The position numbers were made by a program, and so were the translations under genes. Of a DNA stretch of 64,000 bases, positions 1-64,000 are shown in pieces. This DNA is from Pavona decussata. Lineage: Eukaryota. A model generated the notes under the pieces. The model searched no databases, was not told the origin of the DNA, and saw only the letters and a program-made list of their open reading frames with translations. The DNA is taken from positions 4,216,001 through 4,280,000 of the forward strand of contig CDRNST010000062.1 of the NCBI GenBank assembly GCA_977016875.1. The letters run 5' to 3'. Each line of letters opens with the position of its first letter. Within the stretch, counting starts at the first letter, position 1.

Positions 1-20
1 TCAATAAAAGGGATAAAAAA

Positions 21-63
21 TTATTGCCCCCGCAGGGTTTTGGCCTAGAGGCCAAAACCCGAG

Positions 64-96
<33 letters not shown>

Positions 97-510
97 TAAG
101 GAATTTCAAAATGTAAGAAAGTAAGTACTGTAAGTAAATTTGTTAGTATGCGAAAAAAATCTCGATTTGATCAAACTAGGCGCGCACGGTCGTCTCGGGT
201 AATATTTCAGCAAGCGCGAAAGGTGCTATCGGGTAGCTGTCATTCTGCAACCACGAGGTCTTCGAGCAGCGTTTGACGGTCTTGCGAGCAAGAGTTTGCG
301 TTTCGTCGTCCTCAAGCAGCATTTCGAGTTCTTTCTAGCAGTGTTTCAAGGTCTTGCAACCACGAGTTCGCATTTCGCCATCATTTAGCAGCATTTCAAC
401 CACGAGTTCGCGTTTTGCCATCTTCTAGCAGCGTGTCAAGGTCTTGCAACCACGAAGTCACGTCTCGCCATCTTCTGCATCTTTAGCAGCCTTTCAAACC
501 ACGAGTTCAC
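21..510 (+). mobile_element. Possible Helentron/DINE-1-like non-autonomous element end
   Basis: TTATT followed by a perfect 12-bp hairpin GGGTTTTGGCCT-AG-AGGCCAAAACCC (35-60), a GTAA-rich tract and degenerate ~50-bp tandem repeats (GCAACCACGAG...). Classification is inference. Confidence 0.4.
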
Positions 511-865
511 ATAATTATACATACAATACGTTGCTGTTTCACAAAACAAAACTGTATGACTGTAATAGATTTCAATGTCAAATTTACAGAGAAATATGCT
601 AACCAGTTACATGGATGTTAAATTCAATAAATATTCAAACGTTTCTTTTTTAACATTCGTATGCACAGTGATTTATATCCAGTAAGAACCATATACAGGT
701 GTTAAACAGATCTTGAAAAGCGATGGCAGGTCTAGTGAAAACTATTACTAGTTTTAAATTTTTTCAATAAAGCGCCAGGCAGCAGTACACATCACAGGTA
801 AGTTCAACACGTGGAAAAAATCTCGCCACTACGACAAAACCACGTGCAAAAATATTCGCAATCAT

Positions 866-1339
866 AAGGCTGGTTTCCATATGATCGCGTATCGCAGATC
901 GCAGATCGCAATAAGGTCTGCGATCGTCTGCGATCCTGCGATCGTGATCGCAGAAGATAGAACCATGTTCTATCTAAAGGCTGGTTTCCATATGATCGCG
1001 GATCGCAGATCGCAGATCGCAATAAGGTCTGCGATCGTCTGCGATCATATGGAAACTACTTCTGCGATCGTCTGCGATCCTGCGATCGTGATCGCAGACG
1101 ATCGCAGAAGATAGAACCATGTTCTATCTCCTGCGATCGTCTGCGATCAATTGCCATTGTTTGCGATCTGCGATCCGCGATCATATGGAAACCAGCCTTT
1201 AGATAGAACATGGTTCTATCTTCTGCGATCGTCTGCGATCACGATCGCAAGATCGCAGACGATCGCAGAAGTAGTTTCCATGTGATCGCAGACGATCGCA
1301 GACCTTATTGCGATTTGCGACCATATGGAAACCAGCCTA
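866..1339. mobile_element. Palindromic GATCGC-rich MITE with a same-family copy nested inside (977-1199, TA TSD)
   Basis: TIR AGGCTGGTTTCCATATGATCGC / GCGATCATATGGAAACCAGCCT on both outer and inner elements. Repeated at about 37405-37878. Confidence 0.8.
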
Positions 1340-1378
1340 TAGTCAATATCAGCCTTTGCTTATTTAAAAAACATTTGT

Positions 1379-1735
1379 CACGCCGCCACAAACGACACCA
1401 CACAGGCAAGGCTAGTGAACACGTGAAAATACTTCAGCCAGTTAAGGCAAAACCACACAGGCAAAAAATCTCACAATTCCAGACGCCGCCACAGGCAACA
1501 CCACACAGGCAATAAAAAAACCACACAGGAAAATACTGCCGCCACTTCAGGCAAAAAAACCACACAGGCAATTCACGCAATTTCCAACGCCGCCTCAGGC
1601 AACACCACACAGGCAAATTTTACCCTACAGGTAATACTGCCACCACTTCAGGCAAAAAACACACAGGAATTTAAGTAATTTCCAACGCCGCCCCAGGCAA
1701 TACGGCACATAAGCAAATTTTACCCCACAGGTAAG
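1379..1735. repeat. Degenerate minisatellite (CCACACAGGCAA / CGCCGCCAC units)
   Basis: Repeated motifs seen directly; also at about 37918-38274. Confidence 0.75.
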
Positions 1736-2102
1736 ACTAGCCGACTAGAAACTATCCCGCCAGACAGTCAAACAAATTCTAGATACCTTACTGTTCATGC
1801 AAAAATGAACAAGCACAACTTGGGGGATCTCGCCACTACATGCAAACTAAGAACAAACACGAGGAATTTAACTAGTCTGCGGCACAAAACGAGCTAAAGC
1901 TCCGAAAAGACTAAACGAAGGTGAGAACTTAACGTAACTCATCCTGAACTTGACCAGCGACAAGTTCTTTATTCCAGAATAAATGAATGAACTATTGAAC
2001 TATTATCAAGACAAGAAGTTCAATATTTTATATTTAATGCTTCAAATTTTCAATATTGACAGTCTACGTTTCTCGTTCATTCTTTAAGGGCCATCTCCAA
2101 CG

Positions 2103-4480
2103 GTGACCTTGTACTTCAACGACAAACAAGAGGTACCAATATTTGAATCGGGAAGAAAACAACGCTACCACACGAAACAAGCAGTGGATATACTATTAAG
2201 ACAAGCCCCTCTTACCGAAATGTGTACAACACAACCTTTGGGCGTTCGCCAAAACATGTCCTTCCTTGTCAACGTCAGCAAGCTAAATAACTGGAGAGAT
2301 GTCAAAGCAGACAGAAACGGAGTTTATGACCGTGTGTTACGATGTGGTGTTTGGACAGTGTCTTGTGATGTAAGCGAAAATGATACCAGTCTTGAAATCC
2401 TCGCCAGGAAGAAAGACAATTTAGGGAGTGACAGTCAGTACCACATAACAATTAATTCCAAACGAAACAAGGCATCACCAACACTTGTTCGTTCAATGTT
2501 TCTCCTGACCAACAAGAGTGGGAAAATTGTCAATGATGCTTGCCTGCTACAATATCATATTATCGCATCGGGAGCGCGAGAAGACACCGTAGAAGTCCAA
2601 GTTCTACCCCACGGAAACCGAAAAGAAGGCCAATCGCGCCCCTTTCACCCAACAGCAAAAAGTACCATGGAGAAAATACACCAGGGCCTTTCCGATAGTG
2701 GCAGTATTGCCAAGGTGTATCGCGGTATCATGAAAGCTACTGGAGGTCCGACTCACGCTTCCAATCCAAGTGTTCTTCCTAGAGGAAAGAAGCAAGTAAG
2801 CGATGTAAAGTTTGCAAGAAACAGTGCAGACGATCCAGTCAAGGACCTGCTAGTTTATGCAAGACACAAAGAAAATTCTCCTGTCCTGCATCATTGTGAT
2901 GTCCCGACTGATGCATGGGTTTTAGGAACCGAAGTGATGTGTTCAGATATCTCTCGTTTCACGACTTCTGAAAAGCTGAGCTACCCCCTGTCCATTGATC
3001 CAACCTTCAATATGGGCCCCTTTGGAGTTACCCCGGTTGTATACAAGCACCTATTTCTAAAATCCAGGCGGAACGGCGAAAATCCAATTTTTTTAGGACC
3101 TACTATGTTGCACCATCGAAAGACCGTAGAGAATTACCGAATTCACTCGTCAGTGTGTGCGACCAACATCAAGAATCTGAATCAGGCCAAGGGGTTTCAT
3201 GACTGACGGAGAAGAAGCATTGATTCATGCCTGGCCCGGGCCTGGCCCCAGTTGTTCAAAGGCCGGATAACTTTATCCTCTGGATAAGGTACTATTCGGG
3301 GTCTAAAATTTACTTCACGTTAAACGTTGTCCAAGGTTTTCGCACACTCCTAAACTAGACTGTGGTTAGAGTGGGCATATTTGCTTGTACACGATGAAAT
3401 ACCGAAATCTTTGCACAGATTGAAACTGTCGGATAGTGACTTATCCACCGGATAAAGTTATCCGGCCTTTGAACAACTGCGGCCTGGAGTGCAGACATGC
3501 CTAAGGCAAAACACCTACGCTGCTTCAAACACTTTGAGGGTAATTGTAAAGAGAAACTAAGGAAGATAGGTATCTGCAGCGCAAAAGACCAGAAAAAGTT
3601 TCTCAACAAGGTGTTTGGAGTCTACGGAAAGGAAGAAGTGATCCTAGATGCAGAGGATAAAAAAGACCCTAAGAGACGACTGTACGTATGCGTCGAAGGA
3701 AGAGCTAGAAAGAGAGGAAAGAGAAGTGCTTGGGTAGGACAGCACATACCAATGCAAGTTCTGGACATACCTCGAATCAAACTACGAGATGATGAAGAAA
3801 AACATGGTTGCAAAGGTTCGACGCCAGGGTGGGTTGAAAGACGGTCCTGATGGCAAACCAATCAGATCGTACACAAACCCTTCAGAATCCATGAATCACG
3901 TAATGTCTGCAGCGAAGAAGGATGTTGTTTCAAGTAAAAACGAGAAAGAATATGGTTTGACCAAGCTTGAATTCACCACTTCCGTGTTCGAAGAAATTTA
4001 CCAGAGCCAGCAAGATGAATTACGTTTGGCCATCGCTGGAATAAGCGAAGAGTACGAACTTTCGGAGTTAGTGTCTCACCTTGAGGTCTCGATAGACACG
4101 TGGTTTCGCTGGTCAACCGAAGAAAGGGAGAAGTACGTCGCGGACATGAATAAATTGTCAGTGGAAGACGCACTGGGTAGGAAATCCATTCGTGAACCTG
4201 ATATAACAAAACAGCCACCAGCGAAAGAATCCACCGAGTTGTCCATAGATGTAGCCCAATTTCTGAAGCAAAATATGGGATACAAGTTGGTCACAGCAAA
4301 GGCATGTCGCGGAAAACGCCCGACTTTTAGTAAACCACCCACTTGCCATCCAGGAGCGACCAACCTTGCAACCTTCTTTATTTTTATTTTTATTTTATTT
4401 TTTTTTTTTTCTTTTTAATTTTCGAGGACTCTTTTGTAAATCACTTATTAGTGAAATTGATTTCCTCAATAAAGATTATT

Positions 4481-4511
<31 letters not shown>

Positions 4512-5188
4512 TTATTATTAAATTTGAAGTCGCTGCAATACGCGCCAAGAACGGTAGAGTACAGTGTACCGTTGACACAAATTTCGTGTCGTGCAATTGT
4601 CCCAGCTACAAATTTGACAATATTTGCAAGCATTCCATTGCTGTCGCTCAGCTAAAAGGGTGCCTAGAAATGCACTTAAAATATGTTCACAACAAATCAA
4701 GGGCAAGGTTCCCCTAAACCGCTCTGGCAGAAGCCAATGTGGACAAACAGCGCACAGGGAAGAAAGTTTCGCCCCTTGAAACAACAAAGCGCACCAACTG
4801 AAGTTCCCTAAGGAAGCAGCAATGGTGTCTATACAGAATCACACCTCAACGACAATCCTTTCCTCACAATCCAATCCTTCCTGAAGAGGCAAAGAAGTGC
4901 AAAAGCTGCAATGTGGACTTCTGTCACTGCCAAAGACACCTCCCGTTTGATTTGGTTCTGGAGCACAAAGAAAGGTGGTATTTTCCCGTAAATGGGGATT
5001 GGAAAAACAAAGTTCCGTCAAACAAAGAAGGATCAAGATTTTATCACGCCAACCGTCAGAAATGTCTCAAACCCAGGTTTTCATACATCTCGTCGCATTA
5101 TATACACATTCCAGAGGAAACGCTCCCAAAGCTGCACGAATCACACAAGGAACTTCTCAGGCGGGAGTTTCAAATGGACATATCATAG
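2103..5188 (+). pseudogene. MULE/MuDR-family transposase pseudogene with SWIM finger
   Basis: Motifs SIDPTFN, (M)TDGEEALIHAW...HLRCFKHF (CxxH), TNPSES and SWIM CNCPSYKFDNICKHS. Broken by frameshifts (e.g. ~3195), a MITE (3245-3483) and a T/ATT-rich insert (~4375-4520). Confidence 0.85.
3245..3483. mobile_element. PIF/Harbinger-like MITE inserted in the transposase
   Basis: TIR GCCCCAGTTGTTCAAAGGCCGGATAA with CTG TSD. Removing it and the adjacent 3234-3241 remnant restores ALIHAWSADMPK. Duplicated at 39784-40022; same family at 59198-59883. Confidence 0.85.
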
Positions 5189-7116
5189 AGATTGAGAATT
5201 GATAAACAAAGGAGTAGCAAATAAGCTCTATTTTATGCCTCAACGGATGAACACTGAGAAATCGGACAAGGCATTTCGCCAATGTAATTCATTAATTTAA
5301 CTTTAATGACAAGGCATTATGGACCCCTTGTCCTTTGGGCCTATATATGAAACATTGTTTGTATCTCACTGTTCCTCTCGTCACTGAAATTCACGATGAA
5401 TACTTTAAGGAAAACCTGAGGACTAATAGTTTTAAGTGTGTGAGCTTCATCGGCGTCTTTTTCACCATGATTTAATTAAGAGCTGTTCAACAGTTAAAGG
5501 CGGACATTTCGCCAGATTAGACCTTCACTTTGTAGTGCTTGGAGAGTTTCATGTTCTTGTTGCGTTTGTTGTTGTTGTTTCCTAAGTTTGTCACAGTAGT
5601 GAAGAACTGTCGATTTTGTGCGAATGGTACTTTTCAAAGCCACTGTTTAAATCTACTAGTAACTTTAATTGAATCTAACTATTGTATGTTGCACGTTCCA
5701 GTTTTTGGCATTCAGTGAGGCGCTTTCCATAAGTCTAGATGGATGTCATCGTCTCATTAGAAAGAGGTGAACAAAGGGTCACAACCTCCCGAATGTGTCA
5801 AATTTTTCCGTTTCAACTGGTTTGAACGGAGATCGCTGAAAGCGCCCCATTTGAAAATCATATGCATGTTAATGTTATTTTTGAAATTTAAGAATAATAT
5901 CAAATCTAAGGTAGTTTTGTTAGCAAAGGTTAATCATAATTTTACATTTTATATTACAGATAAAACTAAGTCTTGATTGTCAGCGATTTCGTACCTTATA
6001 TTAAACGAATCTGTTTATGTTTCTAGTTTGTACACTCTTGGCTTGCCTAATTACAACTTGTGTTGTAATTATTCCAAAAGTACATTGCTCGTGTATTCGA
6101 CCGTGTTGGATACAGTTGAGCTACGTGCATACCACAGCACAGACCGAATTGTTATACATTTTATGATCTTTTTGACATAAACTCAATGTTTCAGCCTGAG
6201 GTATGTTCTTAACATATTCTTAACTTTTAGTCCCTTTTTAGCCTCAACGTTCTCATAAAAGAAAAAGAGTGTTACTTCAATGAAGGATTAAATTTTCTTT
6301 TTAATTAGAATTTACCTTCTGAGGTATTTTCTCAGGGATGCGCGTTTTTCACCAATGGGACACCTTCCATGATGGTAGCATTACGATTTCTAAGGGGGGA
6401 AAAACCGCACTAAGAGACTTCTTTAACACAACTGTCTCGGCGGCGGGTTGGCCTGGTAACTTAGAATCGGCGGTAAAAACCTCGTGAATATCGTAAAGTG
6501 ACATTCTGATTTCGAAAAAAAACACACACCGGGCAATTTCAATGGATTCGACATGGACATATCGAGCAGACAGGACGACGTGTGCAGGGAAACAATTGGA
6601 AATTCGCACTACTAAACTACCTGAATTAATGTGGGTAACTTTCGTGAGTTCTAATTGGTCCATGGTTTCCAAAGTAATCGTTAACCAATGGAATCTCACG
6701 AAATTTACCAAATAGAAATTTTTGTATATCGAACACAAGTATTGTCAACCCACTCCTTCCCCTCCCAGGATTTGTAATGATACCTAATTTCCCCTAAATC
6801 GCAGTTTAATACAAATGCCGTCTTGTGTATGTCAATACTGACAAAGGCACACAGGCACTTGACAGAATTTGTTTTTAGGTCTTCCGCTAAACTCCACCGA
6901 GCTGAGGCGAAAGGGTCTTCGTTTTCGATGAGGGGGTCTTCGTTTTCGATCAGGGGGTCTTAGGTCTTCGGTCTTCGGCCCTCTCGCGCTTCCTCGCCCA
7001 AGATGACAGCAACGAAGGATTATTCAGCGCTCCCGCTCCAAAAATACGCCTGCATTGCAGGCTAACCGCCATGAGACTTGGTGATATGTGCGGTATATAA
7101 GAATTCATTCATTCAT

Positions 7117-10100
7117 TCATTCATTGAAATCCAAAAAGAAAGAAAAGAAAGAAAATCCAAACCTACAAACCACAAACCTACTACGGGCTGAACTCTGAAG
7201 TACTGGGTTCAAATATGAAATCAACTGGTCCACATACGAGCTACTCTTGGGGCTGAGAATGCTGGATGTAGAGAGGCCACCTAAACGAAAGAAAAATTTT
7301 AAGGAGCAGGTTAAGTAGCAGTCTTGTCTCTAGCCGGGAATTTAAGATGATGGATTCGAAATTGTCGTTCAACGCTCTCTAATTTCAAAATAAGAACATT
7401 ATTATCCTGTAGCTATACATATTTGACCCTGAAGAGGATGTTTTGTTGCGGGCATGAAAACAGGCAGTGGTAACTCACGACCTTCAGGTAGGTGGGTGGC
7501 CCACTCTCAAACGCTGGACTTCCTTCTCTTTGTGAAACAAAATATCTCGGAGCCTCGACTCTACGGGCCTCGGTTTGGTGTAAAAAAAATAAGATGGGGA
7601 GGGGGTGGGGAGAGGAACCTTCCTTTGATCCACCAGCGAAAGGGATAGATGGTTTGAACAAAAAGCCTGTTATTGCGGGGAGACAATATCTAGTAAAGTG
7701 CAGTTTCGGGTGCATTTAACATGTCATGATGATATGCCTTTCTGTAAATTGGTTAATGACATGTTATTTGCACTATTTACTTGACCACAGCATCAGCCGA
7801 TCACCGCGATTAAGAGGAAAACTCACGTTTATACACGCAGTAGTGTCCGTTTCCATGATAGTTTGACTGACAAGCACAGCTGTAAGACCCCACGGTGTTT
7901 GTGCAAACGGCGTTCGCGTGACAATTGTGCGAGCCACTTGTACATTCATTGACATCTGAAAATTTTGTTACATCGAAACAAAACTACTCAATGTCATGTT
8001 TGAATGTTTATCACATCATAACACAACTCATTATCTGATACCAGTACAAGACACTGCACTGAAACGCATGCGCTAGAGGATTTCCACGCATGCGCATAGC
8101 TCATTACCCTCAAATATCCTAATGTGAATAATTGTACAGCTGCCTTGTTACTTAATTGCATAAATGCATATTTGTTAACTTGGTCCACGCAGCAGTGATT
8201 AAATTTTTTCTTAGGTAATCCTCGTTTTCAGTTTCACTATAGTTATCTGTAAATACCGTTGAGTAATATTGTGTGATTGCAAAAATGCGCATTTTCGTAT
8301 GCAACTGTACTGAACAAAGTTGTTTTCTTAAATCGTTTTAAAATATGTTCATTAGATTAGAACAGTTTTGAATTGATCATGAGGGTGGAAAGTTAGTTCG
8401 CTTTTGTTATGGTTTTGCTTTACGGAGATCTTTGATTGGTTAGCAAAACTCGCGCTACCTTCTCAACAGATGAGAAGAAAAACCACCATTAACCAATCGC
8501 GACTTGTCCGTACTCGTTTTACCGTGTTTAACACCATTATAGTTACATGTATTTACTTTGAGTTCCGATTGGTTTATTGTATTTTTTTTTTATTTAAACA
8601 TATTTTATTGTCAAAGTTTGCCCCAAGAGAAAAAAAACTCATCGAGAGGGCTCATTAACGCCTGTAGTGATTACTTCACGATACTCAATGAAAAAAACTG
8701 CTCTATTATACCATTTACATCGTCGTCATCATCACCATCATCATCATCATCATCATCATCATTATTATTTCTACATGTACGAAAAGTCGTACCATTACAT
8801 CAAATAGTATCCTATGAGCTGTTACCACAAGCAAAAGAACTCTTCCATTTCTTACCGCTGCAAGTTTTTCCATTTCCAGTAAAACCGGGTTTGCACGTAC
8901 AAACATAGGAACCGATATTGTTAACACAATTGGCTTTGGCGTGACAAACTGCAGGAGAAGCGCTACATTCATCAATGTCTGAGGAAAAACAATAGTAAAA
9001 GACACTGAGTTAGTTCTATACACACACACACACACACACACAAAAAAAAATTTGCTAGGCTTTTTGAAACCGTATATGCTGACAGAAAACATCACGATTT
9101 TAGTTGGTGAACCTGTTACATGTTTTTTCTTTTCTCTTATAGTCTGTTTACAGCATTTCGTTCGTTTAACCTCATAGAAGAATAAAAGTAACTTTCTCTT
9201 GTTGATTAAGATACAGTCCATTATTAGTAGTAATAAATGAGCTACGATCGCAGTTAAGAACGAAAATCAGTGACTGTGATTGTCTCATTTATTTATTCTT
9301 TTATCCACTGTTCAAATATATGAACTGCATACACTCCACTTCCATCCCGGAGGTATGATAGGAATTCACAAAATGACCAGCTTCCAGTTGGCTTGATAGC
9401 TCAGTTGGTAGAGATGATGTATCGTTATCACAGGGGCCATGGGTTCGAATCCCTTTTAACCCTGAAGTTTAAGAGGTTGTCGTATTTAAGTTGCTTAAGT
9501 TGGGTATACAACTTCGATGGTCGTTCACTTCTCAATTCGTTCATTCACAGTTCAACTTGTATATGACTTTCATAGTCATGGAAGCCTATTACTCAGATTG
9601 CTCAGCTAACATAAATGCATTATTTTTGAGTTCCGTTTTCATTGTCCGCCCAATTTCAAGAATGGAAACGATTGAATGCGAGGTCTCCTGAGTGGAATTT
9701 ACTGAAAATGCATTCATTTGCAATACGAAAACAACTTTTAAAATGCCGTTATTTGAAGCATGGTTAATGTAAAGGCTGAAGAATTTTACTTCTCTTGTGT
9801 CCCGACCGCTGGTCAATAGGAACGAAGACTTTGGGTACGAGATTGGCATCGACACTTGCATCCTTTTCTTGTTACGTGGACTACTTGACAACGATGATTC
9901 GTTTCGTCAAGGCCTGCTGAACGTGATCAAAATGGCTGTGCGATGCAAGGTATAACGCTATCCAGCGGATAAAATGTACTTCAACCAATACATTTTATCA
10001 GCTGGATAAAGTTATCTACTCTTTGAACATGTGGGGCCTAGCCGATAAATCGGTGGTACGTGTAAATTAGTCTTAAGACAACATTTTGTCCTCTTATTGA

Positions 10101-13100
10101 CCAAGACTGTTTTACTAGTAAAATTGGCTTTGACATTTACTGTGCACTGAAAAGAAACTGCCTCTGCGTGGAAACAGGTTAATCTCTTTAAATTTAAATG
10201 GGAGAAAAAGAAACATGGAAATAGCTTAGTACTTTTATCAAAAATTCCGCGTAAGTTTTCCATTCGGCCACGATCGCGATTTTTAACTTGTTTCAGGAAT
10301 TGGCATAGCTTAGAATGATGCAAACAAGAGATGAGATGGAAGAAATATGCAAGGCAATGAGTCTCCACGTTTTTCATGTTACAAGCCATCAAGTCTTTTC
10401 TGGTCACCCATGGCCAGGCACTTTTTAATAGCTCCAATGCACTAGCATACTAACTTGTAGGAAAACCGGTTTATTATATTTAGGTTTCCTTGGTGTAAGC
10501 GTGACTTTTCGTTTTTCGATGTATTACAAAAAATAGCTGACACGTTCCCTTGAATTAAAAACCACTCTAGAATGGTTTTCAATCAATTGTCTTAACACCA
10601 ATCACAGCAAATGTAAACAGCACAATTAACCAATCAGAATTCGAACCGAATGATACATCTATCCGCGTTAAGTGCGGGAAAACGAGTACGAGCAGGTCAC
10701 AAATTGTTTGGTTTTGCTTCTTATTGGTTGAAAAAGTGGTGCAAACTTTGCCAACCAATCAAAAAGCGCAGTAAAACAAAACAAAAGCAAACGCGAAATT
10801 ACTTTCGAAACTCAATTTGAAAGCTTCTCTGCAGCATCTTAATGCACCAAATTTAATCCAACCAAACACAAATTAAAGTAGACAATGTTCAGTCTGGATG
10901 GAAGCAACCTAACAATTACCACAAGGAAAAGAAATCATCTATTCCTCACCGCTGCAAGTTTTTCCATTTCCATTAAAACCGGGTTTGCAAGTGCAAACAT
11001 AGGAACCAACGTTGTTACTACAGCTGGCTTTAGCGTGACAAACTGCAGGAGAAGCGCTACACTCATCAATGTCTGAGGAAATACAATAGTAACAGAAACT
11101 GAGTTAGTCTTTAGGTTCCTACACAAGAAACAAAGAAACAAATTCGCTAGGCTTTTTTGAAACTATATGCTGACAGAAAACACATGACGAATTTGGGGAC
11201 CTGTTACATGTGTTTTCTTTTCTCTTATAGTCTGTTTAAAGGATTTCATTCTTTTAACCTCATAGAAGAATGAAAGTAACTTTTTCTTGTTGATTATGAC
11301 ACAGTCCATTATTAGTAGTAATAAACGAGCGACGATCGCAATTAAGAACGAAAATCAGTAACTGCGATTGTCTCATTTATTCATTATTTTATCCACAGTT
11401 CAAATATATGAGCCGCATAGACTCCACTTCCATCCGGCTTCATTTCAATAGGTGTGATAGAAATTCACAAAATGACCAGCTCCCAGTTGGCTTGATAGCT
11501 CAGTTGGTAGAGATGGTTTATCGTTTATACAGAGGTCATGGGTTCGAATGCTTTTCAACCCTGAAGTTTAAGAGGTTGTCGTAATTTAGTTGCTTAAGTT
11601 GGGTATACAACTTCGATGGTCATTCACTTCTCAATTCTTTCAGTCACAGTTCAACTTGTATATGACTTTCATAATCACAGAAGCCTATTGCTCAGCTCAC
11701 ATAAATGCATTATTTTTGAGTTCCGTTTTCAGTGTCCGCCCAATTTCGAAAATGGAAACGATTTAAACCGAGGTCTCCTGAGAGAAATGTACTGAAAATG
11801 CATTCATTTGCAATAAGAAAACAACTTTTAAAATGCCGTTATTTGAAGCATGGTTAATGTCAATGCTGAAGAATTTCACTTCTCTTGTTCCCCGATTGGT
11901 GGTCAAGGGGAACGAAGATACGAGATTGGCATCGACAAGTGCATCCTTTTCTTGTTATGTGGACTACTTGACAACGATGATTCGTTTAGTCAAGGCCTTC
12001 TCTGTACGTGATATAAATGGCTGTGTGACGCAATTTTGAATCCAAAGGCATGATTTCATCACCTCGTTGTTATTGCCTTTACAAAAACATACGCAGGTGC
12101 AAATGCATGATGGGTAAGGTACAGAGAAAGGTGGCGGCTTTTACCACAACACCTTGCGAGCCGATCACGGCCAATAGTCTGCCCCCTGTACCAACAAGAT
12201 TGTGTATGCTAGGTTTGAAGATTTTGGAACTTGTCTGTGCGTTTTTATGAGTTTTATAAGGTTTTCAAAAACGAGGAATTATGGGTAAATATATCAGCTG
12301 CCATTTTTTTTGGTTACAGTGGGATTATCATTACCTACGTTCAACTGTACTTTCTGTGCCTCACGCTACACGCTTCAAGTCCGGCTCCCTGCGTTTTGCC
12401 CTGTCTTCATTCGCGAACTCTTTATTTATTTATTTATTTATTTATTTATTTGCACTCACTCTACCCACCCAACAGCCCAGCTATCCTAAACAGATATATT
12501 TATTAGATTAAAACAGTTTTGAATTGATCTTGAGCGTCGAAAGTTATTTCGCTTTTGTTATGGTTTAGCTTTACAGAGATTTGTGATTGGTTAACAAAAC
12601 TCGCGCTACTTTCTCAACAAATGAGTAGCAAAACCAACATTAACCAATTGCGACTTGCCCGTATTAACGCGCTTAACACCACTATAGTTACATGTATTTA
12701 CTTTGAGTTCCGATTGGTTTATTGTATTTGTATTTATCATCATCATCATTTATACATCTACGCAAAGTCGTGCCATTACATCAAATGATTATCCTATGAG
12801 CTGTTACCACAAGCAATAGAAATCTTTCATTTCTTACCGCTGCAAGTTTTTCCATTTCCAGTAAAACCGGGTTTGCACGTACAAACGTAGGAACCGATAT
12901 TGTTAACACAATTGGCTTTGGCGTGACAAACTGCAGGAGAAGCGCTACATTCGTCAATGTCTGAGGAAAAACAATAGTAATAGAAACTGACTTAGTCTTT
13001 AGGTTCCTGCACAATAAGCAAAAAACAGATTTGCTAGGCTTTTTGGAAACTATGTGCTGACAGAAACATCATGATTTCAGTTGGCGAACCTGTTACATGT

Positions 13101-15320
13101 GTTTTCTTTTCTCTTATAGTCTGTTTACAGGATTTCATTCTTTTGACCTCATGGAAGAATCAAAGTAACTTTCTCTTATTGATTAAGATACAGTCCGTTA
13201 ATAACATAACATCAAATGATTATCCTATGAGCTGTTACCACAAGCAAAAGAACTCTCCCATTTCTTACCGCTGCAAGTTTTTCCATTTCCAGTAAAACCG
13301 GGTTTGCACGTACAAACATAGGAACCGATCTTGTTAGCACAATTGGCTTTGGCGTGACAGAGTGCAGGAGAAACGCTACATTCATCAATGTCTGAGGAAA
13401 CACAATAGAAGCAGAAACCGAGTTAGTCTTAAGGTTTCTACTTAATAAGCAAAGAAACAAATTTGCCAGGCTTTTTTGAAGCTTTATTCTGGCAGAAAAC
13501 ACAGGAGGATTTTGAGGAACTTGTTACATGTTTTTCCTTTTCTCTTATAGTCTGTTTACAGGATTTCGTTCTTTTAACCTCATTAGAAGAATGAAAGTAA
13601 TTTTCTCTTGTTGATTAAGACACAGTCCATTGTTAGTAGTAATAGATGAGCGACGATCGCAGTTAAGTACGGAAATCAGTAACTGCGATTGTCTCATTTA
13701 TTAGTTATTCTATCCACAGTTCAAGTATATGAACTGCATACACTCCACTTCCATCCGGTTTTATTTCAATAGGTGTGATAGGAATTCACAAAATGACCAG
13801 CTCCCAGCTGGCTTAATAGCTTAGTTGGTAGAGATGGTTTATTGTTATCACAGAGGTCCTGGGTTCGAATCCCTTTTAACCCGGTATATAACTTTCATGG
13901 TCACGGAAGCCTATTGCTCAGCTCACATAAATGCATTATTTTTGAGTGCCTTTACCTTCAATTGGCTGCCTCCTGCACCATCAACATTGTGTATGTAGTT
14001 TGAAGATTTTGGAACTTGTGTGTGCGTTTTTATGCGCTTTTATAAGAAATATGGGTAAAAACATCAGCCGCCATGTTTTTTGGTACAGTGGATTATCATC
14101 ACCTATGTTCAACTTTCTTTGCCTCACGCTACACGCTTCACGTCTGGCTCCCTACGTTTTGATCCTCACCCCATTTTCGCACTCTTTGCACTCACTCTAC
14201 CCGCGCAACAGCTCAGCTATCTTACAGAAACAATTTTCTGACCAGTCTTTAATTTACACACCTTCGGTTGCCATGTTACAGTCAGCGAGGACATTCGTTC
14301 CTGGTATGATGGAGTAGAACCAGTATTTGCCACTGACAGCTTGTCCTCCTTCATTCGCTTTTATTTCTTTGCAAGACTTGGCCGGCAGCTTAGAGATGGA
14401 GCCGAGAGGAACTGTGAAGATGAAGCCATTTAACAAAGTTAGCTCATTCAATCTGAGTAGCAATATACTTAGCTGTGGTGCTGTTTGTTATGTTATAAAG
14501 GTGTGCTTACTTGTGAGTCTGTGGATGAAATCCTAAGGTGTAACCATTTAAATGAAAGCTTCTGAGCAGTACTTTCCTGTGGTGATGTTTATTATGCTGT
14601 ACAAGCTAAGGTGGTTTTAACTTTTGAGTCAATGGATGAAATCCTAAAGTGTGACCATTCAAATGATAGCTACTGATCAGTACTTTCCTGTGGTGCTGAT
14701 TATTGTGCTGTACAAGCTCAGGAGCTTATGACCCCGGAGCCTCCATCTACCCTATATGGGAGATAGAGGCTCCGGGTCATAAGCCCCTGACAAGCTAAGG
14801 TGGTTCTAACTTTTGAGTCAATGGATGAAATCCTAAAGTGTGACCACTCAAATGAAAGCTACTGATCAGTACTTTCCTGTGGTGCTGTTTGTTATACTGT
14901 ATAACGTGGCTCGAATATCTCAGTCTGTGGATGAAATCGCGGTTATTATCGATATAAAAAAGAAAAAAAAAATATCTAAACATAACTTAAACTCATACCT
15001 GTTCTAACATCGAGCTTGACATAATATCGATCGGAGTCCTTAACAAAATTCTCTGGACTCGCTTCCTTCGTGCGGTTGTTCCATTCACACACACTCTCTG
15101 AAACCACGAAGTTAAAACTTTGACAGACGTCTTCTTCTCTGCATACGAAGAGACATTCAGCATGGCCAGATGGTGCATAGCGCTTGTTATAAGTGTGTCC
15201 CTGTAACTTCATACCGGATATTGGCAGCTGACGGGGTCCATTGCACTGCTCGGCAGTTGAGGCTTTGTGAACCAGGCCAGTTATAGCAATCGCGAGGATA
15301 ATTGGTGTAAACGCGGCCAT
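7117..15320 (-). CDS. Paralog copy A: secreted PAN + SCKEIK + 5 EGF, TLDc truncated by a rearrangement junction (418 aa if expressed; may be a pseudogene)
   Basis: Exons 15320-14999, 14411-14262, 13391-13269, 12960-12838, 11072-10950, 8978-8856, 7955-7827 and 7280-7117; all phase 1. Homology to the copy B TLDc exon stops at about 7162; the frame runs on as [15 protein letters not shown] to TGA at 7119-7117. Confidence 0.78.
9390..9462 (+). repeat. tRNA-derived SINE-like repeat (also ~11489-11561, ~13810-13882, ~29802-29874)
   Basis: A box TAGCTCAGTTGGTAGAG and B box GGTTCGAATCC, but broken acceptor and anticodon stems; carried in the duplicated EGF intron modules. Confidence 0.7.
14472..14940. 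repeat. ~105-bp minisatellite in intron 1 of gene A
   Basis: Unit ...GGATGAAATCCTAAAGTGTGACCATTCAAATGAAAGCTACTGAGCAGTACTTTCCTGTGGTGCTG... Confidence 0.85.
14719..14789. mobile_element. 71-bp hairpin mini-MITE (CA...TG ends, 7-bp TSD ACAAGCT)
   Basis: CAGGAGCTTATGACCCCGGAGCCTC...GAGGCTCCGGGTCATAAGCCCCTG; absent from the paralogous array. Confidence 0.8.
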
Positions 15321-15534
15321 TGTATATGACTCGTCGGCAAAAAGGAAAACCTACAATCGAAACATCAACAAAGGTGATATTAATCTGTATCACAAATTTC
15401 CTGAAATTTGCTATTGTCTTATTTATTATGGAATATGAAATCCGCCCGCTTGTTGTCACCGTTTCGTCGATTGATCAAAAAATGAAAGGCCTGGAAGGCA
15501 AGATACACCATTGCACGCAATGAACCAACAGCCA

Positions 15535-15711
15535 TTATTAAAAACTGGATCATTGTATACTGCAATTCCAGGGTTTTGATTGGCTGAGCGGCCATGGTAT
15601 ATGAGCCATTATACCATGCCCGAGAAGTAGCGACCATAAATTGTTTTCTGGTTGCTCTTGAAAACGAAATCAGCAAGGCCTACCAATACTACTTGATTGT
15701 TTTTAATAAAA

Positions 15712-15748
<37 letters not shown>

Positions 15749-15749
15749 T

Positions 15750-15782
<33 letters not shown>

Positions 15783-15830
15783 ATCCATCATCTCATATCC
15801 GACGTGCGCTCGTGGAATAATTGTTAATTA
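15535..15830. mobile_element. Non-autonomous insertion with a long terminal hairpin, upstream of gene A only
   Basis: Absent at the paralogous site (~32210); hairpin ACAATTATTCCAC...GTGGAATAATTGT. Confidence 0.65.
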
Positions 15831-18800
15831 TCTAGTGCACAGATATAATGGCACTTCTTTCTGTCATTTTTTTTAGCGGGAAAACAAGATAACTGTCGAC
15901 ATTTCAGGTGTCGTTACGGGGACAGCAAGGTACATACATATCCTTTATTCAAACACGATAGGGTTTAAAGCTCAGAGCTTGTGGGGTCGTGTGAAAATAA
16001 TTACAATATGAAACTATATTAAAATAGTGATAACATATACACTGAGTGTTATCGCGCTCCACGCGCGTTGGATCCACTCAGCTCGATTTCCTCTTTAGCC
16101 AGCCGCCACGAGATTCTTGAAGTGATGCCAATACTAACGGTTCGTGCGTTTCGACGTCACGCGTAATACTGCGTGGTGTGGCAGTATAGGACGACACTCG
16201 TTTGACTCAGGGCTTAATTCGCTCGCGTGACTTGCGGCGTTTCACACGAAATCCAAACGAACCGAAAACGAAAACTAATGCCTTATGGTTTCCCGCGTAT
16301 ATCACGAGGATGTATTGCAGCCTAAATCCATCAATCCTAGCACTGAAAATTTGGCACCTCGCATGATTGCGTAAATTTTTACATGTTAAAATTTCTACGT
16401 TTTTCATTCATGTTGTTTGGAAGGTTGTTATTTCTTAACGATATAAAAAGGTCAACTTTTTGTGCTTATTTTTTAAACTAATAAGACGTAATTCAACCCA
16501 CGCGCTTTGTTTGCTTGCTTTGAGCTACAACTAGTTAATAATTAAACATTGCTAAATTAAACCCTGACTGAGTGTTTTCGGCTCTTAAAATTAATATCAC
16601 TAGCACCTAATTAAGTTGTTACTAAACGAACAGCAAACTGATCGTTCAATTTCGAAAACTTATTATATTCAGTGGAAATATTTGAAATAAACGAAATAAA
16701 ATAAAATGAAATGAAGGAAAATGGACAAAACTAAGCAGTTGAAAAAACAAATTGTCATTTTTTTTGGTGTTTTGGAAGTTGGGCAAGTTCAAATGCAGCC
16801 CAATAATCAAATTTTTGACAAGTTTTAATAAAATTGTCTAGTTTATGAGGCCGAAACCTGCTGTCGGTATAAGCGCTAAGTGGTTGTTGGTGAAATATAT
16901 TTTAGAACAAAAGTAATTAGGAACTCTTGAATATAAGCGATGGTTGAAACTCTTCAAGTGCATCATAGTCCTTTCCACCATTTTAGTCATTTGAGCCAAA
17001 GGTACTTCCCCTTATCCTCTTCCTGTTTAACCTGTCAAATGAATTTTCTTGGAGTGTGCCCAGTTTCGAATGCATTCCGGAGTAGTGGCCAATACTTGGG
17101 TTCCTGATGAATACTGAATTTGCTGTCAAGCTGAAAATCAGCCTGTAGAGTTAGTTCTGATGAATAAAAAATACAAACTTATTTTTGTCAAAAGTTTTTT
17201 TTCCATCAGTATTCAATCGAATTATTGATGAGCGCCAATGTTCTCCTAGCTTTTCTTTGTCCCATTCATGTGTAAACACGCATTCAAATTTTTTAAGAGC
17301 CCTACATGGAGACTCTTTGTCTGTTTACCTTTTCTTGTGTTCCTCCCGCTATGTTTAAAATTCCAGTTTAGGATTAATTTTGAGCGAGCAATTTTCCAGT
17401 ACAAGCTACTGGACCGAGGAAAGTTGTTCTGACTTCACAACTACGAAATCTGGTCATTTCATCTCAAACATTAATGGGAATCGAAACATTTTTCGAGAAA
17501 GTTAATGTTTCACTTACGTCCAGGAGCTAAGAATGCGTGTCAAAGTTTTTCCCCTGTCAGGATGTCAAACTCAAACAAAAACTAGCCGGCAGTAGGAATC
17601 CATTCACTCGCAGCATGCAAAGAAATCCGGTTTCTTTTTCGGCTAGATTGCGGGAATGACTCTAGAGTAGTAACTTACTACTTTTAATTAAACAGCGTCC
17701 TATCCAAGATAAACAGCTTTCAGTTCAAAGCGATAAATTTAACATAGCTACTAATAAAGAAAACTCTAGTTTTGAATTAGCCTTCTTTTAGTTGCATTCC
17801 TCTCCGATTTTTTCAATGGATGAACGTTATTTGCTTGTGTTGTTAAGTGGAAGTATTAGGTAACTTAACTGGAAGTTTTTAGCTAACTGAAGCTAGGTGG
17901 AAAGGATAACTATTTTAGCAGTATGTCTAACGAAAGAGTCGTGTTAGAGAGTCTTGGTACTTCTTGTTCTGCGAGTTGTTGACCAATGACTTTGAGCTGT
18001 ACGGTACTAGTGCAGAATTTAGACAATAAACGAGTTTCTGCTTTATATATAACGGGAAGTTCGTCTTAAATAAATTGTGATATTTCCTTTTTATTTTAGT
18101 ATTAAAAGCACACGTATCACATCTCCACTTCCCGTAACTTTGTTTAATTTCCTTTAAGTGGACTTGTGGTTTTTGAAAATTAATTATTAACCACCCTAAA
18201 TTATATCGCCTCTCCAGAAGAAAAGAGTATTTCTTGGTTTGAGTATCTAAAATTAATTTGGCTTAGGCCTTTGCTGTGAAAAAATTTCCTTGTTTAAATA
18301 GAATTTTTCAAACCCTTGACTCTTAATTACACTGGATACAACTATAACGGTATTTGGTATTTTCCTTGTCGAATTAAAATATAGTGTTTCCAAACTCTGC
18401 AAATTTTCACTGGTGCACCAAAAACATCGTGAAAAAATTAATTGCCGAAGGAACTAAAAAATGCGACTGGAAAATGCAGCAGAACTGGCGTAATGTTCAG
18501 GTTTTTACTGATTCGAGTTCTTTAGAAAAGCAGTTCATAATAAATTCAAGGAAGAGTTATAAGAATATTGAGGATTAAAACCCTAACACCCTCCCGAATC
18601 ACAAGCGAATTTAAAAGGTTAATGAATATCAAAACTTATATTTTTGAAGTTACTGGGGTGTCGGATTTTATTGAAAAAGACGTAAAAACCTGCGGATTTC
18701 TCAGCGCAACGACGTCTATTAGCGCGGACATGACAAACTTGTTCTAATTGAAACAAACTTTATTGCAAGAACGTCTTGCAGTTTAATTGAACTGCCCTGT

Positions 18801-20320
18801 ATTGTCTTGACGCCTGAAAATTCAAGATATGTCTTGAGCAGGAAAAGTAGATGTTTATCTCAATTTCCCGACGCAAGTTGTATAATACTCTGCAACATTG
18901 GTATAGTGGCTATTTATACTAATAGTACAAGTTGTTGAACAAATATGTCGCTTTGCATCGCAAAGACTGCAAAGACATGGCTGTTGTTCTTGTCGGAACT
19001 GAGAAAAGGAAGGTTTGGTTCGGACGAACAAAGACATCCCGAAACATTTTCATGCTGCAAGACCGAGTTCAACTCGTAGTGTTCCAGCAATTGGTAATCT
19101 TTGCGTGCACAACTTTGCCTACCATGGTTAGACAAATTGCGCACTAAGCAGCTTCACTTGAATAAACAAGTGGCTCATTCGAAGAAAATACACTCTTATA
19201 GGACAGGCGGCAATTAAATTTTACTTTGGTGCCAAAACCACCCTTTATTTCTGGCAAAGCGATGCTGCACGCTTGTAAAAATTCTGAACTTGGTACACAA
19301 CCATTTTTTCGCCTGGCCACTAGGTCCGGGATCCCGGCCTGTATATTGCACAAGCAAGAGAAAAAACACATGAAGCTGCAAGGCATGGAAGGTTATAAGG
19401 GGCAATTTCCCTCCATCTTGCAACGCATCTCGCAAAGTTGCGAAAAGTAGAGGAACTTGTCTACTTTTTCTGCAACCTGTGACGCAGTTTTTAGTTACGA
19501 AGACTTCAAGAGGGGAAGTCATACGCGCAGTTCCGTTCTCAACTTGTTTCGCAATGGCGTTACTATAATTTTCAGGAAAAAAGCCAGAAGTATAACAGTA
19601 CTTTTAAGGAGAACTGTGGGCAGTGTATTGGTTTGAACAATCGCCCCTCACTTGCACTGCAGCTCGGGTTCGAATCCCGTATTTGTTATGTGTGGGTAGA
19701 TGATGTTGTTGCTCTCTTCCTTGCTGCAAAGGTTGTTCTCTAGATTCTGATGTTTTTCTCCCTCCACAAAAACCATTACGGACATTACTGTCAAAATCCT
19801 AATGAAAAGCACCTACAACACATTTTTTTTCTCGGCCTCTGAACTTCGTAAAGTTTAGTTACACCACAAGTCGAACCTAGATTTTGCAAAGAGATTTGGT
19901 ACAACATTTTCGTCAAGATGACTTAAAGTTGGAACAAAGGATGTTTTTCCTCACCTGTTTAAAAATGGACCTGATGCACGTTCAAAGTGAAAGATAAACT
20001 GTTATGTTAACTAACTGAAACGGCGGAACACTTTTAAAGAGTCGTGCGGGTGGCTGACATTGATATGAAGGTGTTTATTACCCAGTTGACAGGTGAAATA
20101 CAGCTTCCAATATCAGAATGCAAATAGCTAGGATGACAGCCTACGCAGCACGATTATAGGAGAGAGGAAGTCATTTATAATGAGAAGAGCAATGATCTTT
20201 TCTTTTTCTCTAACAACGATTTTAGTTAAAAATGATGTTGTTTAGGGTTACGAGTTCAGCTTACTTTCTCAGTATAAAGTAGGTGATGACGAGTTAAACA
20301 CGCCAAAGACGTCATTTAAT

Positions 20321-20363
<43 letters not shown>

Positions 20364-20500
20364 GAGAATAATATTGATAATTCTACTTCTATTTTTACCT
20401 TGCTACTTTTTTCATAACTATATGCATATATTTTAGATGTAGCATGCTACACTTTACGCCCTACCACATTTTACAACGAATGGCAGTTTTAAACTGCAAT

Positions 20501-20565
<65 letters not shown>

Positions 20566-20629
20566 TAATAATAAGATGGATATTAATAAGATGGGATAGC
20601 GCCGCAAATATCTGCATATGCAAACTATC

Positions 20630-21615
20630 AGTCATCTGGTCGAGCCCGTTATCCGACACTACATGTAATCGCCTTGAGGCGTCCAACCAGTTTGCGCTCC
20701 TAATCCTAACCTATCTCAGGTGGAGGCAACATTGCGCATAGACAGGAAGGCACGTAAAACTGTCGTGGAGAATGGAGGCAACAACAATAATAACAGCAAA
20801 TTTTATTATTATACCACACTAGAATACAGAAGAAATAAATGTAAACACTGGTTATGCAAGTATAATGCTACCTAGAAAATACCTAACAAGGTAACCTAGC
20901 TAGGAGGGATAACAATAACTATGTATAAATGTCAAACGTAGTCGTAACAGGGAGCCGCAAGTATAAAATAAAAATAAAGCACACACAAAAGACTTTCTAA
21001 GTAAAATGGTGAGGGAAAAAGGAGGAAATGTTGAAAGATTTAATATGAAGTAGTAACAGCCTTTTTAAAGGAACTGTATAGGTACTAAGGCTCTTTAAGG
21101 ATTCTTCAATATTGCAAGCACTCCAGTAGCTCGACAGCTATCCTGTACCTTTCAAGGAAGGACAAAAGGCGTGGAATGAAATCTGTTGAGCAAGAATACA
21201 AGCTAACTAAAATTAAAGCAGTCGTCAAAATGTATCAGAATCCAGATCCTACTATAAAGTTGGTGCTTGATTTTGAGGAGAGAGCAGCTTCCCAGGGAAA
21301 CCAGTCTCTGATTTTAGAAGCTTTGAAAATGTCGGGAGAACCTGGGATTGGGATCGAGATTCAGTCAGCCTCTCATCCGCGACACCGATAGACAAGAGCT
21401 TCCTCCAGACAAGTTCAAAGGCCAACTAAAGAAGTCTACGAAAGATCAATTATGTGAGACTATCAGGGGACAGGAGTGACAGGGCAAATTCTAAGCGTCT
21501 TATGTGGGATGACGAGGAGATTAGTACAAAGGAGTGGTTTAAGTGACTCAAGAACTGGGCGGAGTGTCCCACCCATACAATTGCTGGAATCTTTGAGTTG
21601 CATGTGCAATTACTA
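20630..21615 (+). mobile_element. Degenerate non-LTR retrotransposon (R4/Dong-like) fragment, interrupted at ~20780-21115
   Basis: Remnant peptides NQFALLILTY, IDRKARKTVVENGG, LYLSRKDKRRGMKSVEQEYKLTKIKA and NWAECPTHTIAGIFEL. Confidence 0.6.
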
Positions 21616-22467
21616 CGGGGGTGGAAATATGGCCGTTGGCTTTTTTCCTGGCTAGTAAAAGCGCTAGGAAGGGTAATTTTCTTAATTGTGTTGTCCTCGA
21701 TTGCATGTTCACTAAGGAGACTGTTTTTTATGCATGAAATCAAAACCTTTTCCTGCATGTTACGTTACCCACAGTTTTTTGTTAAAATGACTGGAAAATA
21801 AAATGGAAAAAATGTTCGACTCTCGTTAGAAAGAACTCGGATTCGGTTGTGGAATTTTTTTCCAATATGTTTGTGTCAGTAACTTTCACATTGAGTCCAG
21901 GCTCAAAACTCAACATCACATTTCTTAGTGCACATACTCGGCAACACATCGACACCCAAGCCTTAGCAGTATGCAGGATGTTTGTGCGCGAATCTAGTTT
22001 AATCCGGAAAAGGAATCAAAGGTCACAGGTTCGACTCCTGTTGGGAGAACTCGGAATTTGTTTTGTGGATTATACTTGTGTCACTAACTGAAATTTATCT
22101 TTTACAAAAGAGAAATGTTTGAACTAAACTTTGGTCTTTGTAGCGCGCGCGATTTCTCAATAGATACTTATGTAAAAGGCCCATGACGAAAGGCACTCTG
22201 TAAACTAGTTTCACCATAACTCACGATTCACCTCGCGCTATTAAATTCAATAACAAACATACATGTATTATTGGCGGCCGCGTGTCACACAAATAATAAT
22301 AAGAAGATTGAGTGTTTAACTCAGTTTTATTACAGCAGTTAACTGTCATATAGTTGACATCAAAGCAAATACAATATATAAATGATGTATAACTGTTTCT
22401 CCTTACTGGTTAACTGATTGTTTTACAGATGTGTTCTATTGTAATAAATATCTCTGTCAAGACCACT

Positions 22468-22696
22468 GAGCAGTTTTCAATTGTGTGCCCTAAAGCCAAA
22501 ACCGTGATTACTCTGGCCAATCATAACAGATGTAGATAGAACAATGAACCAATCAGAACTCGAAGCAAAAACATGTAACCGGTGCCAAGCGCGGGAAAAC
22601 ACGCGCGAAAAAGTGGCGCGGGTTTTTTCGACCAATCACAGAGCGTAGTAAAGCAAACGCAAAATTACTTTCGACACTCAAATGAAAACCACTCTA
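22468..22696. mobile_element. Dispersed MITE-like repeat with CCAATCA motifs (relatives near 8360, 10568, 12512, 29030)
   Basis: Ends GAGCAGTTTTCAATTG...CAAATGAAAACCACTC; several related copies in the window. Confidence 0.6.
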
Positions 22697-23958
22697 TGAT
22701 GTAACACATATGGTGTGTCTAGAAGGACGTTTTACAAAAGGCTTGTATTACTACCACCATATTCTCATCACCTGTCTGCTTGAAGATATATTGATAATGA
22801 AAGAAGAAATTACACACTGAATTTTAGCATAAATCTATGAGCTCCTGTAGTTGATGACCTTCCTTCTTCTCCTACATACTAACAATGAATTTGCTTTGTA
22901 AGGAGAAATTATATGTCGATTGCTGACAGGAGCTCCTTCTATAGCTACAGAAAATCCCTTGGTTGATTATGTTCTTTATTCTTATTACCTATCTGCTTAA
23001 CAGCCTATTTACATTGTAAAGAGAAATTACATGTTGGTCACTCTTGAAAGTAAGAGTTCTACCCTTGTCATAGAGGGTATGGTGCCCAGTCTATTATATG
23101 CTAATGTATGCTTTGTATACGGAAGCTACTAAGCTATTCCATATTCGGTTGAGAAACTCAGAATGATCAACTTATATCTATACAGACTACAATACTTGTG
23201 GTCTGTATAGATCACATGATAAGTTGACCATTCTGCTACATATGCTATCCATTTGTGCTATCTTTACAAGCAATAGTAGTAATAAAAATGACCCTTCTTT
23301 TGAGCCGTCAAACTTGTGGATTTCATGCCCAAACTCACAAGTTAGAACATTGCATGAACCGAATTTTAGCTCTGGATTTCAAAGGCTAAACTTCCATCGA
23401 TAAGTTCTGCAATATACAGTTCCTTTACGGGTAAATCATTAAAACTAAAGTAACCCGGAATAAACGGACTAAATTACTACAGATAAATACTAGAAAAAGG
23501 TTTGAGTTTTCTAACAATTGATTACGGTATTTGTTCCTTACCTAGCTCTCCTAATCCTCCTTTCCCGTACCCCTCGATCTCTAGCTAAGCAAAAAGTTTT
23601 CACACGGCATGAATTTTTGCGTTTCGTATGTTACTTTAGTGTTTGTAGCTATTTCAATTAACGTTGTCGGAAAGCCTATGGGGCTCAGGGATATTTAGTT
23701 AGCATGTGCTCAATTAACCCCCGAAAGCTCTTCTATGTGAAAATAAACTACTTTTACCGTGAGACATAAACCGCTCAAAAATATCTTTGTATTAATAGAA
23801 ACCGTCGCTAAGAAACCCGAATTTCTCGGACACTCAAGATGCCCAGAACTTATGCGCAGTTGCAAAAAGAGGCACCGTCCTTAATAAGTTGTCATTGTCA
23901 TGCGCGGAGCTACTGGAGCAGAGGTTAAGTTTTTAGAAACTTGAAACCCCCACTTTAA

Positions 23959-24274
23959 AGTGCCCCTGGGACGAAAATTTTCCATCTTGTTGCGAACTAA
24001 ATAACAGCAGAATACAGTTTATGAAGTAGAATCCATATGAAAATTAGCCATGTGGAATTTTTTGTGTTGAGCCAATGACGTCACTTCCTGTAATTTGAGC
24101 CTTAACTTCCGGAACAAGGCCAAGTAATGGCGGCCGTGAAATCTCGAATAAAAAGCTAAAAAAAATACTTCCAATCGCCGTAAAGGATTGAAATTTGGTA
24201 ACATGAGTAAGAAGGTCATATTCTACACGAAAATGCAAAAAGATGGAAAATGAAATTTTCGTCCCAGGGGCACT
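23959..24274. mobile_element. Kolobok-like MITE
   Basis: TIR AGTGCCCCTGGGACGAAAATTT with TTAA TSD on both sides. Confidence 0.85.
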
Positions 24275-26120
24275 TTAACAATGGCTTTTTAATCGACCAT
24301 TAATAGACTATTAATGTGGTCTCTTCAAGAATGTTTCTCTTCGATTACTTACTGATGGAAAGTCTATATTGATAACTGACTCCTCCACCAGTGAATCTCT
24401 AATTTGCAGAAAAACTTATTTTCAGTTAAAAACTGAATACTGTGTATTTAACGGGTCCGCATTAAATTTTTTCGGGTGTAATGAATGCGCCTTTCCCATT
24501 ACACTTACACTTAACAATTATCCTTTGAAATCCAGTGGAATATGGCCAGATACTAAGCCGTAGAGCGAGTTGGCTAAAATCAGGGGATATTCAGCAAGAT
24601 TGAGGAGGATAATTGTTTTATTATTCAACACATCAGTAACAAAGCACAGTTTTATTACAGAAAAGCTGGAGACGATCTTTATTTTCCTATTTTTCTGCCC
24701 GAAATTCGAAATTACGTATATCGCAGATATCTTCTGACTACGGACGACGAATATTGAGTGCATTATAACCACATTCGGTCTGTGTTACAATGTGTTGAAT
24801 AATAATGTACTATATCTTCTTACTTCGAATGGTGACTGGTTTAAAATAAATAAGAGGCTACAACTAGTCATACTATTCCACACTACAAAACAACAACAAT
24901 AACAACAAAATAGCGGCTTAAAAGATGAACCCGCCCGACTATACTACAGCGCCTACCCCCTCTCTCCCCCCCCCCCCCCCCCCCGTTACCACCCACAAAA
25001 ACCCGAGCTAGCAGGCAGCGTTCACGACATTTTTACATGTTAGGCTCAAAGAAAGTAAGACCAGAAAATGTCCAAACTTGCACCGCTTACAATCTTCAGA
25101 ATCCTCTGTGTTTTACATTAAACTATGGTACAATATCAAATACAGCTAGTAAATACAAAAAACCGTGATTCTCTGCACTTCAGTGGTAATATGGTCACAT
25201 TTTGTTTAGAAAAACGTTATTTTTTTCTACTTCAGAAGTTGCAATTAAGATTTTTAAGATCGGTCAAAATTGCCCTTCTGTTTTGTTGTTAAAGAAAACG
25301 GTAAAAAAAGCGGTATTTTGCGCGCCTTTCCAGTTGCTGGAACTAACCACCGGACAGTTCAGTTTGTAAAAGAGACAGACGAGACGCGCCATTTTGAGGG
25401 CTGGCGCTACAAAATCCTCCAGAATGTCCTTCTGAAAACAGTAGCACCATAAATTAAGGAATTCAAACGGCTTCAGTCCTTCACATTTGCGAACTAATCT
25501 GTCAGATTGGCTAGTTATACATCAGGGATTTATGCAGTGCCCAACTCCCTCCCCCGGGGTAATAGTAGGACATTTCTCCCCAGATTTGCCTTGAAAGGGG
25601 ACGGACATTATTCTATCCTGGGGCATTGACAGAACATGCAGTCTCGGGATTTTCACTTCACATCACTGTCATGTCTTTCATTGATACGTTTATCGACAAT
25701 CTGACGATAAATTTGTAATTAATTATGTTTAAGGAGGGCAAAAATGAGATGGTAGATCCTCAGAATGAACGGTTACCTGAGCAATAATGAGTAGTAAGAC
25801 TTCTCCGAGAGCTAGTTTGGCCCAAATTAGCTTTGATTAGAATCAACCCACGAAATCAAGCCACGAAACTAAGAATTCAACCAATTTTTTAACTGTACCG
25901 TGGGGCATTTGAAAAGCTCATTTGTCCCGGTCGTGCAAGGGTACCTTGGGTGCCAGACGATTTTCTTGAGTGGTAGTTTCCGGTTCGGACCGAAGTCTCT
26001 TATTTGCCGTGAGCAGCGTCGGTTTTCGGCCGACAACGATGGGCCTCCGGGCGATTACGAGTTCACTTGGCGCGCGAGGAAAAGCCTCTGGTACCCAGGG
26101 TATGCATGGGGCATTCACTG

Positions 26121-26181
<61 letters not shown>
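26121..26181. repeat. (ATT)n microsatellite (others at ~4475, 20321, 20503, 41032, 52555)
   Basis: Seen directly. Confidence 0.95.
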
Positions 26182-26183
<2 letters not shown>

Positions 26184-26350
26184 CCTAATGCCCGGGTGGG
26201 GGTGAGGAGATGGGCACTGCTAGAGGTTACTGATGAATTAGTTCTGAAAAAGCGAAGGCGCCCTCATGACTTTGTCAAAGCTGCTTCGAATTGTAGCCAT
26301 GTTAATGTGAACGTCGCCTGAACTACCTAAAAAGCGCGTTTTTGATCACT

Positions 26351-29300
26351 TCACGTTACCTCATAAAACACTTCAATATCACTGGGAGTAAAATAGGACT
26401 TTCCAGCAAAAAACGCACATCGACCAGATGAAGAATACCCTGGGGGGAGGGCATAGGAGTAGCCGCAAGAGGTGTGGCTATTGTATATCTGACTGTTAGG
26501 GTGTATGTAGATTCCGTGTCCTCTACCAAAAGCCGGCCCACGATCACTTCTTCTGTATGTGGCGTATCTATATTGTCCTGATTTGATCCGTAGCTTAACA
26601 GGATTGTACCTACGGTTGTAGTTGTACAGCGAGTAGATAAAGGCTTTACTGGAATAGGTGTAACCTGAATCTGGAACAAAGATAAACACGTTTTACACCT
26701 ACATGGTATAACTAAAAAAAATCTAAATGATTTAATTACTTTGGGTTAAGAAAAAAAAAAACAAAAAAAAAAAAAAAAACAGGACATTCAGTTATTTATA
26801 AGAACATTTTTCAGATGGGAAATTACAAACCCCAGTCCTTAAAAAATATAGTCGAGCACCACCATTGAGACTGTAGAGTAGACTAAAAGTAATCGTGTTT
26901 TATTCCACAATTGGAAAAATAACTGAAGAATTATTGTCTTGAGTTAGTGCACGCTAGCTGCACAAGTAGCTTACTGAGGAAAACACAACAAGATAAGTGA
27001 TAATTTAATAATCAAACTAAAGTGGAAAAGTGACGGGATGAAGAGCAAAGCCGGATACTTACTACTAGCCCAAGAGACATCTGTATATCCGCCAAATATG
27101 TAACTGCCGACTTTGATGATAGTAACAGTAGGTCCCTTTCCATCACATCTGCTATGGAATGTTGAGGACAGCCAGCCATGCGACGAAGCCCGCCAGCATA
27201 ACAAAAACCTGCTACGGACTGAGTTACGAAGTACTGGGTTTAAATATGAAATCAACTTGTCCACATACGAGCTACTCTTGGAGACGAGAATACTTGATGA
27301 ATAGTAGAGGCCACCTAAACGAGACAAAAATTTTAAGGAGAGGTTAAGGTGATTCCGCTGAAAAAGAAGGAGTATTTAAAATTGTCTAAGACTTGGTCCA
27401 GTTCATGACTATGTTATGAGCATTACAAAAATGCAATAAAAAATGGGGGTCACCGTGCTCGTTTTTGTGCAACCTGGATGGCTATTATAGTAAATAGATG
27501 ACCCACGAGGTTTATATTAGGAACGCTAGTAATCAGAAAAAGGAACTAACATTTCTAGAAAAATTAATTTCTTGCATAAAAATATCGAAGCAGTTCAACA
27601 AAATCTACTTTAATCTTACACAACAAACTATTTTCATTGAACTGGAATTAAAACTATGAAAGAAATTAAAGATTTTGCTGTGTGCACGTAAGCAGCACTA
27701 CCTAAATATGTGCTTTTTAAAGCATTCAAATAAAAATATCTCATAGTAGAGTATTAAACTTTTCTTTAAATCGCGATATATAGTGGTCAACCGTATGACA
27801 TTTAAATTGATTCATTAAAAAATGGGGGTCACCGTGCCCGTTTAGAAGAAAAGGACCATTTATTTTCCTGCCGAGCTTAACCTCAATGAAATCCCGTAAT
27901 GTTGTGCGCGCGCGCGCTCGTGCGCGCGCTAAATGACCCGAAAAATTATGGGCAGCAAGGATGCGCAATGCAATTCGATGGAATCACCTGAAGTAACAGC
28001 CTTGTCTCTACCTTGGAATTTAAGATGATGGATGCGACATTGTCGTTCAACGCCCTCTAATTTCAAAATAAGAACAGTATTATCCTGTAGCTATACTTAT
28101 TTGACCCTGAAGAGGAGGTTTTGTTGCGGACATGAAAACAGGCAGTGGTGACTCACGACCTTCAGGTAGGTGGGTGGCCCACTGTCAAACGCTGGACTTC
28201 CTTCTCTTTGTGAAACAAAATATCTAGTAGCCTCGACTCTACGGGCCTCGGTTTGGTGTAAAAAATAAGATGGGGAGGGGGTGGGAAGAGGAACCTTCCT
28301 TTGATCCACCAGCGAAAGGGATAGATGGTTTGAACACAAGCCTGTTATTGCGGGGAGACAATATCTAATAAAGTGCAGTTTCGGGTGCATTTAACATGTC
28401 TTGATGATATGCCTTTCTGTAAATTGGTTAATGACATGTTATTTGCACTATTTACTTGACCACGGCAGCAGCCGATTACCGCGATTAAGAGGAAAACTCA
28501 CGTTTATATAAGCAGTAGTGTCCGTTTCCATGATAGTTTGACTGACAAGCACAGCTGTAAGACCCCACGGTGTTTGTGCAAACGGCGTACGCGTGACAAT
28601 TGTGCGAGCCACTTGTACATTCATTGATATCTGAAAATTTTGTTACATTGAAACAAAACTGCTCAACATCATGTTTGAATGATTATCACATCATAACACA
28701 ACTCATTATCTGATACCAGTACAAGATACTGCACTGAAACGCATGCGCCAGAGGACTTTCACGCATGCGCATAGCCCGTTACCCTTAAATATCCTAATGT
28801 GAATAATTGTGCTGCTGCCTTATTACGCAATTGCATCAATGCATATTTGTTAACTTGGTTTACGCAGCAGTGATTAAATTTTTTCTTAGGGGATCCTCGT
28901 TTTCAGTTTCACTATAGTTATCTGTTAATACTGTTAGTAATATTGTGCGATTGCAAAAATGCGCATTTTCGTATGCAATTGTACAACAACGTTGTTTCCT
29001 TAAATCGTTTTAAAAAAATGTATATTAAATTAGAACAGTTTTGAATTGATCATGAGGGTCGTAAGTTAGTTCGCTTTTGTTATGGTTTTGCTTTACGGAG
29101 ATCTTCGATTGGTTAGCAAAACTCGCGCTACTTTCTCAACAGATGAGAAGCAAAACCAACATTAACCATGCGAACGCGAAGTCGCGAAGTCGTACCATTA
29201 CATCAAATGATTATTCTATGAGCTGTTAGCACAAGCAAAAGAACTCTTCCATTTCTTACCACTGCAAGTTTTTCCATTTCCAGTAAAACCGGGTTTGCAC

Positions 29301-31995
29301 GTACAAACATAGGAACCGATATTGTTAACACAATTGGCTTTGGGGTGACAAACTGCAGGAGAAGCGCTACATTCATCAATGTCTGACGAAACACAATAGT
29401 AACAGAAACTGAGTTAGTTTTTAGGTTCCTACACAATAAGCAAAGAAACAAATTTGCCAGGCTTTTTTTTAACTATGTGCTGACAGAAAACATCACGATT
29501 TGAGTTGGGGAACCTGTTACATGTGTTTTCTTTTCTCTCGTAGTCTGTTTACAGGATTTCGTTCTTTTAACCTTATAGAAGAATGAAAGTAACTTTCTCT
29601 TGTTGATTAAGACACAGTCCATTATTAGTAGTAATAAATGAGCTACGATCGCAGTTTAGTTCGGATATCCGTAACTGCGATTGTCTCATTTATTAATTGT
29701 TTAATCCACAGTTCAAGTATATGAACTGCATACACTCTACTTGCATCCGGCTTCATTTCAACAGGTATGATAGGAATTCACAAAATGACCAGCTCCCAGT
29801 TGGCTTGATAGCTCAGTTGGTAGAGATGGTGTGTCGTTATCACAGAGGTCATGGGTTCGAATCCTTTTCAACCCTGAAGTTTAAGAGGTTGTCGTATTTT
29901 AATTGCTTAAGTTGGGTATACAACTTCGATGGTCATTCACGTCTCAATTCTTTCATTCACAGTTCAACTTGTATATGACTTTCATATTCACAGAAGCCTA
30001 TTGCCCAGCTCACATAAATGCATTATTTTTGAGTTCCGTTTTCATTTTCCGCCCAATTTGGAGAATGGAAACGATTGAACGCGAGGTCTTCTGATTAGAA
30101 TTTACTGAAAATGCATTTATTTGCAATAAGAAAACAACTTTTTCAATGCCGTTATTTGAAGCATGGTTAATGTAAAGACCGAAAAATTTTACTCAGCTCT
30201 TGTTTCCTGATCGCTAGTCAAGGGGAACGAAGACTTTGGGTACGAGATTGGCATCGACACTTGCATCCTTTTCTTGTTACGTGGACTACTTGACAACGAT
30301 GATTCGTTTAGTCAAGGCCTTCTGTACGTGATCAAAATGGCTGTGCGATGCAATTTTGAATCCGAAGGCAAGACTTCGTCACTTCGTTGTTATTGCCTTT
30401 ACATAAACAAGCGCATGTGCAAATGCATGATGGGTAAAGTACGATCAAAGATGGCAGCTTTTACCACAATGCCTTGCAAGCCGATCACAGCTTATAGGCT
30501 GCTTCCCGACCAACAACATTGTGTATGCTAAGTTTGAAGATTTTGGAACTTTTCTGTGCGTTTTAATGAGCTTTTATAGTGTTTTTGTACGCTAAGAACT
30601 ATGGGTAAAAATATGAGCCGCCATGTTTTTTGGTACAGCAGATTATCATCACCTACGTTCAACTTTCTATGCCTCATGCTACACGCTTAACGTCCGGCTC
30701 CCTGCATTTTGATCCTCGCTTCATTTGCGCATTCTTTGCACTCACTCTACCCGCGCAACAGCCCAGTTAGCTTATAGAATCAAATCTGTGACCAGTCTTT
30801 TACACACCTTCGGTTGCCATGTTACAGTCAGCGAGGACATTCGTTCCTGGTATGATGGAGTAGAACCAGTATTTGCCACTGACAGCTTGTCCTCCTTCAT
30901 TCGCTTTTATTTCTTTGCAAGACTTGGCCGGCAGCTTAGAGATGGAGCCGAGAGGAACTGTGAAGATGAAGCCATTTAACAAAGTTAGCTTATTCTGAGT
31001 AGGAATATACATAGCTGTGGTGCTGTTTGTTATGTTATGAAGGTGTGCTTATTTTTGGGTCTGTGGATGAAATCCTATAAAGTGTGACCATTCAAATGAA
31101 AACTTCTGAGTAGTACGTTCCTGTGGTGCTGTTAATTATGCTGTATAAGGTGGTTCTAACTTTTGAGTCAATGGATGAAATTCTAAAGTGTGACCATTCA
31201 AATGAAAGCTATTGAGCAGTACTTTTCTGTGGTGCTGTTTATTAGGCTATACAAGCTCACATGGTTCTAACTTTTGATTCAATGGATGAAATCCTAACGT
31301 GTGACCATTCAAATGAAAGCTACCGAGCAGTACGTTCCTGTGGTGCTGTTTATTATGCTGTACAAGCTAAGGTGGTTCTAACTTTTGAGTCAATGGATGA
31401 AATCCTAAAGTGTGACCCGTTCAAATGAAAGCTACTGAGTAGTACTTTCCTGTGGTGCTGTTTATTATGCTGTACAAGGTAGTTCAAATATTTGAGTCTG
31501 TGGATGAAATTCAAAAGTGTGACCATTCAAATGAAAGTTACTGAGTAATACTTTCCTGTGGTGCTGTTTATTATGCTGTATAAGGTGGCTCGAATATCTC
31601 AGTCTGTGGACGAAATCGCGGTTATTATTGAAATAAAAAAGAAAAAACATCCAAACATAACTTTAACTCATACCTCTCCTGACATCAAGCTTGACGTAAT
31701 ATCGATCAGGGTCCTTAACAAAATTATCTGGACTCGCTTCCTTCGTGCGGTTGTTCCATTCACACACACTCTCCGAAACCACGAAGTTAAAACTTTGACA
31801 GACGTCTTCTTCTCTGCATACGAACAGACATTCAGCATGGCCAGATGGTGCATAGCGCTTGTTATAAGTGTGTCCCTGTAACTTCATGCCGGAGATTGGC
31901 AGCTGACGGGGTCCATTGCACTGCTCAGCAGTTGAGGCTTTGTGAACCAGGCCAGTTACAGCGATCGCGAGGATGATTGGTGTAAACGCGGCCAT
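26351..31995 (-). CDS. Secreted PAN/apple + SCKEIK module + 2 Ca-binding EGF + TLDc protein (copy B, 431 aa)
   Basis: Exons 31995-31674, 30957-30808, 29382-29260, 28630-28502, 27314-27063 and 26670-26351; all introns GT-AG phase 1; 1296 nt open. Signal peptide [23 protein letters not shown]; PAN cysteines; DIDEC/DINEC EGFs; TLDc motifs WRASSHGW...[16 protein letters not shown]...IFGGYT, AFIYSL, GPAFGRG, IEVF. Confidence 0.88.
27348..27988. mobile_element. Kolobok-like MITE in gene B intron 4
   Basis: TIR GGTGATTCC/GGAATCACC with TTAA/TGAA flanks; gene A has the empty GGTTAAGT site at ~7310. Confidence 0.8.
31015..31620. repeat. ~107-bp minisatellite in intron 1 of gene B (5-6 units)
   Basis: Units start near 31017, 31124, 31229, 31340, 31452 and 31558. 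Confidence 0.85.
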
Positions 31996-33163
31996 TGTAT
32001 ATGACTCGTCGGCAAAGGAAAACCTACAATCGAAACATCAACAGGGGCGGTATTAATTTGTATCACAAATTTCGTCAAATTTGCCATTGTCTTATTCAGT
32101 ATGGATTATAAAATCCGCCCGCTTATTGTCACGGTTTCTACAATTGATCGATAAATGAAAGGTCTGGAAACAAGATACACCATTGCGCGCAATAAACTAA
32201 CAGCCATTATCCAGGGTGCAGATAGAATGGTCATTCTTTCCTGCGCCTGTCCTTTTCCTTCATCGTTTTTGCAACGCGCGTACAACATTAGTGACCTTAA
32301 GATTCTAGGACAAGAACGAGTTTTTCCAATAAGAGTGGGCTTGCGCGTGGACCAAGTGTCATTTTCGGGCGCGAAAAACAAGGTAACCGTTGACATTCAG
32401 GTGTCGCAACGGGGACGGCAAGGGAGCTTGGGATGGGTTTTCGCGCTCAATGCGCGCTGAATCACTCAGCTCGATTTCCACTTTGGGTTGCTGCCACGAG
32501 ATTCTTGAAGTGGTGCCAATACTCACGGTTCGTGTGTTTCGCAGTGACGCGTAATACTGCGTGGTGTGGCAGTATAGGGCGACACTCGTTTGACTCAGGG
32601 CTTAATTCGCTCGCGTGACTTACAGCTTTTCTGCGGTTAAGACATTCGCACGAAATTCAAACGAAACGAAAACGAAAACTAACGCCTTATGTTTTCCCGT
32701 GTATATCACGAGGATGTATTGTAGCCTAAATCCATCAATCCTAACACTGAAAATTCGGCACCTTGCATGATTGCGTAAATTTTTGAATGAAGGAAAATGG
32801 ACAAAACTAAGCAGTTGAAAAAACAAATTGTCATTTTTTTGTGTGTTTTGGAAGTTGGGCAAGTTCAAATGCAGCCCAATAATTAAATTTTTGACAAGTT
32901 TTAATAAAATTGTCTAGTTTATGACGCCAATGGAACTTGCTGTCGGTATAAGCGCTAAGTGGTTGTTGGTGAAATATATTTTAGAACAAGAGTAATTAGG
33001 AACTCTTGAATATGAGCGATGGTTGGAACTCTTCAAGTGCATCATAGTCCTTTCCACCATTTTAGTCATTTGAGCCAAAGGCACTTCCCCTTATCCTCTT
33101 CCTTATCCTCGAGTGCATTCCGGAGTAGTGGCCAATACGTAAGAGATAAATACCGAGAACGGA

Positions 33164-33195
<32 letters not shown>

Positions 33196-36047
33196 AGGTA
33201 TTTATCTGACTTATTTCATGAAATTATTCCTTTGTTCAAGGGGACAAACGCCGGCTAATTAGTACCGTCACACTTAGGTGAGAAACGGAGAACAATAGAA
33301 GCAACCTGATGTGTGCGTTTCTCGCAGTACTGCTAATGTAAATGAGGGATTTATCTGTATAAATCCCTCGTTTCAGTTAGTTTAATATTCATGAAGGATG
33401 TAAGTTAAAAAAAAAGGATGTTGAATAACAAAAGAAAATGTGTGATTCATGAAATAATTTTAGAATAAATACTGAATTTGCTGTCAAGTTTTCTTTTATA
33501 ATAACAAAGCTGAAAATCTGCCTGTTGAGTTAATTTCTGATGAATTAAAAATGCAAACTTATTTTTGTCAAAAGTTTTTTTTTTTCATCAGTATTCAATC
33601 GAATTATTGATGAGCGCCAATGTTCTCCAAGCTTTTCCTTGTCCCATTCATATGTTAAAACGCATTTAAACTTTTAAGAGCCCTACATGAAGACTCTTTG
33701 TCTCTTCCCATTTGTTGTGTTTCTCCCGCTATGTTTAAAATTCCAGTTTAGGATTAATTTTGAGCGAGCAATTTTCCAGTACAAGCTACTGAAGCGATGA
33801 AAGTTGTTCTGACTTCACAACTGCGAGCTCTGGCCATTTTATCTGAAACATTAATGGGAATCGAAACATTTTTCGAGAAAGTCAATGTTTCACTTACGTC
33901 CAGGAGCTAAGAATGCGTGTCAAAGTTTTTCCCTTGTCAGGATGTCAAACTCAAACAAAAACTAGCCGGCAGTAGGAATCCATTCACTCGCAGCATGCAA
34001 AGAAATTTCGGCTAGATTGCGGGGATGACTCTAGAGTAAAAAAATTGAAAAACTAAACAGCGTCCTATCCAAGATAAACAGCTTTCTGTTCAAAGCGATA
34101 AATTTAACATAGCTACTAGTGGAAGTATATAGGTAACTTAACTGGAAGTTTTTAGCTAACTAAAGCTAGGTGGAAAAGATAACTATATTAGCAGTATGTC
34201 TAACGAAAGAGTCGTGTTAGAGAGTCTTGGTTCTTCTTGTTCAGACGAGAAACGAGTTTCTGTTTTATACATAACGGGAAGTTCGTCTTATATTAGTAAA
34301 GCACACGTTTCACTTCTCCTCTTCCACTTCCCGTAACTTTGTTTAATTTCCTTTAAGCAGACTTGTGGTTTTTGAAAATTAATTATTAACCACCCTAAAT
34401 TATATCGCCTCTTCAATTTGAGGGTGTTTAAAAGTCCAGGGTCTTATTAGTTGTCACTGGAAGAAAAAAGTATTTCTTTGATTGAGTATCTGAGGCCTTT
34501 GCTGTGAAAAATTCCCTTGTTTAAATAGAATTTTTCAAACCCTTGACTCTTAATTACACTGAATACAACTATAGCGGTAAACCCTTGACTCTTAATTACA
34601 CTGAATACAACTATAGCAGTATGTGGTTGAAAATACAATGAAAATTTCAGTTCTTTAGAAAAGCAGCTCAGAATAAATTCAAGGAAGAGTTAGAAGAATA
34701 TCGAGAAAAAAAAAATTCAAGAAATGTCTTGGGCAGGAAAAGTAGATGTTTATCTCAATTTCCCAGCGCAAGTTGTATAATATTTTGAAGCATTGGTATA
34801 GTGGCTATTTATACTAATAGTACAGGTTGTTGAACAAATATGTCGCTTTACATCGAAAAGACTGCAAAGACATGGCTGTTGTTCTTGTCGGAACTGAGAA
34901 AAGGAAGGTTTGTTTCCGGACAACGAAGACGTCCCGAAACATTTTCATGCTGCAACACCGAGTACAACTCGTAGTGTTCCAACAACTGGCGTTATGTAAT
35001 CTTTGCGTGCACAACTTTGCTTTGCACGGTTAGACAAATTGCTCACTGAGTTGCCTCACTTGAATAAACAAATGGCTCATTCGAAGAAAATACACTCTTA
35101 TAAGACAGGCGACAATTAAGTTTTACTTTGGTGCCAAAAACCACCCTTTATTTCTGGCAAAGCGATGCAGCACGCTTGTGAAACTTCTGAAATCGGTTTA
35201 CATCCGGCATCTGGCCACTTACTCCGGGACCCTGGTCTCAAGATCGGCGCAAGCGAGAGAGAAAACACATGGAGCTGCAAGGCATGGAAGATTATGAGGG
35301 ACAATTTCTCTCCATCTTGCAACGCATCTCGCAAAGTTTCGAAAAGAAGAGGAACTTGTCTACTTTTTCTGCAACCTGTAACGAAATTTTTAGTTACGAG
35401 GACTTCAAGAGGGGAAGTCATACGCGCAGTTTCGCTCTCAACTTGTTTCGCAATGGCGTTGCTATAATTTTCAGGAAAAACAGCCAGACGTATAACAGTA
35501 CTTTTAAGGAGAACTGCCGACTGTGCAGTGGTGTGAACAATCGCCCCTCACTTGCACTGCAGCTCGGGTTCGAATCCCGTATTTGTTATGTGTGGAGAGA
35601 TGATGTTGTTGCTTTCTTCCTTGCTGCAAAGGTTGTTTTCTAGATTCTGATGTTTTTCTCCCTCCACAAAAACCATTACTGTCAATACCCTTATGAAAGG
35701 CACCTGCGATATGCTTTTTTTCTAGGCCTCTGAAGTTCATAAAGTACAGTCACACCAAAAAAATCTACCCTAGATTTTACAATATTTTCGTCAAGATGGC
35801 TAAAAGTTAGAAGAATAGGATATTTTCCCTCACCTTTTCAAAAATGTACCTGATGCACTTTCAAGTCATAGACAAACTGTTATGTTAAGTAAAACGACGG
35901 AACACTTTTAAAGAGTCGTGCAGGTGGCTGACATTGATAATCACAGTTGACAGGTGAAATACAGCTTCCAATATCAGAATGCAAATAGCTAGGATGACTG
36001 CCTGACACAGCACGATTATAGGAAGTCAGTTATATAAATGAGAACAG

Positions 36048-36498
36048 TGTAATATTTCCTCCCTAGGTATTATTATTCATAAGGTATGGGGAATCGCTCT
36101 GGCCTTGGACTAGCCCAGACCAGACGAAGGTAAATGTGGCAAGGCAAGGTTCAACCCAACTGACTCGAAGGGAGGGAAGGGTGGGCAGCTAAACATGATT
36201 TGAGCTCGCGGCCTCAAGTTGAGTGACAGAGTGTGACACAATGCAATCTATTATATAGCATATTCAAATAATCCCAAGGGAGTTAATTACCAATGCAAAC
36301 TAAGTTTGCATAGTTACGGCCACCTGAGGCAAACCCCACTGGGAGCTAAGTACAAGAGGCAATTAGAACTAAACAAATATCACCGAACCAGAACCTTGCA
36401 AGCAAATTCATAAACACCTCTCACGGCTTTCGGCATCTCATCAAACAAATTCAAAACAATCCAAGACACCGCGTTTCGGTAAATCACAGTATATTACA
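36048..36498. mobile_element. Probable solo LTR (451 bp)
   Basis: Termini TGTAATAT...ATATTACA; begins where A/B upstream homology ends. No TSD seen. Confidence 0.5.
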
Positions 36499-36539
36499 AG
36501 AAAAAGGAGTCTCGTCGCAAAGACTTGTCAGAACAATTC

Positions 36540-36602
36540 TCAATAAAAGGGATAAAAAATTATTGCCCCCGCAGGGTTTTGGCCTAGAGGCCAAAACCCG
36601 AG

Positions 36603-36635
<33 letters not shown>

Positions 36636-39600
36636 TAAGGAATTTCAAAATGTAAGAAAGTAAGTACTGTAAGTAAATTTGTTAGTATGCGAAAAAAATC
36701 TCGATTTGATCAAACTAGGCGCGCACGGTCGTCTCGGGTAATATTTCAGCAAGCGCGAAAGGTGCTATCGGGTAGCTGTCATTCTGCAACCACGAGGTCT
36801 TCGAGCAGCGTTTGACGGTCTTGCGAGCAAGAGTTTGCGTTTCGTCGTCCTCAAGCAGCATTTCGAGTTCTTTCTAGCAGTGTTTCAAGGTCTTGCAACC
36901 ACGAGTTCGCATTTCGCCATCATTTAGCAGCATTTCAACCACGAGTTCGCGTTTTGCCATCTTCTAGCAGCGTGTCAAGGTCTTGCAACCACGAAGTCAC
37001 GTCTCGCCATCTTCTGCATCTTTAGCAGCCTTTCAAACCACGAGTTCACATAATTATACATACAATACGTTGCTGTTTCACAAAACAAAACTGTATGACT
37101 GTAATAGATTTCAATGTCAAATTTACAGAGAAATATGCTAACCAGTTACATGGATGTTAACTTCAATAAATATTCAAACGCTTCTTTTTTAACATTCGTT
37201 TGCACAGTGATTTATATCCAGTAAGAACCATATACAGGTGTTAAACAGATCTTGAAAAGCGATGGCAGGTCTAGTGAAAACTATTACTAGTTTTAAATTT
37301 TTTCAATAAAGCGCCAGGCAGCAATACACATCACAGGTAAGTTCAACACGTGGAAAAAATCTCGCCACTACGACAAAACCACGTGCAAAAATATTTGCAA
37401 TCATAAGGCTGGTTTCCATATGATCGCGGATCGCAGATCGCAGATCGCAATAAGGTCTGCGATCGTCTGCGATCCTGCGATCGTGATCGCAGAAGATAGA
37501 ACCATGTTCTATCTAAAGGCTGGTTTCCAAATGATCGCGGATCGCAGATCGCAGATCGCAATAAGGTCTGCGATCGTCTGCGATCATATGGAAACTACTT
37601 CTGCGATCGTCTGCGATCCTGCGATCGTGATCGCAGACGATCGCAGAAGATAGAACCATGTTCTATCTCCTGCGATCGTCTGCGATCAATTGCCATTGTT
37701 TGCGATCTGCGATCCGCGATCATATGGAAACCAGCCTTTAGATAGAACATGGTTCTATCTTCTGCGATCGTCTGCGATCACGATCGCAAGATCGCAGACG
37801 ATCGCAGAAGTAGTTTCCATGTGATCGCAGACGATCGCAGACCTTATTGCGATCTGCGATCATATGGAAACCAGCCTATAGTCAATATCAGCCTTTGCTT
37901 ATTTAAAAAACAATTGTCACGCCGCCACAAACGACACCACACAGGCAAGGCTAGTGAACACGTGAAAATACTTCAGCCAGTTAAGGCAAAACCACAAAGG
38001 CAAAAAATCTCACAATTCCAGACGCCGCCACAGGCAACACCACACAGGCAATAAAAAAACCACACAGGAAAATACTGCCGCCACTTCAGGCAAAAAAACC
38101 ACACAGGCAATTCACGCAATTTCCAACGCCGCCTCAGGCAACACCACACAGGCCAATTTTACCCTACAGGTAATACCGCCACCACTTCAGGCAAAAAACA
38201 CACAGGAATTTAAGTAATTTCCAACGCCGCCCCAGGCAATACGGCACATAAGCAAATTTTACCCCACAGGTAAGACTAGCCGACTAGAAACTATCCCGCC
38301 AGACAGTCAAACAAATTCTAGATACCTTACTGTTCATGCAAAAATGAACAAGCACAACTTGGGGGATCTCGCCACTACATGCAAACTAAGAACAAACACG
38401 AGGAATTTAACTAGTCTGCGGCACAAAACGAGCTAAAGCTCCGAAAAGACTAAACGAAGGTGAGAACTTAACGTAACTCATCCTGAACTTGACCAGCGAC
38501 AAGTTCTTTATTCCAGAATAAATGAATGAACTATTGAACTATTATCAAGACAAGAAGTTCAATATTTTATATTTAATGTTTCAAATTTTCAATATTGACA
38601 GTCTACGTTTCTCGTTCATTCTTTAAGGGCCATCTCCAACGGTGACCTTGTACTTCAACGACAAACAAGAGGTACCAATATTTGAATCGGGAAGAAAACA
38701 ACGCTACCACACGAAACAAGCAGTGGATATACTATTAAGACAAGCCCCTCTTACCGAAATGTGTACAACACAACCTTTGGGCGTTCGCCAAAACATGTCC
38801 TTCCTTGTCAACGTCAGCAAGCTAAATAACTGGAGAGATGTCAAAGCAGACAGAAACGGAGTTTATGACCGTGTGTTACGATGTGGTGTTTGGACAGTGT
38901 CTTGTGATGTAAGCGAAAATGATACCAGTCTTGAAATCCTCGCCAGGAAGAAAGACAATTTAGGGAGTGACAGTCAGTACCACATAACAATTAATTCCAA
39001 ACGAAACAAGGCATCACCAACACTTGTTCGTTCAATGTTTCTCCTGACCAACAAGAGTGGGAAAATTGTCAATGATGCTTGCCTGCTACAATATCATATT
39101 ATCGCATCGGGAGCGCGAGAAGACACCGTAGAAGTCCAAGTTCTACCCCACGGAAACCGAAAAGAAGGCCAATCGCGCCCCTTTCACCCAACAGCAAAAA
39201 GTACCATGGAGAAAATACACCAGGGCCTTACCGATAGTGGCAGTATTGCCAAGGTGTATCGCGGTATCATGAAAGCTACTGGAGGTCCGACTCACGCTTC
39301 CAATCAAAGTGTTCTTCCTAGAGGAAAGAAGCAAGTAAGCGATGCAAAGTTTGCAAGAAACAGTGCAGACGATCCAGTCAAGGACCTGCTAGTTTATGCA
39401 AGACACAAAGAAAATTCTCCTGTCCTGCATCATTGTGATGTCCCGACTGATGCATGGGTTTTAGGAACCGAAGTGATGTGTTCAGATATCTCTCGTTTCA
39501 CGACTTCTGAAAAGCTGAGCTACCCCCTGTCCATTGATCCAACCTTCAATATGGGCCCCTTTGGAGTTACCCCGGTTGTATACAAGCACCTATTTCTAAA

Positions 39601-41031
39601 ATCCAGGCGGAACGGCGAAAATCCAATTTTTTTAGGACCTTCTATGTTGCACCATCGAAAGACCGTAGAGAATTACCGAATTCACTCGTCAGTGTGTGCG
39701 ACCAACATCAAGAATCTGAATCAGGCCAAGGGGTTTCATGACTGACGGAGAAGAAGCATTGATTCATGCCTGGCCCAGGCCTGGCCCCAGTTGTTCAAAG
39801 GCCAGATAACTTTATCCTCTGGATAAGGTACTATTCGGGGTCTAAAATTTACTTCACGTTAAACGTTGTCCAAGGTTTTCGCACACTCCTAAACTAGACT
39901 GTGGTTAGAGTGGGCATATTTGCTTGTACACGATGAAATACCGAAATCTTTGCACAGATTGAAACTGTCGGATAGTGACTTATCCACCGGATAAAGTTAT
40001 CCGGCCTTTGAACAACTGCGGCCTGGAGTGCAGACATGCCTAAGGCAAAACACCTACGCTGCTTCAAACACTTTGAGGGTAATTGTAAAGAGAAACTAAG
40101 GAAGATAAGTATCTGCAGCGCAAAAGACCAGAAAAAGTTTCTCAACAAGGTGTTTGGAGTCTACGGAAAGGAAGAAGTGATCCTAGATGCAGAGGATAAA
40201 AAAGACCTTAAGAGACGACTGTACGTATGCGTCGAAGGAAGAGCTAGAAAGAGAGGAAAGAGAAGTGCTTGGGTAGGACAGCACATACCAATGCAAGTTC
40301 TGGACATACCTCGAATCAAACTACGAGATGATGAAGAAAAACATGGTTGCAAAGGTTCGACGCCAGGGTGGGTTGAAAGACGGTCCTGATGGCAAACCAA
40401 TCAGATCGTACACAAACCCTTCAGAATCCATGAATCACGTAATGTCTGCAGCGAAGAAGGATGTTGTTTCAAGTAAAAACGAGAAAGAATATGGTTTGAC
40501 CAAGCTTGAATTCACCACTTCCGTGTTCGAAGAAATTTACCAGAAGCAGCAAGATTAATTACGTTTGGCCATCGCTGGAATAAGCGAAGAGTACGAACTT
40601 TCGGAGTTAGTGTCTCACCTTGAGGTCTCGATAGACACGTGGTTTCGCTGGTCAACCGAAGAAAGGGAGAAGTACGTCGCGGACATGAATAAATTGTCAG
40701 TGGAAGACGCACTGGGTAGGAAATCCATTCGTGAACCTGATATAACAAAACAGCCACCAGCGAAAGAATTCACCGAGTTGTCCATAGATGTAGCCCAATT
40801 TCTGAAGCAAAATATGGGATACAAGTTGGTCACAGCAAAGGCATGTCGCGGAAAACGCCCGACTTTTAGTAAACCACCCACTTGCCATCCAGGAGCAACC
40901 AACCTTGCAACCTTCTTTATTTTTCAACCTTCTTTATTTTTCTTTTTCCTTTTTTTTTTTTTTTGTTCTTTTTAATTTTCGAGGACTTATTTGTAAATCA
41001 CTTATTAGTGAAATTGATTTCCTCAATAAAG

Positions 41032-41078
<47 letters not shown>

Positions 41079-43718
41079 ATTTGAAGTCGCTGCAATACGC
41101 GCCAAGAACGGTAGAGTACAGTGTACCGTTGACACAAATTTCGTGTCGTGCAATTGTCCCAGCTACAAATTTGACAATATTTGCAAGCATTCCATTGCTG
41201 TCGCTCAGCTAAAAGGGTGCCTAGAAATGCACTTAAAATATGTTCACAACAAATCAAGGGCAAGGTTCCCCTAAACCGCTCTGGCAGAAGCCAATGTGGA
41301 CAAACAGCGCGCAGGGAAGAAAGTCTCGTCCCTTGAAACAACAAAGCGCACCAACTGAAGTTCCCTAAGGAAGCAGCAATGGTGTCTATACAGAATCACA
41401 CCTCAACGACAATCCTTTCCTCACAATCCAATCCTTCCTGAAGAGGCAAAGAAGTGCAGAAGCTGCAATGTGGACTTCTGTCACTGCCAAAGACACCTCC
41501 CGTTTGATTTGGTTCTGGAGCACAAAGAAAGGTGGTATTTTCCCGTAAATGGGGATTGGAAAAACAAAGTTCCGTCAAACAAAGAAGGATCAAGATTTTA
41601 TCACGCCAACCTTCAGAAATGTCTCAAACCCAGGTTTTCATACATCTCGTCGCAGTATATACACATTCCAGAGGAAACGCTCCCAAAGCTGCACGAATCA
41701 CACAAGGAACTTCTCAGGCGGGAGTTTCAAATGGACATATCATAGAGATTGAGAATTGATAAACAAAGGAGTAGCAAATAAGCTCTATTTTATGCCTCAA
41801 CGGATGAACACTGAGAAATCGGACAAGGCATTTCGCCAATGTAATTCATTAATTTAACTTTAATGACAAGGCATTATGGACCCCTTGTCCTTTGGGCCTA
41901 TATATGAAACATTGTTTGTATCTCACTGTTCCTCTCGTCACTGAAATTCACGATGAATACTTTAAGGAAAACCTGAGGACTAATAGTTTTAAGTGTGTGA
42001 GCTTCATCGGCGTCTTTTTCACCATGATTTAATTAAGAGCTGTTCAACAGTTAAAGGCGGACATTTCGCCAGATTAGACCTTCACTTTGTAGTGCTTGGA
42101 GAGTTTCATGTTCTTGTTGCGTTTGTTGTTGTTGTTTCCTAAGTTTGTCACAGTAGTGAAGAACTGTCGATTTTGTGCGAATGGTACTTTTCAAAGCCAC
42201 TGTTTAAATCTACTAGTAACTTTAATTGAATCTAACTATTGTATGTTGCACGTTCCAGTTTTTGGCATTCAGTGAGGCGCTTTCCATAAGTCCAGATGGA
42301 TGTCATCGTCTCATTAGAAAGAGGTGAACAAAGGGTCACAACCTCCCGAATGTGTCAAATTTTTCCGTTTCAACTGGTTTGAACGGAGATCGCTGAAAGC
42401 GCCCCATTTGAAAATCATATGCATGTTAATGTTATTTTTGAAATTTAAGAATAATATCAAATCTAAGGTAGTTTTGTTAGCAAAGGTTAATCATAATTTT
42501 ACATTTTATATTACAGATAAAACTAAGTCTTGATTGTCAGCGATTTCGTACCTTATATTAAACGAATCTGTTTATGTTTCTAGTTTGTACACTCTTGGCT
42601 TGCCTAATTACAACTTGTGTTGTAATTATTCCAAAAGTACATTGCTCGTGTATTCGACCGTGTTGGATACAGTTGAGCTACGTGCATACCACAGCACAGA
42701 CCGAATTGTTATACATTTTATGATCTTTTTGACATAAACTCAATGTTTCAGCCTGAGGTATGTTCTTAACATATTCTTAACTTTTAGTCCCTTTTTAGCC
42801 TCAACGTTCTCATAAAAGAAAAAGAGTGTTACTTCAATGAAGGATTAAATTTTCTTTTTAATTAGAATTTACCTTCTGAGGTATTTTCTCAGGGATGCGC
42901 GTTTTTCACCAATGGGACACCTTCCATGATGGTAGCATTACGATTTCTAAGGGGGGAAAAACCGCACTAAGAGACTTCTTTAACACAACTGTCTCGGCGG
43001 CGGGTTGGCCTGGTAACTTAGAATCGGCGGTAAAAACCTCGTGAATATCGTAAAGTGACATTCTGATTTCGAAAAAAAACACACACCGGGCAATTTCAAT
43101 GGATTCGACATGGACATATCGAGCAGACAGGACGACGTGTGCAGGGAAACAATTGGAAATTCGCACTACTAAACTACCTGAATTAATGTGGGTAACTTTC
43201 GTGAGTTCTAATTGGTCCATGGTTTCCAAAGTAATCGTTAACCAATGGAATCTCACGAAATTTACCAAATAGAAATTTTTGTATATCGAACACAAGTATT
43301 GTCAACCCACTCCTTCCCCTCCCAGGATTTGTAATGATACCTAATTTCCCCTAAATCGCAGTTTAATACAAATGCCGTCTTGTGTATGTCAATACTGACA
43401 AAGGCACACAAGCACTTGACAGAATTTGTTTTTAGGTCTTCCGCTAAACTCCACCGAGCTGAGGCGAAAGGGTCTTCGTTTTCGATGAGGGGGTCTTCGT
43501 TTTCGATCAGGGGGTCTTAGGTCTTCGGTCTTCGGCCCTCTCGCGCTTCCTCGCCCAAGATGACAGCAACGAAGGATTATTCAGCGCTCCCGCTCCAAAA
43601 ATACGCCTGCATTGCAGGCTAACCGCCATGAGACTTGGTGATATGTGCGGTATATAAGAATTCATTCATTCATTCATTCATTGAAATCCAAAAAGAAAGA
43701 GAAGAAAGAAAATCCAAA
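36540..43718 (+). repeat. Near-identical direct duplication, copy 2
   Basis: See 1-7161. Confidence 0.97.
38642..41745 (+). pseudogene. Second copy of the MULE transposase pseudogene
   Basis: Same lesions as copy 1 plus an extra frameshift/stop near 40545-40558. Confidence 0.85.
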
Positions 43719-43729
43719 AAAAAAAAAAA

Positions 43730-46598
43730 AGTATCAGTCAATCGAGCAGTTATGTTTTCGTTGTCCAATTTTCTTGAATCCGAGGTAATGCACCTGAGAT
43801 ATACTTGCCGGAGAAGTTCAAAGGCCTTTCTGTTTCATCAATTGCGTGACACTCAAAATGCTAAGCCCTAAAACAGTCACGACCTTCGAGAAGGCTCTTG
43901 GCCAATATTAAACTTGAGTCGGTGGCAATAAACATGCCTATACATAAAATAAGTCACAGTTTTTAATTAAGAGTTTCTCGGAAAAAAAAGAAAACGATGT
44001 CTTGTGGATCAGGAGGTCGACTAAACTAACTAACAACTCATGATCATGTAGCCAGATCTAGAGCCGTTATGTTTCATGAACAAAGGGTTGACTTTGGCAG
44101 TGAAATTGGTGCTGTGAAGCTAATTTCAGCATGTTGATTTATCTGTCTTAGTTTGGAATATTGAATAACTTGGGGCGTGTTTTTGTGATCAAACTGAGTC
44201 AGCTCTTTTATTGTTTTCCTGTTTTTCCGGGAAATGTCCGTTAAAATCTGTGATGTGGGCACGTTTTCACCCGCTCTAATTAACCTTGGCTAGGGCCTCC
44301 TCGAAGGTTGGAATTGAAAAAAAAATACTTTTAAGTATTTTTTTTTCAATACGTAGTTATTTTAATTTCCTTTCCCCCTTGCATACACAGACTGAGGGGA
44401 CTGGCTAGGGAGATGTACACCTCCCCCACTAATGAGCACATGGAGTACTTGACTACAAATATTTTAGGGATTAAAGAGGTCGGATCAGAATTTTGGAGTG
44501 TCAGGCACACTGGTAAAGCAAATAGGCCTGAGACAACTTTTTTTGAGACAGTATATCTCAGGTGCATTACCTCGGATTCAAGAGAATTGGACCGCGAAAA
44601 TATAACTGCCTGATAGACTGATAGATTGTTTGACATCACGTGATCAGTAGAGCAACAACTATAAAGAGTTGTAAGATATTTTAAGCGTAATGGCAATACC
44701 GGGCGCAGTTTGCTAGGCTAGAACTTGGAAACAAAACTCAAACTCGTTGGGGATAAGACTTTGGTTATTTTTCATCAGATTTTTCATGGCCTACAAACTT
44801 ACAATAATACAAGAAAAAAAGGCTCAGTTGAACAAATAAGTAAAAAATTATACAGGAAGAAGATTGCGGATTGATTCCTTGATTTGCTGACAAAGAAGGA
44901 GGGTTACATAACACACCTCTGTTGTCGTACTGCGTACGACAACATTTGGCTAAACCGCTCGCTATATCGTGATTTTCAAGCCTATTACGGGATTCTCACA
45001 CGATGGTGATCTATGTTTATAAAGATTCAAAGTTCAAATGACGAACCTAAGACTTCTTCTGGCAATCAACACACCCTTACCCTCTATCACAAATAACTGA
45101 TTCATTTAGCCATGTGAAGCTCTGCGCAGAAGATCAAATTCCTAATTAGACATCATTCGAATTCAGAGATTTTCAGAAGCGCCAGGAAAGCTGAAACTCT
45201 GAAATCTTTGATAACTACCATAAAAAAATATTTAACTTTCTCTGTATACAAACAGCCTGATTGCAAAATAATTTTATGACAGAATTGACTTTAAGGAAAG
45301 TCAATAGTTTGTGTTAATTTTTTGTTGTTGCACAATCGACTTTGTTTTTTTTTTTTTAGCGGTTCCTTTAAATCATTTTGGAAACACTGACAGGTGGTAG
45401 TGACAAGTTTTTTTCTCTCTAATTGTCAAAAGTCTGTTTTACGGAAAATACAGACTTTTAACACCGCACAAGGCTTGGTCAACTGTCTACGATTCTTCAA
45501 ACAGGGGTCATTGATTCATTGGCAGCTACAGAACTCCTTTGAGCACATGCGGTATTGTTTTTGAACGTGCTTTAAGACTTTATATGGCTAATTAAGTATC
45601 TTCACAATACTTAATTGGCCATAGCACGTTCAAACACATTCCTAACGGCTGCCTGTAACCCAATACCGCTTGCACTCAAACGTTATCGTCCCACTAGTAA
45701 TAAATCATTACAAGCACTCCAGTGACGCTAGCTTGGTTTGACTGTGATTCAGCTATGAACGAAGGACAGGTCTGCACGCAGACAGACAACCCGTATAGCT
45801 GGTATATGAAACCAGGCGTCACCGTCTTGCACTAAGTGCTTTAAAAGAACACTTGAAGGTTTCAGGATCAAATACAATGTTCAAGCAAAGGAGCGCTTTT
45901 AGAATGCTCCTACCTTTTCCAGCCAAAACATTTGAATATTTTAATGTTATATCAGTTGAGTTTGTTGTCCTTGCTGTTCAATTTTATATAGCTATATTAT
46001 AGAAAATAAACTTGTTGCGTTTGGTTTGCGTGGTTTCTCATCTTCATATATTCATATGTTATTACTTAGCTATAGCGATAACTTGTTTATAGAATACTCG
46101 ACAGTGAAATAAAGAGGCCTGTTGGCAGCCTTGTATAGAACGGAGTAGTAAAACAGTGAAATATCTGGCTTTTACAAAATTTATTAACAGCTGACACAAA
46201 ACGCTGTGTAATACAAGGCTTGTTATTACATCTTGCAACTACAGAAAAGCTTCAGATTTCAATACAATCTCCCGATTAATTGGCCTTTCTCTTCAGACTC
46301 AGTCTTACAGTCATTTTGTTTACACTGCGGGACATCATAAACAGCGGGCATAGCACTGGGTTCACCCTCCATTATTAGTACAAATTTGGTGGCACTTGCC
46401 GGCTAATCTTTCTATGCATTTCTGGTCATTAACTTCATTTCTACCTTTACAAATACCACAACCATGTCTTGATGCCATCATGCTTGGGTCCGGTAAAAGA
46501 ACCAAATCAAAATATTCTGGTAAGAGTTAAGCCGGCGTCAGTCTCCACATTCATTTAAGTATAAGCAGGTTTGGTGATTAAAGGCGTAACTTTCGAAT
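43730..46598 (+). repeat. Diverged direct duplicate of about 54672-58458 (includes the distal msrA 3' UTR)
   Basis: Colinear matches (43760 vs 54705, 44400 vs 55345, 45900 vs 57728, 46500 vs 58361) with a large deletion near 44710. Confidence 0.9.
46298..46355 (-). promoter_or_regulatory. Degenerate duplicate SECIS (core and helix II kept, 3' arm of helix I deleted)
   Basis: Near-identical to 58162-58219, but lacks the 27 nt between the CTCAGT direct repeats seen at 58135-58167. Confidence 0.7.
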
Positions 46599-48096
46599 CG
46601 GTGTAATTTAGAAGGTTGCCCAACCGATGAGGGGATACATAGGGCCCGGCAGTTATGTAAACAAAGTTTAACTTAGGCCGTGGCTTAAGACGATCACGGG
46701 TTCTCCAAATCTGTTCATAAGTGTTTTATTTTAAGAACGAACAACTAACGATGTGATATTTAGTTGAAGAAAAACAAAAGAGCAGTTGATTGGACAAGTA
46801 GGGGACATAATAACATTCAACACAAAAAAGATTTGGTGAACAAAGAGCTATATATCTGAATGGGACGTATGAACTCTTTCAAAGAACTGATGATGTATTG
46901 TATTCCTATTCGTCTCGCAATCGAGGTTCTGCGGTGATAACTTTGCGAATTTTGTTATTTAACTAGAAGTCAGGAATACAGACAAAAATACTGGCTTCTG
47001 GCGGAGTCCATTGGAAGTCAGTAAATATCATAATGTTCAAACTGCTCTTGAATTTGTTCTGTACCAAGTCTGAAATGCCAAGAAATGCAATCAATAGATG
47101 GATACTTGTAAAGTTTTGCAAAACAAAACCTTTAACAAGATTTACTCATGCTAATAAACATCAATTTGGATATCCCTTTTGCTTAAATGGAAGAAAAATA
47201 ACTGTTACCCGAAAATAGGTTTTTCAATTCAAAAGTTTCACACAAGTTTTAGCCTTGATACACATGGCTAAATGCCAAAACAGAATTAAAACTTTCTCGT
47301 CATTTTGCTTCGAAACATCCAGCGCTAACACCTATTGCCTATTTCAAGCGGAATTCAGTTAGCCCCATTTTTTCCAAAGCTATCCGCAAGGTACCCAATG
47401 GTCCATTTCTGTGGATATTAGCGCCTAAGAAATTCAGATCTAGTTATGAAGAAAGTCGAAAGTTTTCTTAACAAGATCTCAGCTTAAAAATTTCTTTTAA
47501 CTCTGGAAACTAATTCCTTTCCTTTACGAAGGAAAAGGAGCAAATATGTTGTTATAAAATTCGGGAAAAAGTCAGCCAACACTCTTGGAAAGCCGACAAC
47601 AGCTGGTAAATTTGGAAAAAGATCCCGTTCCCTAAAAGTTTCGGCAACTTAAATTTTCAGCTAAAGTATCGGAAGAGATCAAACTGTCAGCAGCTTACAC
47701 ACTGATATGTTTTTTAAAGGGTACAAAACGATCTGGAAACACATGAGATAACATTTTAATGATCCTCTTGGGTGCCCTGTACAAGATACACACCCAAGGC
47801 ATGCATAACCTGAGTCTACACGCAGACAATAGAGTCAATTGATTCATGACAAAGATTAATGGTGAAACGACGGCATCTTTATTGAAATCAAAAGTATAAC
47901 TTTTTCTACAGTAACTGTGAATTATTTTCGCCTCTTAGTTTCAGAATAATTCATCTAAGCTACTACAGGGCGTGTTTAATTTTATCCACAGTCCTTAACC
48001 TAAACCGACTGCTAACGCCAAGGTGCCTTTTACATGTTGTGCTTTCAAACTAATGATTATTTGCCATCGTCCTTTGTTTAAGCGGTGACGACCCCT

Positions 48097-51000
48097 TCAC
48101 AAGATCTTGAAATCTCTGAAGTAAATCACGTTCTTGTAACCATTGGCAACCAAAACACCACCACGTCGTTTGATTGGATAACGTGGATTGAATGACGTCA
48201 CCAAGTTGCCTTTCAAGTACACCCTCACTTCCCCTGCTGGGGTAGCAGTTGAGACTGTCACCTTTACGTTGAACCATTCTGCTCCCCTTGGGGGACCGGC
48301 CGGGCAGGTAGCTGACTTAGCTCCGTCAAATTTGGGTTGGCCTTTGTAAACGTAACCCGTTTGAAAGCATCCGCTGGCTGAGTGAAGCCTGTAAAATAAA
48401 AATAGGAACAGCGATATCTGTTGAAAGTTAAACTGACAGCTTACTGGTTAGGTGTACAAGTCTATCATAAATTCATGAAGAGGTTGCGGGAACTCTTATT
48501 TTATTTTTCCGAGTTTGCCTGCTTCACTGTAACTCGGATGATTTGTACTCGTCGGAAAAAAATCCAAAAAGGGGCCGGGAGGGGCGGTACAAAAAATACC
48601 ATTTCCCACCCCAAATTTTGCTCATATCTCAGCTTCCAGCACAAATTATGCCTCACATTTCATTCCCGGTTCATAAATTTAATAATCAAATTCCATTCCC
48701 AATACATCTGATCAAATCCCTTCAACACTCTAAAAAAGGAAAAGTTATCCACCTTTCTTTTCACCACCATTTAAAAAAAATTAAGACTTCATTACAAACC
48801 TGAAATAGACGAAATCATAGTTGTCTTCATCTTCCACGTTAAAGAACACTCCCGGATGTCCGTAGTTGACTCCATCGTGTCCAATGAAGTTAAACAAATC
48901 AACCGAGAGCACATAACTTGTACTTGTGTCATCATTTAAGAACGCAACCTGACAGAAGGCATCCTGTGGCCATCTTCCATGGTCGGCATCCATTTTGACA
49001 TAACCGGGGAGCTCAACCACCTACACAGAAAAACATGATAACTGATCGTTTGTCTCACGTTTCGACTGCTATACTGCTGGTCTTCATTGCCTGATGAATT
49101 AAAAAGACCAGCAGTATAGCGGTCGAAACGTCGCGATCCACATCTATGTGCCTCAATCGGGAGACAAACGATTAACTCAGCTATCATTTAAAACCACGAT
49201 GACGAACACTTTTCATAATATTAACCAGAAAAACATATATACAGGTCTGCAGGGATTCACTCTTTTTATGGCATTAAAATACATTTCAAAAGCAAGTTAT
49301 AGTGAACGCAGTTTTCCTCCACGTTCCTTGTTTTATGAACAAGCGACACATTTGACCTTCTGTATCATTGCATGAGGTATAGTAACGTTAAACGCCTTGG
49401 TACTTTCAATTGGAACATTAGCGATTCGCCACAACCTCGCCAGAAGGGACGCTTGAATACAATTGAAAGGCTTTACAGTATGGTGGCGCTTTAAAAAAAA
49501 CAGCTGTTATTTGGGAGCTAAATCGAATCATTATGATACACATTTCGAACAAGTCATGACGTTACCTGCTTGCACCTCTTGCTGACGGAAACTTGAGGGG
49601 CAATTTGGAACTTCCTGAAGAGGATCACGTTTTGGTAACCATGGAAAGTGAATACGCCTCCCCGAGCTCTCAGAGCAAAATGGGACGTGATAGTCGCCAC
49701 CAGGACTCCACTGTGATAAATTTGCGCGGTTTGACCGTGGACTTTAACTGAGACTGGGAACCAGACACCGCCTTTCGGGGGACCATTGGGGCAGGCCTTA
49801 CTCTCAACAAAGTGCAAACTTCCACCGGCCATGTATCCGGTCTGATAACAACTGGGTGCACTGTGGGGCCTAAACAGTTTCAATAGACACACGAGTTAAA
49901 GTTAGCCACACTATAAAGCAGCTACCGACCTAGCAATTTATGTGTTGAATATCAGAATGTCAGCTTGACGAGCAACTCAATCAATTACGTTTTATCTCGA
50001 TCAGTCGTTTTTTCAAGTTCGGTAATGAAAATGGAGGCAATCAATCATTAATCGGTCAGCCTGTCTGTCAGCCAGCTGGTCATCAGTCATTCATTTGGGT
50101 CATCGTTCAGTCAGTCAGTCACTCAGTCAGTCAGTCAAGCTATCGTCAGTCTGTCAGTCAGCCCTTCAATCAGGATATCGTCAGTCCTGTCAGTCAGCTG
50201 GTCGGTCAAACTATCGTCAGTTTGTCAGTCAGCCCTTCAATCAAGCTATCGTCAGTCTGTCAGTCAGCCGGTCGGTCAAGCTATCGTCAGTCTGTCAGTC
50301 AGCCGGACGGTCAAGCTATCGTCAGTTCTGTCAGTCAGCTGGTCATCAGTTACTCCGTTTGGTCATCAATCAGTCAGTCAGTCAGTCAGTCAGTCAGTCA
50401 GTCAGTCGGCCGGTCAGTCAGGTGATCATCAATCTGTCAGTCAGCTGGTCATCATTAAGTCAGTTTAATAGTCAACTTCAATCACTCAGCCGGCGGTCGT
50501 CAGCCAGTCATTCAGCTGGTAATCAGTTAGTCCGTCAGTTAGTCACCCGGTCATCTTATCAGCCACATAACTAGTCTGTCAGTGAATTAATTGACCTATT
50601 AATGGAGGGGGGGGGGGGGGGGAGGATAAATGAGACATTTGAGTTGCACAATAAGTCTTGGTCAAAATGGGCCAACCTGGTTCCTGAAATATCAGTAAAA
50701 AGAGGATCAAATTCCCCGATCCTGGGACGGCTATTACTCTGAACAGTGAGGTAATGTTACTAATCCAAAAGCAACAACAACCTTTAAGAAGAAATGTCTC
50801 TTAATGACATGCCATTAACATTTGGCAACATTTGGTATTTTAACGTTTTTAAAACCGAAATGAACTCATGCTACCTGCAGTCTGACATTCGTATAATAAT
50901 CAATATCAGCAGAGTTAACATTATTGTCGATCCAGAAACAACTGAACAATTATCAGACGAGATCATGGACTCTTTCTTATCTTCAGTTGCTGTAGGAGCC

Positions 51001-52552
51001 AATTCATGATTGGAATCCATCCGCTAAGTGCGTTTATATCAGAAGTGGTATATTAGTCCTTTGGGCTATCAGAACACTGACCGAGTGCAAATGAAGGTTT
51101 TTTTTTCTTATTATCGTTTCAGGTTTGGCTCTCTTCAACAGCACTCGGACAATTATCTTTCTCCTCTTTCTTCCTTTGTTGTATTATTAGTTCTCTAAAG
51201 ATGAGTTATCATCTTTCAAAGAGCCGTCTTGAATACGAAATTCGGCCTCAGTCCTTCTCAGAATAGAAAAACACATTACCCTGGGCCCAGAGTCTCAGTC
51301 AAATTTCCAAGGGTTAGGATGGCAAATGTCCCAAGTATACCCCAGCCACCCCTCCCCACTTCCTCGGGCTTGACCTTAATAGTTGCATATTGGACATTGT
51401 ATCAATAAATTAATCCATTCAGCTATTAATCAATCATTTATTAAATCTAACTAATCAATTAATGAATCAGTTTAGAAAGGACAAGGGGAAAATGGCAAAT
51501 GTACCTGAAGTAAACAAAATCGAAGTTGTTTTCATCAACAGCGTTGAACAGTAATCCAAGATGTCCGCTGTTTACTCCCTGCCATCCCGCTTGGTTTAAG
51601 AGCTCCGCTGACACAGTATACGCCTGCGATTCATCAATGGGCTGAGCAACCGTGCGACACATTAGTCGAGTGTTTGAGCCGAGAGCATCCATTTTGTAGT
51701 GGTTGTCTGGAATGGACTTTACCAGGCTCGTGCATTGTGCTACAGCGGTGACAGAGAACTTGCTGCCGTCTTTTAAAGAGAAATTAATGAGAAAAAATAA
51801 GATTTTTATATAACACTTTCTGAGTATGAATAGAGGATAATGGAGGATTCGAAGTAAACGTTAGCGATGTGGCAAAAGGTTAGAAGTTAACGGTTAATTA
51901 GAATAAGGGCTACAAAGTAAGATCAGCGCTACAGGTTCGGTAATGTTAAAGTTTAATAAACGTTTTCGTTTACACCAGGGACAGCGGAGGGGGAGGGGCT
52001 GGGGGGGCTTTAGCCCCCCCACTTTTTGGATGGTTAAAAAAAATATATTATCAGAAAAAAATATCTTTCACTTATTGAAACAACTTACCCTACATATTGG
52101 TATTAAGTATATAAAGGGTTTCTTCGACAAACCCGATAATATCAGACAGTTTGTCGTTATTTTTGCGCTGAACGGACGCCACTATATTCCAACACGGAAA
52201 TAATGGAATTCAGCTGTTGCTTCTATTTTCTTTCGTTCTTGGATCGGTGTTTCACGAATATAAAGTTTCATCACTAAATAAGTTAGAGGGAGTTTTTGCA
52301 GAAAGGCATTCATTTATGAAAGCTACTTATCGCCTTTACAGTACGCGTAAATGTTTGAAACGGATAATTATGTACATCTACGGTCACCGAGGTCCCTAAA
52401 ACTGATTCAACATCGAGCGCGTGTAGACATTTTCCTTTTCTTAAAACGCACATATGAAACAAACTAGTCAAATACCTAAGAAAAGAGTTTCCTCTTTCTG
52501 GTTATTGCGCTATCGTTCTTTGTATTCAAACTATTCAAAAAGACGGGGTTTT

Positions 52553-52627
<75 letters not shown>

Positions 52628-54289
52628 TTATTTTTTACTTTCTCCTGCTTCACTTAGACAGGGAAAATTTCGTTGGGGGTCAACATGTTATACCAAACTT
52701 GGGCACAGTCCTGTTTATGATTGTTGCTTGGATATGCATGAAGATTTGAAATCGTTTAATATTTTTTCTCGGGGATGGGGGGGGGGGGGGGAAATTCCAT
52801 CCATTCAGCGCCTTCTCCCCCTTTCCTACCACCCCTATTGGTCTTATTAGGGTTAAAGAGGTCACCTTACGTTAAATGTCGCGTAAAGTATGTGACTGTT
52901 AAAATTCCTGGGATCTACTAAGAAGCCATGACACTTCTTTCATGATTATTATCCGTGAAATCAAACTTACTTTTTTTAATTTGTCATGAAGTGTGAGTTC
53001 TGTAGAACTAACACTTGAGTTTGAATTACGGCACATCATGTTGGCCAAGCCAACAGGTGTTTGACAATTAGAAAGAAAAAAGTTGTCACTACCGCTCCCT
53101 GTGTTTCCAAAATGATTTTAAGGAATCAGCAAAAAACAAAGTCGATCAACAACAAAAATTAAGACAAACTATTGACTTTCCTTAAGTCAATTCTGTCAGC
53201 TTGGGTAATTTTGTCTTCAAATTATCTTGCAATCAGGCTGACCGAGAAAGTTCAATATGTTTTTTATGGTAGTTATCTGAGATTTTTATAGTTACAGCTT
53301 CCCTGGCGTCTCTGTAAATCTCTTAAGAAGAATGATGTCTAATTAGGAATTTGATCTTCCGCGCAGAGCTTTACATGACGACTTTATTTGTGATATTGGG
53401 CAAGAGAGTGTTGAGTGCGAAAAGAAGTCTTAGGTTTCTCATTTGAACTTTGAATTTTCAGAACAATAGATCACCATCGTGTGAGAAACCCGAGATATGC
53501 AGGAAAATCACGATTTCACGAGCCTTTTAGCCAAATGTTGGCGTACGCAGTAAAAATACTCATTTTCATACTTGACGTAGATCCTTTAAAAGAGGTGTGT
53601 TCTTTAGCTCTCCTTCTCTTTCAAAAAATTCAGAGCGATCAAGGAATCAATCCGCCTCCATCCCCATCTTCTGCCTGTGCAGAAGACTAATATCTGTGAA
53701 TAAATCCTTCTTGAACGCGAAACTGATACTTCCCGTGGGATGAGCGCCGTCTGCATCACCTGATACATCTGATCACCCTTGCTCTCTTAACTTAATCTGT
53801 GACGCACATTGTTTTTGCCATATAGTCTATTTAGTATTCCATTGAGAACAAAGAAAAGTTAAATTTGAACTTAAATTTTGTTAGCTCAGGAAAGGTGTTG
53901 AGAACAATTACTCTTTTATCGTCGTCTTAAGTTCTTAAAGTGATTCAGTGTCTTTGAATAGTGCTACAGAAGTCTTCTGCGCACAGCAAATTGTTCAATT
54001 TTACCAATCTCGCGAAAGACACGATTAACACCGACAGTAGTTTTCGCTTTGAGAATCAAGCCTTACTGAAGATTCGACGTTACGTACCTTCAGTGCAGCG
54101 ACCACCACCAAGAATTGCACTGTGTGCTTTCACTTTCTTCTCCAACCGAGCCTGTCTTTGTCGGATGTTATCCAGCACTCCACAAACGCTCCTAAGCGTA
54201 CACTGTTGCTGGCGTGACGCATTACCTATTACTCCGTTAACAATCACCACCAAAAAGGTGCACACGACAAAGAAAACGAAGTTTTGCAT
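48097..54289 (-). CDS. Secreted protein: signal peptide, short coiled coil, two tandem ConA-like/DUF1080-like beta-sandwich repeats (427 aa), lectin-like
   Basis: Exons 54289-54088, 51769-51505, 49869-49566, 49020-48800 and 48388-48097; phases 1,2,0,2; 1284 nt open. Repeat motifs GH(L/P)G.FN..DE.N(F/Y)DFVYFR, C(Y/F)QTGY, GPP(K/R)G..WF.V.V.V, GY.NVI.FR.F.I. AATAAA at 47883-47878. The fold assignment is inference. Confidence 0.82.
50040..50585. repeat. Degenerate (CAGT)n-derived low-complexity tract in intron 2 of the lectin-like gene
   Basis: Seen directly. Confidence 0.9.
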
Positions 54290-57073
54290 GTTCTCCGCGC
54301 ACAAGATCTGTTTCCGAGCGAATGAACAGTTAAGTCATCCGACACGCCTTTTAATCCCCAGATGACAGTGATATCAGACTCCTTTGTTTTATGCTCCAAT
54401 CAGATACCAGCTCAGGTTCTGATTTGATGAAAGGCGCTGAGAAGTCTCCTTTCTTGAAAGCGATTTGTTCCGTGTTCGACCTTAAGTGCGAAACTACGTG
54501 GTTTGTTACAACATCCGGTTTTTTTTTTGTTATTGATTTCGTACCAGAAGGTTTTGACATTTTTTTTTCCGGCTTGAAAATATCAGTTTAATGTTACAAA
54601 TCCACTAAGGCAATAACGCTTAGCTCACATGCAACTCTTAGCTTGTTGCTCCGTCACATGATGTCAAACAATCTATCAGTCTATCAAGCAGTTATATTTT
54701 CGCAGTCCAATTTTCTTGAATCCGAGGTAATGCACCTGAGATATACTTGCCGGAGAAGTTCAAAGGCCTTTCTGTTTCATCAATTCCGTGACACTCAAAA
54801 TGCTAAGTCGCTCTCTGTATCCCTAAAACAGTCACGACCTTCGAGAAGGCCCTCGGCCAATATTAATCTTGAGTCGGTGGCAAACATGCCTATACATAAC
54901 ATAAGTCACAGTTTTTAATTAAGAGTTTCTCGGAAAAATAAGAAAACGAAGTCTTGTGGATCAGGAGGTCGACTAAACTAACTAACGACTCATGATCATG
55001 ATGTAGCCAGAGCCGTTATGTTTCATGAACAAAGGGTTGACTTTGGCAGTGGAATTGGTGCTGTGAAGCTAATTTTAGCATGTTGATTTATGTCTTAGTT
55101 TGCCGAATATTGAATAACTTGGGGCGTGTTTTTGTGATCAAACTGAGTCAGCTCGTTTTTAGTTTCCTGTTTTTCCGGGAAATGTCATTAAAATCTGTGA
55201 TATGGGCACGTTTTTACCCGCTCTTTAACCTTGGCTAGGGCCTCCTCGAAGGTTGGAATTGAAAATAAATGCTTAAACATTTCATTAACTTACCTAGTTG
55301 TTTTTTAAAATCTTCTTTTCCCCCTGCATACGCAGACTGAGGGGACTGGCTAGGGAGATGTACACCTCCCCCACTAATGAGCACATGGAGTACTTGACTA
55401 CAAATATTTTAGGGATTAAAGAGGTCGGATCAGAATTTTGGAGTGTCAGGCACACTGGTAAAGCAAATAGGCCTTAGACAACTTTTTTTGAGAGTATATC
55501 TCAGGTGCATTACCTCGGATTCAAGAGAATTGGACAGCGAAAATATAACTGCCTGATAGACTGATAGATTGTTTGACATCAAGTGACCAGTAGAGCAACA
55601 AGCTATAAAGAGTTGGAAGCTGAGCGTGATGACAATATGTGGTGCTGTTACATTAAACTGATATTTTCAAGCCGGAAAATGAAATACTTCGTTTTCAGTA
55701 ATCATTGAGTCTCTCTCTTGATTCTCAAAGCGAAAACTACGGTCGGTATTAATTGTGTCCGTTTTGTGAGATTGTTTTTGTGCACAGTTGGAGAAGACTT
55801 TTGTAGAACTGTTCAAAGACACTGAATCACTTAATGAACTCAAGAGGACGATAAAAGTGTTCTCAACAACTTTCCTGAGCTAATAAAATTTAAGTTCAAA
55901 TTAAACTTTTCTTTGTTCTCAATGGAATACTAAATAGACTATACAGCAAAAACAATGTGCGTCACAGATTAAGTTAAGAGAGCAAGCGTGATCAGATGTA
56001 TTAGGTGATACAGATGGCGCTAATCCCATGGGAAGTATCAGCTTCACGTTTAATCCTGTTTAGGTCCACGTTTAGATATTCAACTGTAGTGTCAACGTTA
56101 AAACAAAGGATTGTGCATGGCCGCGGCCCTTCCAACATAAAATGCAGCACCATTGTAATTAACTTTGAACATGACAAGGTTTAATTCATAACCAATCCCT
56201 CAATTAACTATGATGCCAACTTTCCTCGGCTAGAACTTGGAAACAAAACGCAAACTCGTTGGGGCTAAGACTTTGCCTATTTTTCATCAGATTTTTCATG
56301 GCCTACAAACTTACAGTAATAAATCACAAACGAGGCATTAAAAACTTTAACATAGGTCAGGGCCGAACAAAAAGGCTCAGTAGGAAAAATAAGTACAAAA
56401 TTACACTGGACGAAGATGGCGGTTTAATTCTTTGATCGCTCTGGATTTTCTGACTAAGAAGGCCGGAGAAGTAAAGAACAGACCTCTTTAAAAGGATCTA
56501 CGCTAAAGTATGAAAATGATCGAGTATTTTTTTACTGCGTACACCAACATTTGATGAAAAGGTTCTTGATGTCGTGATTTTTCTGCGTATCTCGGGATGG
56601 GCCGGATTTTCGCACGATGGTGATCTTTTATTCTAAAGATTCAAAGTTCAAATGAGAGGGGGAACCTAAGCCGTCTTCTCGCAGTCAACACACCCTTACC
56701 CTCTGTACTCTCTATCACAAATAAAATTCATTTACCATGTAAAGCTCTGCGCGGAAGATCAGATTCCTATAATTAGACTTCATTCTAATCATAACTATGT
56801 TCTAAATCAGAGATTTACAGAGACGCAAGGAAAGCTGTGACTTTGAAATCAATCTTTGATAACAACCATAAAAAAATATTTAACTTTCTCGGTCAGCCTG
56901 ATTGCAAAATAATTTGAAGACATAATTAAAAAGCTGACAGAATTGGCGAAGGAAAGTCAATAGTTTGTGTTAATTTTTGTTGTTGATCGACTTTGTTTTT
57001 TACTGATTCCTTAAAATCATTTTGGAAACACTGACAGGTGGTATTGACAAGTTTTGTTCTTTCTAATTGTCAA
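53060..57073. repeat. Large imperfect inverted repeat (arms ~53060-54830 and ~55403-57073, spacer ~570 bp)
   Basis: 53061-53185 is the reverse complement of ~56950-57073; 53720-54070 of ~55700-56045; 54565-54830 of ~55403-55680. Confidence 0.88.
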
Positions 57074-57350
57074 AAGTCTGTTTTACGGAAAACACAAATA
57101 TTTAACGCCGCACAAGGCTTGGTCAACTGTCTACCATAATTCAAACGGGGGTCATTGGCAGCTACAGAACTCACACTTTCATGACAAATTTTGAGTACAT
57201 GCGGTGTAGTGTTTTTCGGCCGTTGAGAATTGGAACGTGTCACAAGTCTTTGTATGGCTGATAAAGTATTGTTAAGTCTTACGACGCGTTTAAATTGCCA
57301 ACGGCTGCCTGTACACCAATACCGCTTGCACTCAAAGGTCATCGTCCACC

Positions 57351-57417
57351 TAGCCTGCGAGTAAGCTCTCTTGGGGGTAGGGGGCCTCCACCCCCAAGAG
57401 AGCTTGCTCGCAGGCTA
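57351..57417. mobile_element. Short palindromic TA-flanked MITE
   Basis: TAGCCTGCGAGTAAGCTCTCTTGGGG...CCCCAAGAGAGCTTGCTCGCAGGCTA; absent from the duplicate at ~45690. Confidence 0.75.
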
Positions 57418-58139
57418 CGTCCCACCAGTAATTAATCACAAGCTCTCTAATGACGCGAGCTTGGGTTCCCTGTAGTTCAGCTATGGCCTGCGAGCAAGCT
57501 CTCGGGGAAGAGGTGGGGGAGGGAGTGAGAAGGAGAGAGACAAGCTCTCTTCTTCCCTCCCCCTCTCGCCCCACCAACCCGTATATAAAACAAGGCGTCA
57601 CTGTCTCGCACCAGGTGCTTTAAAAGAACACTTGAAGATTTCAGGATCAAGTACAATGCCCAAAAAAAGAACGTTACAAAAAGTGTTTCGTTTAAACTGA
57701 AACATCTTTGAATACTCGAGCGCTTTTAGAATGCTCTTGCGTTTTCCAGCCAAAACATATGAATATTTTCCCTGTTATATCAGTTGAGTTTGTTGTCGTT
57801 ACTGTTTAATTTTATATAGCTTCATTATAGAAAATAAACTTGTTGCGTTTAGTTTGCATGGTCTCTCCTCTTTATATATTTATATGTTTGCACTTAGCCA
57901 TAGCAATAACTTGTTTATAGAATACACGACAGTGATATAAAGAGGCCTGTTGGCAGCCTTGAGTATAGAACGGAGTAGTAAAACAGTGAAACCTCTGGCT
58001 TTTACCAAATTTATTAACAGCTGACACAAAATGCTGTGTTACACAAGGCTTGCTATTACATCTTACAACTCAGTTACAGAAATGCTTTAGATTTCAATAA
58101 TGAATCTCCCAATTAACTATCCTTTCTCTTCAGACTCAG

Positions 58140-58219
58140 TGCTACCCCAATGTGTTAGTTTCTCAGTCTTACAGTCATTTTGTTTACACTGCGGGACATC
58201 ATAAACAGTGGGCATAGCA
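58140..58219 (-). promoter_or_regulatory. SECIS element in the inferred msrA 3' UTR
   Basis: Minus strand reads TGCTATGCCCACTGTTT-ATGAT-GTCCCGCAGT-GTAAACAAAATG-ACTGTAAGAC-TGAG-AAACTAACACATTGGGGTAGCA. It has the AUGA/GA core, helix II with 8 of 10 pairs, AAA 12 nt after the core, and an extended helix I. AATAAA follows at 58015-58010. Confidence 0.85.
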
Positions 58220-58471
58220 TGGGTTCACCTTCCATTATTAGTGCAAATTTGTTGGCACTTGCCTAATCTTTCTATGCATTTCTGGTCATTAACTACATTT
58301 TTACCCATTACAAATACCATAACCATGTCTTGATGCCATCATGCTTCGGTCCGGTAAAAGAACCAAATTTAAATATTCTGGTAAGAGTTAAGCTGGCATC
58401 AGTCTGCACATTCATTTAAGTGTAAGAAGGTTTGTTGAACAAAGGCGTAACTTTAGAACACTAGTTATTAA

Positions 58472-58734
58472 CTCTTCAAGCCCTAACAGTGATCAGCATC
58501 AAATTTCTCCTAGTAATATCAATGCTTACTCAAGCCCCGGCTTAGCCTGCGTGTCAGGCGCTAGAAAGGGGAAGGGAGAGGGGAAGCTAGCCCCGGCTGA
58601 GGTCATGAGAATTAAGGATATGATCATCAAAGTGAATTTTCTTGATATTTTCATAACTTCTCCCTAGTACTTTTATAAGAAAAGTATGGGGACAAGATAG
58701 GAGAATTTGTTTTTTCGTATTAGGGGTTAAAGTG
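58472..58734. mobile_element. TTAA-flanked (piggyBac-like) MITE with a small nested insert (10-bp duplication AGCCCCGGCT)
   Basis: TTAA-CTCTTCAAGCCCTAA...TTAGGGGTTAAAGTG-TTAA. Confidence 0.65.
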
Positions 58735-58795
58735 TTAAACTAAGTGAAGATATGGATTAAGCACCTCGCACCTACTCTCATGACCTGTTTCTTAA

Positions 58796-59161
58796 AGGGG
58801 CACTGTCACGGCGATTTTGCTGTATATTTGTGAAAACTGCTCAAAAATTTGACTAAGAACCTCTTTTCTAACAGGAAATTAACCTTAGAGCACCGGGACG
58901 AAATATGAAATGATTTCTCAAAAGAAGAACAAACTACAATCGGTTATTACAGCCATTTTTCCAAAATACTTCTAAGAAGAAATTTGAAGTTTCAATCCAT
59001 TTCCATCCAAGCCATCTGCAGCCAAAGATGAATGAGACTAGCTTCTATGTACAAGAGGGTTTGTATTTAACAAAACTGAACAGTTATTTTAACTTTTACA
59101 TCAATGCAAAAATGTCTTTTGGCTATTCAAAGTGACACTGAAAATAAGTGACATTACCCCT
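58796..59161. mobile_element. Kolobok-like MITE
   Basis: TTAA-AGGGGCACTGTCAC...GTGACATTACCCCT-TTAA. Confidence 0.78.
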
Positions 59162-59197
59162 TTAAGCCTAATTTACATGTGCCAATTTATTGTCCTG

Positions 59198-59883
59198 GCC
59201 CCAGTTGTTCAAAGAGCGGGTAACTTCATCCACTGGATAAGTCGCTATCCAGCGGAGCAAATGTACTCTAACCAATGCTTTTGGCAAGTTAACCACACAA
59301 TCCCATTCTTAAATTTGACATATGCTTCTACTCTATCCACAAATTATCCCGGGGGGGGGGGGGGTACTCCCTAATATGGGCTATATAGGTATGTGCGGCG
59401 CCAAAGAGTATGGTTTTTCAGCCGCTTTGGTCATAAATAGGGTATCGATTTTAGCCATTTTGCCGCCATTTTGGTAATAAATAGGGTATCATATTTTGCA
59501 CTCTAGTCTTGAATTCTTTTTTTTTTTTTTGAAGAAGCTACTTCTTCATCATGATGTTTACAGCAACTGTGTACGTGCCGCAACGGCTTGTCATGCGCTC
59601 CGGTCACGCACTGGACTCCAGGGGTTCTTGAACTGGTTATAAATAGGGTATCAAATTTTTGGTCAGGTCATAAATAGGGTAGGGAAAATCGCAGAGTTTG
59701 GTCATAAATAGGGTAAGGGTTTTGGGAAGCGGGCCGCACACCCCTATCCAATTTTTTTGGGAGTACCCCCCCCCCCCCCCCAGGGAAATTATAGGGCTAT
59801 TGGGAAAATCTTGCACACATTTTATCTGCCGGATAGCGAACTATGCAGTGGATAAAATTATCCGCCCTTTGAACAACTGGGGC
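59198..59883. mobile_element. Harbinger-like MITE containing a nested poly-G/poly-C-ended MITE (59348-59785)
   Basis: Outer TIR GCCCCAGTTGTTCAAA with CTG TSD; inner CCC(G)nTACTCCC...GGGAGTA(C)nAGGG with AAATTAT duplicated. Confidence 0.85.
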
Positions 59884-60106
59884 CTGATAAGTTGGTTACA
59901 TTTCTTGGGCCAAGTTACACGTTACAATTTGTTGGCTGAATTTGTTTTCTGCTGGTGTAGTGCAGAATGAAAATCAACATTATTCAAAACAACTTCAATT
60001 GCTTACTCATGTTCAGAACAATCAGCAAACTTACAAAGTCACGAAAATGCTCTAACTAAAAAAAATTGAATCAAATGGTTTGATTTTGTTTAACTGATAA
60101 TTCCAT

Positions 60107-63100
60107 TTAGAATTGACTCTTGTTACTTATGATCTTTCGCACCATATCAGCCTGTGGTTCTGTAATTTTCAGCTCATCAACTTCGGCCTCAAACTGCTTT
60201 ACTGAGCCATGACCTCCAACATAGCCATTTAAGCGAGCAGCCACAGACGAGTTCATCAACTCCACACTGTTTAATCCAAGACTCCTCAGCAGAATGGGTT
60301 GCTGACGCAGCAAATACTTTTGGTGATAACTGAAAAGCAACAGACCATTACATGTAACTTGAGGTAAGCTTACTGATAATGTGAAGTCAATTTGTATGAT
60401 GTCATCACTTCAGTAGTCCCCTGGCAAATGCCAGCAGCATATCTGGGGGGAGGGGAGAGTGCGGCACAGATCTCCTACAGTGTACTTATCATCAGACAAA
60501 ACAAGGTCTGGAGAGCAAAATATTTTTCCATTCTAGCTGAAACATTTTCACTCCAGGCCCACATGCCTCTACTTTACACAATGTCCTGGACCTGCCATTG
60601 AACTATGCACACCATTATGAGCCATGCTGGAGTTCTCTTTCCCACAGTGTAGGAAATAATCTAAAGTCTTCTTAAAATTAAAATTGGTAAAAAGGGGCTT
60701 AAAACTGATCTAAAAAACTTAAAAAGTTTCCCCAAATTTTCGAACCGTATCTCTGGTTCTTCTTCGCGGGACAAGAACCAGAACCGGAAATAAGGTTCGA
60801 AAATTTGGGAAACTGTTTAATTTTTTTAGATCAGTTTTAAGCCTCTTTTAACCAATTTTAATCATGAACACTGATTGCCAAAAAAACGTCTTCTTAAAAG
60901 CCTGACATAAAATCCACCATCTTGACCACATAACAGAATAATAGATTCGGTAAGAGAAACAAAGAGAGCATAACAGAAAAATTTAGGTTAATTAAGTCAA
61001 CATTAAAAATTTTTGAAGTACATACTCCTCTGCATCGTAAAATCTTTTTGCTGGAAGAATCTTTGTCACTATGGGTCTCCTAAGGGTCTTCTGATGTTCA
61101 TCACAAGTCTGCTCTGCAAGCTGTTTTTGTTCATCGTCATGGTAGAAAATCGCTGACATATATTGTGCTTTGTGGCTAGTTGTAGGATCATGATTTTTCC
61201 AAAACATGGCTAACAGATCACCGTATGTTGTACGGTTTGGATCATATTCCAGCTGAACAGTCTCTGTATGGTTCCCGCTGTAAAATGTAGAGAAAAAAAT
61301 GGAATGACAAAAATTCTAAACACCAAAAATACATTGCCTATGTGTTTAAACATATCTTCCAACTACAGTACCACTGTACACACAAATTTAAAATGTTGGC
61401 CACAAACAACTACATGCTGGTTTCTATGTGGGTTGTTTACAACTGAACATTAAAAAAACACATAAAAATATTACAACTAAATATAAATGAAGGCAACACA
61501 TTTGAAATTACAGCACATGAATAATCACTGTACCACAAAGGATACACTACTATTATAATCCGTGCCAATTTCTGTTGGGAATCTGGTCTGGTTAGAAAAC
61601 AAGCCTGGTATAGCAAAATTTGCCTTGCCATCGATTTGGCAAGCTTAGCCTATTCTTTCAGATTGCTCCAGAGCAAACCACCACTAAATTGAAAACTGCA
61701 TATTGAGGAAAATTTGTATTAGGCTTTGGAATTGCATGAAAGCTAAATGTGTCTTCCTGTATCTGAGTTAGTATTTTTTCCCCACAATCACTGACTTTAA
61801 GGATCAGGTTTCTCAAGTACCGTAAGGAGCATGTTGATTGTTTACAATTTTATACTTTAGAATTGACTTAGCTCTCATACGCCTTGAGTCAAAGGATAGC
61901 TGTTGTAGTTCATTCAAAAATATCTTTGCTCCAGATACAGTATAACATTACTCCAGCTGCTCTAGACTGATATTTTTGTAACTTGTCTTTCTAGACCTTA
62001 TCAGGTCTCACCTGGCTCCAGGCTAACGTTTGAGCTCAGTATCCCAGTGACTACTGTGACAGGTCTGGTTTTGCTACATGTAGGCTGTCTAGCCAAAACA
62101 AAATTTTCACTAGCAACAGTTTCACTATTTCATTTCATGAAAAGGGGAGAGAGAGGGAACTCAGACACTTTTTATTAGATGTGAAATAATTATTAAGAAC
62201 AAATCTCCCTCACTTGTAAAAGTTTTGTTACTGTTTACAAATTGCATTATTTGTGACTGAAATTTCAAATTGACCTTAACATGAAAAAGCCTACCTATAC
62301 AGCAAAAAAAGCAGCCAAAAAAGGTAAATTGATATCTAGGAAAAATGTGGCTTATTTGAGCTTATTTGAGCTCGATTAAAGTTTTAGTTTCATTAACAAT
62401 CTGTACATGAATTTTAATGTTTGAATGGTAATGGAGTCAAATCAATAATTTTTAAAATTACCAGTCTGTGGTGCTACCCGGTTACCAGTAGTCTCGGCCC
62501 TAGGTATTCCAGAGAGGGGTGCAATAGTTAAAATAACTAGTGTTACAGAGTGCTCACTATACAAAATAGACATCTATAGATGGTCAGTGAGGAAAATTTA
62601 GATTTTATCTCTTGCACAGTTTGGGTATGTACTCCCAGGGGGGGTACTCGGGTGTATTAGTGACGGGGAGGTGCGAATGAGGCCAAATTTTGAAACCCAA
62701 AAAAAGTCCCGTCACGCTAAGGAAAACCCAAAAAAAGTCCAGCAGCCAAAAACGTAACCCAAAAAAAGTCTGATACAAGATGATGGATCGTTAACAAATA
62801 AACCACTATAACTTAACGAGAGTTGTCTTTGTCTTGTCATTTTATTTGCATGATTTAAACTTGTTAGTGAAATCGTTTTGCGTAAAATCAAGAATGGTAG
62901 GGCACAATTTTCATCAACCCCAAAAAAAGTCCTCGCCAAAATCTTAAGGGCAAAGAAAGTCCAGCAGAAAATTTCAAACCCCAAAAAAGTCCCAAGCCGA
63001 GAATTTCAAACCCAAAAAAGGTCTTCGCACGTCCCCGTCACTAATATACCCGAGTACCCCCCCTGGGTATGTACTTCCAGATTACCATCTGTTAAAATGG

Positions 63101-63880
63101 TTATGTCACTACAGGAACTGTCTAGTCATCTTTCATCAAGAAAAGCTAACATTAATTTATACGTTTTGAATAAAAAAAACTCCAGTATAACAATGATTCA
63201 GCATTTCCTATGAACCCCCACCCCTGACCCCCCACCTAGGAACACAATCGCTTGACTCAACAAATTATATTGTTGAAAGCAAAATTCCACAGCAGTTTAT
63301 CAGCTACTAATAAAATATTACGGTATAAGCATAAAAATCCTAGCCAGTGATCTTTCTTAGTATGCTAGCTTGCATACTTAACTAGCAGATACTGTATAAA
63401 CTAAGCACTGTACGACTGAAAAAAGCTCAACTTACATCTTCAAAATTATTAAGGAAAATCATGCTATTATTAGTATTTGAACCAGACTTTTATAAAGGTC
63501 ACAAATGTAGGGCCGTGTATTCCACAGTTAATCTCAAATATATCAAGGGCGACTAAAAGTCAACAGACAGCGCAAAAGCAGGCTAACTGAAGTCCTCCTC
63601 TTCCACGATGTTCTGTAACACGGTCAAAACTCCCAGATTTCGCATGGAATTTCATGTCAAATACAGGAATTAAGACAAAAAAAAAGTCCAAAACACTTCA
63701 CTATTAAATTCTTTGTCCTCCATTAACAACTTACAGGCTGGTGTAGGTCGGAAACGGCTTGGCTCCGCCAGTGTAGCCGACCTTAGTTCGAACGACGCCA
63801 TTAGCACATCCAAACTGAGCCTCGGGAAACCAAAATCAGCTCATAGCAAACGTGGCTGTCTTGGTTTCGACATCCGCCAT
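60107..63880 (-). CDS. msrA: Peptide methionine-S-sulfoxide reductase A, probable selenoprotein (Sec at codon 15), 206 aa
   Basis: Exons 63880-63735, 61277-61026 and 60329-60107; GT-AG introns, both phase 2; 621 nt. The translation MADVETKTATFAMS*FWFPEAQFGCANGVVRTKVGYTGG...GNHTETVQLEYDP...FWKNHDPT...QYMSAIFY...FYDAEDYHQKYL carries all MsrA motifs. TGA at 63838-63836 occupies the Cys position of GCFWG. Confidence 0.95.
60678..60861. repeat. ~180-bp imperfect palindrome in msrA intron 2
   Basis: TTAAAATTGG...CTTAAAACTGATCTAAAAAA...CCCAAATTTTCGAACC mirrored by GGTTCGAAAATTTGGG...TTTTTTAGATCAGTTTTAAG...CCAATTTTAA. Confidence 0.8.
62634..63067. mobile_element. MITE with 8-bp TSD in msrA intron 1
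   Basis: TIR CCCAGGGGGGGTACTCGGGT(G/A)TATTAGTGACGGGG; TSD TATGTACT on both sides. Confidence 0.9.
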
Positions 63881-64000
63881 GTTGTCGAGAGGTGGTTTAA
63901 CTACCTCAACAGTGCTACCTAGTGTATTGCCCGTTTTGAATGAAGAAATCGCCCGCAAAGAACGAAGAAATGTTGCTATAAATAAAGAACGAGACATCAC

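What the first reader, a model, noticed from the sequence alone, without database searches (positions are those of the whole stretch)
58140..58219. SECIS hairpin 1.9 kb downstream of the msrA stop completes the recoding system
Seen on the minus strand: AUGAU (58202-58198), helix II GUCCCGCAGU/ACUGUAAGAC (7 Watson-Crick pairs, 1 GU, 2 C-A mismatches), loop GUAAACAAAAUG with AAA at 58185-58183, UGAG (58165-58162), and helix I UGCUAUGCCCACUGU/ACAUUGGGGUAGCA. AATAAA follows about 125 nt later. Known: this is the eukaryotic SECIS pattern bound by SBP2. It is on the correct strand and side to serve the msrA UGA.
Basis: partly seen in the sequence, partly recalled or inferred. Interest (0 to 1): 0.85.

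Follow-up and report, generated by a model that had tools for sequence, protein, structure and literature searches.

The report
Probable atypical SECIS of selenoprotein msrA
The hairpin is real and is very probably the signal that lets this marine-invertebrate-type msrA gene read its UGA as selenocysteine, a known kind of system, though this copy is imperfect, sits far downstream because mobile elements were inserted, and lies in a duplicated block.

Summary
The gene is a three-exon msrA on the minus strand (PMSR + MsrA_helical domains) with UGA at the catalytic position. Six orthologous transcripts from other organisms have UGA at the same site, and two of them carry a clear 3'-UTR SECIS. Three RNA runs show exact splicing, no intron coverage, coverage of every non-repeat part of the 3' UTR including the hairpin, and a poly(A) tail at 57996, 14 nt after the AATAAA. 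A SECIS grammar scan ranks the hairpin first in all 128 kb of the window. It scores inside the range of this genome's accepted SECIS elements, and only 2 of 1000 UTR shuffles match it.

Against it: no Rfam SECIS model matches, although those models find 7 of 10 comparable elements. Helix II has two consecutive C·A mismatches, and the AUGA-to-AAA spacing is 13 nt rather than 12.

New points: three mobile-element insertions account for the 1.9-kb distance. The hairpin also lies in a tandemly duplicated block with three other copies behind an ordinary gene; two of those copies have lost one helix I arm.

Verdict: probably the functional msrA SECIS (about 0.7); a new member of a known kind; modest interest.

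The parts
63735..63880 (-). msrA exon 1: ATG at 63880, in-frame UGA (Sec codon) at 63838-63836 in ...ATFAMS-U-FWFPEAQF...
   Evidence: Translation. The post-UGA piece hits Pfam PMSR. The exon 1 to exon 2 joint 63735|61277 is seen in three RNA runs.
61026..61277 (-). msrA exon 2 (PMSR domain)
   Evidence: Pfam PMSR, E = 4.8e-23. Exact GT..AG joints in RNA contigs. Single copy in the genome.
60107..60329 (-). msrA exon 3 (MsrA_helical domain), stop TAA at 60109-60107
   Evidence: Pfam PF20939, E = 1.9e-21. Stop position.
57996..60106 (-). 3' UTR, 2,111 nt, ending at the poly(A) addition site at 57996
   Evidence: RNA contigs cover 59861-60329, 58796-59232, 58081-58426 and 57996-58110. A 22-T loose end on the + strand at 57996 is a poly(A) tail on the minus strand. 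Contigs break at repeats, so no single contig shows continuity.
59197..59884 (.). Nested mobile element with terminal inverted repeats, inserted in the UTR (68-nt arms; an inner element has G14/C14 ends)
   Evidence: Inverted repeats I1-I4 and I6. Raised depth in the DNA and RNA runs.
58791..59166 (.). Second element with terminal inverted repeats in the UTR (19-nt arms)
   Evidence: Inverted repeat I5.
58459..58790 (.). High-copy insert. Its edge at 58458/58459 is also where homology with the duplicated block ends.
   Evidence: DNA depth up to about 226,000 against a single-copy depth of about 32. Boundary.
58140..58219 (-). Candidate type 1 SECIS: helix I 58219-58205 / 58153-58140; AUGA 58202-58199; helix II 58197-58188 / 58175-58166; apical loop 58187-58176 with AAA at 58185-58183; UGAG 58165-58162
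   Evidence: Sequence, fold, grammar rank 1 of 128 kb, shuffle test 2/1000, transcribed. No Rfam hit.
58010..58015 (-). AATAAA polyadenylation signal, 14 nt before the observed poly(A) site
   Evidence: Sequence and the poly(A) loose end at 57996. Kept in 3 of the 4 paralogous copies.
54224..58458 (-). Spacer S1 of an ~11.8-kb tandem-array unit. The SECIS and the poly(A) site lie in its first ~460 nt on the minus strand.
   Evidence: BLAST against the other units on the same contig, 77-89% identity.
45891..46597 (-). In-window paralogous copy of the SECIS-bearing segment. It has lost 27 nt, including the 3' arm of helix I.
   Evidence: Its grammar score falls to -13.1.

Best explanation
The hairpin at 58219-58140 (minus strand) is the SECIS element of a selenocysteine-containing msrA. 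The gene encodes a methionine-S-sulfoxide reductase whose catalytic residue is specified by UGA (63838-63836). The mRNA is spliced from three exons and carries a 2.1-kb 3' UTR that ends at a poly(A) site at 57996. In that UTR the hairpin would offer a kink-turn core (AUGA opposite UGAG, tandem sheared G·A pairs), a 10-position helix II and an unpaired AAA in a 12-nt apical loop. By analogy with other eukaryotic SECIS elements, this structure recruits SBP2 and the eEFSec/Sec-tRNA complex so that the upstream UGA is read as selenocysteine.

Shown here: the UGA and its conservation, the splicing, transcription and polyadenylation, the motifs and fold, and the presence of tRNA-Sec and other Sec genes in the genome. 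Inferred: protein binding and actual recoding.

The unusual 1.9-kb distance is explained by three mobile-element insertions. Without them the hairpin would lie about 490 nt after the stop. The hairpin is also the first part of a block that was tandemly duplicated together with the neighbouring gene. The most economical history is a duplication with one breakpoint inside the msrA 3' UTR, which left passenger copies that are now decaying.
For: (1) The gene needs a SECIS. UGA sits at the catalytic position of a PMSR + MsrA_helical protein. UGA is at the same site in six orthologous transcripts, L023, L024, L028, L029, L054 and L055. Two of these carry a canonical 3'-UTR SECIS 341 and 55 nt after the stop.
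(2) The machinery is present: three tRNA-Sec genes at 75-78 bits, and several GPx genes with one in-frame TGA followed by SECIS elements.
(3) Transcript evidence: RNA runs from three studies show exact joints 60329|61026 and 61277|63735 and zero intron depth. Contigs lie on all non-repeat UTR pieces including 58081-58426, and a poly(A) tail is added at 57996.
(4) It is the only SECIS-grammar element in the UTR and the best in the 128-kb window. Its -22.8 kcal/mol falls within the -19.1 to -28.0 range of six Rfam-supported SECIS elements of the same genome, and 2 of 1000 shuffles reach it.
(5) No conventional SECIS exists anywhere else in the window.
(6) All three allelic variants in the hairpin in the RNA contigs keep the structure: loop A>G at 58178, C-G to U-G at 58212, and A-U to G-U at 58220. 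None touches AUGA, GA, AAA or helix II.
(7) The msrA-linked copy has no lineage-specific substitutions in the 58-nt core, against 2.75 expected (P = 0.064). The passenger copies have a 27-nt deletion of the helix I arm and a C·C mismatch in helix II.
Against: No Rfam SECIS model matches, even in a 121-nt search at E<=10. The same model gives 24-31 bits to seven other elements. Helix II has two consecutive C·A mismatches, a feature the SECISearch3 authors use to downgrade candidates (PMC3753652). The AUGA-to-AAA spacing is 13 nt, against 12 in all ten comparison elements. A genome-specific core model gave only 12.4 bits (E about 5), but its training alignment was flawed. The fold z-score is only -1.75. 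RNA contigs break at the repeats, so no single molecule links the coding sequence to the hairpin. The sequence is not unique to msrA: three paralogous copies lie behind a gene that is not a selenoprotein. Conservation among the copies is not significantly above the flanks.
Confidence: 0.7

Rival explanations
1. The hairpin is a chance look-alike. The functional SECIS of msrA is somewhere else, or has a form that neither Rfam nor my grammar recognises.
For: No covariance-model support. Tandem C·A mismatches in helix II and a 13-nt spacing not seen in ten other elements. Fold z-score of -1.75.
Against: Only 2 of 1000 shuffles give an equal candidate, and nothing else in 128 kb comes close. No other SECIS-like element was found in the UTR by strict, relaxed or Rfam scans. 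The gene's 3' direction runs into the window, so an undetected element would still have to lie in the sequence that was scanned.
Confidence: 0.15
2. The element belongs to the tandem array (the 3' region of gene X) and was juxtaposed to msrA by a rearrangement at the mobile-element boundary at 58458/58459. Its use by msrA would then be secondary or absent.
For: Homology with the other three copies stops exactly at the edge of the high-copy insert. The other copies continue together into spacer S2, with no similarity to the proximal msrA UTR. Every other copy lies about 1.7 kb downstream of a gene X copy on the same strand.
Against: Gene X ends in an ordinary UGA stop with no conserved frame beyond it and no internal UGA in its recognisable exons, so it has no need for a SECIS. 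A SECIS-quality hairpin arising there by chance is as unlikely as anywhere else. This history would also need the array edge to supply, by coincidence, a correctly oriented SECIS and poly(A) signal to a gene that requires them. A tandem duplication with a breakpoint in the msrA UTR explains the same layout without that coincidence. Two of the non-msrA copies have lost the helix I arm.
Confidence: 0.1
3. msrA in this genome is a decaying selenoprotein gene. Mobile-element insertions disrupted or displaced its original SECIS, and the UGA now simply terminates translation.
For: Three mobile-element insertions lie in the UTR. The hairpin is imperfect.
Against: The reading frame is intact apart from the UGA. 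Splicing is exact. Spliced contigs assemble in three RNA runs, with depth similar on the coding and UTR pieces. That is not expected of an mRNA that terminates at codon 15 and would be a target for nonsense-mediated decay (inference).
Confidence: 0.05

Closest known systems
Eukaryotic SECIS element, type 1 (Rfam RF00031 SECIS_1; SECISearch3 definition, PMC3753652)
   Same: Lies in the 3' UTR of a UGA-containing mRNA. Has AUGA on the 5' side and GA on the 3' side of a kink-turn core, U·U closing the quartet, a 10-position helix II, an unpaired AAA in a 12-nt apical loop and a 13-bp helix I.
   Different: Two consecutive C·A mismatches in helix II. 13 nt rather than 12 between AUGA and AAA. G rather than A/U after the 3' GA (also seen in two accepted SECIS elements of this genome). 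No score from the Rfam model.
Selenocysteine-containing MsrA of marine invertebrates and algae (Jiang et al. 2012, PMC3473315)
   Same: MsrA with Sec at the catalytic position and a 3'-UTR SECIS. That paper reports it as widespread in sponge, placozoan, cnidarian, annelid and amphioxus genomes.
   Different: Here the SECIS is 1.9 kb from the stop because of mobile-element insertions and is type 1. The two orthologue SECIS elements I recovered (L054, L055) are type 2 and lie 55-341 nt from the stop.
MsrA with the C-terminal helical domain (Pfam PF20939, 'Selenoprotein methionine sulfoxide reductase A, helical domain'; PDB 4lwj/4u66 group)
   Same: Same two-domain architecture: PMSR in exons 1-2 and MsrA_helical in exon 3. 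PDB matches 4lwj, 4lwk and 4u66 at E about 1e-14 for exon 2.
   Different: From memory, those structures are from a bacterial (clostridial) selenoprotein MsrA, which would use a bacterial-type SECIS inside the coding sequence rather than a 3'-UTR element. I did not verify this here.

Membership tests
Eukaryotic SECIS element | Lies in the 3' UTR of an mRNA with an in-frame UGA | tested here: met
   UGA at 63838-63836. RNA contigs cover the hairpin and a poly(A) tail is added at 57996. Caveat: contigs break at repeats, so continuity with the coding sequence is inferred.
Eukaryotic SECIS element | Core quartet UGAN / KGAW with tandem G·A pairs | tested here: met
   5' AUGAU (58202-58198) opposite 3' UGAG (58165-58162). 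K = U fits; W is G instead of A/U, as in two accepted SECIS elements of this genome (consensus from PMC3753652).
Eukaryotic SECIS element | Unpaired AAR in the apical loop at a fixed distance from the core | tested here: met
   AAA at 58185-58183 is unpaired in a 12-nt loop. The distance is 13 nt, against 12 in ten comparison elements.
Eukaryotic SECIS element | Helix II of about 9-11 pairs without consecutive mismatches | tested here: inconclusive
   Ten positions: 7 Watson-Crick pairs, 1 G·U and 2 consecutive C·A. SECISearch3 downgrades such candidates but does not exclude them. In the paralogous copy L035, one of the C·A positions is U-A.
Eukaryotic SECIS element | Helix I below an internal loop | tested here: met
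   13 pairs with one bulge and one mismatch; -15.2 kcal/mol, as strong as the best accepted elements.
Eukaryotic SECIS element | Match to a SECIS covariance model | tested here: not met
   No Rfam SECIS hit at gathering score or at E<=10 in searches of 64 kb, 2.7 kb or 121 nt. Calibration: the model finds 7 of 10 comparable elements at 24-31 bits.
Eukaryotic SECIS element | Conservation or covariation in orthologous UTRs | not testable with these tools
   The orthologue contigs are from distant species, and only two reach a SECIS, which is unrelated in sequence. Within the species, three allelic changes all keep the structure.
Eukaryotic SECIS element | Binds SBP2 and supports Sec insertion | not testable with these tools
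   Needs a reporter, 75Se labelling or a binding assay.
Selenoprotein MsrA (PMSR + MsrA_helical) | PMSR catalytic domain and C-terminal helical domain | tested here: met
   PF01625 on the post-UGA part of exon 1 (27.5 bits) and on exon 2 (82.5 bits); PF20939 on exon 3 (76 bits).
Selenoprotein MsrA (PMSR + MsrA_helical) | UGA at the catalytic Cys position, shared with orthologues | tested here: met
   ...F[AG]MS-UGA-FW[FH]PEA... in the window and in six orthologous contigs. Cys forms (P0024, P0025) have C at that position.

The most novel reading that the evidence does not exclude
A SECIS that works despite two consecutive C·A mismatches in helix II has been copied by tandem duplication into the 3' regions of paralogues of an unrelated secreted-protein gene that ends in UGA. 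At least one of those copies (C62 about 4.067 Mb) is still structurally intact, so the locus could be an early stage in the birth of a Sec-recoded C-terminal extension or a new selenoprotein.
Probability: 0.04. Interest if true: 0.6.

Novelty: new member of a known kind. Interest (0 to 1): 0.3.

Why it matters
It completes the annotation of a selenoprotein gene that ordinary gene callers truncate at the UGA. The closest database relatives were nearly all short ORFs beginning after the UGA or cut at exon ends. It is a concrete example of a SECIS that standard covariance models miss, which helps in judging the sensitivity of selenoproteome surveys in invertebrates. It also shows how mobile-element insertions can stretch the distance from stop codon to SECIS, and how segmental duplication scatters SECIS copies. 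None of this changes what is known about Sec recoding.

Tried and rejected
1. Rfam at gathering and permissive thresholds on the window, the UTR and the hairpin alone found no SECIS. I kept this as evidence against, but weakened it after calibration.

2. A genome-specific covariance model. MAFFT could not align the 3' halves or helix I consistently. A core-only model seeded from two elements (R1) and iterated to eight (R2) still misaligned three rows (5 of 8 pairs). Its 12.4 bits for the candidate is therefore not informative. I did not build the third model.

3. Orthologous UTR conservation. Of the eleven orthologue places I fetched, only L054 and L055 reach a SECIS. The four other transcript contigs (L023, L024, L028, L029) show no SECIS or poly(A) tail in the 3' UTR they hold, and the five genomic contigs (P0002 = L019-L022, P0001 = L030, P0004 = L031/L032, P0008 = L033) stop short of the 3' region.

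4. Gene X as the true client of the element: rejected. It has an ordinary UGA stop and the downstream frame is not conserved between paralogues.

5. Extra conservation of the hairpin among the four copies: it is the most conserved 60-nt block (3 variable columns), but others have 5-6, so this is not significant. The lineage test gave P = 0.064.

6. Target-site duplications around the UTR inserts: none obvious.

7. Residual similarity between the proximal msrA UTR and spacer S2: none.

Exons and the post-UGA piece were searched separately by reference.

Full report
OBSERVATION

- helix I: 58219-58205 paired with 58153-58140
- AUGAU: 58202-58198
- helix II: GUCCCGCAGU / ACUGUAAGAC, with 7 Watson-Crick pairs, one G·U and two consecutive C·A
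- apical loop: 12 nt, GUAAACAAAAUG, with AAA at 58185-58183
- UGAG: 58165-58162
- AATAAA: 58015-58010

An unconstrained fold returns the same helices (-21.3 kcal/mol, z = -1.75). The msrA stop codon is TAA at 60109-60107, so the hairpin begins 1,888 nt downstream.

THE GENE

msrA lies on the minus strand in three exons: 63880-63735, 61277-61026 and 60329-60107. Codon 15 is UGA, in the context ATFAMS-U-FWFPEAQF. The post-UGA part of exon 1 and exon 2 match Pfam PMSR. Exon 3 matches PF20939, 'Selenoprotein methionine sulfoxide reductase A, helical domain'.

A profile-free search of 1.8 billion proteins with exon 2 returned mostly short ORFs. Those I read mostly begin after the UGA position or are cut at an exon or contig end, which is what truncation at an in-frame UGA produces. 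Six orthologous contigs read upstream of the called ORF all show UGA at the same place: L023, L024, L028, L029, L054 and L055. Two longer relatives have Cys there (P0024, P0025). Exon 2 is single-copy in the 602-Mb genome.

The genome has three tRNA-Sec genes at 75-78 bits. It also has several GPx genes with one in-frame TGA. Sec-MsrA is reported as widespread in marine invertebrates (PMC3473315).

TRANSCRIPT EVIDENCE

I laid contigs from four public runs on 57890-63885. Runs X1, X5 and X6 come from three studies. They have zero depth in both introns and exact joints at 60329|61026 and 61277|63735, with GT..AG on the minus strand, so they are RNA. Run X15 covers the introns evenly at a depth of about 32 with no differences, so it is DNA.

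One 997-nt RNA contig joins the 5' UTR, all three exons and the first 246 nt of the 3' UTR. Further RNA contigs lie on 58796-59232, 58081-58426 (which holds the hairpin) and 57996-58110. The last of these ends in 22 T on the + strand. That is a poly(A) tail on the minus strand, added 14 nt after the AATAAA. Contigs break at repeats, so continuity from the coding sequence to the hairpin is inferred from comparable depth rather than shown by a single molecule.

The allelic differences inside the hairpin are a loop A>G (58178), a C-G to U-G change (58212) and an A-U to G-U change (58220). All three keep the structure.

IS IT A SECIS?

Evidence against. No Rfam SECIS model matches at the gathering score or at E<=10, whether I search the whole window, 2.7 kb or 121 nt.

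Calibration of that result. In the whole genome the model finds nothing above its cut-off. Run on individual loci, it gives 24.7-30.9 bits to six elements that my own scan had picked: two on C178 lying 613 nt apart, one on C177, and three 3' of GPx genes. It gives 24.2 bits to the SECIS of orthologue L054. It misses three other well-formed elements 3' of Sec-UGA genes: L016, L017 and L055. Its silence therefore counts against the candidate but is not decisive.

Evidence for. I scored a simple grammar: AUGA; an unpaired AA 12-13 nt later; GA; and the energies of helix II and of helix I. On both strands of the window only six sites pass. The candidate is first at -22.8 kcal/mol, and the next independent site scores -14.4. 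The six Rfam-supported elements score -19.1 to -28.0 on the same scale. Only 2 of 1000 dinucleotide shuffles of the 2,111-nt UTR reach -22.8. No other SECIS-like element turned up in the UTR by the strict or relaxed scans.

Ways the candidate is atypical. All ten comparison elements have 12 nt between AUGA and AA(A), and nearly all have a helix II without consecutive mismatches. The candidate has 13 nt and a 2x2 C·A internal loop. The SECISearch3 authors downgrade candidates with mismatches in two consecutive helix II positions (PMC3753652).

The genome-specific covariance model did not work. MAFFT could not place the 3' halves consistently. A core-only model iterated to eight sequences still misaligned three rows. 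Its 12.4 bits for the candidate (E about 5) cannot be used in either direction.

ORTHOLOGUES

Two orthologous Sec-MsrA transcripts reach their SECIS. In L054 it lies 341 nt after the stop, and in L055 it lies 55 nt after the stop. Both have AUGA + 12 nt + AAA and both are type 2. A 3'-UTR SECIS is therefore the rule in this family. The sequences are too diverged to test conservation of the candidate.

WHY 1.9 KB

The UTR holds three inserts:
- a nested element with terminal inverted repeats at 59197-59884 (68-nt arms)
- a second such element at 58791-59166
- a very high-copy insert at 58459-58790

Without them the UTR would be about 715 nt and the hairpin would lie about 490 nt after the stop.

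AN UNEXPECTED CONTEXT

The hairpin is not unique. Three other copies lie on the same contig and strand. The shared block runs from 58458 down to at least about 54224 (77-89% identity). It is spacer S1 of an ~11.8-kb tandem unit made of S1, S2 and 'gene X'. Gene X is a minus-strand secreted-protein gene at about 54289-48097.

Only the copy at the edge of the array is preceded by the msrA UTR. The others are preceded by S2 and share nothing with msrA.

Gene X ends in an ordinary UGA stop (48099-48097). The frame beyond that stop is not conserved in a paralogue, and its recognisable exons have no internal UGA. It has no need for a SECIS.

Among the copies:
- L035 is intact. One C·A has become U-A, one helix I pair is lost, and there are two changes in the internal loop.
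- L036 and L037 share a 27-nt deletion between two ACTGAG repeats that removes the 3' arm of helix I.
- L037 also has a C·C mismatch in helix II.

The msrA-linked copy has no lineage-specific change in the 58-nt core, against 2.75 expected (P = 0.064). Conservation among the copies is not significantly above the flanks.

The simplest history is a tandem duplication with one breakpoint in the msrA 3' UTR, at the edge of the mobile element. That copied the SECIS as a passenger. The reverse history, in which msrA borrowed the array's hairpin, needs a SECIS-quality structure to have arisen by chance behind a gene that does not use one.

VERDICT

I put the probability that this is the functional msrA SECIS at about 0.7. 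The system is of a known kind (Sec-MsrA with a 3'-UTR SECIS in a marine-invertebrate-type genome). The hairpin is an atypical new member that standard models miss. The mobile-element expansion of the UTR and the duplicated copies are modestly interesting additions.

Noticed in passing
window 37761-58458, with further units at G000:C62 about 4.058-4.077 Mb and 4.159-4.178 Mb (L041-L044): Tandem/segmental array with a unit of about 11.8 kb carrying a minus-strand gene with two beta-sandwich-like repeats ('gene X', 54289-48097, stop TGA at 48099-48097). The unit at 4.159 Mb is 97% identical to the in-window unit over 10.8 kb.
   Followed up: partly
L001 (G000:C178:193800-193847 and 194413-194462): Two well-formed SECIS elements 613 nt apart on the same strand (Rfam SECIS_1 26.1 and 30.9 bits). 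This is the arrangement expected of a SelenoP-like 3' UTR. I did not examine the upstream gene.
   Followed up: no
G000: C233:563666-564022, C189:50525-50890, C54:1050046-1050408, and C114, C310, C343, C443, C78 (L005-L013): At least seven or eight GPx genes or copies with a single in-frame TGA. The C310 and C443 copies are near-identical and may be haplotigs or recent duplicates. Several have a SECIS 1-3 kb downstream.
   Followed up: partly
window 60668-60863: A long, near-perfect palindromic element in msrA intron 2. It gives a spurious 72-bit partial match to the plant MIR821 model and is covered only in the DNA run. It is probably a foldback or MITE-type insertion.
   Followed up: no
window 9390-9463 and 29802-29875 (+): Two closely similar tRNA-like sequences just above the Rfam tRNA gathering score (29.2 and 32.7 bits), with mismatched stems. 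They may be tRNA-derived repeats rather than genes.
   Followed up: no
L012:516-558 (+) (G000:C78 about 1089414): A SECIS-grammar hit (-21.2 kcal/mol) lying upstream, not downstream, of a Sec-GPx gene. It is either a false positive or the SECIS of an unexamined upstream gene.
   Followed up: no
window 59340-59786: The DNA run X15 has a contig joint that skips 445 nt inside the nested UTR element. This suggests either presence/absence variation of the inner element or a contig from another copy.
   Followed up: no

Follow-up and report, generated by a model that had tools for sequence, protein, structure and literature searches.

The msrA gene of the scleractinian coral Pavona decussata is, in all likelihood, an orthologue of the metazoan selenoprotein MsrA, in which an in-frame UGA at the catalytic position would be recoded as selenocysteine (Sec) by means of a SECIS element in the 3′UTR. 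A selenocysteine MsrA had already been proposed for this locus from the letters of the DNA (hereafter, the sequence-only reading). That proposal is strengthened by the conservation of the TGA codon, by the presence of Cys at the same position in Cys-type homologues, by an orthologous SECIS element and by Sec machinery encoded in the genome, and from these sequence comparisons we infer that the gene is expressed and Sec inserted in P. decussata. Sec-containing MsrA is not new as a type: Jiang et al. (2012, PMC3473315) reported it as widespread in marine invertebrates, Nematostella having two such genes, and the P. decussata gene is its orthologue in another scleractinian. Species carrying this form include Nematostella, Amphimedon, Trichoplax, Capitella and Branchiostoma (PMC3473315) as well as Strigamia, Daphnia and Ixodes (PMC4244043). 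Chipman et al. (2014, PMC4244043) inferred the Sec form to be the ancestral one of animals, which insects and vertebrates would have replaced by Cys independently of each other.

The gene lies on the minus strand of the analysed window (the whole 64-kb stretch of DNA) and consists of three exons, which run from 63997 or 63880, depending on the start codon, to 60107. Exon coordinates were read from the sequence. The coding part of exon 1 (63735-63997), for which aligned mRNA contigs were also used, is followed by the donor CT/GTAAGT after 63735, and the 5′UTR extends beyond the end of the window. Exon 2 (61026-61277), flanked by the acceptor ttttacag and the donor GA/GTATGT, encodes the catalytic core of the PMSR domain (PF01625) and holds the motifs GNHTE and QYMSAIFYH together with the Cys of EQTCDE. 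Exon 3 (60107-60329), preceded by the acceptor ttttcag, completes the motif AEDYHQKYL, encodes the C-terminal helical domain (PF20939), contains no cysteine and ends with the stop codon TAA at 60109-60107. Joining the exons restores TYTSL-GNHTE and AED-YHQKYL. The same structure is seen in spliced transcripts: the mRNA contig of a close relative (L021) aligns to 63856-63735, then from 61277 and then from 60328, and a second contig (L012) has the same exon junctions. In a six-frame Pfam search of the 602-Mb assembly, PMSR (PF01625) matched a single locus, and the two pieces of this match both lie in the window.

The reverse complement of 63880-63735 reads MADVETKTATFAMS, followed by TGA and then by FWFPEAQFGCANGVVRTKVGYTGGAKPFPTYTS. 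This TGA, the putative selenocysteine codon (63836-63838, minus strand), is in frame within exon 1, and the mechanical list of open reading frames of the window breaks off at it. According to the sequence-only reading, codon 15 counted from the ATG at 63880 is a TGA at the catalytic position, the start context, VGYTGG motif and splice sites are intact, C25 and the Cys of EQTCDE are the only other cysteines, and C-terminal resolving cysteines are missing. All of this was recovered when the sequence was read again: the start context is cgacaacATGG, the remaining motifs are as described, exon 3 is devoid of Cys, and the TGA aligns opposite residue 16 of the Clostridium oremlandii enzyme (CoMsrA).

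The alignment to CoMsrA comes from searches in which the three exons were used one by one, so that both domain and structure matches rest on unjoined pieces. Exon 2 matched PF01625 with 82.5 bits, and the piece of exon 1 following the TGA matched PMSR with 27.5 bits starting from profile position 9 (cut-off of 23.7 in both cases). Exon 3 matched PF20939, the 'Selenoprotein MsrA helical domain', with 76 bits and an E-value of 1.9e-21, over profile positions 1-50 of 51. All three pieces also match PDB chains 4LWJ-4LWM, 4U66 and 4W8C, which represent CoMsrA, natively a 1-Cys selenoprotein whose active site needs the C-terminal helical domain to form (PMC4333827, PMC4479559). CoMsrA chains are the best structural match for exons 1 and 3; exon 2 scores slightly higher against plant MsrA (2J89). 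The post-TGA piece aligns to residues 17-47 of the CoMsrA chains, and since it begins at residue 17, the TGA falls opposite catalytic residue 16. Exon 3 aligns to residues 136-206 of 4LWJ/4LWK. The active-site residues Tyr47, Glu55, His137 and Tyr140 of CoMsrA are identical in the aligned coral exons, and Tyr90 most likely has its counterpart in the Tyr conserved within QY(M)S.

One genome sequence alone cannot tell a stop codon from a Sec codon, and the TGA might thus have arisen by nonsense mutation or by faulty assembly, in which case the locus would be a pseudogene or misread. Comparison with other species makes this explanation extremely improbable. The identical codon, in the context (T/K)ATFAMS-TGA-FWFPEAQFGC, is present in the genomes of two other corals, Porites evermanni (L009) and Pocillopora verrucosa (L010), and in five mRNA contigs, three from corals (L011, L012, L021) and two further ones, L022 and the non-coral L008. 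In the alignment of orthologues TGA is kept in every coral sequence examined; the contigs of the closest relative (L004-L007, 97% identical) cover exon 2 only. Moreover, the coding sequence is conserved among orthologues on both sides of the TGA, splice sites and the downstream frame are intact, and the SECIS element described below is conserved as well. Finally, this is the sole msrA locus of the genome, and a dead gene would therefore leave the animal without MsrA.

Wider homologues were gathered by a profile-free search with exon 2, and many of them are N-terminally truncated. Among those spanning the site, 34 show a W at this codon in the gene caller's output, read as TGA and confirmed as such in one of them (L022). 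The second class comprises 43 sequences with Cys and one outlier with Asn, mostly featuring GCFWG or a near variant. Residues adjacent to the nucleophile covary with it, TGA forms having (M/L)(S/A)-U-FWFPE and Cys forms (M/L/A)G-C-FWG/S/A. The SUFWF motif had been considered atypical; however, FWFPE or FWFPD occurs in 33 of the 34 TGA (printed W) forms, which makes it a signature of the Sec form instead. The two classes also differ at the position ten residues past the nucleophile, where a Cys is found in 22 of 34 TGA forms (65%) but in only 4 of 44 Cys forms (9%). The NCBI 'partial' models of Amphimedon, Acanthaster, Lytechinus and Nematostella start at the TGA codon or within one residue of it, and share FWFPEAQFGC with the coral. 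Judging by these alignments, MsrA shows the exchange of Cys and Sec by which selenoprotein families are defined.

Public gene models of corals show what becomes of such a codon in automated annotation. Exon 1 is missing from the models of Porites evermanni, Pocillopora verrucosa, Montipora capricornis and Acropora, and P0236, P0238, P0269, P0272 and P0273 begin in intron 1 or at an internal Met, so that the truncation anticipated by the sequence-only reading has indeed taken place in at least four other coral genera; for the Montipora protein P0269, the underlying contig was looked for and not found. Taken at face value, models beginning in or after intron 1 or at an internal Met would speak for translation that starts past the TGA, with exon 1 untranslated and the protein lacking its catalytic residue. 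We consider this very improbable. The N-termini of these models are intron-derived and differ between species. Exon 1 is conserved in its amino acids before as well as after the TGA, a conservation that takes in 39 further residues upstream (see below), and in L009 and L010, the two genomes examined, it lies intact ~1.0-1.2 kb ahead of the point where the annotated model starts. In addition, splicing of exon 1 onto exon 2 keeps the frame in transcript contigs. A PMSR domain deprived of the first strand and the nucleophile would have no activity, and removing parts of CoMsrA is known to destroy the active site (PMC4333827).

Conservation of exon 1 extends upstream of the ATG at 63880-63878. Another ATG, at 63997-63995 (minus strand), three bases from the window edge, is in frame with it, with no stop in between, and conserved. 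The 39-residue extension starting from 63997 is basic and Ser/Leu-rich, with no acidic residue in its first half, and is conserved in P. evermanni (L009), P. verrucosa (L010) and the mRNA contig L011, where KTGNTLG and V-K/R-PP are shared. Based on this conservation and composition, translation of msrA probably starts at 63997 and not at the internal ATG, and the long form of the protein probably carries a mitochondrial presequence. Thus, the ATG at 63880 is as the sequence-only reading described it, but it is not the likely start, and the putative Sec becomes residue 54 instead of 15. The internal ATG might be the source of a second, cytosolic isoform.

The second component expected of a eukaryotic selenoprotein gene, a SECIS candidate, is located at 58130-58228 (minus strand). 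A first strict, ungapped scan for SECIS gave no match. A relaxed, energy-based scan for AUGA, unpaired AA and GA with flanking helices did list a candidate with its core at 58202, behind several others that had no AUGA core or no unpaired AA. In the predicted structure, helix I is formed by 58218-58209 pairing with 58149-58141 and helix II by 58197-58188 pairing with 58175-58166. The core AUGA is at 58202-58199, the AAA of the apical loop at 58185-58183 and the 3′ core GA at 58164-58163. The consensus accordingly consists of helix I, an internal loop with UUUAUGA, helix II of ~10 positions, an apical loop with AAA, GA and the return strand of helix I. The element has some oddities: helix II has a 2x2 internal loop, its core is flanked by a U.U, and AAA follows AUGA at a distance of 13 nt compared with 12 nt in the Rfam consensus. 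Its fold energy alone is no better than that of shuffled sequences (z 0.11). Thermodynamics is therefore unsupportive, and the case for a SECIS element derives from homology and covariation.

Comparison of the window with P. evermanni revealed a single conserved block outside the exons, 58217-58160, corresponding to positions 7801-7857 of L009. Homologues of the element are also present in the genome of P. verrucosa (L010, 7902-8007) and in L012 (1065-1170) and L021 (1374-1472), two mRNA contigs that carry the coding sequence of msrA too. Using three other corals, with the window left out, we built a covariance model (R1), which matched 58228-58130 (minus strand) with 36.8 bits and an E-value of 5.4e-7; this was the sole significant match on both strands of the 64 kb. 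Over five sequences, 90% of cells form pairs, with compensatory double changes in five of the pairs. A covariation score as high arose in 11 of 500 shuffles, and pairing fell to 32-45% once the partners were slid. It is thus well supported by comparative sequence analysis that 58228-58130 represents an orthologous SECIS element in the predicted msrA 3′UTR. In one coral mRNA contig (L011) no SECIS was found in the short 3′UTR, probably because the contig ends early.

The Rfam model SECIS_1 detected nothing in the whole window or in its segments at 56-64 kb, 59.1-60.15 kb and 58.05-58.3 kb, the last of these being a 251-nt stretch around the element that was searched with E<=10. The same model found nothing on the coral mRNA contigs L012 and L021 or in the 7.5-9.5 kb region of P. 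verrucosa. Since SECIS_1 also misses the elements of L012 and L021, we take the negative result to reflect low sensitivity of the model and not absence of the element. A sub-threshold SECIS_1 match (24.2 bits) was obtained in the non-coral mRNA L008, at the equivalent place in the 3′UTR.

Failure of SECIS_1 to recognise the hairpin, along with its location in a region (56.2-58.5 kb) that belongs to a segmental duplication, would fit a scenario where the hairpin at 58.2 kb has another function and the UGA is read as Trp or another standard residue, or else ends a short peptide. A number of observations render this scenario very unlikely as well. The hallmarks of SECIS appear in the proper order (helix I, AUGA, a helix of ~10 bp, unpaired AAA, GA, helix I), and the hairpin and the TGA-bearing coding sequence reside on the same mRNAs. 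The non-coral orthologue (L008) has its SECIS_1 match in the equivalent place. As for Trp, the alternative residue in homologues is Cys and not Trp. The favoured reading, UGA decoded as Sec with the help of the 3′UTR hairpin, also agrees with the Sec machinery found in the genome, for which tRNA-Sec and SepSecS were searched. There are three tRNA-Sec genes with a TCA anticodon (75-78 bits, with ARAGORN in agreement) and a multi-exon SepSecS gene.

The predicted msrA 3′UTR is ~2.1 kb long (57990-60106, minus strand), its end being placed by the AATAAA alone. This polyadenylation signal, read from the sequence at 58010-58015 (minus strand), lies ~115 nt past the SECIS element and is presumed to be used. 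The distance between the stop codon and SECIS is ~1.9 kb here and ~0.4-0.9 kb in relatives (~780 nt in L021). This long gap, with a repeat inside it, counts against the SECIS assignment, since a P. decussata transcript would have to run across it unbroken. The 3′UTR of L021 aligns to 60106-60020 and then again to 58259-58115. Most of the surplus distance, ~725 nt, is accounted for by a MITE-like repeat at 59162-59886, the ends of which match other copies in the window. These ends recur at 3241-3488, 39780-40027 and 9956-10076, in both orientations; the element itself has inverted ends and poly-G/poly-C tracts.

Repeats are also found around the gene. A segmental duplication of 56221-58458 is present at 44709-46597 (70-82% identity), 12 kb away, and contains a truncated copy of SECIS (46299-46337, minus strand). 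The copy has the core and helix II (covariance model E-value of 0.36), but ~22 nt are missing from the 3′ arm of helix I; with no accompanying msrA coding sequence, it is probably a dead copy. A ~650-nt stretch close behind the 3′ end of msrA occurs in the window in three copies with ~80% identity (56418-57082, 53656-53052 in inverted orientation, and 44709-45697) and overlaps the neighbouring gene at 48097-54289. Intron 2 includes a long, near-perfect inverted repeat (60668-60863, minus strand), to which the plant microRNA models MIR821 and MIR841 gave 72 and 53 bits, far below gathering. Most likely it is a small palindromic transposon and not a miRNA. GC-rich palindromic hairpins at 57350-57418 and 57500-57583 likewise drew sub-threshold matches from numerous miRNA models, unrelated to each other, on either strand. 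Two matches to the tRNA model on the plus strand, 9390-9463 (29.2 bits) and 29802-29875 (32.7 bits), are barely above Rfam gathering and may represent tRNA-derived repeats rather than functional tRNA genes.

By analogy with the C. oremlandii enzyme, Sec would be the catalytic nucleophile, forming a selenenic acid upon its attack on methionine-S-sulfoxide. The active site would be held together by the helical domain, which would place the His and Tyr of YHQKY facing the FW of the motif around the nucleophile. Regeneration would presumably proceed without a C-terminal resolving Cys, using a reductant of the glutaredoxin/glutathione or thioredoxin type. The conserved Cys ten residues past Sec possibly takes part in this step: its occurrence in 22 of the TGA forms as against 4 of the Cys forms makes a two-residue mechanism possible. 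A more specific proposal, which we put forward tentatively and regard as less probable than its negation, is that animal Sec-MsrAs are not true 1-Cys enzymes, the Cys of FG-C at +10 resolving the intermediate via a selenenylsulfide, and that the upstream ATG gives rise to dual mitochondrial and cytosolic isoforms. If true, the combination of Cys +10 with S-U-FWF-P would mean a way of recycling distinct from both CoMsrA and the classical MsrAs with C-terminal Cys.

Viewed against known systems, the coral gene differs in nothing essential from metazoan Sec-MsrAs, having the same catalytic in-frame UGA, SECIS in the 3′UTR and combination of PMSR and helical domains; its local features are the repeat-expanded 3′UTR and the partial duplicate of the SECIS segment. 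With MsrA of Clostridium (Alkaliphilus) oremlandii it shares the equivalent of Sec at residue 16, FW-x-P-[DE]-AQFG after the nucleophile, Tyr47, Glu55, His137 and Tyr140 (probably also Tyr90), the PF20939 domain and the lack of a C-terminal resolving Cys. By contrast, CoMsrA has a bacterial SECIS beside the UGA, GUFWG and no other Cys, whereas the coral has SUFWF, Cys +10, the exon-2 Cys, a SECIS of eukaryotic type in the 3′UTR, introns and the probable presequence. MsrA of Chlamydomonas reinhardtii, a eukaryotic Sec enzyme of the family, is likened here by its description only (PMC4244043, PMC9404770). Cys-type MsrAs of vertebrates and insects (e.g. Aedes albopictus P0248) have the same fold and align throughout, and those of insects also combine PF01625 with PF20939. 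They differ in having GCFWG with Cys in place of SUFWF with Sec, and having Cys, they need no SECIS.

Useful outcomes of the analysis are the SECIS model specific to corals, the upstream start codon and the proof that exon 1 is left out of public coral models. Because the coral element escapes Rfam SECIS_1, a lineage-specific model is needed to find SECIS in corals. In automated annotation, the sole MsrA of Pavona decussata would be called truncated or absent. Coral models that lack the catalytic exon bias both the counts of antioxidant-repair genes and estimates of selenium dependence, and such gene counts matter for studies of bleaching and oxidative stress.
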